Source: an uncultured Holophagae bacterium (GTDB lineage Bacteria > Acidobacteriota > Thermoanaerobaculia > Thermoanaerobaculales > Sulfomarinibacteraceae). From it: a DNA stretch of 64,000 nucleotides. Each line of letters starts with the position of its first letter. Positions within the stretch are counted from its first letter, which is position 1. The translations under genes and the position numbers were made by a program. Shown here piece by piece: positions 1 through 64,000 of the stretch. Where the stretch lies: the NCBI GenBank assembly GCA_963844865.1, contig CAWJPY010000006.1:187421-251420 (forward strand). Reading direction: 5' to 3'. A model generated the notes under the pieces. That model was not told the DNA's origin. It saw only the letters and a list, made by a program, of their open reading frames with translations, and ran no database searches.

Positions 1-1
1 G

Positions 2-220
2 GCCATGGACGTCCAGCTCAAGGACTCCGAGGTGTCCCGCCGCCACGCCATGATCGAGCTGAGGGGCGAGGAGGCGACCCTGGTCGACCTGGGCGCCACC
101 AACGGCACCTACGTGGTGGGCGAACGTATTCAACGCGCGGAGCTGATGAATCGATCCGAGTTCACCCTCGGCTCCACGACCCTGATGCTCATCGTCACCC
201 ACACCGGCGAGACCGCGTAA
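2..220 (+). CDS. FHA domain-containing protein, C-terminal part (gene begins upstream of window)
   Basis: The ORF is open to the window edge. VSRRHAMIELRGEEATLVDLGATNGTYVVGERI matches the FHA core (SRxH...DLxSTNGTxVNG). TAA stop at 218-220. Confidence 0.8.
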   Translation, partial: AMDVQLKDSEVSRRHAMIELRGEEATLVDLGATNGTYVVGERIQRAELMNRSEFTLGSTTLMLIVTHTGETA

Positions 221-357
221 GCCTCGCGTCCGCGCCTGCGTCCGTGTCCGAAGCCGCGCTCGCGCCCGGGACATGGCGAAGGACCCGCAGAACTGGCCGC
301 GGAGGTGCCATGATGGCCGCCCCGGAGTCCGCCGGGCCGTCGCGGGCAGCGTGACAC

Positions 358-373
358 TGGCACTCGATTTGCT
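358..373 (+). promoter_or_regulatory. Candidate sigma-54 (-24/-12) promoter TGGCACTCGATTTGCT
   Basis: Exact fit to TGGCAC-N5-TTGCW with GG and GC spaced as in the consensus. It lies about 87 nt upstream of the ABC operon ATG at 460, in a 240-nt intergenic region. Confidence 0.5.
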
Positions 374-459
374 TATCATGTGCCGTTGAGGCGGGTCCTG
401 CGCGACGCCTCGCAGTCTGGCGCCGGGGACCCGCTCCCCCCAACAGGGAGGTAGGTTCG

Positions 460-1413
460 ATGATCGAGGTGGAAGGACTGACCAAGGTCTACGTGGACAC
501 GCCGGTGGTCGATGACATCTCCTTCTTCATCCCTGAAGGCCAGATCGTCGGCTTCCTCGGCCCCAACGGCGCCGGGAAGACCACCGCCATGCGCATGATC
601 ACCGCGTTTCTGCCGCCCACCGGCGGCCGGGTGGTCGTGGCCGGGGTCGACCTGGACCAGGATCCCATCGGCCTGCGGCGCAACGTGGGCTACCTGCCCG
701 AGAGCGTGCCCTTGTACCCGGAGATGCGGGTCGACGAGTACCTGCGCTTCCGGGCGGCGGTGGAGGAGGTGCCACGCTCTGAGGTGTCGGGGAAGCTCGA
801 CGAGGTCCTGGAGCGATGCATGCTCTCCGACGTTCGGCGCCAAGTGATCGGCACCCTGTCCAAGGGCTACCGGCAGCGTGTCGGCCTGGCCGGCGCCCTC
901 ATCCACGAACCCCAGGTCCTGATCCTGGACGAGCCCACCGTCGGGCTCGACCCCAATCAGATCATCAAGGTGCGCGAGCTCATCGCCGAGCTCGGCGCCG
1001 ACCACACCGTGATCCTGTCCACCCACATCCTGCCCGAGGTGGAGCAGGTCTGCGAGCGGGTGTTCATCATCGATCGCGGCCGCATCGTGGCCGACGGCAC
1101 CCCCGAGGCTCTGCGCACCGGCATGGTGGGCAACCCCACGGTGCGCGTCGAGCTGCGCTCAGGGAGCGACGCCGCCGGCGCCCTCGGATCGCTGCCCGGG
1201 GTGGCCACGGTGACGACCCAGGGCGACGGCTCGTACCTGGTGGAGCACCAGAGAGACGTGGATCCCCGCGAAGCGATCTTCCGGCTCGCGGTGGACAAGG
1301 GCTGGGTCCTCACCACCCTGGCCGCCGAGCAGGCCTCCCTGGAGGATGTCTTCGTGCGCCTGACAACGCGGGAGGTAGACGCCGCTCCCGCTCTCGTCGA
1401 GGAGGAAGCCTGA
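460..1413 (+). CDS. ABC transporter ATP-binding protein (ABC-2/GldA-like)
   Basis: Walker A GPNGAGKTT, signature LSKGYRQRV and Walker B LILDEPTVGLD. GGGAGG RBS before the ATG. The stop overlaps the next start (TGATG). Confidence 0.93.
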   Translation: MIEVEGLTKVYVDTPVVDDISFFIPEGQIVGFLGPNGAGKTTAMRMITAFLPPTGGRVVVAGVDLDQDPIGLRRNVGYLPESVPLYPEMRVDEYLRFRAAVEEVPRSEVSGKLDEVLERCMLSDVRRQVIGTLSKGYRQRVGLAGALIHEPQVLILDEPTVGLDPNQIIKVRELIAELGADHTVILSTHILPEVEQVCERVFIIDRGRIVADGTPEALRTGMVGNPTVRVELRSGSDAAGALGSLPGVATVTTQGDGSYLVEHQRDVDPREAIFRLAVDKGWVLTTLAAEQASLEDVFVRLTTREVDAAPALVEEEA

Positions 1414-2156
1414 TGAGAAAGACCCTGGCGATCGTGCGGCGCGAGCTGATCGCGTACTTCTCGTCACCCCTGGCCTACATCGTGCTCACCGCGTTCCTGC
1501 TCATGCAGGGCTACATCTTCTACATCATCGTTTCCTACCTCAACAACCCGAACACCCAGGCCATGACGCCCCTGCGGCTGTTCTTCGGGGGGACGGTGTT
1601 CTTCTGGCTGTTCCTGCTCTTCGTCGTGCCGGTGATCACCATGCGCCTGATCGCCGAGGAACGCCGCTCGGGGAGCATCGAGGTGCTGCTCACCTCGCCG
1701 GTCTCGGAGGGCCAGGTAATCACCGGGAAGTTCCTGGCCGCCTTCATCTTCTACCTGGTGCTGTGGGCGCCAACGCTCATCTACGTGCTCATCCTCAAGC
1801 AGCACTCCGCCATCGATCTGGGGCCGGTGGCCGCCGGCTACCTCGGCGTGGCCCTCATCGGCTTCCTCTTCCTCGGGGTCGGCACCTTCGCCTCCACCCT
1901 CACCAACAACCAGCTGGTCGCCGCGATCCTGGCCTTCGCGGCCATGATCGTCCTCTTCTCCATCGGGCTCGTGGAGCAGCTCGTGGTGTCCTCCTCGGCG
2001 ATCCGCGACGCCCTCATCCAGATGAACCTGTGGACCCACATGGACGACTACGCCAAGGGCATCGTCGACAGCCGGCACGTGGTGTACGAGCTGTCGGTGG
2101 GGCTGCTGTTCCTCTTCTTGGCCAGCAAGTCCCTCGAGGTCAAGAAGTGGAGGTGA
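1413..2156 (+). CDS. ABC-2 type transporter permease (GldF-like)
   Basis: The internal ATG at 1413 of ORF 816..2156 gives MRKTLAIVRRELIAYFSSPLAYIV. The product is a multi-TM hydrophobic protein. The start is coupled to the upstream ATPase stop. Confidence 0.88.
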   Translation: MRKTLAIVRRELIAYFSSPLAYIVLTAFLLMQGYIFYIIVSYLNNPNTQAMTPLRLFFGGTVFFWLFLLFVVPVITMRLIAEERRSGSIEVLLTSPVSEGQVITGKFLAAFIFYLVLWAPTLIYVLILKQHSAIDLGPVAAGYLGVALIGFLFLGVGTFASTLTNNQLVAAILAFAAMIVLFSIGLVEQLVVSSSAIRDALIQMNLWTHMDDYAKGIVDSRHVVYELSVGLLFLFLASKSLEVKKWR

Positions 2157-2160
2157 CGGG

Positions 2161-3684
2161 ATGAAGCGAAACACGATCCGCTACTGGCTGTCCGGAACCC
2201 TCGGCATCGTGCTCGCCGTGGCCCTGGTGATCATGGTCAACTGGCTGGGCGCGCGGCACTACGTCTCCGGAGACTGGACCTCCTCCAACGTCTACTCGGT
2301 GTCCGCCAAGACCCAGAACATCCTGTCGGAGCTCTCCGAGCCGATCCGGGTGGTGGTCTTCATGACGCCGGCCAGCCCCCTGTACGACCAGGTGCACGAG
2401 CTGCTCAACCGCTATGCGGCGGCGAGCGACAAGATCACGGTGGAGTACATCGATCCCGACAAGGAACCACTGAAGACGCGCCAGCTCGCCCAGCAGTTCG
2501 GCATCTCGGCCGCCGACACCGTGGTCTTCTCCGCCGGTGACCGCACCAAGTACGTGACCGCCGACCAGATGGCCGACTACGACTATGCCGGCATGCAGTA
2601 CGGCCAGTCGCCGAGCCTGAAGAGCTTCAAGGGCGAGGAGGAGTTCACGGCCGCCATCCTGTCCCTGGTGGCGCCCGGCGTGCCCAAGGTGTACTTCGTG
2701 ACCGGGCACGGCGAGCCCAAGCTCGCCGCCGCCGCGGCGCCGGGCGGGGGCAACGCCTCGGAGCGCAGCCTGGCGACGCTGAAAGAGGTCCTCAAGCGCG
2801 ACAACATCGACGCCGAGGAGACCACGCTGCTGGGCGGCAAGGTCCCCGACGACGCCGACGTCCTCGCCATCATCGGTCCCACCCAGCCCTACACCGAGAC
2901 CGAGGTGAAGGTGCTCAAGGACTACCTCGACGGCGGCGGTCGCCTCCTGGTGGCCCTCGATCCTCTCATCCAGCCGGACGGGACCATGCGTTCCACCCGC
3001 CTGGAGGGGCTCCTCTCGGAGTACGGGATCAGCGTCGGCAACGACCTGGTGGTGGACCCGTCGCGCCGCCTGCCGTTCTACGATCTGTCGGCGGTCTACC
3101 TCACCGACTTCCCCGCGGGTCCCCTGTCACAAGGTCTCGAGGGTTCGGCGGCCCTGTTCGTGGTCGCCCGCTCCGTGGCCCCTGCCAGCGGCGGCCAGGC
3201 CAAGGCCGTCGTGGACACCTCGGATGAGGGCTGGGGCGAGACCAACCTCAAGCAGCTCCTGACGGGGCAGCCGGTGGCGAAGGACGCCGCCGACGTCGCC
3301 GGGCCCGTCGCGGTGGGCGTGACCGTGGAGGGCTCCACCAAGCCTGCAGACACCGACACCACACAGGCCGACGGAGACAACGGGAAGCTGGCCGCGGCCG
3401 ATGATGCGACCCCTCCGTCCTACCGCATCGCGGCCTTCGGCGACTCCGACTTCCTGTCCGACTTCGAGATCTCCAACGCCGGCAACCTGACCCTGGCCAA
3501 CAACGCCTTCAGCTGGTTGGCGGCCCGTCAGGCCACCCTCGGCATCGCGGCGCGGCCGGTGGAGCAGGTGAACCTGTTCCTGTCGCAGCAGCAGATGCGC
3601 ACCATCCTGCTCATCACGCTGCTCGGGATGCCGGGCGCCGCGATCGTGCTCGGGGTGCTGGTGTGGCGGAGGCGGCGGCACTAG
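2161..3684 (+). CDS. GldG-like ABC transporter auxiliary protein (N- and C-terminal TM anchors)
   Basis: 507-aa ORF with a GGAGG RBS. It has an N-terminal TM, a large soluble region and a C-terminal TM followed by WRRRRH. It is the third gene of the GldA/F/G-type trio. Confidence 0.8.
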   Translation: MKRNTIRYWLSGTLGIVLAVALVIMVNWLGARHYVSGDWTSSNVYSVSAKTQNILSELSEPIRVVVFMTPASPLYDQVHELLNRYAAASDKITVEYIDPDKEPLKTRQLAQQFGISAADTVVFSAGDRTKYVTADQMADYDYAGMQYGQSPSLKSFKGEEEFTAAILSLVAPGVPKVYFVTGHGEPKLAAAAAPGGGNASERSLATLKEVLKRDNIDAEETTLLGGKVPDDADVLAIIGPTQPYTETEVKVLKDYLDGGGRLLVALDPLIQPDGTMRSTRLEGLLSEYGISVGNDLVVDPSRRLPFYDLSAVYLTDFPAGPLSQGLEGSAALFVVARSVAPASGGQAKAVVDTSDEGWGETNLKQLLTGQPVAKDAADVAGPVAVGVTVEGSTKPADTDTTQADGDNGKLAAADDATPPSYRIAAFGDSDFLSDFEISNAGNLTLANNAFSWLAARQATLGIAARPVEQVNLFLSQQQMRTILLITLLGMPGAAIVLGVLVWRRRRH

Positions 3685-3688
3685 CTTG

Positions 3689-3745
3689 GAATTGAGAATT
3701 CTTGATTAAGAATTACGAGCTTAGAATTCAAAATTGAGAATTACC
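3689..3745. repeat. AT-rich array of eight 7-bp phased units (GAATTGA GAATTCT TGATTAA GAATTAC GAGCTTA GAATTCA AAATTGA GAATTAC)
   Basis: Read directly from the sequence. It starts 5 nt after the TAG stop at 3682-3684. The same unit family recurs at 22046-22144. Confidence 0.85.
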
Positions 3746-3834
3746 AACCCCTCCCCAACCCTGACCGCCTGCCACCGGCTAGGCAGGCACGGAGTCTGGT
3801 CAGTGAGAGTCGGAACGTCCGGGAGGCGTCAAGC

Positions 3835-5241
3835 ATGAAACCGAGGAACCTCGTCGTCCTGACCGTTGTCGTGGCGGTGTTCGCGGCCTTCATCCTCTTC
3901 TACGAGCGCCACCAACCCACCACCGAGGAGGCGCGGCAGCGCGCCGACAAGGTCTTCCCCGATCTCGAGCGCGACCAGGTCCAGACGCTGGCGATCCACA
4001 ACTCCCACGGCGACTTCACCCTCGTCAAGAAGGACGGAGCGTGGCGGCTGACCTCGCCCATCGACTTCCCTGCCGACAGCTCCGCTGTGAGCTCCCTGCT
4101 GGGCTCGCTCACCTCGCTCAAGCAGGAGCGCCGCCTGCAGCCGTCCGAGGTCGAGGCCGGCGCCTACGGCCTGGACTCGCCTCCCCTGAAGGTCACGGCC
4201 ACCACCCAGAAGGGCGCCTCCTACGAGCTGGCGGTGGGCGAGGAGACGCCTCTCGGCTCCAAGCGCGCCGTGCGTCGGGACGACAACAAGGACATCCTGC
4301 TCTGTGCCGGCTGGTTCGTGAAGGACATCGACAAGCCCCTGGACGACTGGCGCTCCCGCAGCGTCCTCGACGTGAGCGCCGACCAGGTCGCCTCGCTGCA
4401 GGTCACGAGCGGCTCAGACCACGTGCAGGTGGCCAAGGAGGGCGAGCTGTGGAAGCTCCTGGAGCCGGTCAAAGACCTCGCCGACCGTGACCAGGTCCGC
4501 GGTGTGATCAACGACCTCGACAGCCTCCGGGTGGAGGAGTTCGTCGACGGACAGCAGGCGCAGCCCGGTGCCCTGGGCCTGGATGCGCCTACCTACCGCG
4601 TGACCGTCATCCGCGACGAGGGCCAGGCCCCCATTGAGCTGGACTTCGGGACGACACGGCAGAAGGACGGGACGACCCAGATCGCCTGCCGGCGCTCCGG
4701 CGACGAGGTGCTCTGGGTGAAGGACGACATCAGCACCCGTCTGGCCAAGGCGCCGGTCCGCTGGCGCTCCCCCAAGGTCTTCCCCTTCGACACGTGGAAC
4801 GTGGACAAGCTGAGCCTCGGCGACGGCGAGAACACGGCCTCCGTCACGCGCGCTGAGGGGCTGTGGAAGACCTCCGCGGGCGGTGAGGTCGACGGCAGCG
4901 CGGTCCAGCAGCGCTTGAGCTCCCTGGCCGGTCTCGAGGCGAAGGAGTTCGACCTGCTGCAGCCGGCCACGGCCAAGATGGGCCAGGCCACGGTGGAGCT
5001 GCGCGCTCCGGGCGCCGACGCTTCCGCCGAGCCGACCACCGTCACCTACACCTTCTATCGGCCCCTGACACAGGGCGGGGACGCCATGGTGACGGTGAGC
5101 GCGCGCTCCACGGTCATGAGCGTGGACGCCGCTGCGGCGGAGAAGATCCTCGCCGATCCCGGCGCCCTGAGCGCGCCACAGCCGGAGCCCACCACAACGC
5201 CCGGTGAGCAAGGATCATCCGAGGCTCACCCGCAGGATTGA
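3835..5241 (+). CDS. DUF4340-like protein (N-terminal membrane anchor), commonly follows gldG-like genes
   Basis: 468-aa ORF with a GGGAGG RBS and an N-terminal TM (LVVLTVVVAVFAAFILF). Synteny with the ABC trio supports the call. The family assignment is from memory. Confidence 0.7.
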   Translation: MKPRNLVVLTVVVAVFAAFILFYERHQPTTEEARQRADKVFPDLERDQVQTLAIHNSHGDFTLVKKDGAWRLTSPIDFPADSSAVSSLLGSLTSLKQERRLQPSEVEAGAYGLDSPPLKVTATTQKGASYELAVGEETPLGSKRAVRRDDNKDILLCAGWFVKDIDKPLDDWRSRSVLDVSADQVASLQVTSGSDHVQVAKEGELWKLLEPVKDLADRDQVRGVINDLDSLRVEEFVDGQQAQPGALGLDAPTYRVTVIRDEGQAPIELDFGTTRQKDGTTQIACRRSGDEVLWVKDDISTRLAKAPVRWRSPKVFPFDTWNVDKLSLGDGENTASVTRAEGLWKTSAGGEVDGSAVQQRLSSLAGLEAKEFDLLQPATAKMGQATVELRAPGADASAEPTTVTYTFYRPLTQGGDAMVTVSARSTVMSVDAAAAEKILADPGALSAPQPEPTTTPGEQGSSEAHPQD

Positions 5242-5332
5242 CGTGACGCCTCCCGTCTCCAGACACCTGCGTTACAATCGTGGCGCGGCGCGCTCGCAGC
5301 CGGGCGCGGCAGGAGCGGAGGGAGACGACGAC

Positions 5333-7639
5333 GTGGCGGCCGCTCCCGACTGGCGTCAACAGTTCAACGACCTCCAGCGCAGGCGGCCTGAGCTCGCGGA
5401 GCGGGTCTGTCGGCGGCTCTTGGTTGAAATGCAGCACCTCGGGCTCCTGGACTTCGAGGAGCTGGACAACGAACTTGCCGTGGGGCTGCGCTTGGTCGGC
5501 CCCCGCGGGGACGTGGATCCCAACCGCCCCAAGCCCACCCTGCCGTCGGACTCGCAGTTCGCTCTCTACGACCTCGCCCTGAAGCACGCCGAGGAGCACC
5601 TGCCACCTGAGCAGATCACCGCCACCATCCTGCTGGTCGAGAAGCGGCAGCTCGCCCACGAGGTCTCCCGCCTGGCCGAGGACACCGACACGCCGCTACC
5701 CCTCCTCAGAGCCAAGGTGCGTGAGTTCCTGGAGTTCGCCCCCGGCGAGGCGGCGGCCCCGCCCGAGGACGTGATCGGCACCCGGGCGGCCCTGGTGCGC
5801 CGCCTCCTCACCGACCAGCTCGACTTCATCTCGGTGGCGAAGCAGTTCATCAGGGTGCGTGAGTTCCGGCAGGTGCTGGACCGGATCATTCCCACCGACG
5901 GCAACCAGGGACGCCTGGGCGGCAAGGCGGCCGGGCTGATCCTGGCCCAGGCGATGCTCGACCAGGCCAAGCGTCAGGGGCGGTACGACGGTGACTTCAG
6001 AGTGCCGAGGTCGTACTTCCTCCCCTCCAACGGCACCATCGAGTTCATCGAGTACAACGGCTTCGAGGAGCTCATCAACGTCAAGTACAAGCCCATCGAA
6101 GAGGTCCGAGAGGAGTACCCGCTGGTGGAGCGCCTGTTCAAGAGCGGCGCGTTCCCACCGGTGATTCACGCCGGTCTGGAGGCGATGCTCGAGGAGATCG
6201 GTGAGGCGCCACTGGTGGTGCGGTCCTCGAGCCTCCTGGAGGACCGCATCGGTCACGCCTTCTCGGGCAAGTACAAGAGCCTCTTCATCCCCAATCGGGG
6301 CCCTCTCGAGCAGCGGCTGACAGAGCTCGAGGACGCGATCTCCGAGGTCTACGCCTCGGTCTTCCACCCCGACCCCATCGAGTACCGGCGAGAGCGCAAC
6401 CTCATCGACTTCCAGGAGCAGATGGGCATCCTCATCCAGGAGGTGGTCGGCCGCGTGGTTGGCGACATGATGTTCCCGGTCTTCGCGGGGGTCGCCTTCT
6501 CCCTGTGCGAGGTCAGGTGGTCACCCCGCATCCGCCGCACCGACGGCATGGCCCGCCTGGTGCTCGGCCTCGGCACCCGGGCGGTGGACCGGACGGTCTC
6601 CGACTACCCGGTGCTGGTGGCCCTCGAGCAGCCAACGCTCAAGGCGGTGCAGCGTCCCAACGAGATCTACCGGTACTCGCAGCAGGAGGTGGACGTGGTG
6701 GACCTCAGGGAAGGCCACTTCCAGAGCGTCCCCCTGCGCGAGGTTCTGCAGCGCGCCGGCCGTCGCGGCCTGCCGCGGATGCACCGCATCTTCTCCATCT
6801 ATCGCGACAATCAGATCCTACCAATGGTCGGCATCATGGCCCAGGTCGCCACCGACGAGCTGGTCGTGACCTTCGACGGGCTCACGGACTCCCCGTTCCC
6901 CCGGGACCTCAAGGCGATGCTGGACATCCTCCAGGACGGCCTCGGCGAGCCGGTGGACGTCGAGTTCGCGCACGACGGAGAGCACCTGTACATGCTCCAG
7001 TGCCGCAGCCTCGCCCAGAGCAAGTCCGCGGCCCGGGTTCCCGTCCCTTGGCAGATTCCCCAGGACCACCGCATCTTCTCGGCCAATCGTTACGTCCAGA
7101 CGGCCCAGGTCCACAACCTCCAGTACGTGGTCTTGGTGGACCCCAGGGACTACGAGCAGCTCACCTCTCGGGAACACATGTTGCGGGTGGCCAGAGCCGT
7201 CGGCGCCGTCAACCGAGCCCTCCCGAGCCGCTCGTTCCTGCTCATGGGACCGGGTCGTTGGGGGAGTCGGGGCGACATCCGCCTGGGCGTGCCGGTCACC
7301 TACTCCGACATCTGTCACACGGCCATGCTGGTGGAGATCGCACGCAAGAAAGGCGCCTATCTTCCCGAGGTCTCCTTCGGCACCCACTTCTTCAATGACC
7401 TGGTGGAGTCCGAGATCGCCTATCTGCCCCTCTATCCCGACGAGCCCGGCGTGGTGTGGAACGAGGAGTTTCTGCGGGGATCGCACAACGTCTTGGAGCA
7501 GGTCGCGCCGGAGTTCCGCGACCTCGCCGCTGCGGTCCGCGTCGTCGCGGTACCGGAGGCCGGCGACGGCCTCCTCCTCCACGTCGTCATGGATGGCGAA
7601 GAGGACAGGGCCCTCGCCTATCTCGGGCCGCCCACGTAG
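5333..7639 (+). CDS. PEP/pyruvate-binding (PPDK_N / ATP-grasp type) domain protein
   Basis: GGKAAGLILAQ and VVRSSSLLEDRIGHAFSGKYKSLF are typical of the PEP synthase / pyruvate phosphate dikinase N-terminal domain. The start is set at GTG 5333, preceded by GGAGGGAG. The ORF is open from GTG 5204, so the start is uncertain. Confidence 0.75.
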   Translation: MAAAPDWRQQFNDLQRRRPELAERVCRRLLVEMQHLGLLDFEELDNELAVGLRLVGPRGDVDPNRPKPTLPSDSQFALYDLALKHAEEHLPPEQITATILLVEKRQLAHEVSRLAEDTDTPLPLLRAKVREFLEFAPGEAAAPPEDVIGTRAALVRRLLTDQLDFISVAKQFIRVREFRQVLDRIIPTDGNQGRLGGKAAGLILAQAMLDQAKRQGRYDGDFRVPRSYFLPSNGTIEFIEYNGFEELINVKYKPIEEVREEYPLVERLFKSGAFPPVIHAGLEAMLEEIGEAPLVVRSSSLLEDRIGHAFSGKYKSLFIPNRGPLEQRLTELEDAISEVYASVFHPDPIEYRRERNLIDFQEQMGILIQEVVGRVVGDMMFPVFAGVAFSLCEVRWSPRIRRTDGMARLVLGLGTRAVDRTVSDYPVLVALEQPTLKAVQRPNEIYRYSQQEVDVVDLREGHFQSVPLREVLQRAGRRGLPRMHRIFSIYRDNQILPMVGIMAQVATDELVVTFDGLTDSPFPRDLKAMLDILQDGLGEPVDVEFAHDGEHLYMLQCRSLAQSKSAARVPVPWQIPQDHRIFSANRYVQTAQVHNLQYVVLVDPRDYEQLTSREHMLRVARAVGAVNRALPSRSFLLMGPGRWGSRGDIRLGVPVTYSDICHTAMLVEIARKKGAYLPEVSFGTHFFNDLVESEIAYLPLYPDEPGVVWNEEFLRGSHNVLEQVAPEFRDLAAAVRVVAVPEAGDGLLLHVVMDGEEDRALAYLGPPT

Positions 7640-7690
7640 CTGACGGACAGCGGCTGCGATCGGCGGCTGCGATCGGCGGCACAGACCGCG

Positions 7691-7750
7691 CTCGACGACT
7701 TCGACCGCGTGCGGGCGATGACGTGGCGCCTCCTCAACCCGAAGGCCTGA
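7691..7750 (+). pseudogene. Remnant of a four-helix-bundle (23S rRNA IVS-type) protein gene, last 19 codons only
   Basis: It translates to LDDFDRVRAMTWRLLNPKA*, matching the C-terminus of the intact gene at 10707-11060 (FDEVRAMTWRLLNPTR*). GCGATCGGCGGCT repeats lie upstream and a homologous CGCTG-rich tail lies downstream. Confidence 0.7.
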
Positions 7751-7926
7751 CGATCCTCAGGTCCAGAGACGCGCCGGGGGCGCTGAACGCCGACGCGGAC
7801 CGCTGCCCACTGCCGCGGTCGCTGTTCGCGGTCGCCGTCTCTGATCGCAGTCGCTGGCGGCTGTCGCCGGGACTGCCGCTGCTCCGGACGCGGGAACGCA
7901 TCGGTGAGATGGGCTGAAAGAACAAC

Positions 7927-7950
7927 GCCCCCTCCCGGACGGGAGGGGGC
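7927..7950 (-). terminator. Rho-independent terminator downstream of gdh (GCCCCCTCCC-GGAC-GGGAGGGGGC)
   Basis: Perfect 10-bp GC stem located 28 nt after the gdh stop. On the minus strand it is followed by GUUGUUCUUUC. Confidence 0.75.
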
Positions 7951-7977
7951 GATTCGACATTCAAGACTCGGAGTTGA

Positions 7978-9261
7978 CTAGGCCCAGCCCCGCAGGCGAC
8001 ACGCCGTCGCCACCCGCTGGATGGCGATCATGTAGGCCGCGCTGCGCATGTACTCGCCGGTCTCCTCGGCCAGGTCCGCGACGGCGTGGAAGGCCGACGT
8101 CATCTTCTGGTCGAGGCGCTCCAGGACCTCTTCCCGGGGCCAGAAGAAGTTCGAGTTGCACTGCACCTGCTCGAAGTAGGAGCAGGTCACACCGCCCGCG
8201 TTGGCCAGGAAGTCCGGAATGACGAAGATCCCCCGCTTCTCCAGCACCTCGTCCGCCTCCGGGGTGGTGGGACCGTTGGCGCCCTCGGCCAGGATCCGCA
8301 CCGCACCGTTGATGCGCTCGACGTTGTCACCGGTGACCTGATTCTCCAGGGCGGCCGGAATCAGGATCTCGGCCTCCTGCTCGAGCCAGGCGTCGCCGCC
8401 GGCGATCTCATACCCCGCCTCGGTGGCCTTGTCCTTGTCGATGGTCCCGAAGCGGTCGGTGATGGAGAGCAAAAATTCCACGTCCACGCCGTCCCGCTTG
8501 ATGAAGGTGTAGGCCGCGTGATCCATGTTGTCCCAGCATCCCACCGCCACCACCGTGCCGCCCATCTCCCCCATCAGCTTGGCGGCATACTGGCCGACGT
8601 TGCCGAAGCCCTGGACCGAGGCCCGCATCCCAGCCACCGGCAGGTCCATGCGCGACAGGGCCTCGCGCACCGCGTACATCACGCCGTAGCCCGTGGCCTC
8701 GGTCCGCCCCAGGGAGCCGCCCACCTCCACCGGCTTGCCGGTGATCATGCCCGGGTAGTGACCGCCGGTGAGCTTCTCGTACTCGTCCATGATCCAGACC
8801 ATGTGCTGCGGGCTGGTCATGACGTCGGGAGCGGGCACGTCCTGGATGGGACCGACGTTGCGGACCACCTGGCGGACCCATCCACGGCACAGACCTTCCT
8901 GCTCCCGGGGCGACAGGTCGTGGGGATCGCAGATCACGCCTCCCTTGCCGCCGCCGAGGGGGATGTCCACCACCGCGCACTTCCAGGTCATCCAGGTCGC
9001 CAGGGCCCGGACCGTGTCCACGGTCTCCTGGGGGTGGAAGCGGATCCCGCCCTTGGCGGGACCGCGGGCATCGTTGTGCTGGACCCGGAAGCCGCGGAAG
9101 ACGCGGACGCGACCGTGGTCCATGCGGACCGGGATCGTGAAGTGGTACTCGCGCTGCGGCCATCGGAGGAGATCTCGCAGCGCGTCGTCGAGCTGGAGCT
9201 TCTCGGCCACGGTGTCGAACTGCCGCTGGGCCATCTCGAATGCGTTGAACTGCCTGCTCAT
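7978..9261 (-). CDS. gdhA: Glutamate dehydrogenase (Glu/Leu/Phe/Val dehydrogenase family)
   Basis: KGGIRFHP and LGGGKGG motifs plus a GFGNVG Rossmann motif. The start at ATG 9261 is preceded by GGAGGA. The longer ORF to 9321 has no support. Confidence 0.92.
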   Translation of the reverse strand: MSRQFNAFEMAQRQFDTVAEKLQLDDALRDLLRWPQREYHFTIPVRMDHGRVRVFRGFRVQHNDARGPAKGGIRFHPQETVDTVRALATWMTWKCAVVDIPLGGGKGGVICDPHDLSPREQEGLCRGWVRQVVRNVGPIQDVPAPDVMTSPQHMVWIMDEYEKLTGGHYPGMITGKPVEVGGSLGRTEATGYGVMYAVREALSRMDLPVAGMRASVQGFGNVGQYAAKLMGEMGGTVVAVGCWDNMDHAAYTFIKRDGVDVEFLLSITDRFGTIDKDKATEAGYEIAGGDAWLEQEAEILIPAALENQVTGDNVERINGAVRILAEGANGPTTPEADEVLEKRGIFVIPDFLANAGGVTCSYFEQVQCNSNFFWPREEVLERLDQKMTSAFHAVADLAEETGEYMRSAAYMIAIQRVATACRLRGWA

Positions 9262-9450
9262 GATTCCTCCGTGCCGGGCGGCCCCCACACTCCGCTTCAC
9301 CCACCAGACTCCTGGCCGCACCTCCGACCGGCGAGTTTATACGCCCCCGCGACGGCTACGTCAACCGTTGTGGGGCACCTTGTGAAAACAAGTGCAAAGA
9401 CGTGAGTAGTCCTGGTGGCAGGGGGCTATACTGCGAACGTGCCGTCCCCG

Positions 9451-10548
9451 ATGCGCCTGCTCCATGCCATCGACCGCGCACGCCTCGGCAGCGGCGCCGC
9501 GGTACAGATGCTGGAAGCGGCGGCCGAGCTCTCCCGTCGGGGGCATGAGGTCACCGTCGCGGCGCGACCCGGCGACACCCTGGAGGCCGCCTGCGCGCGG
9601 CTCGAGCTTCCCTTCCTGGGCCTGCCCTTCCGGCACGAGGCCGACCTCGTTTCGGCGTGGCGCCTGCGCCCACGGCTGCGTCGGACGGACGTGGTCCACG
9701 TCCACAAGGGGACAGCCCACGCCGTGGTTCTCGAGGCGGCCGCCGGCCTCGGGCGTCTGCCGGCCGTGGTGGTCAACCGCGGCGTCTCCTTCCCCCTCAC
9801 CGTCCTCAACCGCTGGAAGTACCGCCACCCCAGGGTGCGTGCGGTGGTTGCCGTCGCCGAGGCGGTGCGACGCGTGGTGATCGCGTCGTCCGGCGTCCGC
9901 GCGGAGCGGGTGCACACCATCCACGCCGGCACCGATCCGGTCCGGTTCGACCCGACCCGCGTCCACGGGCGACGGGTCCGGCGCGAGCTCGGGATCGACG
10001 ACGACGAGCTCCTCATCGGGCAGGTGTCGAGCCGCCACTGGAAGGGGTGGCGGGACCTGGTGGCGGCCTTCTCCGTCCTGGCCCGCGAGCGGGCTGGGTG
10101 CTCGCTGCTCCTCGCAGACTGCGAGCCGGCGAGCACGCGCCGCGAGATCGCCGCGCTGGTCGCGGAGGTCGGCCTCTCCCGCAGAGTGCACACCGTCGGC
10201 TTCCGCCACGATCTGCCCGACGTCCTCGCCGCCTGCGACATCGTGGTCGACGCCTCCTGGGACGGCACCGGGATCACCGGCGTCGTGCGCGAGGCCATGA
10301 TGCTGGAGCGCGCCGTGGTGGCCACCGACATCGGCGGCAACGGGGAGCTCGTGATCCACGGCGAGGTGGGCCTGTTGGTTCCCGCGCACGACCCGCGAGG
10401 GCTGGCCGAGGCGCTGGACCGCCTGCTCGGCGACGACGAGCTGCGCAGGACGTTGGGCCGCCGCGCCCGACAGCGCGTGTTGGCGGGCTTCACCACCGCG
10501 CGTCGGGTGGATCTCCTGGAAAATCTGTACCGCAAAGTTGTTGGCTAG
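9451..10548 (+). CDS. Glycosyltransferase family 4 (GT-B, GT1 superfamily)
   Basis: N-terminal MRLLHAI...GGAAVQMLEAAAELSRRGHEV and a C-terminal EGTGITGVVREAMMLERAVVATDIGG block (E-x7-E-like). The ORF is open from GTG 9415, so the start is uncertain. Confidence 0.8.
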   Translation: MRLLHAIDRARLGSGAAVQMLEAAAELSRRGHEVTVAARPGDTLEAACARLELPFLGLPFRHEADLVSAWRLRPRLRRTDVVHVHKGTAHAVVLEAAAGLGRLPAVVVNRGVSFPLTVLNRWKYRHPRVRAVVAVAEAVRRVVIASSGVRAERVHTIHAGTDPVRFDPTRVHGRRVRRELGIDDDELLIGQVSSRHWKGWRDLVAAFSVLARERAGCSLLLADCEPASTRREIAALVAEVGLSRRVHTVGFRHDLPDVLAACDIVVDASWDGTGITGVVREAMMLERAVVATDIGGNGELVIHGEVGLLVPAHDPRGLAEALDRLLGDDELRRTLGRRARQRVLAGFTTARRVDLLENLYRKVVG

Positions 10549-10706
10549 AAGCCTGCTCATCGTGACTCTCGAGGTCTTCGAGAGGAGGCACACACGCAGC
10601 AACCAGCGGCGGCGACAGCGTCCGCCTCAGCGACAGCAGGCAGCGATCAGGGAGCGGCGGACAGCGATCGGCCCGAGCCGCGCGACACGTCAGTGAACGT
10701 GGGCCA

Positions 10707-11060
10707 TCAGCGCGTGGGGTTGAGAAGCCGCCACGTCATCGCCCGCACCTCATCGAAACTTTCGAGCGCGGTAGCAGTCTCGGAAGGATCAACAGCCCCC
10801 GCCGCAGCCAGGAGCCGCAGATGGCTGTCGACCTCCTTGGCCGAGCCGTAGGCGATTCGCCAATACTGTGCGCGATCTCGGCCGGACCTTCCTTGGCCTT
10901 CCGCGAGGTTGGCCGGCACCGAGCTCGCCGAGCGGATGACCTGGTCGGCAATCGACTTGAGTGGAGCCGGTATGCGCATGACGAGCTTGATAGCCGCGCC
11001 GGCTGCATCAAGGGCCTTGCGATGGGCAATGAGGTCGCTGGTGGCGAGGACGTCGGGCAT
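10707..11060 (-). CDS. Four-helix bundle protein (23S rRNA intervening-sequence protein / Avd-like family)
   Basis: SIADQVIRSASSVPANLAEGQGR...YWRIAYGSAKEVDSHL is the family signature. ATG 11060 is preceded by GGAGGTGAAC. The long N-terminal extension of ORF 10707..11438 is low-complexity repeat translation. Confidence 0.85.
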   Translation of the reverse strand: MPDVLATSDLIAHRKALDAAGAAIKLVMRIPAPLKSIADQVIRSASSVPANLAEGQGRSGRDRAQYWRIAYGSAKEVDSHLRLLAAAGAVDPSETATALESFDEVRAMTWRLLNPTR

Positions 11061-11095
11061 GTTCACCTCCGGGTCGTTCATGCCTCTCCCGAAAG

Positions 11096-11190
11096 CCGGT
11101 GGCCAGCCCACGTCAAGGGTGCGGAGCCAGCCGGTCCTCGACCGGCTCGCCCTCGACGAGGGCGAGCCCTTGACATGGGCTGGCCACCGG
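11096..11190 (-). other. Compound hairpin in the 5' leader of the four-helix-bundle gene (24-bp outer stem enclosing two inner hairpins)
   Basis: CCGGTGGCCAGCCCACGTCAAGGG (11096-11119) pairs with CCCTTGACATGGGCTGGCCACCGG (11167-11190). The single mismatch is C-A on the plus strand but G-U on the minus (gene) strand. Inner stems are GCCGGT/ACCGGC and CTCGCCCTC/GAGGGCGAG. Confidence 0.6.
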
Positions 11191-11515
11191 TTACTTCTTC
11201 CGCCGAACGACCCGGAGGTGGCCACGCGGTCTCGCGCCATCCACCATCTGCCCATGGAACGCGTCACAGACTGGCACTGAATCTGAGACTGCTCGACTGA
11301 CGACTGTCGCTGGCACCGTCGCTGACACTGTGGGTGCCCCTGCCACTGTCTCTGTTGCCGAGCTGATCTCGTAGGAATGCACGCGCAATCAAGCGCCGCG
11401 AAGCAGCAACCGGCGACGGCGACAGCGGACCGCATCAACGTCGGGAATCAGCGCCGGTCGGCAGTGTCGGCGAGCAGCGATCAGCGGCAGCAAGCGGTGT
11501 CCGCCACAGAGGTAC

Positions 11516-11590
11516 TGGCTCCGCAGGAGGGATTTGAACCCCCAACCTAGTGGTTAACAGCCACCCGCTCTACCGTTGAGCTACTGCGGA
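11516..11590 (-). tRNA. tRNA-Asn (anticodon GTT), CCA encoded
   Basis: Manual cloverleaf: acceptor TCCGCAG/CTGCGGA, D stem GCTC/GAGC, anticodon loop CTGTTAA, T loop TTCAAAT, discriminator G, then CCA. Total 75 nt. Confidence 0.9.
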
Positions 11591-11633
11591 GCACAACCGG
11601 CGAAGGCTCATTGTAGGTTTCGGTCGCCGATTG

Positions 11634-12437
11634 TCAACCGGCGGACGGGCGCTCCAGCACGAAGGTGAGCCGCTCCGTCGGAGCGCGGCGGAGCGCCTCG
11701 GACAGCGCCTCCCGGGAGGAGAAGCGCGCCCCGGCCGTCCGTCGCCCCTCGCAGTGCAGGCGCACCCGTTCTCCCTCCAGGGGCCAGGGGTGGACCCGCC
11801 AGACCACCCCGTCCTCACTGCTCACTCGGATCTCCTGCAGCTCACCGGACGGGCTGTGCGCGGTGACCGTGAACGGCGCCCCGAGCTGGGCGCAGAGGTA
11901 CACCGAGATGCTGTCACACGCCTCCAGGAGCGCCAGGCTGGCCTCCCAGGCTGCGCCTTCGAGGTAGGGCCGGTAGCGTGCATCGACCCTCAGGCCCTCC
12001 CGCCAGGTCGCCTGCAGGCGCTCCATCTCGGCCCGAAACGCCTGGGCCGCCCGCGCCCCCGTGGTGTCCTCACGGTCGAGGAGAGCCCCCGTCTTCCGGT
12101 CCACCAACCTGCTGTGGTGGGCCGCCACCAACAGCCCCGCGTAGCGGCTGTGCTCGGCGGCCCGGGCGACGCTCGAACGCCAGATGTCCAGATGCGCCGC
12201 CGGCGGCATGCGGTCGAAGGTGACCGGCCGGCCGTCCTCGTCCACGCCCGGGTCGGGATCGAAGTCGGTCCAGCCACCGTCGTGCAGCAGCACCGCGGCG
12301 AGCACCTCGGCTCGAGGCGCCGGCCGCGCAAAGGCCCGGTTCCCCCAGTGCTCCGCGATCTGCCAGGCCAGCCAGGCATGGGAGACCTGGGTGATCAGGA
12401 GGGGGCCCGCCGGGTCGCGCTCGCGGTGCAGGAACAC
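11634..12437 (-). CDS. DUF3891-like hypothetical protein
   Basis: The C-terminal 267 codons of the 980-aa minus-strand ORF carry LITQVSHAWLAWQIAEHWGN...LLHDGGWTDFD. GTG 12437 is the proposed start. The family call is from memory. Confidence 0.55.
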   Translation of the reverse strand: MFLHRERDPAGPLLITQVSHAWLAWQIAEHWGNRAFARPAPRAEVLAAVLLHDGGWTDFDPDPGVDEDGRPVTFDRMPPAAHLDIWRSSVARAAEHSRYAGLLVAAHHSRLVDRKTGALLDREDTTGARAAQAFRAEMERLQATWREGLRVDARYRPYLEGAAWEASLALLEACDSISVYLCAQLGAPFTVTAHSPSGELQEIRVSSEDGVVWRVHPWPLEGERVRLHCEGRRTAGARFSSREALSEALRRAPTERLTFVLERPSAG

Positions 12438-12602
12438 GGGCGCATTGTACCCGTTCCTCTGCCGCGTCCGTGCCCGGTGCGACCCGCCGGCCCAGACGCG
12501 GACCAGGGGCGCGGACACGGATTCGGGCGCGAGCGCGGAGGCGGACGCGGGAAGTCCCCCATCCCCGCCTCTCTCCAGGGTGTCGCGTGTTACTCTTTGC
12601 CC

Positions 12603-15713
<3,111 letters not shown>

Positions 15714-15721
15714 ACGAATAA

Positions 15722-15746
15722 AACCGCGCTCAAGCGCGGTTTTTTC
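15722..15746 (+). terminator. Rho-independent terminator after tRNA-fMet (AACCGCGC-TCAA-GCGCGGTT + T5)
   Basis: Perfect 8-bp stem followed by TTTTT, 10 nt after the tRNA 3' end. Confidence 0.85.
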
Positions 15747-15906
15747 GTTTGGTTGCCCGCACCACGACCCCGGGAACGGTGGCGGGTGTTGCCGAGGGGG
15801 TCGCAGGCCCGGCAGAAATCCGAGTCGGCTGCAGTCTCGCCCCTCGTCTACGATGCTGCCGCGAAATTAATCTGCATCCCGCCGGGCCGGAGAGGGGGAA
15901 GGACCG

Positions 15907-16164
15907 GTCGTATTGCTTGATCGCCCATGTGTTCGTCAGATGTACTTGGTAGCCGGCATCCATCAGTCCGTCCACCAGCCAATACCAGTTGTATGTCGAC
16001 TCCACCGCGATGCCCTCGATCTCTTCCCGGAACGGCTCTAAGAATTCCAGGACCAAGTCGAGATCGTTGCCGATCCGCTTCTCCTTCACGACCTGTTGGC
16101 CCTCCACGAAAACAGAGACCCAGCAATTGTTTGAGTGCAGATCGATACCACAGTACAGTGCCAT
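15907..16164 (-). mobile_element. IS110-family transposase, N-terminal fragment only (truncated)
   Basis: MALYCGIDLHSNNCWVSV...IAVESTYNWYWLVDGL...HLTNTWAIKQY matches the DEDD N-terminal domain of IS110 transposases. Similarity is lost after about 86 codons and the C-terminal domain is absent. Confidence 0.75.
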
Positions 16165-16611
16165 TGGCTCCTCCTTCTCCCACTGCTATCCACAGCGGGT
16201 ACTGTTTTCCCAACAGAGAGCGTAATCGCTCTCCGAAGGGGGAGCCTTCTAGAGGATTCTCAGGAGAAACAAAGTTAACAAAGTTGCTGACTGGTACCAG
16301 ACGGGACCGTGCGGCATGAATCGACCACTGGATTCCACCGCAGAAACGCCGCGAACCTGTCCAAGGTTTGGGGTCCACCTCTGGTATCTGGATCGATGGC
16401 ATCTCTGCAAGCCGCGGCGGATGAAGGAGGGCTAGCCCAGATCATTCATGAGCTGTCGGCTGCGAACGTCGATGCATCCGCGCCAGGCGTGTTTTCTCAC
16501 CTTGGGGTGCTCAACGTACCGACCAGTACGCCTCCGCGCCCCAAGGCGAGAAAGCCCACCTGGCATCGGCGCCTCGCCGCCCTCGCTTCGATACCTCATG
16601 AACCATCCGGG

Positions 16612-18132
16612 CTAGCGTCGAGCGCTGAGAGTCTCTCTTTGGAGGACCTTTCCGTTCAGAATCACCTTCTCGATGGAGTCGTAGGCGCTCAGATCTTCAA
16701 GCGGGTTCTTGCGCAGCAGGAGCAGATCGGCGCGCCTGCCGACTTCAACGCTTCCGACTTCGTTCTCGAGGCCGAAGGCTTTGGCATTGTCGAGGGTGGC
16801 AGCGCGGAAAATGGCGGCGAGCGGCACTCCGCCGCGAGCCCAGGCCTGCATTTCCCAGTAGCCCGCAAGCCCCGGAGGATGACTCCAGCCAAAACCACCG
16901 ACGGCGGAATCGGTACCGAGAAGAAATCGGGCACCTCGCTGCTGCCAGCGACCCATCTCTCTCTCGAAGCGCTGATTGACGAAGTCCAGCGCGCTTGCAA
17001 CTTCGATGGCGAGGCCGTCCTCGCCGAGTGAAGTCCCGGCAATCTGGCGGCCGAAAATCCGAAGGAAAAGGCCCTTCTGCACCTGCGCTTCGGTGCGCAG
17101 GTAATTCACATACGTCGCCGGTAGGACGTCGAGAAGCGCCGGGTCGTCGAGCAGGGTGTCGTCGAAGAGGGTCGCGGTACCGCGGAGCGTCTGCGCCGTC
17201 GGCTGAATCCAGATGCCGCTCGCCGCCACCTCGTCGCCCAGCGCCGTGATTTCAGGAAGGATACTCCCGCCATTGCGAAAGCTCCCCGGCCACTCCCACA
17301 GACCGTGGGCCAGGATATCGACGCCTGTCGCCAGGGCGAAACGGTAGCCGGCCGGGGTGGTGGCGTGCAACACAACGGGCATGCCGCGCTGGTGCGCCTC
17401 CTGCACGACTTCCCGGACGATCTGCTCTGAGGGCAGTGCGAAGCTTGGGCGTTCCGGCCCCGGCCACCACAAGGCCTCCTCGTAGTAGAGCTTGACGCAG
17501 CGGCCTCCGTGTTCCGCGATTGTCGCAACTGTGGCGGCTGGAGTGTGGTCCTCGGGCTCGAAGCCCGCCGGCAAATTCGGGGTCGTGAAGCGGTCGTGAA
17601 GAAAATTGGGATACGCGGCGAAGAACTCCCCCGCATCGTCGAAGTCGGTGGCCATGAAATCGTTCGAGAGCACGAGTCCTTGACCGCAATGATAAAGGTC
17701 GGGGTGCTCCGACGCGTCCTCGAAGCGCTGGTTGGTGGCGAAATCGGCGTTGAGCTCGATAACCGAGGTGTAGCCGAAGTAGAGAAGGCTGCGCGGCAAC
17801 TGCTCGCGGTAGGCGGCGATGAGTTCATCGTAGTGCTCGGTGTAGCGCCGGCTGAGACCGGGTGCGTGGTAGAGGTGGACGTGGCTGTCGATGAGGCCGG
17901 GAATCAGGAAACGGCCCGAGCCGTCGATCGTTTCCTTGGCCGCCCGAGCCTTGCCTGCCGCCTCGATGCTGGTGATCCTGCCCTGGTCGACGCAGACATC
18001 GGCCTGAAAGGGCGCAGGGCGATCGGCCGAAACCACCGTCACGTTCTCGAAACAGAGGTCCGCCGGGGGAGCGGTCGCGCCGCAGGCACCAAGAGATACC
18101 AAAGCGGCCATGAGGATCAGTTTCCTTGTCAT
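16612..18132 (-). CDS. Amidohydrolase family lipoprotein
   Basis: Lipoprotein signal MTRKLILMAALVSLGAC, metal-binding PGLIDSHVHLYH near the N-terminus and GTDS...RADLLLL near the C-terminus. Confidence 0.85.
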   Translation of the reverse strand: MTRKLILMAALVSLGACGATAPPADLCFENVTVVSADRPAPFQADVCVDQGRITSIEAAGKARAAKETIDGSGRFLIPGLIDSHVHLYHAPGLSRRYTEHYDELIAAYREQLPRSLLYFGYTSVIELNADFATNQRFEDASEHPDLYHCGQGLVLSNDFMATDFDDAGEFFAAYPNFLHDRFTTPNLPAGFEPEDHTPAATVATIAEHGGRCVKLYYEEALWWPGPERPSFALPSEQIVREVVQEAHQRGMPVVLHATTPAGYRFALATGVDILAHGLWEWPGSFRNGGSILPEITALGDEVAASGIWIQPTAQTLRGTATLFDDTLLDDPALLDVLPATYVNYLRTEAQVQKGLFLRIFGRQIAGTSLGEDGLAIEVASALDFVNQRFEREMGRWQQRGARFLLGTDSAVGGFGWSHPPGLAGYWEMQAWARGGVPLAAIFRAATLDNAKAFGLENEVGSVEVGRRADLLLLRKNPLEDLSAYDSIEKVILNGKVLQRETLSARR

Positions 18133-18290
18133 CTGCCAGAAACTCGTTTCTTTGGGTTCCGTGGATCACGTCGTTGGGCGAGGTCACTCTCATGGGGAAA
18201 TGATCGATGCCATCAAGTGATACGTGGAACCCGCCCTCTCGGTTCGCGGCGCCGTCGCGCTTCACATCGTCATCCATCGTTTTCGCATGG

Positions 18291-18350
18291 GTGCCAGGTC
18301 CGCAGTTCCGTAGTTGCGAGGCCATAGCTACGGAACTGCGGATCTGGCAC
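18291..18350. repeat. 23-bp inverted repeat (22/23 match) with 14-nt spacer
   Basis: GTGCCAGGTCCGCAGTTCCGTAG ... CTACGGAACTGCGGATCTGGCAC, read directly. It lies between the amidohydrolase start and the methyltransferase fragment. Confidence 0.8.
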
Positions 18351-18379
18351 TTATTCTGACGCCGATGTTCGCCGCCTCC

Positions 18380-18690
18380 TCAGTGCGGGCGGCGCGCCAC
18401 CAGAAAGGCGGTGGTCCCGTTCGCGTCCACATCCGGGCGGGCGATGTCGACGAAACCGGTCTTGGCCATGGCGGCTTCGAGGTCGGCCGAACGCATGATC
18501 ACCACCGGCGGCGCCTTGCCGAGCCACCGCATCGCCGCCAGAATCGGTCGGAAGGGCACCCACGAGTCGGCAAGGCACACCGTCGACGAGGCGAACAGTC
18601 CCCCGGGGCGCAGACGGTCGAAAATCGCCGTGAGCACCTCGCGCCAGTCGGACACGAGGTGCAGGATGTAGGGATAGGAAATTCCTTTCG
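18380..18690 (-). pseudogene. Class I SAM-dependent methyltransferase, C-terminal fragment
   Basis: ISYPYILHLVSDWREVLTAIFDRLRPGGLF is the post-II/III motif region. The N-terminal SAM-binding GxGxG region is missing. Confidence 0.6.
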
Positions 18691-18880
18691 TTCAGTGCCA
18701 GCCTAGCACGGGATTGAGGCGTCTATTCGGGGCCCAAGATGGGATCGGATGCCTCGGACGGTCTCCAATACGGTAGAAACCGGAGCGCGTCCTTGGAAAA
18801 CATGCTTCGAACCCCGGTTCCGCGTCCGGCCGCAGCCGCAATGAACACACCCTGCACAGACGGCCGCGGTCGAGATGGAG

Positions 18881-19814
18881 TCAGGAGGTGGCGGGGGTCG
18901 CCGCGCCTGGCGGTCCGCGGGGAGACCGCGCTTCCGCTTTCGCGAGATGCCTCAGGATCGCGTCGACCACGTCGTGCTCGGTGATGATCGCGACGACCTT
19001 CATCTCCGAGCCGCAGGACGGGCACACCAGCGGATCGACCTCGTAGATCCGCTTGATCAGTTGGGCCCAGCTTCGCCGGAGGGCACGAGCGTCGCGGGCC
19101 TCGGCGCGAGCCGCGCTGGAGTCCGGGTCGGAACCGACACCCTCAACCTTCCCACCTTCAGCCTCCGCCTTCCGCCGCTTGCCCCGCGACACGTTGGAGT
19201 ACCACCCGTAGTACCGCACCAGGTGCCGCCGCGGCTCGGGGATGTGCATGATGACTCGGGCAACAAATTCGGCCGGATCGAAGGCCTCGGCAATGTCGCC
19301 GGCCAGCATGGCCCGACCGTCGTGGCCTCCTTTCGCCCGATAGTGCACCACGCCCTCCCCGCCCCACTGGACCCGCTCGAGGCTGATCGGCGGCCGCATG
19401 ATGTAGCGGGCGAGACGCTCCACCACCGGCTGATCCTCGGGCTCCACCCGCACGCTGTTCTCCACCCCCCTCCCTACACAGACCCACCGGGACGAGCGGG
19501 TGGCCGTAGGGCAGCCACCCGCCCTCTTCAACCCCCATGCCCACGGCCACGGACGCTCGCTCCGGCGGGTTGTGGACCGAAAAGCCGTTGTGCCGCCACG
19601 ACAGCAGCAGCTCGGTGCGCTCCTCGGTAAGAAGCCCGACGTCCCGAAGCACGCGCATCACCTTGTGGCGATAGAGCAGCTCGGCGGCATACTCATCGAC
19701 ATACGCGATCGGCACCCACTCCCAGTCGCGCCTCCAACCACCACGGGACACCAGTGCGTGCACGTGCGGGTGCCATCTCGCCAGATGGCCCGCGGTCTGC
19801 ACCACCGCCACCAT
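18881..19814 (-). mobile_element. IS91-family (Y2, rolling-circle) transposase pseudogene, 5'-truncated and frame-disrupted
   Basis: VQTAGHLARWHPHVHALVSRGG and SWRHNGFSVHN lie in frame A (19158..19814). RLARYIMRPPISLERV...LVRYYGWYSNVSRGKR...CPSCGSEMKVVAII lies in frame B (18881..19531). The N-terminal zinc-binding part is absent. Confidence 0.8.
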
Positions 19815-20118
19815 CCCCGGGCGCAGGGTCTCCTCACCCGTAGGCTTCGGTGTCGTCGCGGTGGACGACGACCCTGAAGACGAAACTCCCTACTTCTTCC
19901 CGGCACCGGTGATCTTCGCCGACGGCTTCGAACTCGGAAACCCCTCGGCCTGGAGCGGCACCACGCCCTGAGCCCCGTCTGGATGGGTGCGATGGGATGG
20001 GGTTGATCTGATGGGTGCCACCTATCAAGGGTGGCACCTATCCTATTCGTTTACGATCAAGGCTGTCTCCGCGTGAACCGAATCCCGCCCACGGCGGCTC
20101 TCCGCCGGCGGAGCTGGG

Positions 20119-21144
20119 CTAGGGGCAAAGATCCTGGCAAGCGTTCCACTCATCCTGGAAGATCCGCCAACACTCCATCAGGGCGTCGATACCATCCTCG
20201 AGGTCAGGGTCTTGGAATTTGTGGTCCTCCTGCTTCCAACAGTTGATCTGAAAGCACTCTCGCAGCGAAGGGTCCGCCCCCGTTCCCGGCAGGGGCTCGG
20301 GGGCCAAGCGCTCGGTGAGATCATCCAGGCAGTCCGCCTCGAGCTCGGGGCAGTCGATCTGAAACGCCCCCTGCTTGGTCGCCGCGCAGGCCCGGAATCC
20401 GATCCTCGCGTTTTTCTCGCAAGCCGACTCCAGCTCGGGACAGCCGGCGCGAAAGAGCCGCCACTCTACGTTGCCACCCGCCGTCTGGTAGATCTGATCC
20501 AAACCTGGAAGAGGCTCCACGTTGGCGTCGAATGTGCCTTCCAGCACGGTTGGGCTACCCCCGGTGTAGCGGCCCTCAAAATAGACCGGCTCGATAACGT
20601 TGTCGCTGCCGCTCCTGGGATCGCTCATCTTGCGGGTGCCCTGGGAGTCGGTGATCTCGATGAGCACCTGGCCGGATTCGGGCACATCCTCCAGCTCGAA
20701 ACCACCCGTGTCGATCCAGTACTTCTTGACGGCGTAGTTGACCCATAACTCCATGTTGCATGCTTTCGGGCCGAGCTTGCGGGCCTTTGCCTGGAGCGTT
20801 CTCGTATCCAGGGTTCGCATCGAGCCTCCGTCACCGCGTTGGATCGCTTCCTGGCTCAAGGTCTCCAGGTAGTCGACGGTGGCGGAGCGGACCTTGTACT
20901 TCACCGTACGCCCCACAGCCTCTTGCCGCTCGAAGTGCACCATCATGGTCCACTCCTTGTGGGCGTTCACAACGACCCGGTCCGCAATGTTCTGGAGTGG
21001 TGAGTCGTCGGGGAGTACCAAGCTCCAGTCGAGCGTGATGAAACCCGACCACGAGTCCTTGGCGGGTTCAGCCCCGGCCGCTACCGTCGAGAGGCTCAAC
21101 AGCAACGCGGTGCCGATTACCGTCACACTTCGAAAGCCAATCAT
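20119..21144 (-). CDS. Secreted hypothetical protein with Cys-rich C-terminus (paralog of the broken gene at 24459-25426)
   Basis: GAGGAG RBS and a signal peptide (ALLLSLSTVAAGA). Blocks shared with 24459-25426: DSWSGFITLDWS/DDWTGMITLEWE, VDYLET, GQVLIEITDSQGTR/GQIVIEITDENGTR and FDANVEP...WRL. I recognise no known domain. Confidence 0.75.
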   Translation of the reverse strand: MIGFRSVTVIGTALLLSLSTVAAGAEPAKDSWSGFITLDWSLVLPDDSPLQNIADRVVVNAHKEWTMMVHFERQEAVGRTVKYKVRSATVDYLETLSQEAIQRGDGGSMRTLDTRTLQAKARKLGPKACNMELWVNYAVKKYWIDTGGFELEDVPESGQVLIEITDSQGTRKMSDPRSGSDNVIEPVYFEGRYTGGSPTVLEGTFDANVEPLPGLDQIYQTAGGNVEWRLFRAGCPELESACEKNARIGFRACAATKQGAFQIDCPELEADCLDDLTERLAPEPLPGTGADPSLRECFQINCWKQEDHKFQDPDLEDGIDALMECWRIFQDEWNACQDLCP

Positions 21145-21524
21145 CCCCGTGCTCCTCGCGGCGCGAAGCGCCGGCAGGTTTTCAGTCCCAGAGACGATCG
21201 GACAGGTCTGGCTGCCTGAGCTATTGTAACACCAAATCTGTGCCAGCCTTTAGCCTGATGGGTACGATGGGTACCACGTTCACAATTGTTGAATTGTGAG
21301 GGGGGCTGGGCAGCGATCCCGAGTTCAAGAGGTGGCTCGCCGACCTCGATACGATACTGCGATCTCACGCCGGAGCTGGCGAATCAACAAGTGTGAACGT
21401 GGCACCCGTTGGGCACCCGTTGCGTTAGCGTTTTGGCGATGAGCTCTTCTCGCGGCAGGGTGTGGAGAGGCGGCTTTGAGAGGTCGGGCATTTGCCCTTT
21501 CCCAAAGCTGAACGAAACGGTCGG

Positions 21525-21716
21525 TCACCCACCGATCTCGGGAATCGAAAGCCCTCGGCAGATCTTCTGCGCCAGTCTATCAGCGATCTCTGTGTGTCGC
21601 GGAACGGTTTCGACGGCCCCCGTGTTCGGGTTGGACCACAACGAATGTGCCGCCCCTTCGCGTTTGAGGACGCAACCGTGTTTGCGGAGGTGCTTGAGGA
21701 GAGCGTTCCGCTTCAT
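21525..21716 (-). CDS. hicA: Type II toxin HicA (mRNA interferase)
   Basis: 63 aa, MKRNALLKHLRKHGCVLKREGAAHSLWSNPNTGAVETVPRHTEI. It overlaps hicB by 4 nt. Confidence 0.9.
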   Translation of the reverse strand: MKRNALLKHLRKHGCVLKREGAAHSLWSNPNTGAVETVPRHTEIADRLAQKICRGLSIPEIGG

Positions 21717-21928
21717 CCAACGGTGATGATCTCTTGAATGGCGTCGTCGGGCACTCCACGCAGGACGTCCTCGCGACGGTCAGCGAGGATCAGCTTGATG
21801 GCCTCCCTCAGGCTGTCCAGGGACTCCTCTTTCGTTTTCCCCTGGCCGTTCGCACCGGGAAGCTCTGGGCAGTACGCGATGAACCACTCGCCGTCGCGCT
21901 CGATGACCGCAGTGAACTGATTGGTCAC
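21713..21928 (-). CDS. hicB: Type II antitoxin HicB (short form, no obvious DNA-binding domain)
   Basis: 71 aa, FTAVIERDGEWFIAYCPELPGANGQGKTKEESLDSLREAI, which is the HicB N-terminal fold signature. Confidence 0.88.
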   Translation of the reverse strand: MTNQFTAVIERDGEWFIAYCPELPGANGQGKTKEESLDSLREAIKLILADRREDVLRGVPDDAIQEIITVG

Positions 21929-22045
21929 GAGGACCTCCCTCTTGCACAGATCATTATGTCATCGAACTGCAGCGAGTTTCATTCTTCACGTCAGGATCAC
22001 CAAGTCGGCACCGTCTCCCAGCCGGGGAAGGGATCAGTGCTGAGG

Positions 22046-22144
22046 CAATTCTCAATTCTCAATTATGAATTTTGAATTACCTCGCAGAAGTTGATGGAAC
22101 ATTGCGATGGAATTAAGAATTGAGAATTCACAATTAAGAACTTG
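22046..22144. repeat. Two AT-rich arrays of five 7-bp phased units each, separated by a 29-nt spacer
   Basis: Array 1 (22046-22080): CAATTCT CAATTCT CAATTAT GAATTTT GAATTAC. Array 2 (22110-22144): GAATTAA GAATTGA GAATTCA CAATTAA GAACTTG. The reverse complement aligns with 3721-3745 (AATTCAAAATT..GAGAATT.CC). Confidence 0.85.
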
Positions 22145-22150
22145 CGATGC

Positions 22151-22878
22151 CTACCACGTCGGCACCGTCTCCCACCCGGGAAAGGGCCAACCTCGATCTT
22201 CCAGCCGGTCGGCGATTGCGCGTCGCGGACGACGCGGAGATTGGTGAGAGTCTTGAGCTTGGCGATCAGCTCCTCGCGCGGCAGGGTATGAAGCGGAGGT
22301 TTGGAGAGGTCGGGCATGGGCCACAATCGAATGGTGTTGTCCTGGCCGGCCGAGACGATCCAGCGTCCGAGAGGGTCGATGAGCACATGGATGATCGAGC
22401 TGTCGTGGCCGAGAAGCAGGTGCGGCTCTTCACCCGTGGCCGGTCCCACGCGAACGACACCGTTGGAATCTCCGGTCACCGCCACGGTGCCTTCCTGGTT
22501 GAGTGCCATTCTCCGGACGTGCAAACCGTGGGTCGTGAGCGCCGTTACGCCACCCGTTTCGAGATCGACGAAAACGGGAGGCCCCGCGGGGTCCTGCATC
22601 GAGTCGCCCTCCCCGTTTTCAGTCATCAGGAGACGCCGTCCGTCCTTGGTGGCGACAAAACCGCTCACGTCATACTCGAAGAGAATCTCGTGATTCCCCG
22701 TGTCAACCTCCCATGCCACGACTCCCTTTGACGTTGCGGTCAGCAGCCGGCCGTCGTTCGCGAAACTCGCGCCTAACCTGAATTCACCGTCGGAGAGACG
22801 GAGAGCCGCCAGCTCCCGCCCCGACGCCACCTCCCACACACGTCTAGTCAGCGAGCTGATCAGGACGATGGCGGCCAT
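22151..22878 (-). pseudogene. WD40-repeat protein, C-terminal fragment (N-terminally truncated, 1-nt frameshift near the end)
   Basis: WD40-like repeats (TGDSNGVVRV, SAGQDNTIRLWPMP). No plausible N-terminus. With one G restored in CCGGGTGGGAG the frame reads PFPGWETVPTW* and stops at 22151. As sequenced the ORF runs on to 22063 through the AT-rich repeats. Confidence 0.65.
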
Positions 22879-23595
22879 CTGCAGCCGGCCCGGTCGAATC
22901 GCGGACGTAGGATACGTTCAGCAGGGCGCCGAAATCACCCATACCGGTTTCCCATCGGTCGCTGATGAGGTATGTCGGGAACCTTGGTATGTGGCTTATG
23001 TTAATTGAAAATGAGCAAACGCTTGCGCAACGGACCTTCGTGACGGGAGAAGCGCCGAGGCGACGGCGTGCCCGATCTGGTCGCGGGGAACGTTTTCCTT
23101 GGTCTTGGCTGTGATCACCATCAAGAGGAGGGGACCGACATCGTGGAGCAGACGGCTGTCATCGCTCAGGAAGTCGAGCTTGCGGTCGTGCTCAATCGGA
23201 GTGCGGATGTGGTGAGTCACACAGTTGGGGAGGGTGGGCGGCGGAGGATCGACGGTGAGGCATTCGCGCTTGGAGAGCCTTGACGCCGACACCGTTGCCC
23301 GCCTCCATCCCCGGCTGGCGCGCGGCGACCTATGACATCGGACGACTTTGGAACCACAGACACGGCACCCATGTTTCCGAGTACGGCCGCGCCGAGGCTG
23401 TGGAGTGGGCCTACCGGGTCAAGAACGCGCTTACCATCGGTGGCCCGATCAACGCCGGGCTGAAAAAGGGCCTCCTGATCGCCCGATCCGTCGCATCGCA
23501 CCCCGGTGACGCCTCGCCAGATTGACACCCTTCATCAGGGGACATAACTTCAGTCTCAAAAGAACAACCGGTATCGGACTGCGGAGGAGGATCTG

Positions 23596-24441
23596 GTGAA
23601 GCTCAGCCGTCGCCTCGTCGTCGCCGCCGCGGTGCTCGCCATCTGCGGACCTGCCATCGCCCAGGAGCACCCGGTCATCAAACCCATCAAGGGCTTCGTA
23701 CTGCGTCCCGCCGCCCAGCAGAAGGTCACGAACTACGACCAGTTCCGTTTCCGGCGCACGGACGCCCAGGGGCACTCCGAGTTCTATGTCAAGAAGGGCA
23801 AGTTCTGGGACCTCGACTACCACAAGCCGATGCCCGACGGCTCGGATGACCGGAGCTTCTCCAGGATCGAGATCGTCGACAACTATGTCGCCGCGGTGAC
23901 CGAGGCGGGCGGCACGATCTACTACAATTATGAAGGGGAGCTGCAGTTCAGTATTCCCCGGCCCGACGGCGGCATCAGCTACGCCCGTGTGATGGCGAGC
24001 GACGGCCGCTACCGGCTGCAGATCATCGACGAGAAGCCGCTCGAGCGGAACCTTGAGTTCACCTCGGCCGACGACATGTACAAGGGCATCGAGGCAGCCG
24101 GCTTCGTGGCCGTGTACGGCATCCACTTCGACACCGACAAGGCCGACCTCAAGGTCGGCGCCGCCAAGACCCTCGAGGAGGTCGTGAAGCTGCTCCAGGC
24201 CCACCCCGATCTGAAGGTGGAGATCCAGGGGCACACCGACTCCACCGGCTCGGATGACCACAACCTCGACCTGTCGCGGCGCCGCGCCGACACCGTCAAG
24301 GCGTACCTGCAGCTCTACGGCATCGCGGCTGACCGGCTGACGACCACCGGCTTCGGCGAGTCCAAGCCGGTGGGCGACAACGCCACCGAGGAGGGCCGGG
24401 CTCTCAACCGCCGGGTCGAACTGCACCGGGTGGGAGAATGA
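23596..24441 (+). CDS. OmpA family protein with DUF4892-like N-terminal domain (copy A)
   Basis: GTG start after GGAGGAGG and a signal peptide. The C-terminal OmpA_C motif is GHTDSTGSDDHNLDLSRRRADTV...NRRVEL. It aligns along its full length with 44626-45477. Confidence 0.88.
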   Translation: MKLSRRLVVAAAVLAICGPAIAQEHPVIKPIKGFVLRPAAQQKVTNYDQFRFRRTDAQGHSEFYVKKGKFWDLDYHKPMPDGSDDRSFSRIEIVDNYVAAVTEAGGTIYYNYEGELQFSIPRPDGGISYARVMASDGRYRLQIIDEKPLERNLEFTSADDMYKGIEAAGFVAVYGIHFDTDKADLKVGAAKTLEEVVKLLQAHPDLKVEIQGHTDSTGSDDHNLDLSRRRADTVKAYLQLYGIAADRLTTTGFGESKPVGDNATEEGRALNRRVELHRVGE

Positions 24442-24458
24442 CGATGTGATTCCACCAC

Positions 24459-25426
24459 ATGGCTATCCTCGGGATCGTTGTCGGTCTGCTGATTTCGGCG
24501 ACTCCGGTGGCCGCCACCGAACCGCCCGAAGCACCGCCGGGATCCGGTGGAAACTCCCTCCCCGACGATTGGACGGGAATGATCACGCTGGAGTGGGAGT
24601 CCGGAATACCCGACGACTCGCCGCTGCACCAGCAAATCGAGCAGGTCTCGATGAGGTACGGAAAGCGGTGGAACCTGTATCTGACTTTGCACGCCGAAAA
24701 TCGCGGCCCGATCAGGGTTCGTTACAAATGCACCCGGGCGCCGGTCGACTATCTCGAGACCTCGGCGACCGTGGGCAAGAACGGCGCCATCAGCACGAAG
24801 GAGATCTGGAAGATCGAGGCCGGCAAACGGATCCTTGACGATCACCAGTGCAATCTGGTGTTGGTGGTCGACTCCAATACAAAGAAACATTGGAGCGAGG
24901 TGGGAAGTTCGAGATTCCCAACGCCACCAAGACCGGACAGATCGTCATCGAGATCACTGACGAGAACGGCACACGAACGGTCGCCAACCCTCTCGACAAG
25001 GAAACCGATGTCGTCGAGCGGTTTCGCTTCGAGGACCGGTACACCGAAAACCGACCGTTGAAGCTGATCGGCCAGTTCGACGCCAACGTGGAGCCCCCGG
25101 CCGGCGTCGACATCACCCACGAGACGGTGGCTGGCGATATCGATTGGCGCCTCTACCGCGGCGTTTGCCCGGATGTGAGAAAACAGTCCTTCGAAGATGC
25201 CGGGAAATAGATGACCAATTGTTTGGATGTCACGCCGGACGAGCACGACGGGCTATGCGAGCCTTACGGCCTCCACAACTGTCTCGTAATGGTCGCCAGT
25301 CCGTCGATGAACTTCTTTGATGTACACGACTGTGTGGAAGACAACTGCACTTGGGAATTGGGCACTCCCGAGTTTGACGGTGCTGTCAACGCACTCAAGG
25401 ACTGCATGGACGAGTGGATTAGATAG
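24459..25426 (+). pseudogene. Broken paralog of the 20119-21144 secreted Cys-rich protein (one frameshift, one in-frame TAG)
   Basis: Three collinear pieces: 24459-24900, 24848-25210 and 25211-25426. The frame shifts at the GGG run 24902-24904. TAG at 25208-25210 is directly followed by ATG. Confidence 0.75.
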
Positions 25427-25692
25427 ACCGAGAAGTGCAATCGGCTTTGCCCCTGAGCGTGTCACCAGGCGTCGCAGGACAGTAACTCCTCGCCCTACCC
25501 CGTCTCGAAAGCGAGCCGAGGCTCGGCCACGTATGAAAGATGGACTCTGCAAGCCTTGAAAGCGTGTGTCCGCGGCTGAGGCAGGATATCGCCGCCGAGT
25601 TGAAGACCGACGCTGGAATGAGATGGCGATGCCGAGTCGTTCAGAGGGCGCCCGGGTTGTTTCTTGATCCCCGGCGGCGCAGCACGGTCCAA

Positions 25693-26172
25693 TCAACCGT
25701 CTCCGACGCCGATGTTGTACGAGATCAGCTTCCATGCTTCGTTTTCGCGCACCAGCTTGAACGAGCACGGAATCTTGGTTCCGCTTGCCAGCGTCACGGT
25801 ACCTTCGAACTCGGCGCCGCTCATATCCACCGAACGGCTGGTAAACGACGTGTCGGTCACGTTGAACAGGTGCTGGTTCGCCGTAACCCCGGCGGAGAAC
25901 TGGTCGAAGGGTTGCGCCTCCTTGAGCGGCGACGAGAAGCAGTCGTAGGCGGCCTCGAGATTGCCGTCAGCGGCCTCGGTAAGGAAGGTTTGAACGACCT
26001 TTTCGGGCTCGGCCGTGGCCTGCTTGACAACGAACAGGATCACGACGATGAGCACGACGAAAAGTGCGATCAGGCCGCCGCACCCGAGGAGAACCCAACG
26101 GAGCCAGGGGCGCGATTTCTGGGATTGCAGGTCTGAGGAATCCGTGAATGCCGCGTCGGTCCTGTCACTCAT
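25693..26172 (-). CDS. Membrane-anchored hypothetical protein (single TM plus about 100-aa extracytoplasmic domain, possibly DUF4864/NTF2-like)
   Basis: 159-aa ORF with TM LLGCGGLIALFVVLIVVILFVV. It lies 57 nt downstream of the ankyrin gene on the same strand. Confidence 0.6.
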   Translation of the reverse strand: MSDRTDAAFTDSSDLQSQKSRPWLRWVLLGCGGLIALFVVLIVVILFVVKQATAEPEKVVQTFLTEAADGNLEAAYDCFSSPLKEAQPFDQFSAGVTANQHLFNVTDTSFTSRSVDMSGAEFEGTVTLASGTKIPCSFKLVRENEAWKLISYNIGVGDG

Positions 26173-26229
26173 GAGTCATGCTTTCGTTCAAACAGCGCGT
26201 CGGTTTTCCAAATCGCCACCGCGGTGTTT

Positions 26230-27390
26230 CTACCAGTCATGTGTCGCCCCGGCCTGCTCGAGGAGTGCCGCGACATCGGTTTTCCCTGTCTGCTGCGTCA
26301 CGGCGAGGGCGGTTGTGCCCTTGTCCGTGACCGCGTTGACATCTGCTCCGTGGGCGAGCAGTGCCTTGACGACGGGAACGTGGCCCGCCTGGGATGCGAC
26401 CATCAACGGGGTCCAGCCTCCCCGGGCACGGGCGTTGACGTCGGCACCGTGGGAGAGCAGCGAGTTTACGATCTCGAGCTTGCCGTCGAACGAGGCCGCA
26501 ACAAGGGCGGTCGTTCCGTCGTTTTTCGTTGCGTTGGCGTCGGCTTTGGCGGCGAGCAGGGCTTCGACCACGTCGGACCAGCCCTCACGGGCGGCCAGCA
26601 GCAGAGCCGTGGTTCCATCCGTGGCGGCGGCATTGACGTCAGCACCCGCCGCGATCAGTTCCTGCACGACCTCGGTGTGACCATTCTGCGTCGTCACCAG
26701 CAGCGCCGTCCAGTCGTCACGTGCTCGAGCGTTGACGTCGGCGCCCCGCGAGATCAGCAGTGCGAGGGTTTCGAGATGGTCGTTCTGAGCCGCCAACATC
26801 AGTGCTGATCCGCCGTCCTTCGGCTGGATATCGATCGCAGCTCCACCGTCGAGCAGCACGCGCACCGTCTCCGTCCGTCCGTTCTGGGCTGCCTTCATCA
26901 ACGCCGTGGTGCCGTTCAAGTTGTGCGCCGCAGTGTCAGCGCCTCGACTCAGCAGCGTCGACACCGTTTGGTCGTGGCCGTTCTGAGCCGCCAACATGAG
27001 AGCCGTCCAGCCTTCGTCGTTGGCGTCGTCGATGTCGGCTCCCGCGTCCGCAAGCATCTCCAGGGTGGCCGTGTGGCCGTTCTGGGCAGCGAGCATCAGC
27101 GTCGTCCAACCACCCTTGATCGTCGAACTCACGCCAGCTCCCCTCTCCAGCAAAACCCGCACGGTCTCTGTGAATCCCCCTTGAGCCGCAAGAGCCAAAG
27201 CGGTGGCGCCCTCGGGCGTCCTCGACTCAATGTTGGCTCCGCGCGCCAGCAGTTCGACGACCGAGTCTGTTCTTCCGTTCATTGCCGCGTCGCGAAGCTC
27301 GTAGCCGAGATCCTCTGCGCCGGTGATGGCCGGCGCGAGAAAGGCAGCGGCCCACAGGAGAACCCACACACGGAGTGATCGTCTGCGCAT
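26230..27390 (-). CDS. Secreted ankyrin-repeat protein (about 11 ANK repeats)
   Basis: ATG 27390 gives the signal peptide MRRRSLRVWVLLWAAAFLAPAITGA. It is followed by tandem 33-aa units of the form GxTALMLAAQNGHxxxVxxLLxxGADxN. Confidence 0.9.
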   Translation of the reverse strand: MRRRSLRVWVLLWAAAFLAPAITGAEDLGYELRDAAMNGRTDSVVELLARGANIESRTPEGATALALAAQGGFTETVRVLLERGAGVSSTIKGGWTTLMLAAQNGHTATLEMLADAGADIDDANDEGWTALMLAAQNGHDQTVSTLLSRGADTAAHNLNGTTALMKAAQNGRTETVRVLLDGGAAIDIQPKDGGSALMLAAQNDHLETLALLISRGADVNARARDDWTALLVTTQNGHTEVVQELIAAGADVNAAATDGTTALLLAAREGWSDVVEALLAAKADANATKNDGTTALVAASFDGKLEIVNSLLSHGADVNARARGGWTPLMVASQAGHVPVVKALLAHGADVNAVTDKGTTALAVTQQTGKTDVAALLEQAGATHDW

Positions 27391-27450
27391 TGCAATCCCC
27401 CTGAACGAAGCGCCTCGCGACTCCCTTGTCACTCGTAACGGTTCCCCTAG

Positions 27451-27479
27451 AATGTAGGCTCTCCGAGCTGTGACGACAA
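27451..27479 (-). promoter_or_regulatory. Candidate sigma-70 promoter for the ankyrin operon (TTGTCG-17 nt-TACATT)
   Basis: Read on the minus strand. It lies about 60 nt upstream of ATG 27390. Confidence 0.3.
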
Positions 27480-27525
27480 CACGCGAAGCGATGCCTGTCG
27501 CGGCATTGACGGAATCGCCCGCGTT

Positions 27526-27590
27526 CACTTGAATCCGGTGGTGGCGGGATTGGTTGACGACCCCGCCGAGCATGTGCCCGATTCGGCACC
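27526..27590 (+). pseudogene. Short remnant of an IS200/RayT-like (Y1) transposase C-terminus
   Basis: HLNPVVAGLVDDPAEHVPDS resembles the conserved YIHxNPVRAGLVxxPxxYPWSS block. Nothing else of the gene remains. Confidence 0.3.
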
Positions 27591-28662
27591 GCAGGCGTCT
27601 GCCGGCCCTGTCACGAGGGACCAGCTACCGCCGGTGTGGGACCTCGTGGGGCTCTGTCGGCGCGCCCCCCTGCGGGCACGCCCAGCCGGGTCGATCGACG
27701 CCGACCCAGATCCAGTTGCAGTGCCGCGGGCAGAAGCGAACCATGCCGGAGGTGAGGGGATAGGAAGCTCCTTTCGCGCACCTCTGAAGGTGAACGACTC
27801 GGTGTCACGTATCACAACCTCACAACACTGACTTGCCGCGGTCCTCGCTTTCTTTCTGCCAAGCTGCAACCAGGCTCTCCAACCGCTCGTGCCGGTGCCA
27901 CCAATGCCACGAGCGACAAGACCGGGCGCGACCGAAACCAGTGGCGCCATGCTGTACGACCCTCTCACGCAAGGTCGAACCACCAAGACGACTATCGCCC
28001 TCAATCCCACAACTACCTCCATTTCAGGAGGATATCGATCCGACCGAGGTCGTATATATCTCGCTTGCGGGCCCCCGCACGACGACCCCGGAAGCGGCCG
28101 TGGCCGTGGGCGTGGGGGTCGGTACGAGGGTGGGGGACGCCGTACGGCCACCCGCTTGTGGGGTCGGGGCACCGCGCGAGGGTGGGTGTGGGAGGAGGGG
28201 CGGTGGACAGGGGGGCGCGAGTAACACGCCCACGGCTGCGACCGCGACTGAGCGTTTGCCCGCTCCTGCGGCAATCGCTGCAGGCGCTCGGAGGCGGGGG
28301 CGGCAACGGCGCCCATGGCCAGGAGCGCGCCCATACCACTCATTCCTCCGGCGCTGCTCCCACTTGGTCGACACACGTTCCCACACCACAAACCCGAAGC
28401 GGCCGTGGCCGTAGGCGGAGGGGTCGGCACGACGGCAACCGCGGCCACGGACGACTCACGTGCACGAAACGGAATCGTGGTGTACACTCCAGCGATCGGA
28501 GAAACAGGTGCCCTCGGTCCGTGCTCGTTGGCGCGGGCCGTTTTCAGCGTCACCTCCCGCGACGACGTCGGCCACGCGCGGACCGCGGAGCACGGAGAGG
28601 AGTCCGCAATGAAGAGAGGCGCCCTGCTGCTGTCAATCATCTTCCTGATCACCGTGTAGGCT

Positions 28663-30942
28663 GTGACCGTCTCGGCCGTCGAGGTCACGGTATTCGGCCC
28701 GCACCAGTTCGTGCGCACGGCCGGTCCGCCGACCAGCTACGGGGAGACGTTCGTCGCGGTCGCCGGTGACGGTGTCCTGGTCGTCACCAACGGCGACACC
28801 GACGGCAAGCACCGCATCAGCTCCGGCGTGGTGCTGCTCAACGGCGAGGCCGTGACCGGCACGTCGAGCTTCAACCAGCGGGTCGGGGAGCTGGTGTTCC
28901 CGGTCTCGCTCGGCGAGGCCAACACCATCCAGGTCACCCTGCAGAGCAAGCTCGGGAGCTTCCTGACGCTGACCGTGGTGCAGGACATCCCGATCGTCCT
29001 GGAGGCCGGTCCCGCCGGGGTCGCCATCGAGGACCCGGACCGCCTGCTGGTCGCGCTGCCCCTGCTCAACGAGGGATCGGCGACGGCGGAGGACGTCCAG
29101 ATCACCTCCGCCTTCCTCGAGTCCACGGACCTGCTCGCCCCCACTTCCTTCCCGGTGGGGATCGGTGACATCGCGGCGGACGACCGCGGGGTGTTCGAGG
29201 CGGCCTTCGCGAGCACGGGGCTGGTCTCGGGTGACGCCTACCTTCTCCACGTCTCGGGGAGCTTCGCCTCCGGCCCCCTGCGGCTCGACTTCGCCCTGGA
29301 GAGGCCCATCGCCGTGCCGGCCAGAGCACCGGGCTCCGCTCCGCTCAGCTTCGTGACCGCCACGCCGTCCACGGTCACCGGGGCGCCGTTCACACCGTCG
29401 CCGGAGCCGAGCGAGGTCCCCGAGGGCTACAACGAGGAGCCGCTGCCTCCGATCCCGACGGGGCAGCCCCGCGGCACCATGGTTCCAACCACCGGCGGCT
29501 CCCTGCTCCAGGGCGGCACCATCTCCGAGCTGCCTCAACCCGAGGCCGCCGCCGCCCCCGCGATGATCGCCAAGACCCTCAGCGACCCGGTCCTCTTCTT
29601 CAGGTCCGTGGGCTACGGCTCCGGCAGCGGGACCTGGCTGGACCCGAACGGCGCCACCGCCGGCGACATCGTGATCGGCAGCTACAACGGGCCGGTGGCG
29701 TTCTCCACCGATGGCGGTGCGAACTTCACGCACCACAACGTGTCGTCGATCTTCCCCAACAAAGACGCCAACGGCAACCTGATCGACGGCGGGTTCGGCT
29801 GCGACCAGGTGATCGTGTACGTGCCGCAGTATGACCGCTTCGTGTGGCTGATGCAGTTCCGGCGCGGCCTGCTGCCGGGAGACGATCCCGACGAGCCGAC
29901 CGGCCCCAACAGGTACCGCCTGGCGACGGCGAGCTCCGCACAGTTCATCGCCAGCGGGGGGACCGTCTGGACGACGTACTGGGATCTCACCTGCGCGCTC
30001 TTCGGTTTCGAGGATCACATCTGGATGGACTACCCGGACCTCGCGGTGGGGGCGAACTACCTCTACCTGAGCGCCGACGTGGTGGGCGGTGGCGGGCTGT
30101 TCGTGGCCAGGATTCCCCTGGCAGACATCGACGGAGAAGGCGTCATCAACATCGGCTTCACGGACCCGGCCCTGGGGGGTCTGGTTCTCGGCTCCCACCT
30201 GGTCCACGACATCGGCGAGACCGCCTACTGGGCCGGACACAACGGCAACGGCGCTGTCCGCATCTTCTCCATGTCCGAGAGCGACGACTACTACGCGTGG
30301 CGGGACCTGGCCCTCATCGACAGCTGGCCGAACTCGGACCTCAGCTCCATCACGCCCACCGGCCGGGACTGGCTCGCGTTCGGCTTCCCCGGGTTCCGGA
30401 TCATCGGCGGCACCCGCCGCCTGGCGACCCACTTCCTGGAGGACAACAGCGTCGTCCAGTCCGACGAGCTGTGGCTCGCTTGGGGAGCCGGCCAGGGCGG
30501 CGGCTTCCCCGAGCCGCACATCCAACTCCTGACGGTCGACATGTTCGACGAGACGGTGACGGGTCAGCGCCAGATCTGGAGCGACGAGGTCGCCTTCTCC
30601 TACCCCGCGCTCGCTCTCAACAACCAGAGCGAGATTGGGGTGGCGCTGGCGTTCGGGGGCAACGATGCCCACTCCAACTTCGCCGTCGGGATCTGGGGCG
30701 ACTACGTCGTCTACTATCCCGAGCTCGCCGATGCATCGAAGTCCCGCTTCGGGGACTACTTCGGGATCCGCCCGTTCTGGCCCGAGCAGGGGCTGTTCGC
30801 CGCCTTCGGCCTCTGGTACGCCCAGGCCAACCCGAGTACGGCGGACGACTGCGATCCGTCGAACGAGTGCCTCACCGTCCGCCACCACATCGTGTTCGGT
30901 CGCGCGTCGGCGCTCGAGCCGCCGTCTCCTCCGCCGAGCTGA
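28663..30942 (+). CDS. Large hypothetical protein with an Asp-box-like motif (STDGGANFT). A signal peptide lies upstream in frame but is cut off by a TAG codon.
   Basis: 759-aa ORF from GTG 28663. In-frame ATG 28609 with a GGAGAGGAG RBS encodes MKRGALLLSIIFLITV, then TAG (28657-28659), then AVTVSA-VEV. Confidence 0.7.
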   Translation: MTVSAVEVTVFGPHQFVRTAGPPTSYGETFVAVAGDGVLVVTNGDTDGKHRISSGVVLLNGEAVTGTSSFNQRVGELVFPVSLGEANTIQVTLQSKLGSFLTLTVVQDIPIVLEAGPAGVAIEDPDRLLVALPLLNEGSATAEDVQITSAFLESTDLLAPTSFPVGIGDIAADDRGVFEAAFASTGLVSGDAYLLHVSGSFASGPLRLDFALERPIAVPARAPGSAPLSFVTATPSTVTGAPFTPSPEPSEVPEGYNEEPLPPIPTGQPRGTMVPTTGGSLLQGGTISELPQPEAAAAPAMIAKTLSDPVLFFRSVGYGSGSGTWLDPNGATAGDIVIGSYNGPVAFSTDGGANFTHHNVSSIFPNKDANGNLIDGGFGCDQVIVYVPQYDRFVWLMQFRRGLLPGDDPDEPTGPNRYRLATASSAQFIASGGTVWTTYWDLTCALFGFEDHIWMDYPDLAVGANYLYLSADVVGGGGLFVARIPLADIDGEGVINIGFTDPALGGLVLGSHLVHDIGETAYWAGHNGNGAVRIFSMSESDDYYAWRDLALIDSWPNSDLSSITPTGRDWLAFGFPGFRIIGGTRRLATHFLEDNSVVQSDELWLAWGAGQGGGFPEPHIQLLTVDMFDETVTGQRQIWSDEVAFSYPALALNNQSEIGVALAFGGNDAHSNFAVGIWGDYVVYYPELADASKSRFGDYFGIRPFWPEQGLFAAFGLWYAQANPSTADDCDPSNECLTVRHHIVFGRASALEPPSPPPS

Positions 30943-31015
30943 CGCTCCGCTCGCCAACCGTCTGGTGGAGGGGCCGGGAAGCCGGCCCCTCTTTCGCGCC
31001 CGTGGTGCCGCCGGA

Positions 31016-31906
31016 CTACTTCGCGATCCAGGCCCTCTCCCCGTCGAGATCCAGTGTCAGGGTCACGCCCTCGAGGAAGGCCGCGCTCAGGAGCCCGTCG
31101 TAGACCAGGTCGTCCCGCTCCAGCGCCGCGACCGTCACCGGACCGTACCCGGCCAGCGTGAGGGTGACCCTCCGGGGCTCGGTGGTGGACAGGTCCAGCC
31201 CCAGGGCCCGGGCCACGTGGGGTGCGATCAGAACGGCCCCGGTGTTCCCCGAGTCCAGCTCGAACCACAAAGGCCCCCGATCCCCGTCGAATGCCAGGAA
31301 CGCATCCACACTCCGGCCGGCGGCCTGATGTTCTTCCCGCATGCGCAGCTCGGTAGCGCCCGCCACTCGCCGGGCAAGCGAGGCCTCGCTCTCTATGATC
31401 ACCCTGTTGTGGGCCAGCTGCAGGGTGAGGCCGTAGCCGTTGAAGGCATCGAGGCCGACGATCCCGCCCAGCGCCGGCACTCCGTCCGGCAGGAGCGACA
31501 TGAGGTCGAACACGCCCACCTCGCGGGGCGCGACGGACCAGCCGGGCAGCCGCAGCGCCACCTGTGGGCAACGCTGCATGGCCACCGGCTCGCCGTTGTG
31601 CCGGAATACGACGACCCGGCCGAAGGGGTCGCACCCGATGGCCGCCGCCACGTCCGGAGTGATCATCGTGACCCCACCGCCGGTGTCGAAGAGATACGGG
31701 AGGGTGGTGTCCCCCACCGCCACCGACACGGTGCGGAGCCGGCCGAGGTACGGGGTCAGCGGCAGCACGGCCCTTGGAGCAGCTTCGCCCGTGGTGGCGT
31801 CCCCGCGCACGGCCCCCGGCGCTCCGGCGGTTTCGGGGGCCGGCGCGAGGGAGCACCCGGCCAGGGCAAGGGTGACCATCAGCACGTTGCATCGTCGTGT
31901 CAGCAC
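31016..31906 (-). CDS. Retropepsin-like aspartic protease lipoprotein with two catalytic lobes
   Basis: Lipobox LALAGC. Two D-[TS]-G motifs are present (LFDTGGGVTMI and ELDSGNTGAVL) in one 296-aa chain. Confidence 0.75.
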   Translation of the reverse strand: MLTRRCNVLMVTLALAGCSLAPAPETAGAPGAVRGDATTGEAAPRAVLPLTPYLGRLRTVSVAVGDTTLPYLFDTGGGVTMITPDVAAAIGCDPFGRVVVFRHNGEPVAMQRCPQVALRLPGWSVAPREVGVFDLMSLLPDGVPALGGIVGLDAFNGYGLTLQLAHNRVIIESEASLARRVAGATELRMREEHQAAGRSVDAFLAFDGDRGPLWFELDSGNTGAVLIAPHVARALGLDLSTTEPRRVTLTLAGYGPVTVAALERDDLVYDGLLSAAFLEGVTLTLDLDGERAWIAK

Positions 31907-32127
31907 AGTCGTCCCTCCAACCGTCTCACATCCCTGTCCCTACGCCGTCAGGGATTGCAGAGTTTCAAACGATCGGATGTCTCCGCCGGTCGGTCGTGGC
32001 CCAGGTGGAGTGGGAAGCCTGGGTGACCGGCACGGCGTGTGGCACCTCAATTGTGAGGTCCCCCGTGTTGCCGGGATCGTGGTTGCGCGAAGTTGTACAT
32101 ACCATGTCGCGCGATCGGGGAAACACC

Positions 32128-32640
32128 ATGAGACGACTCGCGATGATGGTCGCGTTGTTGTTGTTGACGGTGCTGCCGGCAACCGCTTCCGATCCCGAGG
32201 GGCGCGACGCACTGGCCCCTCGGTCGGGGACCTTCGGGACGACGCTGGAGCGACCGGGGGCCGACCTGTCGCGCGACACCAAGATCGTCCCAGAGCCGGT
32301 GGAGCTGGAGTTCCGCGAAAGAGTCATCAAGCGGAGCGTAAGCATTCCCGGCTCCATGATCTCCAAGCGGACCGAACACATCGGAACGCCGAAGCGCAAG
32401 GACGTCAAGATGACGCGGAAGGCCTTCGACGGTGGAGCGCGGCTGCTCCCAGGACATGCTCAACCTTCGCAGGCCCTCTCTGCACCGGCTCTGTTCTCTT
32501 CCAGAAACGAGTTGACCTTCGACCATTCGTCCCACAGCCAGCGGGAAAGGGCCTCACGCCCCGTGGGAATCTCTTCGAAGGGCACCACCCAGATTCGGAT
32601 CCGGACCCTGCGGCCCACCAGCCCACCCCTCCAGAGCTGA
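32128..32640 (+). CDS. Small secreted hypothetical protein (3' end uncertain)
   Basis: Clear signal peptide MRRLAMMVALLLLTVLPATA. The last 180 nt or so overlap the convergent acyltransferase, so the true stop is doubtful. Confidence 0.3.
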   Translation: MRRLAMMVALLLLTVLPATASDPEGRDALAPRSGTFGTTLERPGADLSRDTKIVPEPVELEFRERVIKRSVSIPGSMISKRTEHIGTPKRKDVKMTRKAFDGGARLLPGHAQPSQALSAPALFSSRNELTFDHSSHSQRERASRPVGISSKGTTQIRIRTLRPTSPPLQS

Positions 32641-33527
32641 CCGATGGACATCGTGGATTCCAGGCCGGTGTGCGCACAGAAGACAGCGTCGACGTTCTCA
32701 TTCCGTTCGAGCAGGGCCAGGGAGCCCCCGAGGCGGGGTGGCAGCACGTGCGCCATCGCCCGGCCCCGGCGCAACGCCTCCTCGTCGCCGGACGCTTCCA
32801 GCCGCTTCAGGATTCGTTCCCGTTTGGCTTGGCTGAAACGTGTTCCCTCGGGAAACGTGACGACGCCTTGTCCTGGGGAGAGACCCACCATGAGCCTGGC
32901 GATCGCCTCGATCTCCTTGGGATCTTCCCCGGATCCCCGCCGGACGAAGGTGTTGGGAAGGCGGTTCCCGACAACGTCGAGACACGGGTCCATGAGGAGC
33001 TCGCGCTTGAGGACGTACCGCAGCATGATTCGTTGCGGCCCGCCGATGAGCAGTGCCGGCAGCACGCTGTCGGCCGTGCTCGCGTGACGGACGAACAGCA
33101 GAATCGGTCGAGCGCGAAGGTCCGGGAGCCCTTCCACCTCCAGCGTGATGGAAAAGAGCTTGAATGCGCCTCCGCCCAGGGTGCGGGCCCACCAGCACTG
33201 AAGGTCGAAGTTCTTCTCGAGGTACTTCTCCACATCCCTGGAAATGTACGGTCCTCCCACGAGCCAGAGCACGAAGCTGACCAGGATGCCCAGCACCTCA
33301 CAGACGAGGTAAAGGACCAGGAAGGCCAGCGTGCGCACGAACGCCCACTTCGATGAGCGCAAGGCGTCCAGGATCACGGCGAGAGGAAACAGGACGGGGC
33401 ACAAGACAAGCGTCACGCCGCACAGGATGAAATAGAGCGGTATGGTGAGAGCCCTCCTCTTCCACAGGGACCACCAGGGGTCCCTGCCGAGGCCCGTCAC
33501 ATCGGTCCAATCGCCTGAGGATGCCAC
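32460..33527 (-). CDS. Lysophospholipid (1-acyl-sn-glycerol-3-phosphate) acyltransferase family protein
   Basis: HX4D motif (VRHASTADS), FPEGTR motif and N-terminal TM helices. GTG start. Confidence 0.8.
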   Translation of the reverse strand: MASSGDWTDVTGLGRDPWWSLWKRRALTIPLYFILCGVTLVLCPVLFPLAVILDALRSSKWAFVRTLAFLVLYLVCEVLGILVSFVLWLVGGPYISRDVEKYLEKNFDLQCWWARTLGGGAFKLFSITLEVEGLPDLRARPILLFVRHASTADSVLPALLIGGPQRIMLRYVLKRELLMDPCLDVVGNRLPNTFVRRGSGEDPKEIEAIARLMVGLSPGQGVVTFPEGTRFSQAKRERILKRLEASGDEEALRRGRAMAHVLPPRLGGSLALLERNENVDAVFCAHTGLESTMSIGQLWRGGLVGRRVRIRIWVVPFEEIPTGREALSRWLWDEWSKVNSFLEENRAGAERACEG

Positions 33528-33677
33528 CTACCTCATTGTTGCATTGTTGGGTTGGCATCGGAGACGACGGCGTCGAAGCGGTCGATCCGCACGCAGCCGG
33601 GAGAAAAGCAAAGTCCTCGATGCCGGGGTCTCGCCAGCCGTAGGTCGCACCTCCGGATGCGGAGCCGCGACCCCGCC

Positions 33678-34085
33678 TCAGGGCTGCAGTAAGCGCAGAT
33701 AGCTCCAGCTTGCGGCGGCGGTGAGGCCGGTCACGACCGCGCCCCACGCGAGATCCGCCAGGGTCACGGTCACCGGCCAGCCCGAGAGCGTTGCGAGGTT
33801 CGTGAGGTCGTAGGTCGCGTAGGCGATCAGACCGAACAACGCTCCGAGGAGGGCCACGTGCAGGAGCGGGGAGCCGGACCGCGGCAGCACGACGAAGGCG
33901 AGCAGCCCCGTGATGTAGAGGAGGTAGAAGATCACGGCCGCGCCCCAGCGCACGTTCGGCGCGAGCAGGTGGCCGATCTGGCTGCTGTAGAGCTTCCGGG
34001 CGACGACACCGAGCCACAGCGCGTCGAGCGCCAGGAAGGTGGCCAGGGTGAGGCCGAAGAGCGCGAGCAGCCTGAACGTCTTCAC
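33678..34085 (-). CDS. DUF2177 family membrane protein
   Basis: LDALWLGVVARKLY...YATYDLTNLATLSGWP is the family pattern (from memory). GTG 34085 follows GAGGA. An in-frame ATG further upstream (about 34127) is also possible. Confidence 0.7.
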   Translation of the reverse strand: MKTFRLLALFGLTLATFLALDALWLGVVARKLYSSQIGHLLAPNVRWGAAVIFYLLYITGLLAFVVLPRSGSPLLHVALLGALFGLIAYATYDLTNLATLSGWPVTVTLADLAWGAVVTGLTAAASWSYLRLLQP

Positions 34086-34241
34086 GATGTCCTCATGGTA
34101 GCACCCGTCCGATAATGGTACCCTCATCCCTGTCCCACGGCCGCAGCTCCCTGTCCCAGCGATCGTCGCCCGAAGCCGCTGGCGTCCCCGGGGGGAGGAT
34201 CGTGGGAGGAGCGACTTCCGAAGGGATTCGGGACTGATCCG

Positions 34242-35030
34242 ATGCACTCGATCTTGCTGACCGGGGCCATGGTGGCGGCGCTGATGACTGCCGTCTGGGT
34301 GGCGAGCGTCATCGTCCGCAACGTCGGGATCATCGACGCGTTCTGGGGACTCGGGTTCGTCGTCGCGGCGTGGACCTACTATGCGACGACCGACGGCTTC
34401 CCCGCGAGGAAGCTGCTGATCCTGTCGCTGGTCACGGTCTGGGGGCTCCGTCTCTCGCTCCATCTGGCGATCCGCAACTTCGGCAAGCCGGAGGACTACC
34501 GGTACCGGGCGATGCGGATGCGCCGGGGGCCGCGCTTCACCTGGGTGAGCCTGTTCTGGGTGTTCATTCCGCAGGCCGTGCTGCTGTGGGCGCTGTCGGT
34601 CCCATTGTGGCAGGCGCAGCGCGCACCCACGCCACAGCACCTGGGAGTGCTCGACGTGCTCGGAACGGTGGTCTTTGCCGTCGGTCTGCTCTTCGAGGCC
34701 GTCGGCGACGAGCAGCTCAGGCGCTTCAAGGCCGACCCGGCGAACCGGGGCAAGGTCATGGACCGCGGCCTCTGGCGCTTGACCCGCCACCCCAACTACT
34801 TCGGTGACGCAACGGTGTGGTGGGGCCTGACCCTGGTCGCGCTGGCCACGCCGGGAGCGCTCTGGGTGATCTACGCGCCGGTCGTGATGACGCTCCTCCT
34901 GCTCCGCGTTTCCGGCGTGCCCTTGCTCGAGAAGAAGCTCCAGGAGACCCGCCCGGGGTACCGCGAGTACGTCGAGCGGACGAGCTCCTTCGTCCCGTGG
35001 TGCCCCCGGCGGAACGGACGAACGCGGTAG
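34242..35030 (+). CDS. DUF1295 / steroid 5-alpha-reductase-like membrane protein
   Basis: Multi-TM protein with IIDAFWGLGF and LWRLTRHPNYFGDATVWWG motifs. Confidence 0.82.
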   Translation: MHSILLTGAMVAALMTAVWVASVIVRNVGIIDAFWGLGFVVAAWTYYATTDGFPARKLLILSLVTVWGLRLSLHLAIRNFGKPEDYRYRAMRMRRGPRFTWVSLFWVFIPQAVLLWALSVPLWQAQRAPTPQHLGVLDVLGTVVFAVGLLFEAVGDEQLRRFKADPANRGKVMDRGLWRLTRHPNYFGDATVWWGLTLVALATPGALWVIYAPVVMTLLLLRVSGVPLLEKKLQETRPGYREYVERTSSFVPWCPRRNGRTR

Positions 35031-35203
35031 CTTCCCTCGCGCCCGGATCAGTCCCGAGTCCTCAGGGCTTGACGATCTTGCACCTGAAATATACCTTGTT
35101 TACACCATCTGAACGAGGTGGCCCGTCCACGCTGTACAGGCCCGGGGACCGGCGGACGCCATGCGTCGCGGGTGCCGGCGTCCCGGGAGAGGAGGAGTGC
35201 AGC

Positions 35204-35578
35204 ATGGAGCTCACCGAAGCCCGGACCATCGTCAGGACCCTCGCCCAGGGGGTCGACCCCATCACCGGCGAGGCGTTCGCCGCCGACAGCCCGTACAACC
35301 ACCCGCAGGTGATCCGCGCCCTGTTCACCGTCCACGATCACGCCCAGAGCATGCGCAGCAGGATCGGCGTCGACGAGAAGCGCCAGCGCAACATCGAGCG
35401 GGGCCTGCCGTCCAACGCCGGCCTGCCCTGGACCGACGACGACCGCACGCGGGTCGCGTCTAGATTCAAGGACGGCCGGACCTTCGAGGAGCTGGCGACC
35501 ACCCTGGAGCGCACCCGCACCGCGATCCAGGCGGAGCTGATCCGCCAGGGTCTGGTCGATCCCGTCGTCACCGGTTGA
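35204..35578 (+). CDS. Hypothetical protein, possible small DNA-binding protein
   Basis: Strong RBS (GGAGAGGAGGAG). 124 aa. The C-terminal GLPWTDDDRTRVASRFKDGRTFEELATTLERTRTAIQAEL looks like a Myb/HTH-type helix pair. No family recognised. Confidence 0.55.
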   Translation: MELTEARTIVRTLAQGVDPITGEAFAADSPYNHPQVIRALFTVHDHAQSMRSRIGVDEKRQRNIERGLPSNAGLPWTDDDRTRVASRFKDGRTFEELATTLERTRTAIQAELIRQGLVDPVVTG

Positions 35579-35713
35579 CTCGTGCGGCACCGGGCGCGCC
35601 CGCGCTCGAACGTTCGAAGGTGAAGGAGAACCTTTTCCTCTCCGGGCCGTTAACACCATCGTGTCAGGTTCGTTACGACAGGTGAACGAAAGCGCGAGGC
35701 CCGGGAGGACACC

Positions 35714-36838
35714 ATGACCGCCAGAGCGAGGCGGAACATTCTACGAGGCGGGGTCGCGGTGGCGGCCCTCGGCGTGATCACTCTGCTCGCCCTGTGGCTG
35801 ATCCCACCGGGCGCGGGCAGGACCGCGGAGGCGGGGGATCAGGCAACGGCCGCCTCCGACGCGGCAGCCAAGACCGACGACAGCGACAAGACCGAGAAGG
35901 CCCCGATCCCGGTCAAGGTCGCCGAGGCGACGACGGGCGACATCGCCGCCTACATCTCGACGACCGCCAACCTGGTCGCCGAGGCGGATGTGCGGGTGCT
36001 CGCCGAGGCCGAGGGGCTCATCACCGATCTGAAGGTCGAGGAGGGGCGCAAGGTCGGCGCCGGCGACGTGCTCGCGGTGCTCGACCACTCGGCCGCGGAG
36101 ATCGCCCTCAACAAGGCGCGGCTCAAGGCCGCCAACGCGGAGATGGCCTTCAGCCGGGCCGAGAAGACCCTCCGGGACGGGCTGATCTCGTCGGAGGAGT
36201 ACGACCGCGTCCGCCTCGAGCACGAGGTCGCCCGGCAGGAGGTGGCGGAGGCGGAGTGGGCGCTTCAGAAGACCGTCATCCGTGCGCCCTTCGCCGGCCA
36301 GGTCACGGAGCGCATGATCACGGTCGGTCAGCACGTGCGCCCCGGCGACGTGCTGTTCGGTGTCGCCAGCTTCGACCCCCTGATCGCGCGGCTCTACCTG
36401 GCCGAGAGCGACGTGCTCCACCTCGCCGAGGGGCGAGCGGTCAGAATCAGCCTCGCCGCCGACCCCAGCCTCTCGTTCCGAGGCCGGATCCGCCAGATCA
36501 GCCCGGTGGTGGACACCGCCACCGGGACGGTCAAGGTCACCGTTGAGGCCGTTGCCCCGCCCCAGACCGTGCGCCCCGGAGCGTTCGTGACCGTGGACAT
36601 CGAGCGCGAGCGCCACCCGGCCGCGGTGCTCCTGCCGCGCGAGGCGGTGGTGCGCGAGCTGCGCTCGGCCCACGTGTTCGTGGCCTCGGACGACGGCACC
36701 GCCGTCAAGCGGATCGTCGAGCTCGGGCTCGAGGAGGGCGACCTGATCGAAGCGATCGACGGAGTGAGCGCCGGCGAGCAGGTGATCATCGCCGGTCAGG
36801 GCGGCCTCAAGGCGGGCACCAAGATCAAGGTCCTGTAG
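35714..36838 (+). CDS. Efflux RND transporter periplasmic adaptor subunit (MFP)
   Basis: N-terminal anchor, lipoyl/hairpin pattern (VEEGRKVGAGDVLAVLD, coiled-coil region, IRAPFAGQV) and a C-terminal beta-barrel. Confidence 0.9.
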   Translation: MTARARRNILRGGVAVAALGVITLLALWLIPPGAGRTAEAGDQATAASDAAAKTDDSDKTEKAPIPVKVAEATTGDIAAYISTTANLVAEADVRVLAEAEGLITDLKVEEGRKVGAGDVLAVLDHSAAEIALNKARLKAANAEMAFSRAEKTLRDGLISSEEYDRVRLEHEVARQEVAEAEWALQKTVIRAPFAGQVTERMITVGQHVRPGDVLFGVASFDPLIARLYLAESDVLHLAEGRAVRISLAADPSLSFRGRIRQISPVVDTATGTVKVTVEAVAPPQTVRPGAFVTVDIERERHPAAVLLPREAVVRELRSAHVFVASDDGTAVKRIVELGLEEGDLIEAIDGVSAGEQVIIAGQGGLKAGTKIKVL

Positions 36839-36921
36839 GCAGCCCGGGCGAGCATCCGACCCCCACGACCGCGGACCGGCGCGATCGCACCCACGAGCGC
36901 CCGGCCCGCCCCGGAGGCCCC

Positions 36922-39900
36922 ATGCGGATCGTCGAGTTCTCACTGCGGCGTCGAGTCACCGTCTGGATGTGCACCGTCGCGCTGGTGCTGTTCGGGCTGG
37001 TGGCCTTCGGCCGGCTTCCCCTCAACCTGATGCCCGACCTCAGCTACCCCAGCCTGACGGTGGAGACCCAGCTCCCGGGGGCGGCCCCCGCCGAGGTGGA
37101 GACCCTCCTCACGAGGCCCATCGAAGAGGTGGTCGGGATCGTCGGCGGGGTGCAGCGCCTGACCTCGGCGTCCCGTCCCGGCCTGTCCCAGGTCACCCTC
37201 GAGTTCGGGTGGGGCCGCAACATGGACTTCGCCGCCCTGGACGTGCGCCAGAAGCTGGACCTCGTGCGGCTTCCCGACGGCGCGACCAAGCCCCTCCTGC
37301 TCCGGTTCGACCCCGCCAACGACCCCGTGATGCGGCTCTACCTGACCGGCGGGCAGAGCCTCTATGAGCTGCGCTACGTGGCCGAGGAGCTGGTGAAGAA
37401 GGACCTCGAGCCCACCGAGGGCGTGGCCGCCATCAAGGTCCACGGCGGCTACGAGGAGGAGATCGAGGTCCGCATCGACGAGGGCCGCCTGGCGCTGCTC
37501 GGGCTCGGCATCGACCAGGTCAACGACCGCCTGCTGCGCGAGAACCTCAACCAGGCCGGCGGCAGCCTGTACGAGTCCGAGGCCCGCTACCTGGTGCGGG
37601 CGCGCAACGAGTTCCGCAACCTCGACGACATCCGTTCCACCGTCGTGCTCACCCAGGGCGGCCGCCGCGTCACCGTCGGCGACGTCGCCGCGGTCTCCAG
37701 GACCCACAAGCAGCGCGAGGTGATCAGCCGCTACGACGGCCGCGAGGCGGTGGAGCTCGCGGTCTACAAGGAGGGCGACGCGAACACCGTCCAGGTGGCG
37801 CGGTCGGTGACCTCGCGGCTCGAGCGCACCCGCAAGGAGCTGCCCGAGGGCGTGGAGATCGTCACCGGCGCCGACCAGTCGCGCTTCATCCAGGCCTCGG
37901 TGCGGGAGGTGCTCTCCAACGCTCTCCTCGGTGGCCTCGTGGCCATCGTGGTGCTGCTGCTGTTCCTCAAGGACGTGCGCGCGACCCTCGTCGTCGGCCT
38001 CGCGATTCCCATCTCCATCGTCGCCACCTTCTTCCTCATGTACCGCACCGGCACCAGCCTCAACGTGATGTCCCTGGGCGGGCTCGCCCTCGGCGTCGGG
38101 ATGCTCGTCGACTCCGCCATCGTGGTGCTGGAGGCCATCGTCCGGCGCCGTGAGGACGGCCTCGAGGCGGTGGAGGCCGCCCGGGTCGGCGCCTCCGAGG
38201 TGGGCCAGGCCGTCATCGCCTCCACCTTGACCACCATCGCGGTCTTCCTGCCGGTGGTCTTCCTCGAGGGCATCGCCGCCCAGCTCTTCCGGGACACCGC
38301 GCTCACCGTCTCCTTCTCCCTGCTCGCTGCCCTCGTGGTGTCCCTGACCCTGATCCCGATGCTCACCGCACTGGGCGGCGGGCCGCCCCGGTCCGACGTC
38401 CGCGCCGGCGCGACCCCGGGGCGCCTGCGACGCCTGCTGCGGGCCGTGTTCACGACCGGCCCGTCGTTGGTGATCGCCGGGGTGCGGCGGGTCCTGACCG
38501 CCCTCGGGCGGCTGCTGGCCGTGGTCTGCTGGCCGGTCTCCCGGGTCTTCGACGCCATCCTCGGCCGCGTCACGGCCGGCTACCCGCGGCTGCTGAGCTG
38601 GTCGCTGGGCCACCGCGGCCTGGTGCTGGCCGTGGTCGCCGGGGTGGTGGCGGTGGCGGCCGCTCTGGTGCCGCGCCTCGGGTTCGACCTCATCCCGCCC
38701 CTGGCCCAGGGTGAGCTCTCGTTCCGGGTCGAGCTGCCGGAGGGCACGACCCTGGCGCTCACCGACGGGGTGGTGAGCGACGCCGCGGCGGCCGTGGAGG
38801 AGGCGTCGGGAGTGGAGAGCGTCTCAACCGTGGCCGGGGGCGCGGGCCTGTCCCTGACCTCCACCGGAACCGAGGGCGAGAACATCGGCCGGATCCTGGT
38901 CCGCCTCGCGCCGGGCGCCGGTGGCGACGTGGAGTCGGCGGTGGCGGCCGTGCTGCGCGAGCACCTGGAGACCGTCCCGGAGGCGGCCGTGAAGCAGGAG
39001 CGGGGCACGAGCTTCAGCTTCCGCACGCCCATCGAGGTCGAGGTCTACAGCCAGGACCTCGGGGAGCTGCACGCGGTGGCGGCCGCCATCGCCCGCCGCA
39101 TGGCCGGCGTGCCGGGGCTGGTGGACGTCCGGGCCTCCACGGAGCTCGGCAACCCCGAGGTCCAGGTCCGGTTCCGGCGCGAGGCCCTGGCCAGCCTCGG
39201 CCTCGATCTGTCCAGGGTGGCGCAGGCCGTGCGGACCAAGATCCAGGGCGACGTCGCGACCCGCTTCACCGAGGGCGACCGTGAGATCGACATCCGGGTG
39301 CGGGCGCTCGAGCACGGCGCGGCGTCGGTGGGCGACGTGGGCCAGCTGATCGTCGGCCACGGCGGCGGCCGCCCGATCTTCCTCTCCTCGGTCGCCGACA
39401 TCCGGCTCACCGAGGGCCCGACGGAGGTGCGCCGCATCGGCCAGCGCCGCGCCGCCCTGGTGTGGGCGAACCTGGAGGGCCGGGACATGGCGGGAGCCGC
39501 GGCCGACGTGCGTGCCGTGCTGCGCTCGGAGCCGCTCCCGGCGGGGGTCAGCACGGCGCTGAGCGGCCAGGAGGAGGAGATGCAGCGCTCCTACCGCTCC
39601 CTGATGCTGGCCATGGGCCTGGCCGTGTTCCTGGTCTACCTGGTGATGGCGTCCCAGTTCGAGAGCTTCCTCCACCCCTTCGTCATCATCTTCACCCTCC
39701 CACTGGGGGCGGTGGGGGTGATCCTGGCCCTCGCCGTCACCGGCACCAGCCTCAACGTCGTGGCCATCATCGGCGCCGTGATGCTGGCCGGGATCGTGGT
39801 CAACAACGCCATCGTCCTCATCGACGCCGTCAACCAGCGGCGCCGCGCCGGCCTCCCCAAGGCCGAGGCGCTGATCGAGGCCGGACGCACGCGGCTGCGG

Positions 39901-40152
39901 CCGATCCTGATGACCTCGGCGACCACCATCTTCGGACTGCTCCCCATGGCCATCGGCCTGGGCGAGGGCGCGGAGCTGCGCGCCCCGCTCGCGATCACGG
40001 TCATCGGCGGGCTCTCCGTCGCGACCCTGCTCACCCTGGTGGTGATCCCGGTGGTGTACTCGCTCTTCGACCGGGAGGCGCTGGTGCTGCCGACCCAGGA
40101 GGGGGCCGAGGAGGTCCCGGTACCCGCCGGCGACCCGGTCGCGGCCGGCTAG
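36922..40152 (+). CDS. Efflux RND transporter permease subunit (AcrB/HAE1-like), first of two
   Basis: 1076 aa with 12-TM architecture. N-terminus MRIVEFSLRRRVTVWM. Conserved GLALGVGMLVDSAIVVLE and VNNAIVLID motifs. Confidence 0.93.
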   Translation: MRIVEFSLRRRVTVWMCTVALVLFGLVAFGRLPLNLMPDLSYPSLTVETQLPGAAPAEVETLLTRPIEEVVGIVGGVQRLTSASRPGLSQVTLEFGWGRNMDFAALDVRQKLDLVRLPDGATKPLLLRFDPANDPVMRLYLTGGQSLYELRYVAEELVKKDLEPTEGVAAIKVHGGYEEEIEVRIDEGRLALLGLGIDQVNDRLLRENLNQAGGSLYESEARYLVRARNEFRNLDDIRSTVVLTQGGRRVTVGDVAAVSRTHKQREVISRYDGREAVELAVYKEGDANTVQVARSVTSRLERTRKELPEGVEIVTGADQSRFIQASVREVLSNALLGGLVAIVVLLLFLKDVRATLVVGLAIPISIVATFFLMYRTGTSLNVMSLGGLALGVGMLVDSAIVVLEAIVRRREDGLEAVEAARVGASEVGQAVIASTLTTIAVFLPVVFLEGIAAQLFRDTALTVSFSLLAALVVSLTLIPMLTALGGGPPRSDVRAGATPGRLRRLLRAVFTTGPSLVIAGVRRVLTALGRLLAVVCWPVSRVFDAILGRVTAGYPRLLSWSLGHRGLVLAVVAGVVAVAAALVPRLGFDLIPPLAQGELSFRVELPEGTTLALTDGVVSDAAAAVEEASGVESVSTVAGGAGLSLTSTGTEGENIGRILVRLAPGAGGDVESAVAAVLREHLETVPEAAVKQERGTSFSFRTPIEVEVYSQDLGELHAVAAAIARRMAGVPGLVDVRASTELGNPEVQVRFRREALASLGLDLSRVAQAVRTKIQGDVATRFTEGDREIDIRVRALEHGAASVGDVGQLIVGHGGGRPIFLSSVADIRLTEGPTEVRRIGQRRAALVWANLEGRDMAGAAADVRAVLRSEPLPAGVSTALSGQEEEMQRSYRSLMLAMGLAVFLVYLVMASQFESFLHPFVIIFTLPLGAVGVILALAVTGTSLNVVAIIGAVMLAGIVVNNAIVLIDAVNQRRRAGLPKAEALIEAGRTRLRPILMTSATTIFGLLPMAIGLGEGAELRAPLAITVIGGLSVATLLTLVVIPVVYSLFDREALVLPTQEGAEEVPVPAGDPVAAG

Positions 40153-40161
40153 GAGGATGAT

Positions 40162-43100
40162 GTGAGCCTGCCGCGCCTCGCCGTCAAGCGGCCCATCACC
40201 ACCGCGATGGTGCTCGCCAGCGTGCTCCTCGTGGGGGCCATCGCCGTCATGCGCCTGCCCTTGGCGTGGCTGCCCGAGATCGACGCGCCCTTCATCGGGG
40301 TCGAGGTCACCTACCCCAACTCGCACCCGCGGCAGGTGGAGAAGGAGATCACGAAGCCCATCGAGGAGGCCCTGGCGACCCTGTCCGGGGTCAAGAAGAT
40401 GACCACCACCTCACGCGCCGACGGCGCCCAGATCATCCTCGAGTTCGACTGGGGCCAGGAGCTGGACGTGGTCCGCATGAAGGTCTCGGAGAAGATCGAC
40501 CAGGTCCGAGCCAGCTTGCCTGACGACGTCGTCAACGTGGTCATCTTCTCCTTCAACACCACCGACATCCCGGTGGTCCAGGGGCGCATCGCCGCGACCG
40601 GCGTCGACCTTTCCCAGAACTACGACCTGCTCGAGACCCGGGTCGTGAACCCCCTGCGGCGGGTACCCGGCGTCGCCCGGGTCGACCTCAACGGCATCGA
40701 GCCCCCGGAGCTCTTCATCGACCTCGAGCTGGACAAGGTCAAGGAGCACGGGGTCGACGTCGGCCGTCTCGTGCGCCTGCTCGACGGCGTGTCCCAGAAC
40801 CTCGTCCTGGGTGAGGTCAACGAGGGCGGCCTGCGCTACACGGTGCGCTCCCTGGCCGCGTTCGACTCCCTCGACCACCTGCCCGACCTGCCCATCGACG
40901 AGCGCGGCCTGCGCCTCGGCGACATCGCGCGGATCCGTTACGAGGAACCGATCATCGAGTACGGCCGCCACCTCGCCGGCAAGCCCGCCATCGCCTTCGA
41001 CGTCTACAAGGAGTCCACCGCCAACACGGTCGAGGTGGTCCAGGCCGTGAACAGGGTGCTCCACGAGGAGATCGACCGCGACCCGCTGCTGGCCGGGATC
41101 GAGGTCTTCGTGTGGCAGGACCAGGGCCAGGAGATCCTGGACGGCCTCAACGGGCTCAAGTCCGCCGGCGCCATCGGCGCCCTGCTGGCCACGCTGTGCC
41201 TCTACTTCTTCCTGCGCCGGCTCGACGCCACCCTGATCGTGTCGCTCTCCATCCCGTTCTCGATCCTCGCCGCCTGCGGCGTGTTCTACTTCCTGGGCGG
41301 CTCGCTGAACATCCTCTCCATGATGGGCCTGATGCTCGCCGTGGGCATGCTGGTGGACAACGCGGTGGTGGTGCTGGAAGCCATCGATCGCCGCCTGCGG
41401 GCCGGCGTGGAACGACGCGCCGCGGCGCTCGAGGGCGCCAGCCAGGTGCTGATGGCGGTCACGGCGTCCACCGCCACCACCCTGATCGTCTTCCTGCCCC
41501 TGGTGGTGGGCTCCGGGACCGCCCTCACCACCTGGCTCAAGGAGGTCGGTCTCGTCATCTCCATCGCGCTGGCGTGCTCCCTGTTCTCGTCCCTGACCCT
41601 GATCCCCCTCATGTCGGCGCACCTGCTGCGCAGCCGCGAGCCGCGCCGGGTGCGGCCGGTGGAGTGGCTCGAGGAGCGCTACGTCCGGGTCCTGGGCTGG
41701 ACGCTCGGCCACCGGGCCAAGACCTTCGGGCTGCTGGTGCTCGGCCTGGCGGTCGGCCTCGCGCCGTTCGCCCTCGGCCTGGTCAAGACGGCCATGTTCT
41801 CGGCGGTGGTGAACAAGCGCATGTACCTGGCCTACGAGTTCGCCGACTTCGCCTACAAGAGCGACGCCGAGCGGGCGGTGGACCAGATCGAGGCGTTCCT
41901 GTTCGCGCACTCGCAAGACTTCGGTGTCGAGTCGGTATACAGCTACTACACCGAGAACGAGGCCGGTACCACGATCACGCTGGACCGCGAGGACCTCGGC
42001 GACGAGGCCGCGAAGGAGCTGCGCACCAAGATCCGGGACGGCCTGCCCACGATCCCCGGGGTGCGGGTGTTCTTCCAGGAGGAGGCCGAGGGGGGCGGCT
42101 CGACGACCTACTTTTCGGTCAAGCTCTTCGGCCAGGACTCGGGCGTGCTCTACGACCTCGCGGACGAGGCGGCCCGGCGCCTGGCCACCGTCGATGGCGT
42201 CGAGGACGTCGCGCCGCCGCGCAAGGGCGGTCGGCGGGAGGTCCAGCTCCGCCTCGACCGCGACAAGGCGGCCGGCCTCGGGCTCACCGCCGACGACGTC
42301 ACACGGCTGGTCTCGTTCTCCCTCGGCGGCCTGCGCCTGAACCGGTTCTCCTCGTCAGGCAAGGAGATCGACACCTGGATCGCGCTGCGGCTCGAGGATC
42401 GCGAGAGCCTCGCCGACCTCAAGCAGATCCCCATCTCGACGCGCTCCGGCCGGCCCGTCCTGCTGGGCGACCTGGCGAGCTTCCAGGTCGTCGAGCGACC
42501 CCAGGAGATCCGGCGCGAGGACCGCAAGGTCCAGGTCGCGGTGCGCGGCACCTACGAGGGCGACGACTGGAAAGGGGCCAAGACGGAGATCGCGGCCTTG
42601 ATGAACGCCTTCGACCTGCCGGCGGGGACCAGCTGGAGCTGGAACGACCGGATCCTGGAGCAGCAGAGCCAGGACCAGGAGATGGGGGTCAACTTCATGC
42701 TCGCCCTGGTCCTGGTCTACCTGGTCATGGCGTCCCTGTTCGAGTCCCTGGCGCAGCCGTTCGCGATCCTGTTCTCCATCCCCTTCGCCCTGCCCGGCGT
42801 TGCCTGGGTCCTCGCGCTGACCGGCACGCCCTTCAACCTGATGGCCCAGATCGGGCTGCTCATCCTCATGGGGGTGGTGGTCAACAACGGCATCGTCCTC
42901 GTCGACCACATCAACCTGCTGCGCCGCTCCGGGCTCGACCGTGACCAGGCCATCCTCGAGGCCGGCCGCGAGCGCCTGCGGCCGATCCTGATGACCGCGG
43001 CAACCACCATCGTCGGTCTGCTGCCGCTCTCGATCGGCGGGGCCAACGTGGACGGCCTCCTCTACTTCCCCATGGCGCGCACGGTCATGGGCGGGCTGCT

Positions 43101-43242
43101 GTCGTCGGTGGTGCTGACGCTCCTCGTCCTGCCCTACGTCATGCTCGGCGTCGAGGGCGTCGCCTCTTGGGCGCGGCACGTCTGGCGGGGGTCATCCCCA
43201 GCTCCGGTGGGCGACGTGACGGAGGCGGCGCCGGCGGGCTGA
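40162..43242 (+). CDS. Efflux RND transporter permease subunit, second of two (MdtB/MdtC-like tandem arrangement)
   Basis: GTG start 5 nt after AGGAGG. 1026 aa with the same architecture (LAVGMLVDNAVVVLE, VNNGIVLVDHIN). Confidence 0.93.
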   Translation: MSLPRLAVKRPITTAMVLASVLLVGAIAVMRLPLAWLPEIDAPFIGVEVTYPNSHPRQVEKEITKPIEEALATLSGVKKMTTTSRADGAQIILEFDWGQELDVVRMKVSEKIDQVRASLPDDVVNVVIFSFNTTDIPVVQGRIAATGVDLSQNYDLLETRVVNPLRRVPGVARVDLNGIEPPELFIDLELDKVKEHGVDVGRLVRLLDGVSQNLVLGEVNEGGLRYTVRSLAAFDSLDHLPDLPIDERGLRLGDIARIRYEEPIIEYGRHLAGKPAIAFDVYKESTANTVEVVQAVNRVLHEEIDRDPLLAGIEVFVWQDQGQEILDGLNGLKSAGAIGALLATLCLYFFLRRLDATLIVSLSIPFSILAACGVFYFLGGSLNILSMMGLMLAVGMLVDNAVVVLEAIDRRLRAGVERRAAALEGASQVLMAVTASTATTLIVFLPLVVGSGTALTTWLKEVGLVISIALACSLFSSLTLIPLMSAHLLRSREPRRVRPVEWLEERYVRVLGWTLGHRAKTFGLLVLGLAVGLAPFALGLVKTAMFSAVVNKRMYLAYEFADFAYKSDAERAVDQIEAFLFAHSQDFGVESVYSYYTENEAGTTITLDREDLGDEAAKELRTKIRDGLPTIPGVRVFFQEEAEGGGSTTYFSVKLFGQDSGVLYDLADEAARRLATVDGVEDVAPPRKGGRREVQLRLDRDKAAGLGLTADDVTRLVSFSLGGLRLNRFSSSGKEIDTWIALRLEDRESLADLKQIPISTRSGRPVLLGDLASFQVVERPQEIRREDRKVQVAVRGTYEGDDWKGAKTEIAALMNAFDLPAGTSWSWNDRILEQQSQDQEMGVNFMLALVLVYLVMASLFESLAQPFAILFSIPFALPGVAWVLALTGTPFNLMAQIGLLILMGVVVNNGIVLVDHINLLRRSGLDRDQAILEAGRERLRPILMTAATTIVGLLPLSIGGANVDGLLYFPMARTVMGGLLSSVVLTLLVLPYVMLGVEGVASWARHVWRGSSPAPVGDVTEAAPAG

Positions 43243-43333
43243 ACGAGGCCTTGGCCATACCCACCTGTCTGGTCCGCCACTCCGTCCTCGTCGAGCTTGT
43301 GGGAGGTCGGTGCCGGTCCGTCTCCGACCCCGG

Positions 43334-44629
43334 CTATTGGCATCCGTAGTCTCTTGAGCAGCCAGCGACTCGATCCAAGTATTGCTCCGTGCATTTGCCG
43401 ATTTCACTGTTCAAGCCTTGTTCGGAGAGCGAAGACTCCGGTTGATCATCGGGGAAAAGCTCGGTGTTGCAGTGTTCTCTCACACACCCGGACATTCTGT
43501 TGCCTCGTTCTTTCGGGTCCGCTATCGAGCCGGCATCTTCAAAACACTTGACCAGGTAACCCTCCGCACAGGCCGCTCCTTCTGCTTCTACCTTCTCCCG
43601 GTCCATTTCAAAATCGTACATATGAAACGCTGCATCGATACAGGATTTCAGAATGTCCTCCGCAGTCTTCCTGCAGGCGTCGTAGGCGCTTGATGGAGCT
43701 GTCGATAGATACCAAGACAATGAGGTGTAGCTTGAAGTATCGCTTGGGGTCTTCGCCAGCTCAGAAGACATCTTCCTACCGGACAAGAGGCGGTCATTCA
43801 TCGCTCCTTCTCCGAAGCCACCCAGGATATGTTCGAGAGGTGGCTGCCTACTGTTCATGCTCGTGTTGTCCCCTGTGTCCGAACGCGTGCCAGTTGGCTC
43901 CGTGTCACAATCAGAAGTAGTGATCTGGACCTTTTCCGTCTTCCTTTTGCCCGTACAGACATCCTCGCTTTCGGACTCTTGCATGTCCTCATAGTCCTCG
44001 AGTACAAAGGCACTGGCGTACAGTCTGTACTGTTCGTCTCCAGCGTTTCCGCTGGTATCGAAGACCGGAAAGACCTGCACTATTGGATTCTTGACTCCCT
44101 CTTTCCCATAGGGACCGCATCGTGAGCTGGTGTGCAGTCTCCCGTTGATTGAATGGCGGCCGAATTCCGAGTTCCCTGGCCTCCTGGTTACGTAGAGTTC
44201 CTTGAAGTGTTTGGCTCGATAGAGTGGGTTGTGCTTGCGGCATTCACTCTCGACACGACAACAGACTCGATGGTCTTCCTTCTCGAGGTTCTGCTCTTCC
44301 ATGGACTCAGATATTCCCCCAGTCACATCGGTAACGTGCAAGTCGTAGAGTGGTCCGCAGACTGTGATCGTGACGCTTCGATGAAGTCGGTAGTCTCGTG
44401 AGAATCTCTTGATCTTCTGCTTGGTGCTGTCGTCTTTGCTGTAGATGCATGAAGAACCATCGGCGATGATAACCTGACCCATCCAGATCGCATCTTCATC
44501 TGACCAAGGGTCTTGGGCCATGAGTGCGGGAACTGAGCCGACCATGAGAAGAAGGGCAAAGAGACAGAGATATGGGCGTGAAGCGAGACGACCCGCCGTC
44601 GCCCGCCAGCACCCACTCGCCACGTTCAT
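43334..44629 (-). CDS. Secreted Cys-rich hypothetical protein, low GC, translationally coupled to the upstream OmpA-like gene
   Basis: 431-aa ORF whose ATG overlaps the OmpA stop (ATGA at 44626-44629). Hydrophobic signal region LCLFALLLMVGSVPALMA. Many Cys residues. Hand-counted lines give about 50-52% G+C. Confidence 0.75.
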   Translation of the reverse strand: MNVASGCWRATAGRLASRPYLCLFALLLMVGSVPALMAQDPWSDEDAIWMGQVIIADGSSCIYSKDDSTKQKIKRFSRDYRLHRSVTITVCGPLYDLHVTDVTGGISESMEEQNLEKEDHRVCCRVESECRKHNPLYRAKHFKELYVTRRPGNSEFGRHSINGRLHTSSRCGPYGKEGVKNPIVQVFPVFDTSGNAGDEQYRLYASAFVLEDYEDMQESESEDVCTGKRKTEKVQITTSDCDTEPTGTRSDTGDNTSMNSRQPPLEHILGGFGEGAMNDRLLSGRKMSSELAKTPSDTSSYTSLSWYLSTAPSSAYDACRKTAEDILKSCIDAAFHMYDFEMDREKVEAEGAACAEGYLVKCFEDAGSIADPKERGNRMSGCVREHCNTELFPDDQPESSLSEQGLNSEIGKCTEQYLDRVAGCSRDYGCQ

Positions 44630-45477
44630 GGCGAGACCTTGACGAGCTCGACCCGCCGATTCTTGGCGCGCCCGGCTTCGGTGGAGTTGTCGGCCACAGG
44701 CCGAGTCTCGCCGTAGCCCTCGGTCGTGAGCCGGTCGGCGGAGATCCCGTAGAGCTCCAGATACTGGGTGACGGTCGCGGCTCGGTGGCGAGAGAGCTCC
44801 AGGTTGTGCTCTGCCGAGCCGGAATTGTCGGTGTGACCCTGAACCTCCACTTTCAGCTCCGGGTTGGCTTGGAGAACCCTCACCACGTCTTCAAGGGTCG
44901 CCGCCGCCCCCACCTGGAGTGCGGCGCTGTCGGTGGCAAAGAGGATGCCGTAGACTGCGACCGAGCCCTGTCGCTCGAGACCTCGACGCATCTCGTCGGC
45001 GGTCGTCCGTACGAACTCCAGACGCCTCTCGAGGGGCTTCTCGTCGACGATGTCCAGGGTGTACTCCCCGTCCGACGCCAAGAGGAACGCATAGGTGATT
45101 CCGCCGTCTGAGCGGGGTACCGAGAATTGCAGCTCATCCTCGGTCGCGGGAACCAGGATCTGTCCTCCGATTTCCCTGGTAGCCGCGACGTAGTTGTCGA
45201 CGATCTCGACCTCGGAGAAGCTCTCATCGGGCTGGCCGTCCGGCCCGGGCTTCAGGTATTCCAGATGCCACAGCTTCCCCTTCTTGACCAGGTCGTGCGT
45301 CTCACCGCTGGCGTCGACCTCGGCAAACTCGTACCTCCCATACGTCTTCACCGAAGATTCATTTTTGTCGAGCACGAATCCTCGAATGGGCTTGACCATC
45401 GGGTGCTCGAGCTGCGCGAGTGCGGGCGCCGCACACAACGTGGCGACCACCGGCACGACCAGAAAGCTCACTCGCAT
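44626..45477 (-). CDS. OmpA family protein with DUF4892-like N-terminal domain (copy B)
   Basis: GGAGG RBS and a signal peptide. OmpA_C motif GHTDNSGSAEHNLELSRHRAATV...NRRVEL. Collinear with 23596-24441 (EIVDNYVAA, LQFS.PR.DGGI.YA, DEKPLER.LEF). Confidence 0.88.
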   Translation of the reverse strand: MRVSFLVVPVVATLCAAPALAQLEHPMVKPIRGFVLDKNESSVKTYGRYEFAEVDASGETHDLVKKGKLWHLEYLKPGPDGQPDESFSEVEIVDNYVAATREIGGQILVPATEDELQFSVPRSDGGITYAFLLASDGEYTLDIVDEKPLERRLEFVRTTADEMRRGLERQGSVAVYGILFATDSAALQVGAAATLEDVVRVLQANPELKVEVQGHTDNSGSAEHNLELSRHRAATVTQYLELYGISADRLTTEGYGETRPVADNSTEAGRAKNRRVELVKVSP

Positions 45478-45980
45478 GGCGACCTCCAGTCGGGTGCAAG
45501 AAGTCCCCTTCTTGCCCAGACGCCGGGCAACGCTTCATCTGCATGACTCCAATTGGGGCCCTGCCTTAGTTGTATGGCGCCCTCGTTGAGGCGTCAACTC
45601 AAGATTGGTGCCACGGGCGTCACGTTGACAATGTTGTGGCGGCCCTGCGCGTGAAAGGGAAGATGCTTTGAAGGCGGAAGATCTTGAACGCGGTTTGCGC
45701 GACGTTCACATGGGGTTCTCGCTGGGCGATAGTGTGTTCGAAGACGAGAACGAGACGGTCACGGTGTGGGTGGGCCTATGGGTACGCGGAGGCTGCTCGG
45801 CCGCGTAACGAGGCCCGTGCGCTTCTACCGCGAATGGACCATCCGGATCAGGAGTCCTGCGAGCCAACAGTCGCTGCGATACAGAAAGGTGACCATTCCT
45901 CTCTGACTGGCTCGGCGACGATCCGGGTCAGACATTCTTGAGGTCGTTTCTCCTGCCACCAATCGAGCTCACTCATGCAC

Positions 45981-47387
45981 TCAGTCGACGCGTGCACGGG
46001 AGCCCCGGAATGGACCCGCGGACGTCGCCGGGTGGGTCGTCGGCCCGACCCAGCCCTCCGGCACGCCGGTCTCCACCGGGTTGCCGGCGTCGATGCTCCA
46101 CTCGTACCAGCCCCCGTCGTAGACCGCGATGCGCTCCCAGCCCAGCAGATAGGCGTAGAAGAAGGCCTCGCTCGCGCGCCAGCCGGTGCCGCAGTAAAAG
46201 GCGACGCGCTTGTCCGGCGTGATGCCCGCGGCACGCCACAGGGCCTCGATCTCCCGAGGATCGCGCATGGTGTTGTCGTGGTTGCGGTACGTCTCCATGT
46301 GGTAGGCGTCGCTGCCGCAGTTGCCGAAGACCGAGCCGGGGATGCGCCCCCGCGGCCCGATGTAGTGGTAGCCGCTGACCTCGCCGATGAACTCGGCCCA
46401 GCTCCGCATGCTGACCACCGCCGATCCCGGGTCCTCGAGGTACTGCCGCACCTCCTCGAGGTCGATCACGTAGTCGGGCCGCCCCGGGATCGCGGCCCCG
46501 AACGAGGCCGCCGCCTCGGGCACGGTCTCCGTCTTCTCCACCCGTCCACCCGCGGCCAGCCACGCGCCGAGCCCACCGTCCAGCACGCGCACGTCGCGGA
46601 CGCCGGCGTACATCAAGAGGACGGCCGCGCGCATGGCGGCGATCTGGCCCGCCTCCCGTCCCGGCTGCGCCTGGCTCATGTCGGGACGCCCGCAGCGCCC
46701 GTAGAGGACGACGGTCGTGTCCGCGGTGATGCCGCGCTCGAGCAGCGCTTCGCGCAGCCCGTCGGGTGAGCGGCGGTTCCAGTGCTCGGGCTCCTCGACG
46801 GCGATGGTGTCCAGGTGCACGGCCCCGGGGATGTGGCCTCGGTCGTAGTCCTGGCGGTTGTCGAAGCTCACGTGCAGCAGCCTCCAGGGGCCGCCGTCGA
46901 GCTCGGGAGCCTGGCCCGTGCGCAGCAGATTGCTCAGCCATTCGGGGTGGACGAGCTGACGGTATCGCGGCAGGCGCTCCAGGGGCGCATCCTCGGCAGC
47001 CGCCCACGCCTGAGCCCCACCGGCAAGGACCTTCACCTTCCGACAGCCGAGCTCGCCCAGTCGCGCCGTCGCCATGTGGACGTCACCGTCTCCCGACAAC
47101 CCCGCGTCGTGCCCGACCAGGACGATGGATCGCTGCGGCGTCACGCGCCGAGCGTCCAGCATCTTCTCGAGCGCCGCCTCCGGAAGGGTCGCGAACCAGC
47201 TTCGCGGGAACGGCACGGCTCCGGGCACGTGGCCGCCGCGCGCCTCGTCCCGCAGTCGCCACCCGTGGTAGGCGGCGGTGGGCCTGACGTCCACGACCGC
47301 CACATCCCCGTCCCGCGCCTCGTGCTCGCCGCCGTGTTGCCCCTCCAGGATGCGAAGCAGCTCTGCAGCCTCGATCGTCCCCGTCAT
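45981..47387 (-). CDS. Multi-domain rhodanese-type sulfurtransferase
   Basis: Repeated rhodanese modules with active-site loop FYCGTGWRASE in the last domain. ATG 47387 was chosen inside the longer ORF. Confidence 0.82.
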   Translation of the reverse strand: MTGTIEAAELLRILEGQHGGEHEARDGDVAVVDVRPTAAYHGWRLRDEARGGHVPGAVPFPRSWFATLPEAALEKMLDARRVTPQRSIVLVGHDAGLSGDGDVHMATARLGELGCRKVKVLAGGAQAWAAAEDAPLERLPRYRQLVHPEWLSNLLRTGQAPELDGGPWRLLHVSFDNRQDYDRGHIPGAVHLDTIAVEEPEHWNRRSPDGLREALLERGITADTTVVLYGRCGRPDMSQAQPGREAGQIAAMRAAVLLMYAGVRDVRVLDGGLGAWLAAGGRVEKTETVPEAAASFGAAIPGRPDYVIDLEEVRQYLEDPGSAVVSMRSWAEFIGEVSGYHYIGPRGRIPGSVFGNCGSDAYHMETYRNHDNTMRDPREIEALWRAAGITPDKRVAFYCGTGWRASEAFFYAYLLGWERIAVYDGGWYEWSIDAGNPVETGVPEGWVGPTTHPATSAGPFRGSRARVD

Positions 47388-47692
47388 GCCGCGCCCCCGT
47401 TGCCTGCGACCCGGCCAGGCCCGCCGCACACCCGATCCCGCAGGGACGGGCCGTGACGCCGGCCCTGCCCCGGCTCGGGGTGCCGGGTCCGTCCTCGGGT
47501 CCTGCTCTCCATGTTCCAACGTCAGCGCCGGAGAGCGGCTTCCGACACGGCGCCGCCGACCCAGCTCTGGGCATCAGGACGTCCGAAAGAGGAGCGACAG
47601 CCCGCGCCGCTGCGGATGGCGACGGCACTGCCGCTCCTCGCACCGCGTTCGCAAGGGCGTCAGTCGAGACCGGCCTTTGCTGTCGCTTCGGT

Positions 47693-48565
47693 TTACAGCC
47701 TCCGGAACGCGAGGACCGCGCCGGCGCCCGCGATGAGGAGCACGAGCAGGATCGCGCCCCAGCGGTTCACCGTGGGGATGCCGGGGGCCGACTGCTGGGC
47801 GCCGCCGCAGATGTACACCATCATGTTGCGCATCATGTTGTACAGCTCGGGATAGCTCCCCGACTCGGTCCAGTCGTAGATGCCGTAGTTACCGTTCCAG
47901 AACACCACGGCCATGCCGGTGCCGGCGTCCTCCGTCACCATGATCTTGGCGACGTTGTCGGCCAGGTCGTAGTTGACCTCCGAGACCATCAGGGCGCCCC
48001 GGGCAGTGTCGGCAACGGCGTCGTCGTTGTCGGAGTTCTCCGACTCGACATCGGTCTGCCCCACGAAGTTCCCGTAGGGCCCGTTCGAGATGGGATGGTC
48101 GGCGACGACATTCGAGTAGTAGCCGTCGGTGTAGTCACCATAGCTGGATGACCTGATGAGGTCGGCCATCAGGGGATCGTCCGGGCTCCCGATGACGTCG
48201 TATCCGGTGACGATCAACCTGCCGCCGGTCGCGAGCCAGGCGGCCACGGCGTCGTGCTCGGCCTGGGTGATGGCCCTACCGCTGCCGCCGTACCCCGACT
48301 GGTACCAGACGATGACGCTGTGCGCGGCCAAGAAGCTCGGGTCATCCATGTAGGCGATCGCTCCTCCGTAGCTCGGCTCGTTGTAGTTGAAGACCGTGTA
48401 CGAGATGCCCATGCCCGACAGCGCACTCAGAAAGGTGCCGTTGTCCAGCGTGGAATCATCCGAGACCAGTGCGATCTCGCACTGCGCCTGCGCACCGGCA
48501 AGGCCTGCGGTCAGGCAGACTGCGACGGCCAGGAACACGACGGCGATAGGGGACGTCAGCCTCAC
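47693..48565 (-). CDS. Secreted protein with IPTL-CTERM-type sorting signal
   Basis: GTG 48565 after GGAGG and an N-terminal signal peptide. The C-terminus IPTVNRWGAILLVLLIAGAGAVLAFRRL is motif + TM + basic tail. Confidence 0.75.
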   Translation of the reverse strand: MRLTSPIAVVFLAVAVCLTAGLAGAQAQCEIALVSDDSTLDNGTFLSALSGMGISYTVFNYNEPSYGGAIAYMDDPSFLAAHSVIVWYQSGYGGSGRAITQAEHDAVAAWLATGGRLIVTGYDVIGSPDDPLMADLIRSSSYGDYTDGYYSNVVADHPISNGPYGNFVGQTDVESENSDNDDAVADTARGALMVSEVNYDLADNVAKIMVTEDAGTGMAVVFWNGNYGIYDWTESGSYPELYNMMRNMMVYICGGAQQSAPGIPTVNRWGAILLVLLIAGAGAVLAFRRL

Positions 48566-48623
48566 GACAACCTCCAGATCTCGTATGTTTTCGAGGCCGT
48601 TATACCACAGATTGTGATCTGAA

Positions 48624-50183
48624 TCACATGTCCTTGCCCTCGAGGTACGGTTGGAGTGCCACCTTCCCGACATCTTCCGAAGGCCCACCGCACGCTCCCG
48701 CTCGGCGGGTGAACACGCGCTGCGCCTGGGGAGAGCCCAGCGGCAGGGCCACCGACGCCACCGCCCCCTCGCGGACCCTGAACGCGGCCGTCACGTCCCC
48801 CGTGTAGGGACTCGACATCAGGAAGATGTCGTCGTGGAGGTGCTCCACAGCGAGCTTGACGCCGTGGAATCGAGCCACGAGGCCGTCTGATCCCGGCTGC
48901 ACCTCCAGCCCTCCGAAGGGGACGTTCTCGTAGCAGCCCGCATACGCCGCGGTCTCGAGGGTCGGCTGCGCGTCGGGATCCTTCGCCTTGCGGAGAGCCT
49001 CCGCGGCGGCCGCTCGCATGGCCTCGATGCGCGCCGTCATGGCCTCGGCCGTCGCGAGCAGGTCCCTGCGGCCCGGCTCGTCGAGGGTCAGCTCGGCCGC
49101 CCGCTCGGCCAGGATGTCGGGGAGTGCGGTCACGGCGGTGTTGGCGAGCACCGCGATGGCCACGTCGTCCTCCGGGAAGAGCCGCGCCACGCTCGTGAAG
49201 CCGACGCCCCCGCCTCCGTGGAAGAGCTGGCGGCGGCCCCGCCACGTTGAAACGTACCATCCGAGCCCGTAGGCCCGCACCTCGCCCCTTGAGCTCCGAA
49301 CGGCGGTTTGGGGCGTCCAGGTCTCCGCCAGGGCTTTCTCGTCGACGATCAGCGTCCCGTCCACCGTGCCACGCCCCAGCAGCAGCTCGAGCCACCGCGC
49401 CACGTCGACGGCGGTGGAGTACAGGCCCATGGCAGGTGCGCCGACCCCCAGCTCGATCGGGTCCAGGACCCTTACCGAACCCGCGTCTTTGACGTGACCG
49501 CAAGACGTCTGCGCATCTCCTGCGGGAGGTCCCACCGTGGTGGAGGTCATGCCCAGCGGTCCGAGCAGCCGTTGGGCCACCACTTCGCCCCACGGCGCGC
49601 CGGCCGCCCTGGCGATGGCCTCACCCGCCAGGATGAAGCCGAGGCCGCTGTATGCGAAACGGTCCCGAAGCTCGCCCGCCGGCTCGAGGGCCGCCAATCG
49701 CGGCACGACCCAGCCCGGCCCCGCGTCCACGTTGATCCAGAGGATGGAGTGCTCGCCGAGGCCGCTCCGGTTGGCGAGCAGGTCACGCAGAGTCACCCGT
49801 TCAGCCGCCACGGGGTCGGAGAGCTCAAGCTCGGGAACCAGGGCGCGGACCCTGGTGTCCCACTGCAGCGTCCCCTCACCCACGAGCACGGCCGCAGTCG
49901 TCGCGGTGAACGCCTTGGTCAGCGAGGCCAGCGAGAACGACGTCTGCGCCGTCACCGGGTCGGCCTCCCCGATGCAGCGCACCCCATGGGTGAGGATCAC
50001 CGGATCGCTCTCCCCCGTCGCCACCACGACCACCGCGCCCGTCACCTGCAGCGCGTCAGCGGCCCGAGCGAAGAAGGACTCCAGCTCCCCCCGCCAGTCG
50101 GGGTCAGCTTCACCCGCCGCCACCATGAGGGGCGACAGCAGCATCAGCGCCCATGAAACGGTCGCGAGGATCTTTCGTGTCAT
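48624..50183 (-). CDS. Serine hydrolase, beta-lactamase (class C / PBP4*-like) family
   Basis: ATG 50183 gives a signal peptide. SxxK motif in FSLASLTKAFT. Confidence 0.82.
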   Translation of the reverse strand: MTRKILATVSWALMLLSPLMVAAGEADPDWRGELESFFARAADALQVTGAVVVVATGESDPVILTHGVRCIGEADPVTAQTSFSLASLTKAFTATTAAVLVGEGTLQWDTRVRALVPELELSDPVAAERVTLRDLLANRSGLGEHSILWINVDAGPGWVVPRLAALEPAGELRDRFAYSGLGFILAGEAIARAAGAPWGEVVAQRLLGPLGMTSTTVGPPAGDAQTSCGHVKDAGSVRVLDPIELGVGAPAMGLYSTAVDVARWLELLLGRGTVDGTLIVDEKALAETWTPQTAVRSSRGEVRAYGLGWYVSTWRGRRQLFHGGGGVGFTSVARLFPEDDVAIAVLANTAVTALPDILAERAAELTLDEPGRRDLLATAEAMTARIEAMRAAAAEALRKAKDPDAQPTLETAAYAGCYENVPFGGLEVQPGSDGLVARFHGVKLAVEHLHDDIFLMSSPYTGDVTAAFRVREGAVASVALPLGSPQAQRVFTRRAGACGGPSEDVGKVALQPYLEGKDM

Positions 50184-50289
50184 CGTGTGCTCCCTCTTCG
50201 AAAGTCGGTTCTGAAATTCGGCCGGCACACTGGGCTCGAGCAGCGTTCCTCTCGCCTCCGCCGCCGGGCGGAGCAGGTACACTCGTGCC

Positions 50290-52398
50290 GTGACCCGCCC
50301 GGAAGCTCCAGAGGCGCCGGCCGCGCTGCGGATCGGCGGGTGGATGGTGTTTCCCTCCCTGAGCCGTCTCGACCGGGACGACTCCTCGGTCCACCTCGAG
50401 CCCAAGGTGATGGACGTGCTGCTCTGCCTCGCCAGGCGTCCTGGCGAGGTGCTCTCCAAGGAGGAGATCCTGGACTCCGTCTGGCGTGTCGAGCACGTCG
50501 CCGACAGCACCCTCAGCCATGCCGTGGCGGAGCTGAGGCGGGCCCTCGGCGACGACGCCCGGCGCCCCCGCTACATCGAGACCATCCCGAAGCGGGGCTA
50601 CCGGCTGATCGCCACGGTGGAGGCGGCGTCTCGACCTGAACCGGCGCCGGTGCCGGACGCACAGAGACCTCGACGGTGGATGCGAGTCGGTGCCGGGCTC
50701 GTGCTGCTGTCGGTCCTGGTCGTCCTCGCCTGGTCTCTCGCCCGCCGCGACGACCCGGGGCCGGCCGGGGCGCCGCGGATCGTGGTCCTGCCCTTCGCGA
50801 ACCTGGGCGACCCGGCGCACGATCACTTCGCCGCCGGCATCACCGACGAGATCATCAGCCGCCTGGCGACCGTGCGGGGGCTGCAGGTGGTGTCGCGGAC
50901 CACCGCCTTCAACTACGACGCCACCGGCAAGAGCGCGCGTGACATCGGGCGCGATCTGGACGTCGACTACATCCTGGAGGGGGCCGTCCGGTGGAGCGGT
51001 GACACCGATCCCGCCGTCGTCCACGTCACCCCGCAGCTCATCCGCACACGGGACGACAGCCACCTCTGGAGCGGCCGCATCGACCGCCATCCGGAGCGCG
51101 TCCTCGATGTCCAGGGCGAGATCGCACAGCGGGTCGTGGACCACCTCGACCTGCGCCTGGCACGCACTCAGATGCGGGACCTGACCAGGCCCCAGACGAG
51201 CGATCCCGCCGCCTACCAGGCGTACCTCGAGGCCCTCGAGCGCCGCCGCTCCCTCGACCGGAACGATGTGGTGACCGCCCTCCAGATGTACCGCCGCGCG
51301 GTGGAGCTGGATCCTGCCTTCGCCCAGGCGTGGGCCGGTCTCGCCGAGGCCAGCGGCAGGATCTCCCACCTCGGCTACGATCGTGCGCCCGAGCGCTGCG
51401 AGACCGCCCGGCTCGCCCTGGAGAAGGCGCGTGCGCTGGCGTCCAACGCACCCGAGACACTGCGAGCCGCCGCCTTCTTCGAGTACTACTGCCAGGGCGA
51501 CGCCATCGCCGCCCGGTCCGCTTTCGAGCGCGCCCTCGAGCGCTGGCCGGGCGACGCCCTCGCCATGTCGGGCATGGCGTACGCGTGCCGCAGGATGGGC
51601 CGCTGGGAGGAGGCCGAGTCGTGGTTCCGGCGCGCCGTGGAGCTGGACCCGCGCAACCCCACCGTCCTGTTGAACCTGGGCGCCCACCTCTGCTTCGGCC
51701 ACCACTACGGGGAGGGGCTGGCCGCGGTGGACCGCGCCATCGAGCTCGCCCCCGACCTCCGCGCCGCCTACTTCGCCAGGTGCGCCGCGCTGTGGATGGG
51801 ATGGGGTGACGCCCGGCGTGCCGCCGAGATGCTCGAGCGGGTTCCCGGTCCCCGCGACGGTGCCTGGTACGGCTACGCCTTCTCGAACGCGTGCTATGCC
51901 GGAGACTCCACGGAGGCTTTGCGCCTGGCCCACGAGGCGCCCACCTCCCACCTGTCGCAGATGCAGGGGTGTCTCGCGGCGACCGTGGCTGAAGCGCCCG
52001 AGGCGACGACGATCTGCTCGGAGGCGGCGTTGCACTACCGCTCGATCAGCGATCGAGACCCGGACCACCAGTGGCCCCGTCTCCTGCTGGCCAGGACGAG
52101 CTCTCTGGCCGGACGACACGCCGAGGCGGAGCGGGAGGCGGCCGCCGCCCTCGCCATGCGGTCGCCCGAGACGGATGCCGTGGGGCACGCAGAGGCGCTG
52201 CTCGTGCAGGCGCAGGTGCTCGGACGGGCGGGAAGGACCGGGGAGGCCGTGGCGCTGGTCGAGCAGCTCCTCGATGAGTCCTCCACACTCAGCCCAGCCC
52301 TGCTGCGTATCGACCCGGAGTGGGCCCCCTTGCGGGGTGTCCCACGGATCGAGGAGATCATCCGGACCGGCGTCCTCCCTTCCGGCGAGCAGTCCTGA
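50290..52398 (+). CDS. Membrane-anchored winged-helix (CadC/OmpR-type) transcriptional regulator with TPR-rich C-terminal region
   Basis: N-terminal LEPKVMDVLLCLARRPGEVLSKEEILDSVW...IETIPKRGYRL (trans_reg_C), one TM (VGAGLVLLSVLVVLAW), then repeated TPR-like helices. Confidence 0.8.
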   Translation: MTRPEAPEAPAALRIGGWMVFPSLSRLDRDDSSVHLEPKVMDVLLCLARRPGEVLSKEEILDSVWRVEHVADSTLSHAVAELRRALGDDARRPRYIETIPKRGYRLIATVEAASRPEPAPVPDAQRPRRWMRVGAGLVLLSVLVVLAWSLARRDDPGPAGAPRIVVLPFANLGDPAHDHFAAGITDEIISRLATVRGLQVVSRTTAFNYDATGKSARDIGRDLDVDYILEGAVRWSGDTDPAVVHVTPQLIRTRDDSHLWSGRIDRHPERVLDVQGEIAQRVVDHLDLRLARTQMRDLTRPQTSDPAAYQAYLEALERRRSLDRNDVVTALQMYRRAVELDPAFAQAWAGLAEASGRISHLGYDRAPERCETARLALEKARALASNAPETLRAAAFFEYYCQGDAIAARSAFERALERWPGDALAMSGMAYACRRMGRWEEAESWFRRAVELDPRNPTVLLNLGAHLCFGHHYGEGLAAVDRAIELAPDLRAAYFARCAALWMGWGDARRAAEMLERVPGPRDGAWYGYAFSNACYAGDSTEALRLAHEAPTSHLSQMQGCLAATVAEAPEATTICSEAALHYRSISDRDPDHQWPRLLLARTSSLAGRHAEAEREAAAALAMRSPETDAVGHAEALLVQAQVLGRAGRTGEAVALVEQLLDESSTLSPALLRIDPEWAPLRGVPRIEEIIRTGVLPSGEQS

Positions 52399-52450
52399 GC
52401 CGTCGTCCACGCCCTCGCGATCCGACGCGTGCGAGACCGGGCCGGCGGAT

Positions 52451-53839
52451 TCAGGGTCCCCCATGATCACCTTCGAGCGGTTGGATGCCGTGGGTGTCGG
52501 AGAAGTAGAAGACGACGTCGAAGGTGTGGAGGATCCGGATGATCCTCTCGGGGGAGCGGTAGTGCGGACCGGCCTCGCCGGCGAAGAAGTCCCCAACCCC
52601 CAGGAACGGACGTGGATGATCGAGAAACTCATGGAGGGGAGTCCCCTCCGGCACCCGGCGCAACGCGACGCAGTAGCGGTCGGGTTCCGCACGTTCGAGG
52701 ACCGCGTTGACGCTGTCGGCCGGCGGGTCGTCGTCGATGTGACAGAGCAAGGGCTGTGTGTCCCTGCCCCGCCAGTCAGCCCGCACCGCGGTGAACGAAC
52801 CGCGGGAGAAGGCGGTGGCGACCCGGAGGTAGGCCGGTCCCAGGCTCCGGGAGAGGTGCCAGCCCATCGAGCCCGGTCCCTGTGGTCCGTAGTAGGTGGG
52901 ACTGCTGCCGACGTGGGAATCGTGCGCCCACACGCTGAAGGGCGTTCCTTCTCCCAGGAAGTCGGCGATCCACAGCGCATTGGCGGCCAGGTGACCGTCG
53001 CGCACATCGTTGCTTCCCTGATAGGCGCCGAGCAGGGACTCGTGGGAGCGCTGCAGGACCTCGATGAGGTGCCGCGCGATGGCGCGATGCCCCCGGTCGA
53101 GGTCCCGCGAGCCCTCATCCACGATCACGGCCATCTCGTCCAGCACGCCGCGGATCCGCTGGTACTCGTCGGCGGAGATCGTGCGGTAGTCGATCCGTCC
53201 CATCGCCTCGAGGGTCCGAAAGGAGCTCCACAACGCATCGTGAAGCGCCGGATACCGCGCCCGGAAGAGCTCCCGGTGTACGTCCAGGTGCCACATGTCC
53301 AGCTGGCTGTCGATGCCGAAGAAGTGAACCCGTTGGGCCTCGGGCAGGTCGCGGTTGTGCCGGCGCATCCACTCCAGGAGCGAGCGGACCTCCTGGTTCG
53401 CCTGGATCCACAGCCCTTTCGCGAGCAGCGCGTCGAGTGAGCCCTGCCCCGTCATGACGTAGCAGTCGAGAGGCAGCGAGGCGGCGAACCCGTACTCGTA
53501 CCCCAGCGCGCGGTGGCCGTGCGCCTCCACCAGGTGGCGGAACAGCCGGTGCTTGAGCTCGAAGAACTCCGCCGTCCCGTGCGTCGCCTCTCCCAGCCCG
53601 ACCACGGTGGCGCCGGCCAGGTCGTCGTCGAGGGGAGCGAAGACCGCGTCCGGGAACTCCAGGGGCGACCCCGGGGGAAGGGCCTCCAGCAGGCCGTTCA
53701 GCTCTCGCGTGGCGGCCGCGGGCGGGCCGGACGCGGGCTGAGGTGCGGCGGTCGTCGCCACGGCCAACCCGACCGCGAGGGCCAGCGGCAAGCGCAGGGT
53801 GCCAAGGGTACGGCTCCAGACGCAGGTCATTCGCGACAC
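52451..53839 (-). CDS. Erythromycin esterase family protein (secreted)
   Basis: Signal peptide. GLGEATHGTAEFFELKHRLFRHLVE and WAHDSHV motifs are typical of the family. Confidence 0.78.
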   Translation of the reverse strand: MSRMTCVWSRTLGTLRLPLALAVGLAVATTAAPQPASGPPAAATRELNGLLEALPPGSPLEFPDAVFAPLDDDLAGATVVGLGEATHGTAEFFELKHRLFRHLVEAHGHRALGYEYGFAASLPLDCYVMTGQGSLDALLAKGLWIQANQEVRSLLEWMRRHNRDLPEAQRVHFFGIDSQLDMWHLDVHRELFRARYPALHDALWSSFRTLEAMGRIDYRTISADEYQRIRGVLDEMAVIVDEGSRDLDRGHRAIARHLIEVLQRSHESLLGAYQGSNDVRDGHLAANALWIADFLGEGTPFSVWAHDSHVGSSPTYYGPQGPGSMGWHLSRSLGPAYLRVATAFSRGSFTAVRADWRGRDTQPLLCHIDDDPPADSVNAVLERAEPDRYCVALRRVPEGTPLHEFLDHPRPFLGVGDFFAGEAGPHYRSPERIIRILHTFDVVFYFSDTHGIQPLEGDHGGP

Positions 53840-53852
53840 GGTGTCTCCAATC

Positions 53853-54818
53853 TCACCGGGCGGCCGGTGACGGCAGGATCGCCGCGTCCAACCACCAGAC
53901 TCGGCCCGCGGCCAGGAAGAAGAGGAAGCGGCCGTCCGGCGACAGCGATGGAAATCTCGCCGGCTTCGGGAAGTTGATCAGCGGATGGAGATTGAGGGGA
54001 TCGCTCCAGGTTTCGTCGGGCGTCCGGAAGGCGATGTGGAGGGAGAGCTCCTCGCCGGTGTGGCCGCGGTTGGAGGCGAAGAGGAGCGTCGCCCCGTCGG
54101 GGGTGATGAACGGGCAGTAGTCGATCCCGGGGCTGTTGATGGACGGACCCAGGGCCTGCGGCTCCGAGTAGCCGGCCGCCTCCCGGAGCGCACGGTAGAT
54201 GCCTCGTCCGAACTCGACTCCCTCCATGCCCCCGGTGAAGTACAGGTCCCCGTCGGCGGTGAGCGTCGGCTGGCTCTCCAGCCCAGGGCCGTTGACCGGC
54301 GGGCCGAGGATGAACGCCCGCGTCCACGCCTCGCGCCGCGCATCCACCCACCAGATGTCGACGCCCCCGGCTCCCCCAGCGGCTGCCGCCTGGTAGTAGA
54401 GGCGGCTCCCGTCGGGGGAGAAGGCGGGAGCCTGGACAGCCGCGCCGGGCAGGGGCAGCACCTCCGGCCGGGTCCAGGCGCCGTCCTCGCAGTGCACGGA
54501 GAGGATGGCCGGTGGCAGGACCGACCAGCAGATCCGCCTGCCGTCGGGGCTGACCGCGATGGCGCCGTGCAGGCGCTCGCCGGCATCGCTGATGATCCCC
54601 GGAGCGAAGGGCTCGGGGGTCCGTCCGGGAGGCTCGAGCCCCAGGAAGGGAGCACAGCCGCGCTCCTGCGGGGCGGTGGGCGCCATCTCGTCGAGATCAT
54701 CCGTCAACGACGCGGGAAGGCCTTCACCCCAGGCACGAGCGCCCTGCAGCCCTCCTCCGCCGGTGAGCACCAGCACGGCCGAGATCACCAGCCAGGTCCC
54801 CATCCGTCCGTCTGCCAC
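53853..54818 (-). CDS. PD40/TolB-like beta-propeller repeat protein
   Basis: Repeated SPDG(R/S)xLxF units and a signal peptide. It lies 13 nt upstream of the esterase gene on the same strand. Confidence 0.75.
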   Translation of the reverse strand: MADGRMGTWLVISAVLVLTGGGGLQGARAWGEGLPASLTDDLDEMAPTAPQERGCAPFLGLEPPGRTPEPFAPGIISDAGERLHGAIAVSPDGRRICWSVLPPAILSVHCEDGAWTRPEVLPLPGAAVQAPAFSPDGSRLYYQAAAAGGAGGVDIWWVDARREAWTRAFILGPPVNGPGLESQPTLTADGDLYFTGGMEGVEFGRGIYRALREAAGYSEPQALGPSINSPGIDYCPFITPDGATLLFASNRGHTGEELSLHIAFRTPDETWSDPLNLHPLINFPKPARFPSLSPDGRFLFFLAAGRVWWLDAAILPSPAAR

Positions 54819-55033
54819 GTGGTCCTCCCGTGTCGGTGGAGCTGGTCCGGCGGTACCTCCGCGGAAACCTCCCGCTGGGTCGCCCGGGCCGTAACGACAT
54901 CATGGGGCTCGGCCACCGTCGCGTCCCAAAGAACCCCCGGTGAATCCGCGGGGAACTTCCGGGGATCGCTCGGGGAGGCAAACAGCCCGCCTTCCAACGC
55001 GTACCCTCCAGCAACCGAGGGAGGAGGGTTGCG

Positions 55034-56077
55034 ATGCGAAGCTCGAACGGGATCACGATCGTGGCGATCTGGCTGGCGGTGGCAACGGTGCTGGCGACGA
55101 CCTCGTGCACCTCGCGCGAAACGTCCCGCTTCCCCGAGCTGCGTGGGGACTATCTGGGCCAGGCCCTCCCCGGCCCGGAGCCGCAGCTCTTCGCTCCAGG
55201 CCTGATCACCACCGGTCTCTACACCCGGGACGTCGCCGTCACCCCCGACGGCGACGAGATCTACTTCTCGGTCGCGGTGCCCGGCGCCTCGGCCATCATG
55301 GTGGCACGCAGGGAAGGCGGCATCTGGGGAGAGCCCCGCGTGGCGCCATTCTCGGGAGTCTGGCGCGACTTCGAGCCCTTCGTCGCGGCGGACGGCCGGC
55401 GGCTCCTCTTCCTCTCCAACAGGCCTCCTCGGGGCGAGGATCCGAGGCCCGGATGGGGCCACCAGAACATCTGGCAGGTGCGGCGCCAGGACGAAGGATG
55501 GGGCGAGCCGGAGCTCCTGCCCGGACCGGTCAACACCGACGCCCCCGAGTTCTACCCGTCCCTGACCGCCGACGGCGCCCTCTACTTCACCCGCGGGTTG
55601 GGCGACCTGAAGGCGAAGATCCTGCGCTCGCGGTGGGTCGATGGCGCGCTTGCCGAGCCCGAGGAGCTGGGGCCGCAGGTGAACGCGGGGGAGAGCCAGT
55701 ACAACGCGTTCATCTCGCCTGGAGAGGACCTTCTTCTCTTCGCCGCCGCGGGCCGCGCCGACAGCCGCGGCGGCAGCGACTGCTACGTCAGCTTCCGCTC
55801 ACCGGACGATCGCTGGACCGGCCCCGTCAACCTCGGAGACCTGGTCAACGACGCCGGGGACTGCGACGCCGCGACCCTGTCGCCGGACGGCCGTTTCCTC
55901 TTCTTCATGTCCAGCCGCCGCGACCCCGCCCAGGGCCCCGACATCAGCGGGCTGACCCTCACCGAGCTGCTGGGCCGGCAGATGGCGCCCGGCAACGGGT
56001 CGGCGGACATCTACTGGATGGACGCCGGCTTCATCGCCGAGCTTCGATGCACTTCAGCAGCCGCTGTCGCAGGCTGA
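55034..56077 (+). CDS. PD40/TolB-like beta-propeller repeat lipoprotein
   Basis: RBS GGAGGAGGG and a lipobox-like LATTSC. Repeats are TPDGDEIYF, AADGRRLLF, TADGALYF and SPDGRFLFF. Confidence 0.78.
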   Translation: MRSSNGITIVAIWLAVATVLATTSCTSRETSRFPELRGDYLGQALPGPEPQLFAPGLITTGLYTRDVAVTPDGDEIYFSVAVPGASAIMVARREGGIWGEPRVAPFSGVWRDFEPFVAADGRRLLFLSNRPPRGEDPRPGWGHQNIWQVRRQDEGWGEPELLPGPVNTDAPEFYPSLTADGALYFTRGLGDLKAKILRSRWVDGALAEPEELGPQVNAGESQYNAFISPGEDLLLFAAAGRADSRGGSDCYVSFRSPDDRWTGPVNLGDLVNDAGDCDAATLSPDGRFLFFMSSRRDPAQGPDISGLTLTELLGRQMAPGNGSADIYWMDAGFIAELRCTSAAAVAG

Positions 56078-56106
56078 TCCCGGGTGGTCCGAGCTCCCGT
56101 CGGCGC

Positions 56107-56601
56107 TCAGCCGGAGCTGCTGTCGCCAGCCTCGCCGGTGTGGGATCCCGGCTGCTTGAGGTCTCTCGCCGAGACCGTCTTGAACTCCAGGATCTCGATG
56201 GAGAACGGCGCCCCGTCTCCGATCTGCACGCTGGCTGGGCGGCCCTGGACCACGGTCACCGCGGCCTTTTCGGTCCACTCCTGCTCCCCCCCGTCGGCGG
56301 CGCCCTCCCCCTGGAAGGCGCGCACGGCGAGGAACCCCTTGTCGCTGTCCGCAAAGACGGGCTTGAAGGCGTACCAGTTGGCGCCGTCATCGTAGGTGAG
56401 ACGGAACATGGCGTCGGTGCCCACCATCCAGGCGTTCTTCGCGGGCAGGGCCCCCGGCCGCGAGACCTGCCAGATGACGACCGGGATCGTCGCTTCTCCG
56501 TCCGTCGCGGTGGCGCCTTCTCGCGCGCCTGCGACGTGCAGCGGCACAGTAGAGGCCGCTGCAAGGAGCAGCAGGACGATAGGGACGGTCGACTTCTTCA
56601 T
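56107..56601 (-). CDS. Secreted hypothetical protein
   Basis: ATG 56601 after GGAGGGAG. Signal peptide MKKSTVPIVLLLLAAAS. No recognised domain. Confidence 0.6.
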   Translation of the reverse strand: MKKSTVPIVLLLLAAASTVPLHVAGAREGATATDGEATIPVVIWQVSRPGALPAKNAWMVGTDAMFRLTYDDGANWYAFKPVFADSDKGFLAVRAFQGEGAADGGEQEWTEKAAVTVVQGRPASVQIGDGAPFSIEILEFKTVSARDLKQPGSHTGEAGDSSSG

Positions 56602-56831
56602 GGTCTCCCTCCGCGGCTCATGGGCTGGCAACGACTGCTGTGAGTTTACCACCGCCGTTGGCTCAGACCGGATCTCGGGAGGTGACCACGGGCACGTGCC
56701 GCGCACCTGCCAGCGGGAGATCCCCGCACCTGCCTCGGCATGACGAGACGGCGACAACTGTTTTCAGTTGAGGACGCCGCACGGTCGTCCACCGGCAACG
56801 CCGCACACGACCCCGCTGGACTGGAGGAACC

Positions 56832-57834
56832 ATGGAGTACACGCGACTGGGAGACACGGGCCTCGAGGTCTCCCGCATCTGCCTCGGCTGCATGAGCTAC
56901 GGCGACCCCGCCGCGACCGTCGAGGGATCTCAGCTGCGCTGGGAGTGGGCCCTCGACGAGGAGCGCGCACGCCCCTTCTACGAGAAGGCCATCGAGCTCG
57001 GCATCAACTTCTTCGACACCGCCAACGTCTACTCCTTCGGGGCCAGCGAGGAGATCACGGGGCGGGCGCTGCGCCGACTTCGCGCGCCGCGACGAGATCG
57101 TGCTCGCCACCAAGGTGTGGGGGAGGATGCGCCCCGGCCCCAACGGCGGCGGGCTCTCGCGCAAGGCCATCCTGCACGAGATCGACGCCAGCCTGAGGCG
57201 CCTGGGGACCGACTACGTCGACCTCTACCAGATCCACCGCTGGGACCCCCAAACCCCCATCGAGGAGACCATGGAGGCGCTCCACGACGTGGTGCGCGCG
57301 GGCAAGGCCCGCTACATCGGCGCCTCCTCCATGTACGCCTGGCAGTTCGCCAAGGCCCAGCAGGTGGCGGATGCCAACGGCTGGACGCGCTTCGTCTCCA
57401 TGCAGAACCACTACAACCTCCTCTACCGCGAGGAGGAGCGGGAGATGATTCCCCTCTGCCTCGACCAGGGGGTCGGCCTCATCCCCTGGAGCCCCCTGGC
57501 ACGCGGCTACCTGGCCCGTCCGCCCGAGGCGGGCGAGACCAAGCGCTCCACGACGGACCGCTTCGGCAAGACCCTGTATGCGTCCACGGCCGATGCGGAT
57601 GACCGCGTGATCCGCGCCGTGGACGCCATGGCGTCGGAGCGCGGGCTTCCCCACGCGCAGGTCGCTCTCGCCTGGCTCCTCGGCAGGCCCGGCGTGGCGG
57701 CGCCCATCGTCGGCGCCACCAAGCTCGAGCACTTGGAGGAGTCGGTGGGCGCCCTCGACGTCGAGCTGTCTGCAGACGAGATCTCAGCCCTCGAGGAGCA
57801 CTACGCACCGCACCCCATCCAGGGGCACGGCTAG
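56832..57834 (+). pseudogene. Aldo/keto reductase interrupted by a +1 frameshift (or a sequencing error)
   Basis: Frame 1 reads MEYTRLGDTGLEVSRICLGCMSYG...EEITGRALR up to 57074. Frame 2 from 57076 reads DFARRDEIVLATKVW...DLYQIHRWD...GATKLEHLEE. There is one extra C in CGCC at 57072-57075. Confidence 0.85.
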
Positions 57835-57936
57835 CAGCCGCGGCATCCCGCGTCCGAATCGGCGACTGCGATCGGCGACTGCGATCGGCGAGCTCGGTGC
57901 CCGCGAACCTGAGACGCGCACGGTGCGCCAGAGCGG

Positions 57937-58120
57937 GTGCCAGGCACGCTTTCGAATGAGGCGATCCGCGTCCTATCGAATCAAGACGGCGTGCCAGGCA
58001 CCCTCTCTGGTGCTCCCCAAGCGAGTGCCCCTGGCGTACCCGACTCGTGGGCCGGTGCCAGGCACCGGGTCGTCCGCTGCCAGACGGCGGTGCGCCCCTT
58101 CCCAAACGGTGCCTGGCTCC
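57937..58120. repeat. Cluster of four GTGCC(A/T)GGCAC palindromes (REP-like)
   Basis: Cores at 57937-57947, 57991-58001, 58055-58065 and 58108-58120 (the last degenerate), read directly. Confidence 0.8.
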
Positions 58121-58151
58121 GCCTCTCGCCTGCCCGGATCGCGTTCGGGCC

Positions 58152-58184
58152 ATGACGTGGCGGCTCCTCTACCCGACGGCGTGA
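58152..58184 (+). pseudogene. Remnant of a four-helix-bundle protein gene (last 10 codons)
   Basis: MTWRLLYPTA* followed by a tail (GTCCAGAGACGCGCCGGGG...GTCGCCGCCGC..TGGTTGC) that is homologous to the sequence downstream of 7750 and downstream of the intact gene at 10707. Confidence 0.6.
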
Positions 58185-58547
58185 GGACGGCCACGTCCAG
58201 AGACGCGCCGGGGCGCGGATCGCTGATCGCCGTCCGCTGACGCTGCCGCGGACGCCGTCGCTGGTCACTGCCGCGGTCGCCGCCGCCGTGATGCTGGTTG
58301 CATCAGTCTCCCGCACCAAGTCGCGTTGCGCGGTGGCGGCAGCGATTGCCCCACCCCCGCCGGCAGGCGTATAGTGGGCCGTCGCGCCGGCCCGCGCCCT
58401 CGGTGAGCCGCCTCTCCACCGGACCCAGCACTCCCAGCGATCGCAGCCTCCGGGCCACGGACGAGGAACGGCCGCCGCGGAGCTCTGGTGCGACGCCACA
58501 TCGCGGACCGGCCGACTGTCCGAGCAACCAGAACAGGAGGTCTTTCG

Positions 58548-60713
58548 ATGATCCGAGTCGCAACCTTCGCCCTGGCCGGCGTCCTCGCGCTGACCGCCCT
58601 GGGGAGCTCCCCAGCCCTGGCCGACGACCAGGCCCCCACCGACGCGCCGCAGCCGCCGCGCACCAACCCGTTCTTCTCCCCCAGCCCGCTGCCCTTCCAG
58701 GCGCCGCAGTTCGACCGCATCCAGGACGCGGACTTCAAGCCGGCCCTGGAGGAGGGGATGCGCCGGCAGAAGGCCGAGGTCGAGGCCATCGCCTCGAACC
58801 CGGAGCCCCCCACCTTCGCCAACACCCTGGTGGCCCTGGAGAAGACCGGCCAGCTCCTGGGCCGCGTCAACAACGTCTTCAACGCCTTGACCGGGGCCAA
58901 CACCGACCCCGAGCTGCAGGCGCTGCGGGAGGAGATGGCGCCGAAGCTGGCCGCCCATCGCGACGCCATCTACCTCAACGGGAAGCTGTTCGACCGCATC
59001 CAGGCGCTGTATGAAAAGCGTGCCGAGCTGAAGCTCGATCCCGAGTCGGAGCGGCTGCTGGAGTACGACTACAAGGAGTTCGTGCAGGCCGGCGCCAAGC
59101 TCTCCCCGGCCGACAAGGCCAAGCTGTCCGAGCTCAACGCCGAGGAGGCGACCCTGAGCGCCCGCTTCACCAACCAGCTCCTGGCCGCCAACAAGGCCGG
59201 GGCCCTGGTGATCACCGACAAGTCCGACCTCGCCGGCCTCAGCGACAGCGCCCTGGCCGCCGCGGCCCAGGCCGCCGCCGACCGGGGTCTGAAGGACGCC
59301 TGGGTGCTGCCCCTGCAGAACACCACCCAGCAGCCCGCCCTGCAGTCGCTGTCCAACCGGGCCACCCGGGAGAAGCTGTTCGAGGCCTCCTGGATGCGCA
59401 CCGAGCACGGCAACGCCGACGACACCCGCGCCATCGTCCAGAGGCTGACCGAGATCCGCGCCGACAAGGCCGCTCTGCTGGGCTTCGACACCTACGCCGC
59501 CTGGAAGCTCCAGGACCAGATGGCGAAGACCCCCCAGGCGGTGGATGACTTCCTCGCCCGCCTGGTGCCGCCGGCCACCGCCAAGGCGCGCCAGGAGGCC
59601 GCCGACATCCAGGCCCAGATCAAGGCCGACGGCGCAGACTTCACCCTCGCCCCCTGGGACTGGGACTTCTACGCCGAGCAGGTGCGCAAGGCCCGCTTCG
59701 ACCTCGACGAGTCCCAGATCCGGCCCTACTTCGAGCTCGACAACGTGCTCCGCAACGGCGTCTTCTACGCGGCCAACCAGCTCTACGGCCTGACCTTCAC
59801 CGAGCGCCACGACCTGCCGGTCTACAACCCCGACGTACGCGTGTTCGAGGTCCACGACGCCGACGGTTCGCCCCTGGCCCTCTTCTACTGCGACTACTTC
59901 GCGCGGGACAACAAGTCCGGCGGCGCCTGGATGTCCAACTTCGTCGACCAGTCCAAGCTCCTGGGCACGAAGCCGGTGGTCTACAACGTGGCGAACTTCA
60001 CCAAGCCGGCGCCCGGGCAGCCCGCCCTGCTGAGCTGGGACGACGTGACCACCATGTTCCACGAGTTCGGTCACGCCCTGCACGGGATGTTCGCCGATAC
60101 CACCTACCCCAGCCTGTCCGGCACCTCCGTGGCGCGCGACTTCGTGGAGCTGCCCTCCCAGATCAACGAGCACTGGGCGCTCTACCCCCAGGTCTTCGCG
60201 CACTACGCCGTGCACTACAAGACCGGGGAGCCCATGCCCGCCGACCTGGTGGCCAAGATCAAGAAGGCCGCCACCTTCAACCAGGGCTATGCCCTGACCG
60301 AGCTGCTGGAGGCCGCCAGCCTGGACATGGCGTGGCACACGCTCGGCGCCGACAGCCCCCAGCAGGATGTGGACCACTTCGAGAAGAGCGCCTTGGAGAA
60401 GGCGGGGCTCGCCCTCGCCGCGGTGCCGCCCCGCTACCGCTCCAGCTACTTCGCCCACGTCTTCGGCGGCGGCTACGCGGCCGGCTACTACGCCTACCTG
60501 TGGGCGGAGATGCTGGACAACGACGCGTACGCGTGGTTCGGCGAGCACGGCGGTCTGACCCGGGCCAACGGGCAGCGCTTCCGCGACATGATCCTGTCCC
60601 GGGGCAACACCGAGGACCTGGCGACCATGTACCGTGCGTTCCGCGGCCGCGACCCGGAGATCGGCCCCATGCTCGAGCACCGGGGGCTGCCGACAACGAC
60701 CCCGCAGCGCTGA
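58548..60713 (+). CDS. dcp: Peptidyl-dipeptidase Dcp (M3 family zinc metallopeptidase), secreted
   Basis: ATG 58548 after CAGGAGG and a signal peptide (ALTALGSSPALA). Zinc site FHEFGHALHG. Full-length M3A pattern. Confidence 0.92.
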   Translation: MIRVATFALAGVLALTALGSSPALADDQAPTDAPQPPRTNPFFSPSPLPFQAPQFDRIQDADFKPALEEGMRRQKAEVEAIASNPEPPTFANTLVALEKTGQLLGRVNNVFNALTGANTDPELQALREEMAPKLAAHRDAIYLNGKLFDRIQALYEKRAELKLDPESERLLEYDYKEFVQAGAKLSPADKAKLSELNAEEATLSARFTNQLLAANKAGALVITDKSDLAGLSDSALAAAAQAAADRGLKDAWVLPLQNTTQQPALQSLSNRATREKLFEASWMRTEHGNADDTRAIVQRLTEIRADKAALLGFDTYAAWKLQDQMAKTPQAVDDFLARLVPPATAKARQEAADIQAQIKADGADFTLAPWDWDFYAEQVRKARFDLDESQIRPYFELDNVLRNGVFYAANQLYGLTFTERHDLPVYNPDVRVFEVHDADGSPLALFYCDYFARDNKSGGAWMSNFVDQSKLLGTKPVVYNVANFTKPAPGQPALLSWDDVTTMFHEFGHALHGMFADTTYPSLSGTSVARDFVELPSQINEHWALYPQVFAHYAVHYKTGEPMPADLVAKIKKAATFNQGYALTELLEAASLDMAWHTLGADSPQQDVDHFEKSALEKAGLALAAVPPRYRSSYFAHVFGGGYAAGYYAYLWAEMLDNDAYAWFGEHGGLTRANGQRFRDMILSRGNTEDLATMYRAFRGRDPEIGPMLEHRGLPTTTPQR

Positions 60714-60735
60714 ACCCACACCTGACCGCTCTCGC

Positions 60736-60772
60736 GGCGGGCGCCGGAGGTACCGGCGCCCGCCGTTTCTCT
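60736..60772 (+). terminator. Rho-independent terminator after dcp (12-bp GC stem GGCGGGCGCCGG / CCGGCGCCCGCC, then a T/C-rich tail)
   Basis: Perfect stem with a 5-nt loop, followed by GTTTCTCTCTC. It starts 23 nt after the stop. Confidence 0.75.
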
Positions 60773-60827
60773 CTCCTGGTGCGGTCTGCGACGCCGGATC
60801 GCCGGGGCCCTTCGCTTCGGAAAGGCC

Positions 60828-60990
60828 AGAGGCGGTGCCAGGCACCGTTCGGAAAGGGGCGCACCGCCGTCTAGCAGCGCACGACCCGGTGCCTGGCACC
60901 GGCTTTGACGTGGCAACGTGCATCGACCCGGTGCCTGGCACCGGCTTTGACGTGGCAACGTGCATCGACGGGGTGCCCCGCACCGGCGTC
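60828..60990. repeat. REP-like palindrome cluster including a 42-bp tandem repeat (2 full copies plus a partial third)
   Basis: GGTGCCAGGCACC at 60834-60846. The unit CCCGGTGCCTGGCACCGGCTTTGACGTGGCAACGTGCATCGA occurs at 60885-60926 and is repeated identically at 60927-60968. A degenerate start of a third copy is at 60969-60990. Confidence 0.85.
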
Positions 60991-61088
60991 TCAAGGCGGT
61001 TCTGCGACGTTCACGCAGACAGCTTGCAGATAGCTGTGCACCAATCACTTAGCTTGACAGGGGCCGGCGCCGCTGGCACTGTGGCACC

Positions 61089-62510
61089 GTGGCACGCGTC
61101 CTCTTCGTCCAGGACTTCCTGTACGAGTCCTTCGGGCCGCAGCTCCTGGCCGCGGCCGCCGCCGGCAACGGCCACGAGTGCGACCTGATCATCCTGGCCT
61201 GCGAGGGCCGCAGGGCGCTGGCACGGACCCTGCGCCGGCTGCGCCCGGACGTGGTGGCCTTCTCCATCTCCTCCTTCGGCTACGACTGGTCGCTGGAGGC
61301 CGCTCGAGCCGCCAAGGAGGAGACGGGCGCCCTGAGGGTGTTCGGGGGCCCCCACCCGACCTTCGCGCCCGAGTTCGCGCGTCGGCCCGAGGTGGACGTC
61401 GCCTGCCGCGGCGAGGGGGAGGGCGCCTTCCTCGAACTCCTGGATGCGCTGGACCGCGGCGCGGACATCGCCGCCATCCCCAACCTCACGGTCAAGGGAC
61501 CCGACGGCGCGACGCGGGTCAACCCGGTCCGCCCCCTGGTCGGCGACCTGGACACCATCCCTTTTCCCGACCGCCGACTGCACTTCAAGTACGCCGCCCT
61601 GCGCGAGCTGCCCTACAAGCGCTTCCTGGTGGGCCGGGGCTGCCCCTACGGCTGCACCTACTGCTTCAACAAGGCGGCCCGGGAGATGTACCGCAAGCTC
61701 GGCAGGTACGTGCGCCACCGCTCGCCCGCCAACGTGGTGGCGGAGATCCTCGACGTGCACCGCCGCTGGGGCATCGGCACGGTGGGCTTCGTCGACGACA
61801 CCTTCACCACGGACAAGCGCTGGGTGCTCGAGTTCCTGGACCTGTACCGGCGCGAGGTGGCGATCCCCTTCACCTGCCTGGTGCGGGCCAACGAGCTGGA
61901 CGAGGAGGTGGCAGAGGCCCTCGGCGCCGCCGGCTGCCGCTACGCCTCCTTCGGCGTCGAGGTCGGCAACGAGCGGATCCGCAACACGATCCTGGGCCGC
62001 CGCATGTCCGACGAGCAGATCAGGACGGCCGCGTCCCTCCTCCACCAGAACAACGTCAAGTTCCTGACCTACAACATGTTCGGCGTCCCCGGGGAGACCC
62101 TGGAGGACGGCGTCCGCACGGTCCGCCTCAACGCCGAGATCGGCACCGACCTGGTGGGCTCGAGCGTCTTCCAGCCCCTCATCGGGACCGAGTCCTTCGA
62201 GTACTGCCGCCGCGAGGGCTTCCTGGACGAGGAGTACACGGTGGAGGACTTCGACCGCATCACCACCACCTCGCCCCTGCGCAACATGCCGGACCTGCGG
62301 CGCCTGGAGCGGCTGCACAAGATCGCCTTCCTGGGGGTCCACTTCCCACGGGCCATCCCACTGGTGGCCCGCCTCGCCCGTCTGCCCCTGGGGCCCCTCT
62401 ACACCGTCCTCTTCAAGCTGTCGCTGGTCCTGCGCTTCAAGGTGCGCTTCAACCTGTCCCTGGGCGACGTCATCCGCCTCGGCCTGCGCTCGGGCGGCCG
62501 CTTCGGCTGA
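61089..62510 (+). CDS. B12-binding domain-containing radical SAM protein
   Basis: The N-terminal Rossmann-like B12-binding region is followed by the CxxxCxxC cluster site GRGCPYGCTYCFN. GTG start. 473 aa. Confidence 0.85.
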   Translation: MARVLFVQDFLYESFGPQLLAAAAAGNGHECDLIILACEGRRALARTLRRLRPDVVAFSISSFGYDWSLEAARAAKEETGALRVFGGPHPTFAPEFARRPEVDVACRGEGEGAFLELLDALDRGADIAAIPNLTVKGPDGATRVNPVRPLVGDLDTIPFPDRRLHFKYAALRELPYKRFLVGRGCPYGCTYCFNKAAREMYRKLGRYVRHRSPANVVAEILDVHRRWGIGTVGFVDDTFTTDKRWVLEFLDLYRREVAIPFTCLVRANELDEEVAEALGAAGCRYASFGVEVGNERIRNTILGRRMSDEQIRTAASLLHQNNVKFLTYNMFGVPGETLEDGVRTVRLNAEIGTDLVGSSVFQPLIGTESFEYCRREGFLDEEYTVEDFDRITTTSPLRNMPDLRRLERLHKIAFLGVHFPRAIPLVARLARLPLGPLYTVLFKLSLVLRFKVRFNLSLGDVIRLGLRSGGRFG

Positions 62511-62729
62511 GCACGCCATCGCTTCCGGCCGCGTGAGACGGCGCACAGCATCTCCGAGAGGAGGGCAAATCACCCCACACGTGTGATGAATTGCACGGAC
62601 TGTGCACAGCGCACGACCTATATTGAGACAAACGAGCGCATCCGAGATCATTCTTCGCGATGCGTGTGTCCGTGGGCTTGCCGCCCCACGGGTCGTCTCG
62701 AGGGGGCACGGGGGAGGAAGGGGTGAACG

Positions 62730-63287
62730 ATGGCCACCGAAGACGTCGTCCAGAAGCCTGACTCCGAATCGAGGATGACCGCCTGGCAGGCCGGCATGAC
62801 CCTCATCGAGCTGGTGGTCAGCCTCTGGATCATCTCGATCCTGTCCATCATGGCGCTGTCGATGCTCAACGGACGCATCGAGAAGGCGCGCCTGGCCCGA
62901 TGCATGACCGACCTGCGGTCCGTCCAGTCCACGGCCTGGGCCCACAGCGACGGGATGCAGTTCCTGGCTCCAAAGGACTTCTGGAACGTGGCCTGGGCCG
63001 GCAAGCAGCCCGGGCCCTACTACTACTTCACCGCGGACTTCGACCATAACGCCGGCCACGGCAACGATGTCGTCGACCTGTGCGACCCCGACAACCCCGG
63101 CAAGTCAAAGGCCAGCCGGGAATGCAGGGACGTCAAGTTCTTCATCCTGTGCCAGCACGACCATGGTCTCCTGGCCAAGTACGTCTACGTCGAGGACGAG
63201 GGGCCGCCCAAGCTGGCCGGGTGGACGTCGGAGACCGACCCCGGCTACGACTACTTCGTGGACAACCCTCCGGATTACGACAAGTAA
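62730..63287 (+). CDS. Prepilin-type N-terminal cleavage/methylation domain protein (pilin/pseudopilin-like)
   Basis: QAG-MTLIELVVSLWIISILSIMAL is the class III signal. As called, the leader is unusually long (22 aa). Internal M16 would give a 7-aa leader. Confidence 0.72.
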   Translation: MATEDVVQKPDSESRMTAWQAGMTLIELVVSLWIISILSIMALSMLNGRIEKARLARCMTDLRSVQSTAWAHSDGMQFLAPKDFWNVAWAGKQPGPYYYFTADFDHNAGHGNDVVDLCDPDNPGKSKASRECRDVKFFILCQHDHGLLAKYVYVEDEGPPKLAGWTSETDPGYDYFVDNPPDYDK

Positions 63288-63320
63288 GGCGGCCTGCTCC
63301 CCCGGCGAGACTGGAAAAGC

Positions 63321-64000
63321 TCAGAACGAGAACGTGTAGATGCAGGCCAGGCGGTTGTCGATGAAGGCCCCGTGGGGCGAGCCCTCGAAGTCACGCACCC
63401 CCACGTGGTCCTCGATCGTCAGGGCCTCGAGAGCACCGGTGAAGTGGTACACGACGCCGGCGTCCACCGCCCACTGCTCCTGGTTCCGGACGGGCTCTCC
63501 CCGGGGGAAACCGTAGGGCCCGTCCACGGGATAGGCCGCGCCGCCGAAGCCGTAGCGCACGCGATACCGCACCACCGCCGCCGACAGGGTGAGGTTCCCG
63601 CTCACGCTATACGCGGTCTTGACGCCGTAGGCGTAGCCGGGTCCCACATCGGCGATGCCGTTGTTCATGGTGTCCGTGAAGAGGGTGCCGCTGAGGTCGT
63701 TGTAGGGATGGACCAGGCCGCCGTGACGGAAGGTGCCGAAGCGCTCCGGCGAGTAGTTGCCCACCAGCGTGACGTGCCCGCCCGCGAACGCGAGCCCCAC
63801 CAGGGCGCCGTAGATGCGCGCGTGCACCGCTCCCAGCCGGTCCGCCCCCGATCCGCTCTCGCTGACGAGCTGTCCGGCTACCAGGGGCGTCACCGATCTC
63901 GGGCCGGGTGCGGTGTAACGCGCCTCCAGGTAGCCGAGCCGGGCGAAGTCGCAGAAGTCGTAGTACCAGGCCTCGGCCCGGACCTGTCCCTTGGAGATGG
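63321..64000 (-). CDS. Outer-membrane beta-barrel protein (3' part; gene continues beyond window end)
   Basis: The frame stays open to position 64000. Alternating beta-strand pattern rich in G/Y. The C-terminal sequence CIYTFSF ends in an aromatic residue, typical of BAM substrates. Confidence 0.6.
   Translation of the reverse strand, partial: ISKGQVRAEAWYYDFCDFARLGYLEARYTAPGPRSVTPLVAGQLVSESGSGADRLGAVHARIYGALVGLAFAGGHVTLVGNYSPERFGTFRHGGLVHPYNDLSGTLFTDTMNNGIADVGPGYAYGVKTAYSVSGNLTLSAAVVRYRVRYGFGGAAYPVDGPYGFPRGEPVRNQEQWAVDAGVVYHFTGALEALTIEDHVGVRDFEGSPHGAFIDNRLACIYTFSF

Follow-up and report, generated by a model that had tools for sequence, protein, structure and literature searches.

An array of heptads between gldG and a DUF4340 gene

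In the window, by which we mean the whole 64,000-nt stretch of DNA analyzed here, a GldG-family gene is followed on the same strand by a DUF4340 gene. The two genes and the spacer between them (locus 1) are laid out as follows.

2161..3684, + strand: GldG-family ABC-transport auxiliary gene (Pfam PF09822, PF23357, PF23355), with its TAG stop at 3682-3684
3689..3744, no strand: arm A, eight contiguous heptads, recognized from the sequence and in register with arm A of orthologous elements (alignment A2)
3745..3762, no strand: C-rich left half of the element centre, CAACCCCTCCCCAACCCT, which aligns with CC(N)CCCACCC half-centres
3767..3788, no strand: small local hairpin GCCTGCC-ACCGGCTA-GGCAGGC, from the RNAfold prediction for the spacer
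3790..3820, no strand: decayed remnant of arm B, CGGAGTC TGGTCAG TGAGAGT CGGAACG TCC (alignment A2)
3821..3837, + strand: GGGAGG, resembling a Shine-Dalgarno sequence, and the start codon ATG (3835) of the DUF4340 gene, at the right-hand boundary of the spacer
3835-5241, + strand: open reading frame of the DUF4340 gene, with a match to PF14238

Homologues of the first protein bear the name 'GldG family protein' and the labels Thermoanaerobaculales or Acidobacteriota; the closest match besides the window's own sequence is 70% identical. Nothing but CTTG lies between the TAG (3682-3684) and the first heptad, and the array begins about 4-5 nt past the stop. Units 1-4 of the tract at 3689-3744 read GAATTGA GAATTCT TGATTAA GAATTAC and units 5-8 read GAGCTTA GAATTCA AAATTGA GAATTAC. 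The preliminary description of this DNA had reported eight 7-bp-phased units directly after the stop codon of a gldG-like gene, all built on an invariant AATT core. The phased units stand, with a chance expectation of 0.00, but the core is not invariant: it is found in six of the eight units and is missing from unit 3 (GATT) and unit 5 (AGCT). An AT-rich tract in GC-rich surroundings had been described as well, and AT indeed makes up 72% of the tract, against a mean of about 67% GC for the window. On its own the array folds weakly (-12.1 kcal/mol, z -2.85, RNAfold), and 90 nt separate its end from the next ATG.

The motif AATTN3AATTN3AATT, allowing at most one mismatch, has nine matches in the window, all of them in locus 1 and a second locus (locus 2), compared with 0.00 in 100 shuffles. 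Both loci are intergenic, and nowhere else in the 64 kb does a 57-nt stretch reach 65% AT. Judged as heptanucleotide tandem repeats, for which at least 3-4 head-to-tail copies are expected, locus 1 has eight units and locus 2 has 5 + 5. Two Logan contigs (run ERR11523667), assembled independently, give both loci base for base and with the same number of units; neither locus is therefore a quirk of one assembly. We found no strain variants in copy number: screening metagenomes with the 22-nt flank from the gene end gave a single chance match, which was unrelated, and an exact look-up of the DUF4340 protein for strain variants returned no match.

A second locus with two complementary arms

Locus 2 and its surroundings comprise the following features.

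22046..22080, no strand: first arm, CAATTCT CAATTCT CAATTAT GAATTTT GAATTAC
22081..22109, no strand: centre of 29 nt, with a small stem TCGCA...TGCGA inside
22110..22144, no strand: second arm, GAATTAA GAATTGA GAATTCA CAATTAA GAACTTG, the inverted complement of the first arm
21999..22032, - strand: distal copy of a 34-nt direct repeat, reading PFPGWETVPTW and then TGA
22153..22186, - strand: proximal copy of the 34-nt direct repeat, reading PFPGWETVPTW and then TAG

The related array that the preliminary description had noticed at 22046-22144 thus turns out to be more than that, namely two inverted, complementary arrays of five units each around a 29-nt centre. Its arms are recovered as two inverted repeats, I1 (25 nt, 84%) and I2 (18 nt, 94%), 29-39 nt apart. 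On the minus strand, which is the sense strand of the upstream gene, the locus forms a predicted hairpin of -29.8 kcal/mol (z -4.75), compared with -24.3 kcal/mol on the other strand. The arm types are nearly identical to those of an element in a related genome (L146, 8630-8741). With both arms present, locus 2 (22046-22144) reads as an intact member of the family described below.

The element lies 6 nt past the TAG at 22151-22153 that ends the minus-strand PFPGWETVPTW reading, and the frame of this proximal reading is shifted by 1 nt from that of the WD40 open reading frame at 22063-22878. The 34-nt flanking direct repeat is peculiar to locus 2 and is not general in the family (46 elements). 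Apart from the window's own sequence, no further gene ends coding for PFPGWETVPTW were found in the relatives' loci that we fetched. The promoter scan picked up a promoter-like site for hicBA, with locus 2 some 65-160 nt upstream of it; the HicB encoded nearby is 71 aa long and has a UPF0150-like domain only, with no DNA-binding domain detected.

Arrays at the same spacer in related genomes

The gene order ABC ATPase, permease, GldG, DUF4340, PPDK-like is kept in relatives. Two of the first four syntenic loci carry heptad arrays that start from the GldG stop codon, with units GAAAGTC and AAAGTCC, and each of these arrays is followed about 30-50 nt later by an array of the reverse complement. 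Scanning GTDB representative genomes yielded 80 labelled loci with a total of 1.25 Mb, from MAGs of Thermoanaerobaculia, Thermoanaerobaculales and Ca. Sulfomarinibacteraceae. In 20 of these 80 genomes, heptad arrays start within about 30 nt of the GldG stop, and mostly within 15 nt; the usual arrangement is two inverted arrays separated by 26-53 nt. Reading from the stop codon, such a spacer has a few to about 20 nt, four or five heptads, the centre, the complementary heptads, GAGG and ATG. The centre runs C-rich and then G-rich (for example CCCGCCCACCCC...GGGGAGGTTGGGCGGG). Units found in the orthologous spacers include GAATTAG, GAATTCG, GAATTTT, GAATTCT, GGATTTC and AAAGTCC.

Most of the other genomes have a gldG-DUF4340 spacer of only 3-34 nt. 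In a neighbour-joining tree of GldG, long spacers are restricted to two clades: they are patchy in the window's own clade and present in 16 of the 16 taxa of the other. The relatives' GldG proteins have diverged to roughly 60% identity with that of the window. The persistence of well-formed elements at one spacer across such diverged genomes could equally indicate selection for function.

We aligned 17 gldG-DUF4340 spacers with MAFFT (alignment A2). The heptads of locus 1 fall in register with arm A of the relatives, and CCAACCCCTCCCC / CCAACCCCTCCCCAACCC of the window lines up with their C-rich half-centre. Half-centres matching 3745..3762 recur in orthologous and paralogous elements (for example CCCTCCCAACCACCC in L164 and ccaaccacccctccc in L193). 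The small hairpin at 3767..3788 sits where the G-rich right half-centre was lost and has no counterpart in the relatives. Further right, 3790..3820 aligns under the CCGAACT/CCGAATT heptads of the relatives' arm B, yet it is no longer complementary to arm A and stays unpaired with it in the predicted fold. Since its two arms align with those of the relatives while the arm B stretch has lost its complementarity to arm A, locus 1 is a half-decayed copy. The tract at 3689-3744 accordingly appears to be the surviving left arm of a heptad-armed extragenic palindrome, with a half-centre and a decayed right arm behind it. Lying inside the gldFG-DUF4340 operon, this copy is almost certainly transcribed. 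With its partner arm lost, it is most probably a relic in decay that serves no function itself.

Complementarity of the arms

Arm sequences vary by species, yet in each of them arm B complements arm A, as in GAATTAG/CTAATTC, GGATTTC/GAAATCC and AAAGTCC/GGACTTT. Folded one by one, the spacers form hairpins between arm A and arm B, with energies as low as -83 kcal/mol. We scored this pairing on alignment A2 as a specified structure. Paired cells amount to 78.6%, compared with 73.4 +/- 0.9% in shuffles; the covariation score is 0.245 against 0.163 and was reached by none of 500 shuffles, a result that is inflated because the structure was taken from the same alignment and the sequences are related. 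Pairs altered on both sides number 17, compared with 11.2 in shuffles, a value reached by three of 500, and every slid control scored below the specified structure. RNAalifold run on the 17 spacers of the same alignment returned no consensus structure.

Selection for pairing in RNA would be expected to leave more G.U than A.C mismatches on the sense strand. Across the arms of 30 co-directional elements, the sense strand has 74 G.U and 78 A.C, and the fold energies of sense and antisense strands display no consistent bias. Selection at the RNA level is therefore unsupported, and the complementarity of the arms looks strand-symmetric and hence DNA-level.

A family of intergenic palindromes in Thermoanaerobaculia

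To count arrays irrespective of their sequence, we used a lag detector that requires four copies with at least 75% self-match and takes the best period as the lag. It found 222 period-7 arrays in the 80 loci (1.25 Mb), compared with 22 arrays for lag 5, 55 for lag 8 and 13 for lag 9. Array density ranges between genomes from 0 to 7.5 per 10 kb. Inverted pairs account for 91 of the 222 arrays (41%), mostly 26-53 nt apart, and the modal arm among these 91 has four units. The full element takes the form [4-5 heptads] - [CC.CCCACCC ... GGGTGGG.GG] - [reverse-complement heptads]. As modelled, the whole element can fold into a cruciform or into a hairpin whose stem measures roughly 50-60 bp.

The unit itself is variable. 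AATT is the commonest tetramer, present in the units of 77 of the 222 arrays, and the commonest canonical units are AATTCCG, AAATCCG, AATTAGG, AAAATTC and AAAACTC. A single 21 kb stretch holds GAAAGTC, GAATTCC, AAGGTTA, GCGTGCG and CAGTTGG arrays; GC-rich units such as GCGTGCG and CCCGAGT occur too, often within the same 21 kb. An H-NS-like reading of the AT-rich tract was rejected, given that GC-rich units coexist with AATT units and that the arrays sit at 3' ends.

The elements are intergenic, with 43 of 46 pairs and 109 of 131 single arrays outside called genes. The edge of a paired element lies a median 3 nt from the adjacent stop codon, which makes the position directly 3' of genes, remarked on in the preliminary description for the window's arrays, a real property of the class. 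Divergent spacers hold just one of 42 pairs, although they make up 16% of spacers by number (p 0.006) and 35% by length; nominal positional p-values of this kind are overstated, as only about 5-10 independent orthologous spacers stand behind the counts. Heptad-armed palindromes are thus an intergenic element family that is abundant in MAGs of Thermoanaerobaculia (Acidobacteriota).

Heptad arrays are also present in viral contigs of 50-70% GC among the matches listed, sometimes with dozens per contig, and the phenomenon is therefore wider than the Thermoanaerobaculia lineage.

Searches for known signals and for signs of mobility

Rfam covariance models run on the window and five array-rich loci matched tRNAs only, with the gathering score as the threshold. 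A terminator had been among the options offered for the arrays; scanning 3400-4000 and 21700-22400 gave no terminator-like sites and no hairpin plus T-run at either locus, and that option is dropped. A promoter scan found nothing in the arrays, and no ribbon-helix-helix domain was found in the eight neighbouring proteins scanned.

We also looked for traces of movement. Flanking direct repeats of at least 8 nt around 46 elements were not above control (mean score 6.04 versus 6.12), a comparison in which repeats of 2-5 bp are unresolvable. Centres from the same genome resemble each other no more than orthologous centres do (identity 0.596 and 0.589, respectively), which gives no hint of recent copying. 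Unit types agree within one mismatch in 44% of orthologous pairs, 43% of pairs of loci from the same genome and 26% of unrelated pairs; the effect of the genome on unit type is borderline (permutation p about 0.05). That orthologous elements share unit types as often as loci of one genome points to vertical descent. Among the options in the preliminary description, a small mobile repeat comes closest in so far as these are small repeats 3' of genes; the signs of copying and the flanking repeats that would go with mobility were not seen.

Comparison with described repeats

REP, BIME and REPIN sequences are extragenic hairpin formers of high copy number that occupy co-directional and convergent spacers and are not found between divergent promoters. 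REP arms are conserved stretches of 20-40 nt, near-identical within a genome and tied to the RAYT transposase, and REPINs consist of two inverted arms around a short spacer. The elements described here are REP-like in position, being extragenic, within transcription units and scarce in divergent spacers (1/42). Unlike REP, their arms are tandem heptads, and instead of near-identical arms within a genome we found units and centres that vary among copies.

The operators of the omega repressor of pSM19035 are contiguous 7-bp heptads, direct or inverted, with 7-10 per site and the consensus WATCACW. They sit in the promoters of plasmid copy-control and partition genes and are accompanied by the omega gene. 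Our elements differ from them in having no WATCACW units, no single consensus, no ribbon-helix-helix gene among eight neighbours and a position at 3' ends. None of the features of an omega-type operator for which we tested was found, and locus 1 is intercistronic in an ABC-transport operon. The proposal that the array might be an operator or centromere for a ribbon-helix-helix protein of the omega type finds no support, on the same grounds: units vary per genome, the position is at 3' ends and WATCACW does not occur.

The preliminary description knew of no described element of this form. Similar intergenic heptanucleotide arrays have in fact been described in Xanthomonas (PMC4692102) and in Geobacter metallireducens (PMC2700814). 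Xanthomonas genomes carry about 186 GGGAATC arrays each, mostly intergenic and mostly of four units (Rehm et al. 2015, PMC4692102). At 70-75 sites they form convergent pairs of arrays on opposite strands and close together; they lie nearer to the upstream ORF (mean 28 nt) than to the downstream one; and across related species the array length varies while the single or paired type is preserved (PMC4692102). The 7-nt unit, the number of about four units, the intergenic location and the paired inverted arrays near the upstream ORF are all shared with the elements here, and GGGAATC has GGAAT in common with our CGGAATT and GGAATTC units. Xanthomonas units carry a G3 tract and are read as G-quadruplex formers (PMC4692102). 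In contrast, the AATT-type units here cannot form G4, there being no G3 run in GAATTNN, CGGAATT or GGATTTC. The phylum also differs, and so do the many unit types per genome and the C-rich/G-rich centre that completes the palindrome.

In Geobacter metallireducens, 'class 1-4 putative global regulator binding sites' and GGACCGG elements have been listed (Aklujkar et al. 2009, PMC2700814). These are four or five tandem hepta- or octanucleotides, mostly in opposite-strand pairs and with tens of copies per genome; their units, MTYCTGA, GTTGCTYN and GGACCGG, were taken as putative regulator sites (PMC2700814). They resemble our elements in their 4-5 tandem units and inverted pairs and differ from them in unit sequence. 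A comparison of orthologous sites, as made here, is not part of that paper (PMC2700814).

Tandem 7-nt units are known more widely. According to Mrazek (2007), as cited in PMC4679880 and PMC4692102, long simple-sequence repeats in many bacteria are most strongly over-represented at a unit length of 7 nt, and slippage of the polymerase by 7 nt was proposed as their source. The cyanobacterial STRR are tandem 7-nt units (Mazel 1990, cited in PMC4692102 and PMC4679880), and TAACTGA arrays sit just upstream of start codons (MacGregor 2015, PMC4679880). Both share with our family the tandem 7-nt units, the mostly intergenic location and the several unit types per genome. They differ in being mostly single direct arrays; an inverted pair with a conserved centre is not stated for them in these sources. 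The tract in the window is a member, from Acidobacteriota and with AATT-core units, of this known but unexplained kind of heptad array.

Discussion

We propose, with a probability of roughly 0.6, that the elements are extragenic palindromes whose arms are heptanucleotide simple-sequence repeats, kept alike by slippage and by correction from arm to arm. Replication slippage in steps of 7 nt would homogenize the units within an arm, and correction templated by the palindrome would homogenize one arm against the other. Inserts able to form a hairpin would be tolerated, and so last, mainly at gene 3' ends and in tight junctions within operons, a niche similar to that of REP. Folding would loop such an insert out and leave the stop codon adjacent to the ribosome-binding site that follows. 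From the occurrence of a palindromic family beside stop codons, we infer that slippage and correction act at the DNA level and that the upkeep is largely neutral. Several points count against slippage and correction: the 7-nt length of the unit is left without a reason, the window's own genome is array-poor, with two loci in 64 kb, no copy-number variants that would show slippage directly were found, and the persistence of well-formed elements at one spacer in diverged genomes would fit selection for a function equally well.

The elements may alternatively work as RNA, as a functional hairpin between cistrons or in 3'-UTRs, with selection maintaining the long transcribed duplex. Such a hairpin would be a processing site for RNase III, a barrier to 3'-5' exonucleases (like REP) or a device coupling translation between the stop codon and the ribosome-binding site. 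This reading accommodates much of what we see: elements adjoin stop codons and fall in co-directional or convergent spacers, hardly ever in divergent ones; arm B of the gldG spacer stops just short of GAGG-ATG; the element is kept in all of the 16-taxon clade; the arms co-vary; and locus 2 folds more strongly on the sense strand of its upstream gene (-29.8 versus -24.3 kcal/mol). The strand test nevertheless speaks against it, with 74 G.U to 78 A.C mismatches on the sense strand and unbiased energies of sense and antisense folds, as does the lack of a terminator-like T-run. Moreover, most genomes of the class have no element at the gldG-DUF4340 junction, the window copy has lost its partner arm while the operon is intact, and an RNA role does not account for the heptad periodicity. 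We consider a functional RNA hairpin possible but unlikely.

We regard as improbable a non-autonomous mobile element of the MITE or REPIN type, for which a transposase encoded elsewhere would recognize the arms or the hairpin. Being palindromic, with several copies per 21 kb in some genomes and a long spacer that is present or absent among related genomes, the elements look the part; the CCCACCC...GGGTGGG theme common to their centres and the sharing of unit type among loci of one genome (43% versus 26% for unrelated pairs, p about 0.05) fit as well. The more specific signs of mobility are not seen, with flanking direct repeats of at least 8 nt at the control level (6.04 versus 6.12) and centres no closer within a genome than between orthologues (0.596 versus 0.589).

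An array of binding sites, whether for an omega-type ribbon-helix-helix protein or for an AT-seeking nucleoid protein, would make the elements operators, centromeres or insulators, and this seems to us very improbable. The 7-bp phasing and the 4-5 contiguous units per arm resemble omega operators, and locus 2 lies within about 65-160 nt upstream of the promoter-like site for hicBA. Unit sequences vary widely within one genome, however, and include the GC-rich GCGTGCG and CCCGAGT, so that no single sequence-specific protein, nor an AT-seeking one, fits all arrays. The arrays are at 3' ends and not in promoters, and the 71-aa HicB has no detected DNA-binding domain. A 7-bp phasing is also out of step with the 10.5-bp helical repeat, and planar curvature would not be expected from it. 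For similar paired arrays, 'global regulator binding sites' were the proposal of the Geobacter paper (PMC2700814). That the window tract is a chance AT-rich spacer whose repeat structure has no significance, a reading for which the degeneracy of units 3 and 5 speaks and nothing more, is already refuted by nine phased matches against 0.00 expected in shuffles, by the two loci being the sole AT-rich stretches in 64 kb and by homologous arrays at the same gldG-DUF4340 spacer in relatives.

For annotation, the tract at locus 1 should not be recorded as an operator, a centromere or a terminator. Heptad arrays disrupt short-read assemblies and are open to being misread as regulatory sites. In itself the window copy is ordinary and of little consequence; of more interest is the series of related elements with which it was compared. 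Heptanucleotide repeats of bacteria have been on record since 1990 with no accepted origin or role. The Thermoanaerobaculia series offers orthologous elements at fixed spacers in dozens of genomes, in which the unit drifts and the arms stay matched. With long-read metagenomes that already exist and a single culturable relative, it makes testable whether slippage with palindrome correction or a dedicated activity maintains such elements, and at which level, DNA or RNA, they are constrained.

Slippage as proposed above would be passive. A more far-reaching idea, which we find doubtful, is that the arrays belong to one widespread class of self-homogenizing DNA elements, whose 7-nt step and concerted evolution of the arms would come from a dedicated activity, such as a structure-specific nuclease/polymerase or a binding protein, in place of passive slippage. 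That single class would span Acidobacteriota, Xanthomonas, Geobacter and many phage contigs, and its shared traits would be arms of 4-5 units of 7 nt, an inverted pair, a short centre and a position at stop codons. If such a class with a dedicated activity is real, the orthologous series in Thermoanaerobaculia would be the first comparative handle on that activity.

Genomic setting of the intact element

The intact heptad-armed palindrome at locus 2 (22046-22144) is situated inside one of two low-GC regions, at about 16000-28000 and 43000-46000, in which GC content is 0.59-0.64 as compared with 0.66-0.74 in the remaining window. The start of the first region adjoins a tRNA-Met gene (15636-15712). 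This region is probably a genomic island, and it also contains the following features.

21525-21928, minus strand, hicAB pair
around 18.9-19.8 kb, transposase-like ORF fragments

Two paralogous ORFs without a Pfam match share the motifs ITLDWS..PDDSPL and ITLEWESGIPDDSPL, and further on VEPLPG and VEPPAG.

20119-21144, minus strand, first paralogue
24459-25210, plus strand, second paralogue

In the second, the coding sequence is divided between overlapping frames at 24459-25061 and 24848-25210, suggesting a copy that has been frameshifted.

The locus-2 element is itself bracketed in the window by two copies of a 34-nt direct repeat, both on the minus strand.

21999-22032, minus strand, distal copy, encoding PFPGWETVPTW and stop TGA
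22153-22186, minus strand, proximal copy, encoding PFPGWETVPTW and stop TAG

Apart from their stops, the copies differ at three positions, all of them synonymous third positions. The frame of the WD40 ORF (22063-22878) and that of the proximal copy are 1 nt apart; the distal copy shares the ORF's frame, but a stop codon within the array cuts it off. The repeat could be the remnant of a paralogue 3' end or the product of a conversion event, and such flanking repeats are no trait of the heptad-armed palindrome family.

Other palindromes in the window

A second palindromic repeat, GGTGCCWGGCACC, is unrelated to the heptad-armed elements. It occurs seven times in the window (0.29 expected), in two clusters.

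57936-58120, first GGTGCCWGGCACC cluster
60834-60942, second GGTGCCWGGCACC cluster

Its copies are arranged as inverted pairs (I9, I10, I13 and I22) and form a 42-bp tandem repeat of 2.5 copies at 60882-60987. This repeat looks like a REP-type element of the window's genome. Two other strong local palindromes have arms that are 96% complementary.

11096-11190, arms of 24 nt, about 330 nt from a tRNA-Asn gene (11516-11590)
18291-18350, arms of 23 nt

Heptad arrays in viral contigs and related genomes

Among the matches listed for the pattern SAATTNN x4, which was used to select the IMG/VR viral contigs (L002-L121), diverse-unit heptad arrays are numerous, with at least 413 in 1.05 Mb. One 8.6-kb contig (L091) alone carries 32; L024, L016 and L051 are further examples. 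Some of these viral arrays form inverted pairs with a short or absent spacer, and many array-bearing contigs have a GC content of 50-70%.

Across the related MAGs (L127-L206), array density spans more than ten-fold, ranging between 0 and 7.5 arrays per 10 kb. GC content is mostly 0.60-0.66 in array-rich loci and 0.68-0.72 in array-poor loci, and the window's genome groups with the array-poor genomes.

In four relatives, the gldG-DUF4340 spacer, which in the window holds the decayed locus 1, contains a long palindrome whose arms lack heptad arrays (for example ATTTTCGGCGGGG...CCGCCGAAAAT; -50 to -61 kcal/mol).

L128, 11477-11600
L133, 6268-6385
L143, 2480-2598
L173, 5668-5784

These four cases indicate that a hairpin is kept at this spacer without heptad periodicity in its arms.

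Follow-up and report, generated by a model that had tools for sequence, protein, structure and literature searches.

A gene for a four-helix-bundle protein lies amid short intergenic repeats in the 64-kb window (the whole stretch of 64,000 nucleotides analysed here), next to a tRNA-Asn gene, and remnants of the same unit are found at two further loci. The question raised by this locus is whether gene and repeats together constitute a mobile element and, if so, what moves it; the 117-aa bundle protein is the sole ORF in the intact unit, and no transposase is encoded inside. On the reading that we consider probable, the window contains an intact copy, two copies with internal deletions and a solo arm, all belonging to a family of small palindromic mobile cassettes, with the transposase acting in trans.

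Layout of the intact copy and its decayed relatives

The intact unit proper occupies approximately positions 10562-11360 of the window, ~0.8 kb in all, and is read on the minus strand in the order 5' arm, leader hairpin, ORF, complementary 3' arm and terminal hairpin. The 5' arm (11225..11360, minus strand) is made up of CAG-phased repeats of 6-7 nt (CAGTG/CAGCG/CAGGG on the gene strand), with CAG spacings of 6, 6, 12, 6, 12, 6, 7, 8, 6, 6 and 6. It is followed by a conserved leader hairpin of 157 nt (11064..11220, minus strand) and by the gene itself (10707..11060, minus strand; 117 aa plus stop), which is assigned to PF05635 / TIGR02436. The 3' arm (10589..10700, minus strand) consists of CTG-phased short repeats, of the GATCGCTG / CGCTG type on the gene strand, and terminates in the landmark GCTGGTTGCTGC, the second half of an internal inverted landmark (GCAGCAACCAGC / GCTGGTTGCTGC) of the window lineage. 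The right end of the element is a small 3' terminal hairpin, CTCTCGAAGACCTCGAGAG followed by TCAC on the gene strand (10562..10588, minus strand), located 14 nt from the stop codon of a convergent glycosyltransferase gene. Pairs of the equivalent hairpin are kept via compensatory changes in two close relatives (L083 and L084), and by position it is the counterpart of the right inverted repeat, CTCTGTCTTGGACAAGAGTG, of copies in the metagenome-assembled genome (MAG) CAWCLO01.

Between tRNA-Asn and the intact element lies a further tract of the 3'-arm type (11400..11515, minus strand), with the CTG-type motif on the gene strand. This tract repeats 10596-10645 directly, is 78% identical to the 3' arm over 51 nt and has probably been left behind by an older copy. 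The preliminary description had drawn a unit of ~950 bp (10560-11515) with CGCTG-type repeats on both sides of the gene, read on its own strand. This holds for the 3' side; the 5' tract at 11225-11360 is of the CAG type, the complement of the 3' tract, and the farther tract at 11400-11515, although of the CGCTG type, is an extra solo arm outside the unit. Within the 64 kb, tracts rich in CGCTG/CAGCG are confined to the three loci and to 11400-11515.

The second copy (7640..7885, plus strand) is an internal-deletion derivative between a PPDK_N-domain gene on the plus strand and a glutamate dehydrogenase gene on the minus strand. It comprises a 5' arm with 2.4 copies of the 13-mer GCGGCTGCGATCG (7640-7690), the last ~22 codons of the gene, ending in ALDDFDRVRAMTWRLLNPKA and the stop codon (7685-7750), and a 3' arm (7780-7885). 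The third copy (57855..58305, plus strand), flanked by genes for an aldo/keto reductase and a peptidase M3, is likewise decayed. Its 5' arm (57855-57895) leads into a mid-gene fragment, ASSVPANL (57882-57910), and then into an unrelated repeat with GTGCCAGGCAC palindromes (57905-58145), after which come the gene tail, ending in RVRAMTWRLLYPTA and the stop codon (58140-58184), and the 3' arm (58200-58305). The decayed copies thus retain somewhat more than the last codons alone with which they had been credited: some 22 in copy 2, and a mid-gene piece besides the tail in copy 3. That the three loci align was borne out, the gene tails aligning with each other and the remnants at 7640-7885 and 57855-58305 carrying matching arms. 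The window contains the 26-nt gene tail GCGATGACGTGGCGGCTCCTCAACCC at three places (7715-7740 on the plus strand, 10717-10742 on the minus strand and 58149-58174 on the plus strand, allowing at most 2 mismatches), none being expected by chance; together with the profile matches described below, this upholds the original claim of a repeated element carrying a gene for a 117-aa four-helix-bundle protein.

The arms are a general property of the family. Upstream enrichment of the CAG-type motif is found at 120 of 121 related loci, and enrichment of the C[GAC]CTG-type motif downstream of the stop codon at 106 of 121. CAG spacings of 6-7 nt account for 72% of the total versus 4% in shuffled sequence. 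The arms pair with each other in minimum-free-energy folds, that of the window copy included, and over 19 elements there are 57 arm-arm cross pairs, compared with 33 when one arm is shuffled; in the window copy by itself, the 65 cross pairs do not exceed the 44-71 obtained with a dinucleotide-shuffled arm.

These data bear on the simplest accounts of the locus, namely that it is an integrative element that targets tRNA genes or that its resemblance to the other two loci is a chance likeness of low-complexity, GC-rich spacers. The intact copy does abut tRNA-Asn, an adjacency to which the preliminary description had attached meaning, and the arms are of low complexity. However, there is no integrase, the 3' 24-mer of the tRNA occurs only once in the window (at most 3 mismatches), giving no duplicated tRNA fragment, and a tRNA is near only 1 of 20 related loci; the adjacency is best regarded as incidental. 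A chance likeness is contradicted by the three gene-tail 26-mers and by motif enrichment and phasing far above those of shuffled controls. On the strength of the tests on the tRNA fragment, tRNA neighbors, 26-mer and motif phasing, therefore, both accounts may be regarded as already refuted.

The leader hairpin and the four-helix-bundle protein

The leader and the gene form the core that is conserved across genomes. Stem P1 of the leader is formed by CACCUCCGGGUCGUU (11220->11206) pairing with AACGACCCGGAGGUG (11078->11064), and contains the Shine-Dalgarno sequence GGAGGUG (11070->11064), which is paired with an anti-Shine-Dalgarno sequence and hence masked in the predicted fold. Stem P2, of ~24 bp, has an invariant GUCAAGGG/CCCUUGAC box and a variable apex. 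The hairpin is present at 145 of ~160 related loci, with a length of 130-160 nt in the family. RNAalifold, applied to 56 sequences of <88% identity, gave 40 pairs, 22 of which show compensatory double changes. G-U pairs occur at several gene-strand positions in the pair table, in which they are not set against A-C mismatches, and would fit a fold of the sense strand. In an Rfam scan the leader fell into no family, only tRNAs reaching the gathering score; at E values up to 1, the leader region gave only sub-threshold microRNA and Mcr7 noise.

The compensatory changes extend into the supposed first seven codons of the gene. Gene callers take an upstream ATG at 11081, giving a 124-aa version of the protein, and this ATG is covered by the P1 stem; the true start is probably the ATG at 11060. 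Most database entries for the clade begin with seven spurious codons, in reality one strand of an RNA stem.

Directly upstream of the element, on the same strand, is the host gene tRNA-Asn(GTT) (11516-11590, minus strand), preceded by a promoter-like site, TTGACA-16-TACAAT (11637->11610, minus strand). This promoter was the sole find of a scan with the promoter consensus, and there is no terminator-like site between it and the bundle gene. An invariant TTGACA in P2 was considered as a promoter inside the leader and was rejected, as inspection of the alignment by eye revealed no conserved -10 partner on either strand. The cassette, with no recognizable promoter of its own, would be transcribed by read-through from the upstream host gene, in this instance tRNA-Asn, and the leader would keep ribosomes from their binding site. 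Both kinds of long duplex, leader P2 and that between the arms, are putative substrates of RNase III, as in rRNA intervening sequences (IVSs), and cleavage by this enzyme would release the cassette RNA from the transcript of the host and control how it is translated.

The 117-aa protein matches PF05635 23S_rRNA_IVP (E 9.8e-18, 64.8 bits against a cutoff of 33.8) and TIGR02436 'four helix bundle protein' (E 2.8e-18, 66.1 bits against a cutoff of 24). Its AlphaFold2 model has four helices at a pLDDT of 93.4. The top structures in Foldseek are 2GSC (XCC0516; E 1e-5, TM 0.83) and 2RLD (BT_0352; TM 0.84), and 2GSC is also returned by phmmer at E 2e-5. Structures of bAvd (8UB7, 4DWL) score TM ~0.75-0.80 at 11-14% identity; the kinship to 23S IVS and Avd proteins proposed at the outset is correct at the level of the fold. 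In phages, no homologue was found.

Resemblance to bAvd raises the possibility that the locus is a remnant of a diversity-generating retroelement (DGR), in which an Avd accessory gene has outlived its reverse transcriptase. A reverse transcriptase adjoins neither the window copy nor those relatives whose gene calls were inspected, and the best matches in sequence and fold are the non-DGR proteins XCC0516 and BT_0352, which makes such an origin highly improbable.

The ORF has a dN/dS ratio of 0.13 within a single genome and of 0.14 between genomes, and on this measure the ORF is under purifying selection, in every copy. Strong purifying selection on at least 20 paralogues counts against a mere passenger gene, and in this respect against the reading that we prefer. 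The protein is most readily pictured as a functional, probably pentameric, nucleic acid-binding four-helix bundle like XCC0516 and Avd, and its likeliest candidate ligands would be the leader box or the heptamer arrays of its own cassette.

Copy number, ends and mode of movement

The window copy has a second paralogue on its source contig, with 90% identity (P0001 and P0006, both on the same contig of 664,792 bp). Among species-representative genomes, 447 relatives were confirmed, and a second collection yielded 436 confirmed sites. Relatives occupy >400 sites in Thermoanaerobaculia/Sulfomarinibacteraceae genomes, with at least 21 in the single MAG CAWCLO01. This is a cassette family of Thermoanaerobaculia-type Acidobacteriota, with full-length units of ~0.8-0.9 kb. 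Where the ends are defined, an end repeat precedes the 5' arm, and a terminal hairpin or inverted repeat follows the 3' arm. The flanking genes are unrelated from locus to locus: those of the intact window copy are glycosyltransferase, tRNA-Asn, DUF3891 and PGM genes, and neighbors of its relatives include SIR2, aminotransferase, DnaE and penicillin amidase genes.

The marks of transposition are clearest in CAWCLO01. Units in this genome are bounded by terminal inverted repeats of 13-20 nt (CACTGCTGTCCAA.../...TTGGACAAGAGTG), and in 9 of 21 elements the 9-bp sequences on the two sides agree at 8 or more of 9 positions, as against 7.8% in a cross-pair control. The matching duplications include the non-repetitive targets ACGCAAAGA, GATAAAGA and AAGCGCAA. 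Two internally deleted copies share a common deletion junction and the same ends at different sites, and derivatives of 390-624 bp exist among the relatives. The end repeats vary by genome (CACTGCTGTCCAA... versus GAACGTTCGGCTCATCC...), those of CAVTEP being GAACGTTCGGCTCATCCGG.../...CCGGATGAGCC.AACGTTC.

The inverted-repeat pattern of CAWCLO01 is missing from the window lineage and from most other genomes, and when the window copy was aligned with six close relatives neither a left inverted repeat nor a target duplication emerged. The target-site duplications sought since the preliminary description were thus found in CAWCLO01, none being recovered for the window lineage, and for this reason the transposon signature comes from relatives with 71-81% identity in the protein.

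Comparisons between loci provide a second line of evidence. Two related contigs with flanks of 82-98% identity differ in the presence (L069) or absence (L076) of the element, the latter having other sequence at the site; when every locus was compared with every other, no clean filled/empty pair came to light. For the window itself, orthologous sites were available from the same strain (L161) and from a distant, rearranged genome (L162). In the latter, tRNA-Asn lies with DUF3891 and the element is absent, and the PPDK-GDH spacer contains a CCTTGACGTC hairpin with no significant similarity to the element.

The loci might, alternatively, represent a host family of paralogous genes with a shared regulatory leader, spread by duplication or recombination rather than transposition, the arms being regulatory or structural RNA elements. 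Purifying selection on the ORF, a leader that is a conserved translational-control structure and the stability of loci between samples (L161 is 3 SNPs from the window, and L077 matches L078) all accord with this. It sits poorly with sharp ends, inverted repeats and 9-bp duplications, with ORF-less derivatives that have the same ends at new sites, with different flanking genes at every locus and with presence/absence between related contigs, and we judge it to be decidedly improbable. A mobile element rather than a housekeeping gene, as had originally been suspected, is favored by its multiple copies and, in relatives, by the inverted repeats and 9-bp duplications, the deletion derivatives and the presence/absence polymorphism.

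Inverted repeats together with a duplication of fixed length, here 9 bp, are classically the hallmark of DDE transposases, and a 9-bp duplication with ends starting in CA is reminiscent of IS4/Tn5/Tn10. Insertion of the unit would take place at the DNA level and leave a 9-bp target duplication outside its terminal inverted repeats, as is shown in relatives and as we infer for the window. Copies without the ORF also move, and the cutting and joining enzyme would therefore act in trans; it is most likely an unlinked DDE-type transposase. A search for the partner found no matching pair of ends 1.4-4 kb apart in 1.6 Mb of related loci, and a paper on the IS4 family contained no end sequence matching that of the element.

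What moves the unit could instead be the bundle protein itself, acting as the propagation or retention factor of an autonomous cassette with no dedicated transposase. By analogy with Avd and the DGR reverse transcriptase, it could bring an enzyme of the host (a nuclease, polymerase or reverse transcriptase) to the heptamer arrays. A dN/dS of 0.13 among paralogues of the same genome is typical of proteins needed for the spread of an element, the 1.6 Mb of related loci yielded no transposase with matching ends, the arms, leader and ORF are conserved while the end repeats differ by genome, and PF05635 genes are accompanied by the repeat bracket in different phyla. Yet no catalytic fold is known for a helical bundle of 117 aa, the structures nearest to it (XCC0516, BT_0352 and Avd) are not enzymes, and the fixed 9-bp duplication and inverted repeats point to a DDE transposase, the absence of which means little when only 1.6 Mb of relevant genomes were covered. 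Autonomy of this kind is unlikely, and a transposase supplied in trans is the reading that we prefer.

Whether copies reside inside rRNA operons was a further point of the preliminary description. With four rRNA probes, none of ~160 related loci was placed in rRNA (one 17-mer probe gave four matches, which had no backing from the other three), and there is no rRNA in the 64-kb window; a distant homologue in Azospirillum does lie within 23S rRNA.

Comparison with known systems

The architecture of the cassette is that of the ORF-bearing 23S rRNA IVSs, living outside rRNA. Such sequences, situated in helix 9, 25 or 45 of the 23S rRNA gene and known from Coxiella burnetii (with S23p), Leptospira and Azospirillum lipoferum (AZO_p2, locus L173), encode proteins of the same family, PF05635, and the window protein is 35% identical to the Azospirillum IVS ORF (E 9e-9). 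In both, complementary arms enclose the ORF; the upstream arm is built of purine-rich heptamers that contain CAG, the downstream arm of the complementary heptamers, and repeat number is variable. The heptamers are GACAGAT in Coxiella, GGACAGA/CTGTCTT in Azospirillum and GACAGCG/CGCTGTC in the window element. The Coxiella IVS has a 28-bp terminal stem, is cleaved by RNase III and carries its GACAGAT heptamers upstream of the ORF (PMC4990558). The differences are equally instructive. The window element is intergenic rather than in rRNA and belongs to a family with tens of copies per genome; its relatives have inverted repeats and a 9-bp target duplication; and its Shine-Dalgarno sequence is masked by a leader hairpin that is separate from the arms and covaries. 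The ORF of the window family is under purifying selection, whereas that of Coxiella, as reported, is in decay and not expressed (PMC4990558). RNase III excision is established for IVSs and would, by extension, apply to the window element.

Mobile insertion cassettes (MICs) and MITEs are bounded by inverted repeats, lack a transposase, may or may not have a passenger gene and are moved in trans. The window family resembles them in its inverted repeats and fixed 9-bp duplication (both in relatives), high copy number, lack of a transposase gene and shorter, internally deleted derivatives that still move. In contrast to MICs and MITEs, the passenger gene, leader RNA and arms are conserved across genomes and phyla and the end repeats are not, and the passenger is under selection in every copy. 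With Avd (bAvd; 4DWL, 8UB7), which in DGRs works bound to structured RNA, the protein shares a four-helix bundle of ~115 aa; it differs in its low identity of 11-14%, in the lack of a reverse transcriptase near the window copy and in having XCC0516 (2GSC) and BT_0352 (2RLD) as its closest relatives.

The same repeat bracket surrounds distant PF05635 genes of Anabaena, Geminocystis, Picosynechococcus, Nostoc, Stanieria, Leptolyngbya and Gemmatirosa, as well as the PF05635 ORF of the true 23S rRNA IVS of Azospirillum; genes flanked in this way thus sit both in cyanobacterial operons and in true IVSs. Tandem heptamers described from cyanobacteria and Xanthomonas (STRR; GGGAATC / GGGGA(C/T)T) are also intergenic and variable in copy number (PMC4692102), and they occur in bacterial groups rich in PF05635 genes. 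They differ from the repeats of the window family, which form an inverted bracket around a gene, and the STRR papers draw no link to PF05635 genes. In the literature covered, which was incomplete and hence weak as evidence, no paper was found that ties PF05635 genes to inverted-repeat/target-duplication cassettes or to heptamer brackets outside rRNA. A broader proposal, tentative and on present evidence rather doubtful, is that PF05635 genes with an inverted bracket of CAG-type heptamers form a single widespread and unrecognized class of selfish cassette, of which ORF-bearing 23S IVSs are the rRNA-resident members and the bundle protein the class's own factor. If so, the targets of the protein would be the heptamer arrays or the leader box, in transcript or DNA of the cassette, and spread or retention would depend on it. 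This would explain why dozens of paralogues are under purifying selection and why bundle genes are lodged inside operons such as cas6|4HB|cas4 and cas10|4HB|cmr3. In large screens, '23S rRNA IVP' genes have been reported as linked to CRISPR (PMC10910872), a linkage that, we suggest, the repeat arms around these genes may explain.

The origin and spread of ORF-bearing rRNA IVSs, and the role of the S23p four-helix-bundle proteins that they encode, have been in question since about 1990, and to this the window element owes its wider interest. It is a cassette of this architecture caught outside rRNA, with dozens of copies, transposon-like ends and 9-bp duplications in relatives, a selected ORF and a covarying leader absent from Rfam. 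Through this family it becomes testable which transposase is responsible, whether RNase III cuts the leader and arms and whether the protein binds the heptamer arrays.

Architecture and neighborhood of the cassette

The intact copy (window ~10562-11360, minus strand) is a discrete repeated cassette in which the order of parts is conserved. Read on the gene strand, a 5' arm with CAG every 6-7 nt (11360 to 11225; spacings 6, 6, 12, 6, 12, 6, 7, 8, 6, 6 and 6) is followed by a leader hairpin (11220 to 11064), a 117-aa open reading frame (10707-11060, minus), a 3' arm of the complementary CTG type (10700 to 10589) and, last, a small terminal hairpin (10588 to 10562). On the plus strand, decayed copies 2 (7640-7885) and 3 (57855-58305) each retain the final codons of the gene, at 7715-7740 and 58149-58174 respectively. 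A 26-mer of the gene tail has three matches in the window at up to two mismatches, versus none expected by chance, and the tails of all three copies can be aligned, bearing out the three related copies of the preliminary description, which had correctly spotted a real element. The decayed copies keep the order arm, gene remnant, complementary arm, with no leader and only a small part of the gene; their 5' arms are made of the 13-mer GGCG(G/A)CTGCGATC, which suggests a sub-family apart from the intact copy. Self-BLAST of the unit revealed an extra mid-gene fragment in copy 3 (57882-57910), a 157-nt inverted repeat ahead of the intact gene (11064-11220) and, in the tRNA-side tract (11403-11453), a direct repeat of the 3' tail (10596-10645). 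Within the 64 kb, 80-nt windows rich in CGCTG/CACTG and CAGCG/CAGTG occur only at the three loci and at 11400-11515; the short repeats are therefore part of the element, and the notion that they are a general trait of the genome's spacers was rejected.

The deletion junction of copy 3 appears, from sequences judged by eye, to lie at a short arm-gene homology, TCGGCGA. The middle of this copy (57905-58145) belongs to another repeat, one containing GTGCCAGGCAC palindromes; further copies of it occur at 60823-60945 and at a related locus. This second small intergenic family, centered on GGTGCC(A/T)GGCACC palindromes, has taken the place of the copy 3 middle, turns up again 2.7 kb from there (92.6% across 81 nt) and is present on two related metagenome contigs (L081:3532-3628 and L089:2662-2763).

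Among the related loci, CAG[C/T/G]G is enriched in the 200 nt upstream of the leader in 120 of 121 (8.3 per 200 nt versus 0.26 for the complement), and the reverse enrichment is seen in the 200 nt past the stop in 106 of 121 (5.3 versus 0.6). Successive upstream CAG spacings are 6 or 7 nt in 72% of cases, compared with 4% after shuffling, the most frequent heptamers being GGCAGCG, GACAGCG and AACAGCG. Whole-element minimum-free-energy folds of 19 copies contain on average 57 arm-to-arm pairs versus 33 with the 3' arm dinucleotide-shuffled; for the window copy, the shuffled arm pairs equally well. Taken together, these comparisons make complementarity of the arms in motif type solid at the level of sequence and lend moderate support to a predicted, specific long stem. 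The 3' arms of related loci L069 (10421-10521) and L076 differ by 100 nt in copies otherwise 94-98% identical, and arm length appears to change quickly, a behavior also reported for heptamers in the 23S rRNA intervening sequence (IVS) of Coxiella.

Immediately upstream of the intact copy, and co-oriented with it, is tRNA-Asn(GTT) (11516-11590, minus), preceded by a strong promoter-like site, TTGACA-16-TACAAT (11637 to 11610). No terminator-like site is present between the tRNA and the bundle gene, an arrangement that makes read-through expression of the gene plausible. Comparison did not support the significance earlier attached to this abutment: of 20 related loci, 1 has a tRNA nearby, and no duplicated tRNA fragment is present in the window. 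Rough, GC3-based gene calls on 41 loci place a convergent gene downstream in 31 and a co-oriented gene upstream in 24. Copy 2 lies between convergent PPDK_N-domain and glutamate dehydrogenase genes, and copy 3 between those for an aldo/keto reductase and peptidase M3. In L161, a conspecific JGI contig, the locus is identical but for 3 SNPs; in a distant genome (L162), tRNA-Asn is beside DUF3891 without the element, in an otherwise rearranged gene order. The PPDK_N-GDH spacer of L162 (260-420), orthologous to the copy 2 site, has a strong hairpin on CCTTGACGTC...GACGTCAAGG, with GGGACAG/GGGGCAG repeats close by, that recalls the leader box; its arms are in reversed order, and its similarity to the element is not significant. 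The G+C content of the window is 0.59-0.64 at 16001-28000 and 43001-46000 versus 0.67-0.73 elsewhere, and the block from 16001 may be horizontally acquired DNA, because it begins just past tRNA-Met (15636-15712).

The four-helix-bundle gene and its leader

The 117-aa product matches PF05635 ("23S rRNA-intervening sequence protein," E 9.8e-18) and TIGR02436 ("four helix bundle protein," E 2.8e-18), and its AlphaFold2 model is a confident four-helix fold (pLDDT 93.4). The nearest structures are XCC0516 (2GSC; E 1e-5, TM 0.83) and BT_0352 (2RLD), followed by bAvd of the DGR ribonucleoprotein (8UB7, 4DWL; TM 0.75-0.80, 11-14% identity); no reverse transcriptase was seen near the intact copy or its gene-called relatives. 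With a dN/dS of 0.13 (dS 0.35) for 21 copies from a single genome and 0.14 for comparisons across loci, the ORF is under selection; values this low indicate that it is functional in most copies. Database matches number 3761, and most of the best 120 (P0001-P0120; 74-100% identical) are 124 aa in length, gene callers having begun at an upstream ATG. For most, the annotated start (MNDPEVN M...) corresponds to window 11058-11081 (minus) and is probably wrong; the ATG at 11060, with GGAGGTG ahead, yields the 117-aa form, very probably the true product.

Directly 5' of the gene, the pair CACCTCCGGGTCGTT...AACGACCCGGAGGTG is found in 145 of ~160 loci, 127-163 nt apart with few exceptions. RNAalifold on an alignment of 56 leaders (mutual identity <88%) gave 40 pairs, 22 of which hold pairing through two-sided changes. 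Stem P1 (15-16 bp) pairs the anti-Shine-Dalgarno sequence CACCUCC with the GGAGGUG located 3 nt ahead of the ATG at 11060, and also takes in the ATG farther upstream, at 11081, with the presumed codons MNDPEV. Some compensatory changes fall within these codons (e.g. CCTGGTTG with CAACCAGG and CCGAATCG with CGATTCGG), and the seven extra "codons" of the 124-aa form are the 3' strand of P1 and vary in step with the 5' strand; to judge from the alignment, the constraint here is a stem, not a protein. Stem P2 (~24 bp) covaries strongly in its lower part and has an invariant top box (GUCAAGGG/CCCUUGAC) beneath an apex of variable length. G-U pairs on the gene strand occupy several positions of the pair table and, taken without A-C mismatches, would fit a sense-strand fold. 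An Rfam search with the leader region matched no family. The covariation marks the leader as a real structure, one that would mask the ribosome-binding site.

Copy number and marks of transposition

Two of the database matches, P0001 (100%) and P0006 (90%), are on one 664,792-bp contig; the source genome therefore has at least two intact paralogues. Scans confirmed at least 447 sites in species-representative genomes and 436 more in metagenomes. The 76 loci retained come from Thermoanaerobaculia, "Holophagae" and Sulfomarinibacteraceae MAGs and one MAG labelled Chondromyces, with at least 21 element loci (21 of the 76) in MAG CAWCLO01. Cross-genome nucleotide homology to the window comprises leader and gene (equivalent to 10706-11238), and homology within single genomes reaches from ~300-400 nt ahead of the ATG to 130-270 nt beyond the stop. 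One CAWCLO01 locus (L038; CAWCLO010000007.1:241044-261409) has five copies per 20 kb, three gene-bearing and two short (10861-11316 and 17926-18315); the short ones have a hairpin, GTGGTGTAGGCGTCTCGCCTGCACACC...GGCCGCACCAC, where the gene would be, and this also adjoins copies in L035 and L067.

CAWCLO01 copies are alignable between two sharply defined ends, TCACTGCTGTCCAAAACAG on the left and CTCTGTCTTGGACAAGAGTGA on the right, which are mutual inverted repeats. The 9-nt flanks agree at 8 or more positions in 9 of 21 unique elements, versus 7.8% when left and right flanks are drawn from different loci, and perfect or near-perfect duplications at non-repetitive targets include ACGCAAAGA, GATAAAGA(T/A) and AAGCGCAA(T/A). 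Many targets approximate ATSCWGSAT, recurrent in (CATCCAG)n tracts that often border the element. Such (CTGGATG)n/(CATCCAG)n tracts, which border many CAWCLO01 insertions (just outside the ends in L063, L067, L036 and L048, for example), include the favored 9-bp target (ATCCAGCAT-like). Shorter elements (390-624 bp) with unchanged ends are internal-deletion derivatives; L056:13749-14372 and one L059 element have a common deletion junction but occupy separate sites, and each has a duplication of its own, indicating that ORF-less copies moved in trans.

In a second related genome, CAVTEP01, the ends differ (GAACGTTCGGCTCATCCGGAATT and its complement) and adjoin AACGTT-containing 8-mers; a duplication of ~6-8 bp is plausible, its extent being ambiguous because AACGTT is a palindrome. 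A ~790-bp decayed element with CAVTEP-type ends is present in L069 and absent from L076 (flanks 82-98% identical), although L076 holds other sequence at that site. The window lineage (window, L077, L079, L081-L084 and L161) has a right terminal hairpin, with compensatory changes in L083 and L084, and an inverted landmark, GCAGCAACCAGC/GCTGGTTGCTGC; its left end and target duplication were not found. The mobility proposed in the preliminary description is supported in related genomes, where ends are inverted, target sites are duplicated over 9 bp and deletion derivatives have moved.

The window copies were probably produced by the process seen in these relatives, with an unlinked transposase as the likeliest moving enzyme. 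Transcription would be supplied by an upstream host gene, the long duplexes would be cut by RNase III, and the bundle protein would bind nucleic acid of the cassette itself. Chief among the rival readings is one in which spread or retention requires the bundle protein; it would account for selection on so many paralogues and for a conserved core while ends differ.

Comparison with distant relatives and intervening sequences

Distant PF05635 genes (~33-37% identical to that of the intact copy) on annotated plasmids have purine-rich tandem 7-8-mers upstream and the complement downstream. The cas6-cas4 interval of Anabaena sp. 90 has ~290 nt of GACAGGT/GGGAACA and a 38-nt stem from the ribosome-binding region to the 3' flank; that of Pseudanabaena has AAAAGCT upstream and AAAAGCC downstream in unchanged orientation, with the inverted form AGCTTTT farther upstream. 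Repeats are of the GGAGATAA type between cas10 and cmr3 in Picosynechococcus and GGGAAGA between a ParA-like gene and parB in Geminocystis. Intergenic examples are Nostoc punctiforme (CAGGAGT), Stanieria (GGCAGAA), Nostoc PCC 7120 (CTGCCTT/CTGCCCT downstream) and Leptolyngbya (GGAGAT(A/G)G type); a Gemmatirosa record without annotation has AGGGCAGG. The four operon-lodged genes (L165, Anabaena plasmid pANA02; L169, Pseudanabaena galeata; L167, Picosynechococcus PCC 7003; L166, Geminocystis) are co-oriented with their neighbors, and all are bracketed by tandem 7-8-mers. This arrangement may explain the "23S rRNA IVP" that appears among CRISPR-linked genes in PMC10910872.

The literature searched, of incomplete coverage, contained no description of an IVS-type cassette combined with mobility or of the leader RNA. 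The element is best filed as an IVS-type four-helix-bundle cassette that behaves like a mobile insertion cassette. A copy in Azospirillum lipoferum AZO_p2 lies within a 23S rRNA gene (Rfam LSU, 906 bits) between arms GGACGGATGACAGAGGACGGAGGACAGA...TCCGTCCTCTGTCTTCTGTCATCCGTC, and its protein matches that of the window at E 9e-9. In the published Coxiella IVS, RNase III cuts a terminal stem of 28 bp, and the 5' cut falls at the first of the tandem GACAGAT heptamers, variable in number, that lie upstream of the S23p ORF (PMC4990558). Protein and repeat bracket are therefore common to the window's element and true IVSs, whereas residence in rRNA, the defining feature of an IVS, belongs to the latter and not to the former.

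Follow-up and report, generated by a model that had tools for sequence, protein, structure and literature searches.

The four-helix-bundle gene and the layout of its leader

The stretch of DNA analysed here (64 kb, hereafter the window) carries on its minus strand a gene for a four-helix-bundle protein of 117 aa (10710-11060, stop codon 10707-10709), the product of which matches PF05635 (E 9.8e-18) and TIGR02436 (E 2.8e-18) and has 2GSC as its nearest solved structure. Its neighbors in the window are a tRNA-Asn gene, a glycosyltransferase gene, a DUF3891 gene and a phosphoglucomutase gene. Gene callers start the protein at an upstream ATG at 11081, giving 124 aa. Because this first ATG is missing in two related loci (L047 and L025), while the second ATG and the GGAGGTG ahead of it are invariant in 58 homologous leaders, we take the 117-aa start to be the real one. 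Proteins of the PF05635/TIGR02436 family are very widespread, being found in rRNA intervening sequences and as the Avd protein of diversity-generating retroelements. Here, no reverse transcriptase is present among the genes flanking the module in the window or among the called genes of L081, L324 and L325.

Relatives of the protein number 3755 database sequences at E <= 1e-5, many of them 75-92% identical. From a scan of one genome per species we fetched 80 loci in 23 assemblies, 17 of which come from a single Holophagae MAG. The carriers are almost all Acidobacteriota MAGs (Thermoanaerobaculia, Holophagae, Sulfomarinibacteraceae), together with two further MAGs labelled Chondromyces and Methylomirabilota. 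A second family copy (P0006) lies on the window's own contig, searching viral contigs with the protein returned no relatives, and the plasmid collection holds one distant relative, which is cyanobacterial. The dN/dS ratios of paralogues (0.09-0.31) are those of purifying selection, and the proteins are therefore expressed and under selection. The window also holds two remnants of four-helix-bundle genes on the plus strand, at 7673-7900 and 57867-58300, one of which retains the last 23 codons alone and the other a degraded 104-codon match. Both are followed by a CTG-type low-complexity tract and both are without a leader, the family decaying from the 5′ side.

Upstream of the gene, on the same minus strand, lies a compound hairpin (11096-11190), which we followed by inverted-repeat search, folding and covariation in the 58 homologous leaders. 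Its two 24-nt arms, 11096-11119 and 11167-11190, are complementary at 23 of 24 positions (96%) with a spacing of 47 nt, and between them are two inner inverted repeats, 11126-11136/11140-11150 and 11144-11155/11157-11168. Measured from the invariant ATG at 11060, the hairpin lies 36-130 nt upstream. The first-pass annotation of this DNA had described it as a 95-nt structure in the leader of the gene, with a 24-bp stem, two inner stems and outer arms of 23/24 complementarity, and on each of these points the coordinates, folds and inverted-repeat search agree with it. It had also proposed folding the element, and the 95 nt of the gene strand do fold to -81.8 kcal/mol, compared with -44.3 +/- 3.4 kcal/mol for 200 dinucleotide shuffles (z = -10.9). 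The plus strand is nearly its equal (-77.6 kcal/mol, z = -9.4). The single stem mismatch is a U·G on the gene strand and an A·C on the opposite strand, as had been noted earlier. At the base of the stem are the conserved boxes UA/GCCGGUG...CACCGGC and near its top the conserved boxes GUCAAGGG...CCCUUGAC, while the 10-12 bp in the middle are variable and the apex (11120-11166) consists of two small hairpins. The whole window contains one copy of this leader.

Enclosing the hairpin is a second, outer helix, which the first-pass annotation lacked and which provides the chief functional clue. It pairs 11205-11227 with 11057-11079, complementary at 20 of 23 positions, and holds both the Shine-Dalgarno (SD) sequence and the start codon. 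The 5′ arm (11205-11227, minus strand) is non-coding and nearly invariant in the family, and contains CACCUCC at 11220-11214, an anti-SD sequence that mimics the 3′ end of 16S rRNA. It pairs with the SD GGAGGUG (11070-11064) and the invariant AUG (11060-11058) of the PF05635/TIGR02436 gene, both of which lie in the 3′ arm (11057-11079, minus strand; GAACGACCCGGAGGUGAACAUG). The dispensable first AUG is at 11081-11079. The SD of the gene is an unusually strong one, reading GGAGGUGA(U/C)C. Between the two helices the strands form an internal loop. Its left side (11191-11204, minus strand) is purine-rich, 74% purine over the 58 leaders, and ends just before the inner stem in a family-wide UA, the final two bases being T in 56/58 and A in 58/58. 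Its right side (11080-11095, minus strand), which lies unpaired opposite the left, is also purine-rich (67% on the gene strand over the 58 leaders) and SD-like (GGGAGAGGC). The 201-nt leader as a whole folds to -140.4 kcal/mol (z = -10.7) in the order helix, internal loop, long hairpin.

In the alignment of the 58 leaders, the parts follow one another as the 5′ arm CATGGTCACCTCCGGGTCGTTC, a variable purine-rich loop ending in UA, GCCGGTG, 10-12 variable bp, GTCAAGGG, a variable apex, CCCTTGACA, a variable segment, CACCGGC, a purine-rich SD-like loop and finally ATGAACGACCCGGAGGTGACCATG. The duplex boxes GTCAAGGG and GCCGGTG are thereby set about one helical turn apart. An alternative pairing of the left arm with the left loop, as in an anti-anti-SD switch, is weak (mean z = -0.6), being clear in about one third of the copies. 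Two coding explanations of the leader were rejected. A leftward ORF from the left arm is either absent or encodes 5-132 aa of unrelated sequence, the exception being an intact second gene in L032. A uORF or N-terminal extension running across the hairpin fails on two counts: the lengths of the indels are not divisible by three, and the first ATG can be dispensed with.

Conservation and covariation of the two helices

The leader profile finds a match, in part if not in full, beside the start of every one of the 77 related genes for which 200 nt or more of upstream DNA is available, a few leaders being partial only (e.g., L077). The linkage is strict in the other direction as well, since across 85 family loci every match adjoins a four-helix-bundle gene and no leader was found apart from one. 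We aligned the 58 leaders of normal length and imposed a hand-defined structure of 46 pairs, in which 94.6% of cells pair, as against 86.3% in shuffles and about 40% when the partners are slid. Two-sided, that is, double compensatory, changes occur in 22 of the 46 pairs (211 cells), and none of 500 shuffles reaches any of the pairing or covariation measures. RNAalifold recovers both helices, with double changes in 20 of 40 pairs. Much of the covariation falls in the inner helix, where 17 of 25 pairs show double changes; at pair 63-131, for example, AU is found 25 times, GC 19 times and UA 10 times. The outer helix is nearly invariant in the alignment, and its changes are compensated independently in L012, L025 and L019, while in L106, which is 60% identical, all four outer-helix substitutions are compensated.

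Comparisons at closer range follow the same pattern. The leader of the orthologous strain L324 is identical to that of the window, and where the stem of the window has CCGG/CCGG and GGCC/GGCC, that of L325 has CUGG/CCAG and GGCG/CGCC. L013 and L061 are syntenic orthologues in two species, and the stems of these differ by compensated changes, which argues for long-term maintenance and not recent conversion alone. The left arm does not differ even between copies that are saturated for synonymous changes (dS ~1.5), and the transitions from paired to unpaired segments are abrupt and conserved. The stem on which the first-pass annotation had based its leader structure has thus been kept in homologous cassettes through many compensatory changes, and is therefore a selected feature; neither a missing stem nor non-compensatory change, either of which that annotation would have counted against it, is what the 58 leaders present. 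We rejected hypervariability of the stem middle, since its divergence is no greater than the synonymous divergence of the gene.

With no counterpart in Rfam, the leader is a candidate for a new cis-regulatory RNA motif, one that lends itself to modelling and to searches. At the Rfam gathering threshold, the whole window yields two tRNAs alone, and a permissive scan of 10550-11520 returned sub-threshold, hairpin-shaped chance matches (mir-1956, 24 bits against 95; VA, 20 against 62). In a search of the literature on TIGR02436, PF05635 and S23p, we found no description of such a leader and one relevant item, a paper on the Coxiella intervening sequence. Metagenome and viral scans with the pattern GTCAAGGG-N15-45-CCCTTGAC gave 240 loci, of which three belong to the family and the rest are chance palindromes.

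Whether the complementarity is maintained at the level of RNA or of DNA is less simple than the window would suggest. Functional RNA stems usually tolerate G·U pairs, and the first-pass annotation had read the G-U in the stem as a sign of RNA-level structure. This argument does not carry over to the family, where G·U is no commoner than A·C: the inner helix has 18 cells of G·U or U·G (8 column events) and 21 of A·C or C·A (16 events), and the outer helix has 16 cells of G·U against 39 of A·C, all over the 58 leaders. The G·U of the window (CAUG/CGUG) is a single recent transition, because at this position L081 and L325, the copies closest to it, both pair perfectly as CAUG/CAUG. Inner stems that are perfect over the 25 aligned pairs are found in 21 of the 58 leaders. 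In L035, L037, L045 and L046 (2272-2497), which come from one Holophagae MAG, an almost perfect palindrome of about 50 bp replaces the apex and the GTCAAGGG box, and the whole leader folds to between -156 and -182 kcal/mol. In L032, two complete genes stand head to head and the whole 140-nt spacer between them is palindromic, centered on the hairpin apex, from which it follows that the outer 5′ arm arose when the start of the gene itself was copied in inverted form. In all single-gene copies, the strands between the helices are non-complementary, both being purine-rich on the gene strand. These loops, together with the sharp boundaries, the conserved non-coding left arm and a polarity relative to the gene that is always the same, with the SD and AUG exactly covered, point to a strand-specific, and hence RNA, role. 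On balance, we consider that the evidence probably favors a function at the RNA level over one at the DNA level.

Mobile cassettes, flanking tracts and transcription

Copies of the module within one genome share about 700-1000 bp, in the order (CAGNGN)n tract, leader, gene and (NCNCTG)n tract. In the window, the upstream low-complexity hexamer tract (CAGNGN)n lies at 11231-11360 and the downstream tract (NCNCTG)n at 10576-10706, both on the minus strand, and in the family the two tracts are complementary. Their complementarity tolerates shifts in register, with a mean duplex energy over 60 loci of -162 kcal/mol, compared with -136 +/- 8 kcal/mol in shuffles, while the pairing of the window's own tracts is weak (-157.5 vs -144.8 +/- 6.9 kcal/mol). 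A solo copy of the downstream type of tract (11362-11515, minus strand) lies between the tRNA-Asn gene and the module. It is in direct orientation with respect to 10549-10700, with which it shares GCAGCAACCnGCGnCGGCGACAGCG, and it pairs with 11271-11360 in the predicted fold of 967 nt. The distant relative on the Geminocystis plasmid NZ_AP014824.1 (L323, 1440-1906), whose gene is 36% identical, has (GGGAAA)n upstream and (TTTCCC)n downstream, and inverted flanks made of simple repeats may characterize this gene family in general.

At 20 related loci, the core sits within an element of 740-936 bp that has terminal inverted repeats of about 30 bp of the ISL3 type (GGYTCATCCGGRAWW..., GGYTCATCCGG...) and is flanked by 8-bp target duplications, which are identical at 8/8 positions in six of the 20 and whose targets resemble AACGTT. 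L006 additionally contains an autonomous ISL3-family insertion sequence (3108-4410) with a 403-aa transposase (DDE_Tnp_ISL3, E 7e-69); its terminal repeats are the same as those of the cassettes, and its insertion site, immediately next to one of them, is in AACGTT-like tandem repeats. Together, these loci identify the module, in the related genomes, as a passenger in ISL3-type mobile insertion cassettes. A literature search on such passenger cassettes yielded nothing usable. The cassettes end well outside the leader, the left end lying about 140-245 bp upstream of it. Judged from these ends, the recombination sites are the terminal repeats and not the hairpin, contrary to the first-pass annotation, which had offered the hairpin as a possible recombination site of the element.

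In the window, no terminal repeat passes a consensus search, and L081 and L325 are likewise without recognizable terminal repeats. By eye, 10549-10575 (minus strand; ...CACGAUGAGCAGGC) resembles the ISL3-type repeat CACGGAATTCCGGATGAGCC, and we tentatively regard it as the degenerate right end of a cassette, an internally deleted remnant that abuts the stop codon of the glycosyltransferase gene. The ends of the same core in L020, L028 and L065 (~2180-2220 and 2990-3010) are of another sort: the inverted repeat there is CTTGTCCAAGACA / TGTCTTGGACAAG, with GGAATTC-type tandem repeats as flanks. Since some copies have no terminal repeats and others have different ones, the gene, leader and tracts make up a portable core that is independent of any one transposon and, going by the ends themselves, has become enclosed by transposon ends of more than one kind.

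Immediately upstream in the window, and on the same strand, is the tRNA-Asn gene with a near-consensus promoter of the sigma-70 type (11516-11637, minus strand; tRNA at 11516-11590, TTGACA-16-TACAAT at 11637-11610), and no terminator is predicted between it and the leader, so that read-through transcripts carrying the whole leader are expected. The three closest copies (window, L081 and L325) each have a co-oriented tRNA or gene directly upstream, and in each the tracts fill all the space that separates this gene from a convergent one downstream. Over the loci compared, downstream neighbors are convergent in 41/56 cases and upstream neighbors co-oriented in 34/57. A general preference for tRNA genes was rejected, as a tRNA gene occurs within the fetched flanks in the window and L021 alone. 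A sigma-70-like site on the sense strand is lacking in 56 of the 58 leaders, that of the window included, and by eye neither the sigma-54 nor the ECF consensus fits. On the antisense strand, 31/58 leaders have a promoter-like site, TTGACA-16/17-TAT(T/C)C(G/C), at a constant position. The TA of this site is the invariant UA of the left loop, its -10 element lacks the final T, and no conserved ORF lies ahead of it.

Proposed function of the leader and comparison with known systems

We give about an even chance to a reading in which the hairpin forms the core of a fold-back RNA leader of about 170 nt that blocks translation, with the long duplex acting as a clamp and possibly as an RNase III site. 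A transcript entering from upstream, whether from the tRNA-Asn promoter in the window or, elsewhere, from whichever gene the cassette landed behind, would carry the 21-24-nt copy of the anti-SD region, which would pair with the strong SD and the AUG of the gene. The near-perfect inner hairpin would join the two arms and stack on them, placing the ribosome-binding site inside a structure of about -140 kcal/mol, in which two purine-rich strands would be held unpaired in the internal loop and translation would be blocked. The lock could then be released by cleavage of the duplex (at least 24 bp, with RNase III as the candidate enzyme), by a trans-acting factor, or by a transcript that starts between the arms. 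We infer an active role of the RNA, the block on translation and the way in which it would be relieved. If the leader does act as such a lock, expression of the gene should require processing or unfolding.

Several of the observations above sit uneasily with this fold-back lock. The gene strand shows no excess of G·U over A·C, and the perfect stems and the ~50-bp palindrome expansion are behavior typical of DNA palindromes. Given the origin of the arm that L032 reveals, the complementarity could persist by gene conversion from arm to arm. Even after a cut by RNase III in the inner stem, the outer duplex of 21-24 bp would hold together, and upstream neighbors are co-oriented in no more than the 34 of 57 loci given above. 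The strand-asymmetric purine-rich loops, in turn, are unexpected for a plain DNA palindrome and support the lock. The strongest competitor, which we regard as unlikely but well worth considering, is precisely such a palindrome, acting at the DNA level as the relic of a head-to-head duplication of the gene start, with RNA folding incidental to it. Complementarity would then be kept up by intramolecular conversion or repair, or the repeats would serve as a hairpin or cruciform to which a sequence-specific protein binds at the GTCAAGGG and GCCGGTG boxes. It would account for the symmetric mismatch spectrum without a G·U excess, the many stems perfect over 25 pairs, the expansion in L035, L037, L045 and L046, the two-gene perfect palindrome of L032, the spacing of the two conserved duplex boxes by about one helical turn and the near-equal folding of the plus strand. 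Set against this are the loops, which in all single-gene copies are non-complementary and purine-rich on one strand although conversion would tend to erase such differences, as well as the conserved sharp boundaries of paired and unpaired segments, the constant polarity with its exact cover of SD and AUG, and the compensated differences between the orthologues L013 and L061. Were the DNA-level reading right, the family would offer a clean natural case of nested palindromes maintained over the long term.

Less probable still is a reading along the lines of the first-pass annotation, in which the duplex is chiefly a site of RNase III processing or stability that together with the bracketing tracts lets the RNA of the gene be cut out of read-through transcripts, as a free-living counterpart of ORF-bearing 23S rRNA intervening sequences. 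RNase III could plausibly act on the perfect duplex, which is at least 24 bp long, the (CAGNGN)n and (NCNCTG)n tracts are more complementary than their shuffles over 60 loci, the cyanobacterial plasmid relative is bracketed in a similar way, and in the window a tRNA gene precedes the module and no terminator is predicted between the two; furthermore, the Coxiella intervening sequence, which carries an ORF of the PF05635 family, is excised by RNase III (PMC4990558). Yet the window has no rRNA context and its flanks pair weakly, G·U is not favored, and processing alone leaves the invariant anti-SD arm and the conserved boxes unexplained. That the palindrome is a divergent promoter or operator, a control region inherited from a two-gene form with the TTGAC boxes of both arms as -35 elements, seems to us very unlikely. 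TTGACA is indeed conserved in both arms and the antisense promoter-like site keeps its position in 31/58 leaders, but a sense-strand -10 candidate is found in 2/58 only, the antisense -10 lacks its final T and has no conserved ORF downstream, and the two-gene L032 does not have the TA. The apical length, moreover, varies from about 25 to 110 nt, which is incompatible with a fixed double-stranded operator geometry. The idea that the hairpin is a recombination or transposition site is largely refuted, despite the multi-copy nature of the module and an insertion of ~110 nt at ATGAAC^GACC in L009 and L014, with a footprint in L047. The ISL3-type ends and 8-bp duplications of the 20 loci lie well outside the leader, an autonomous ISL3 element with the same ends is present in L006, and the hairpin never occurs apart from the gene.

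For the fold-back lock, the closest precedent is found in IS10 and IS50, where inverted repeats near the ends of the element reportedly sequester the transposase start on read-through transcripts. As there, an upstream inverted repeat pairs with the SD and AUG, its upstream arm is non-coding, and the structure is carried by a mobile element whose insertions place it downstream of foreign promoters. Here, however, the protected gene is a passenger four-helix-bundle gene and not the transposase, and the arms, 21-24 nt long, are split by a conserved compound hairpin of 95 nt (up to 170 nt) that has boxes of its own. A further difference is that no sense-strand promoter of the sigma-70-like kind, the one kind covered by the scan, was found between the arms in 56/58 leaders, and because of this an IS10-type escape route is unproven.

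The 23S rRNA intervening sequences sit in helix 9, 25 or 45 of 23S rRNA. Those with S23p ORFs (Leptospira, Coxiella) share with the present module a PF05635 protein, a long duplex by the ORF and complementary bracketing sequences. They differ in that the conserved duplex here lies upstream of the ORF and does not enclose it, that the enclosing tracts are low-complexity hexamer repeats, and that excision here is a proposed step; unlike them, too, the window has no Rfam rRNA match, its matches being tRNAs only. The likeness to ISL3 insertion cassettes and MITEs consists in the terminal inverted repeats and 8-bp duplications of the 20 related loci and in an ISL3 transposase gene with the same ends in the same MAG, a likeness from which the window, L081 and L325 depart in having no recognizable terminal repeats. 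With REP/REPIN elements and integron attC sites the hairpin shares conserved boxes near its base and a complementary, variable middle, and its (R)TAG, conserved on the 5′ side only, can be compared with the GTAG of REPs. In contrast to REP/REPIN elements, the leader is never free-standing or arrayed, has no RAYT context and has far longer stems. It also differs from attC in lacking IntI context and GTTRRRY/RYYYAAC (it reads GTTCAG/ATGAAC by eye), in lying 5′ of the gene, and in having copies that are dispersed singly and not in arrays. The leader is not a REP, an attC site or a component of a retroelement.

For families with many dispersed copies per genome, the module thus offers a strictly gene-linked, strongly covarying leader of about 170 nt that buries the ribosome-binding site, and the travel of the gene in ISL3-type cassettes is a possible link between intervening sequences and mobile cassettes. 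It is conceivable, though we hold it improbable, that the leader and complementary tracts mark a class of RNA-excisable, selfish four-helix-bundle cassettes that ride on any host transcript, be it tRNA, mRNA or rRNA. RNase III would cut such cassettes out, translation would stay locked until they were processed, and 23S intervening sequences that contain S23p ORFs would represent one particular outcome, a cassette that landed in an rRNA helix. If true, this would give intervening sequences an origin and a life cycle.

Some minor observations concern individual loci. In L009 (695-949) and L014 (2242-2497), which belong to different MAGs, the ~110-nt insertion is highly structured and lies exactly at the ATGAAC^GACC point of the right arm, and at the same point L047 (~2480-2497) has CCAGTAAC, which resembles a footprint. 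L106 has a second, degenerate hairpin of the same type at 9901-9947, upstream of a hexamer tract that there reads (CACNGN)n; the module of which it is part is oriented divergently and truncated where the contig stops. The L106 gene is apparently frameshifted at a run of C. Elsewhere in the window, a 13-nt palindrome, GGTGCCWGGCACC, forms two clusters (57936-58120 and 60834-60984) that bracket 58300-60800, with 12 matches at <=2 mismatches vs 3.7 expected. The clusters include a 42-nt tandem repeat (x2.5) at 60882-60987, and the unit CTGGCACCGGCTTTGAC is close to the sigma-54 -24/-12 consensus. The same motif also flanks the two-gene palindrome of L032, in a MAG that differs at the level of the phylum.
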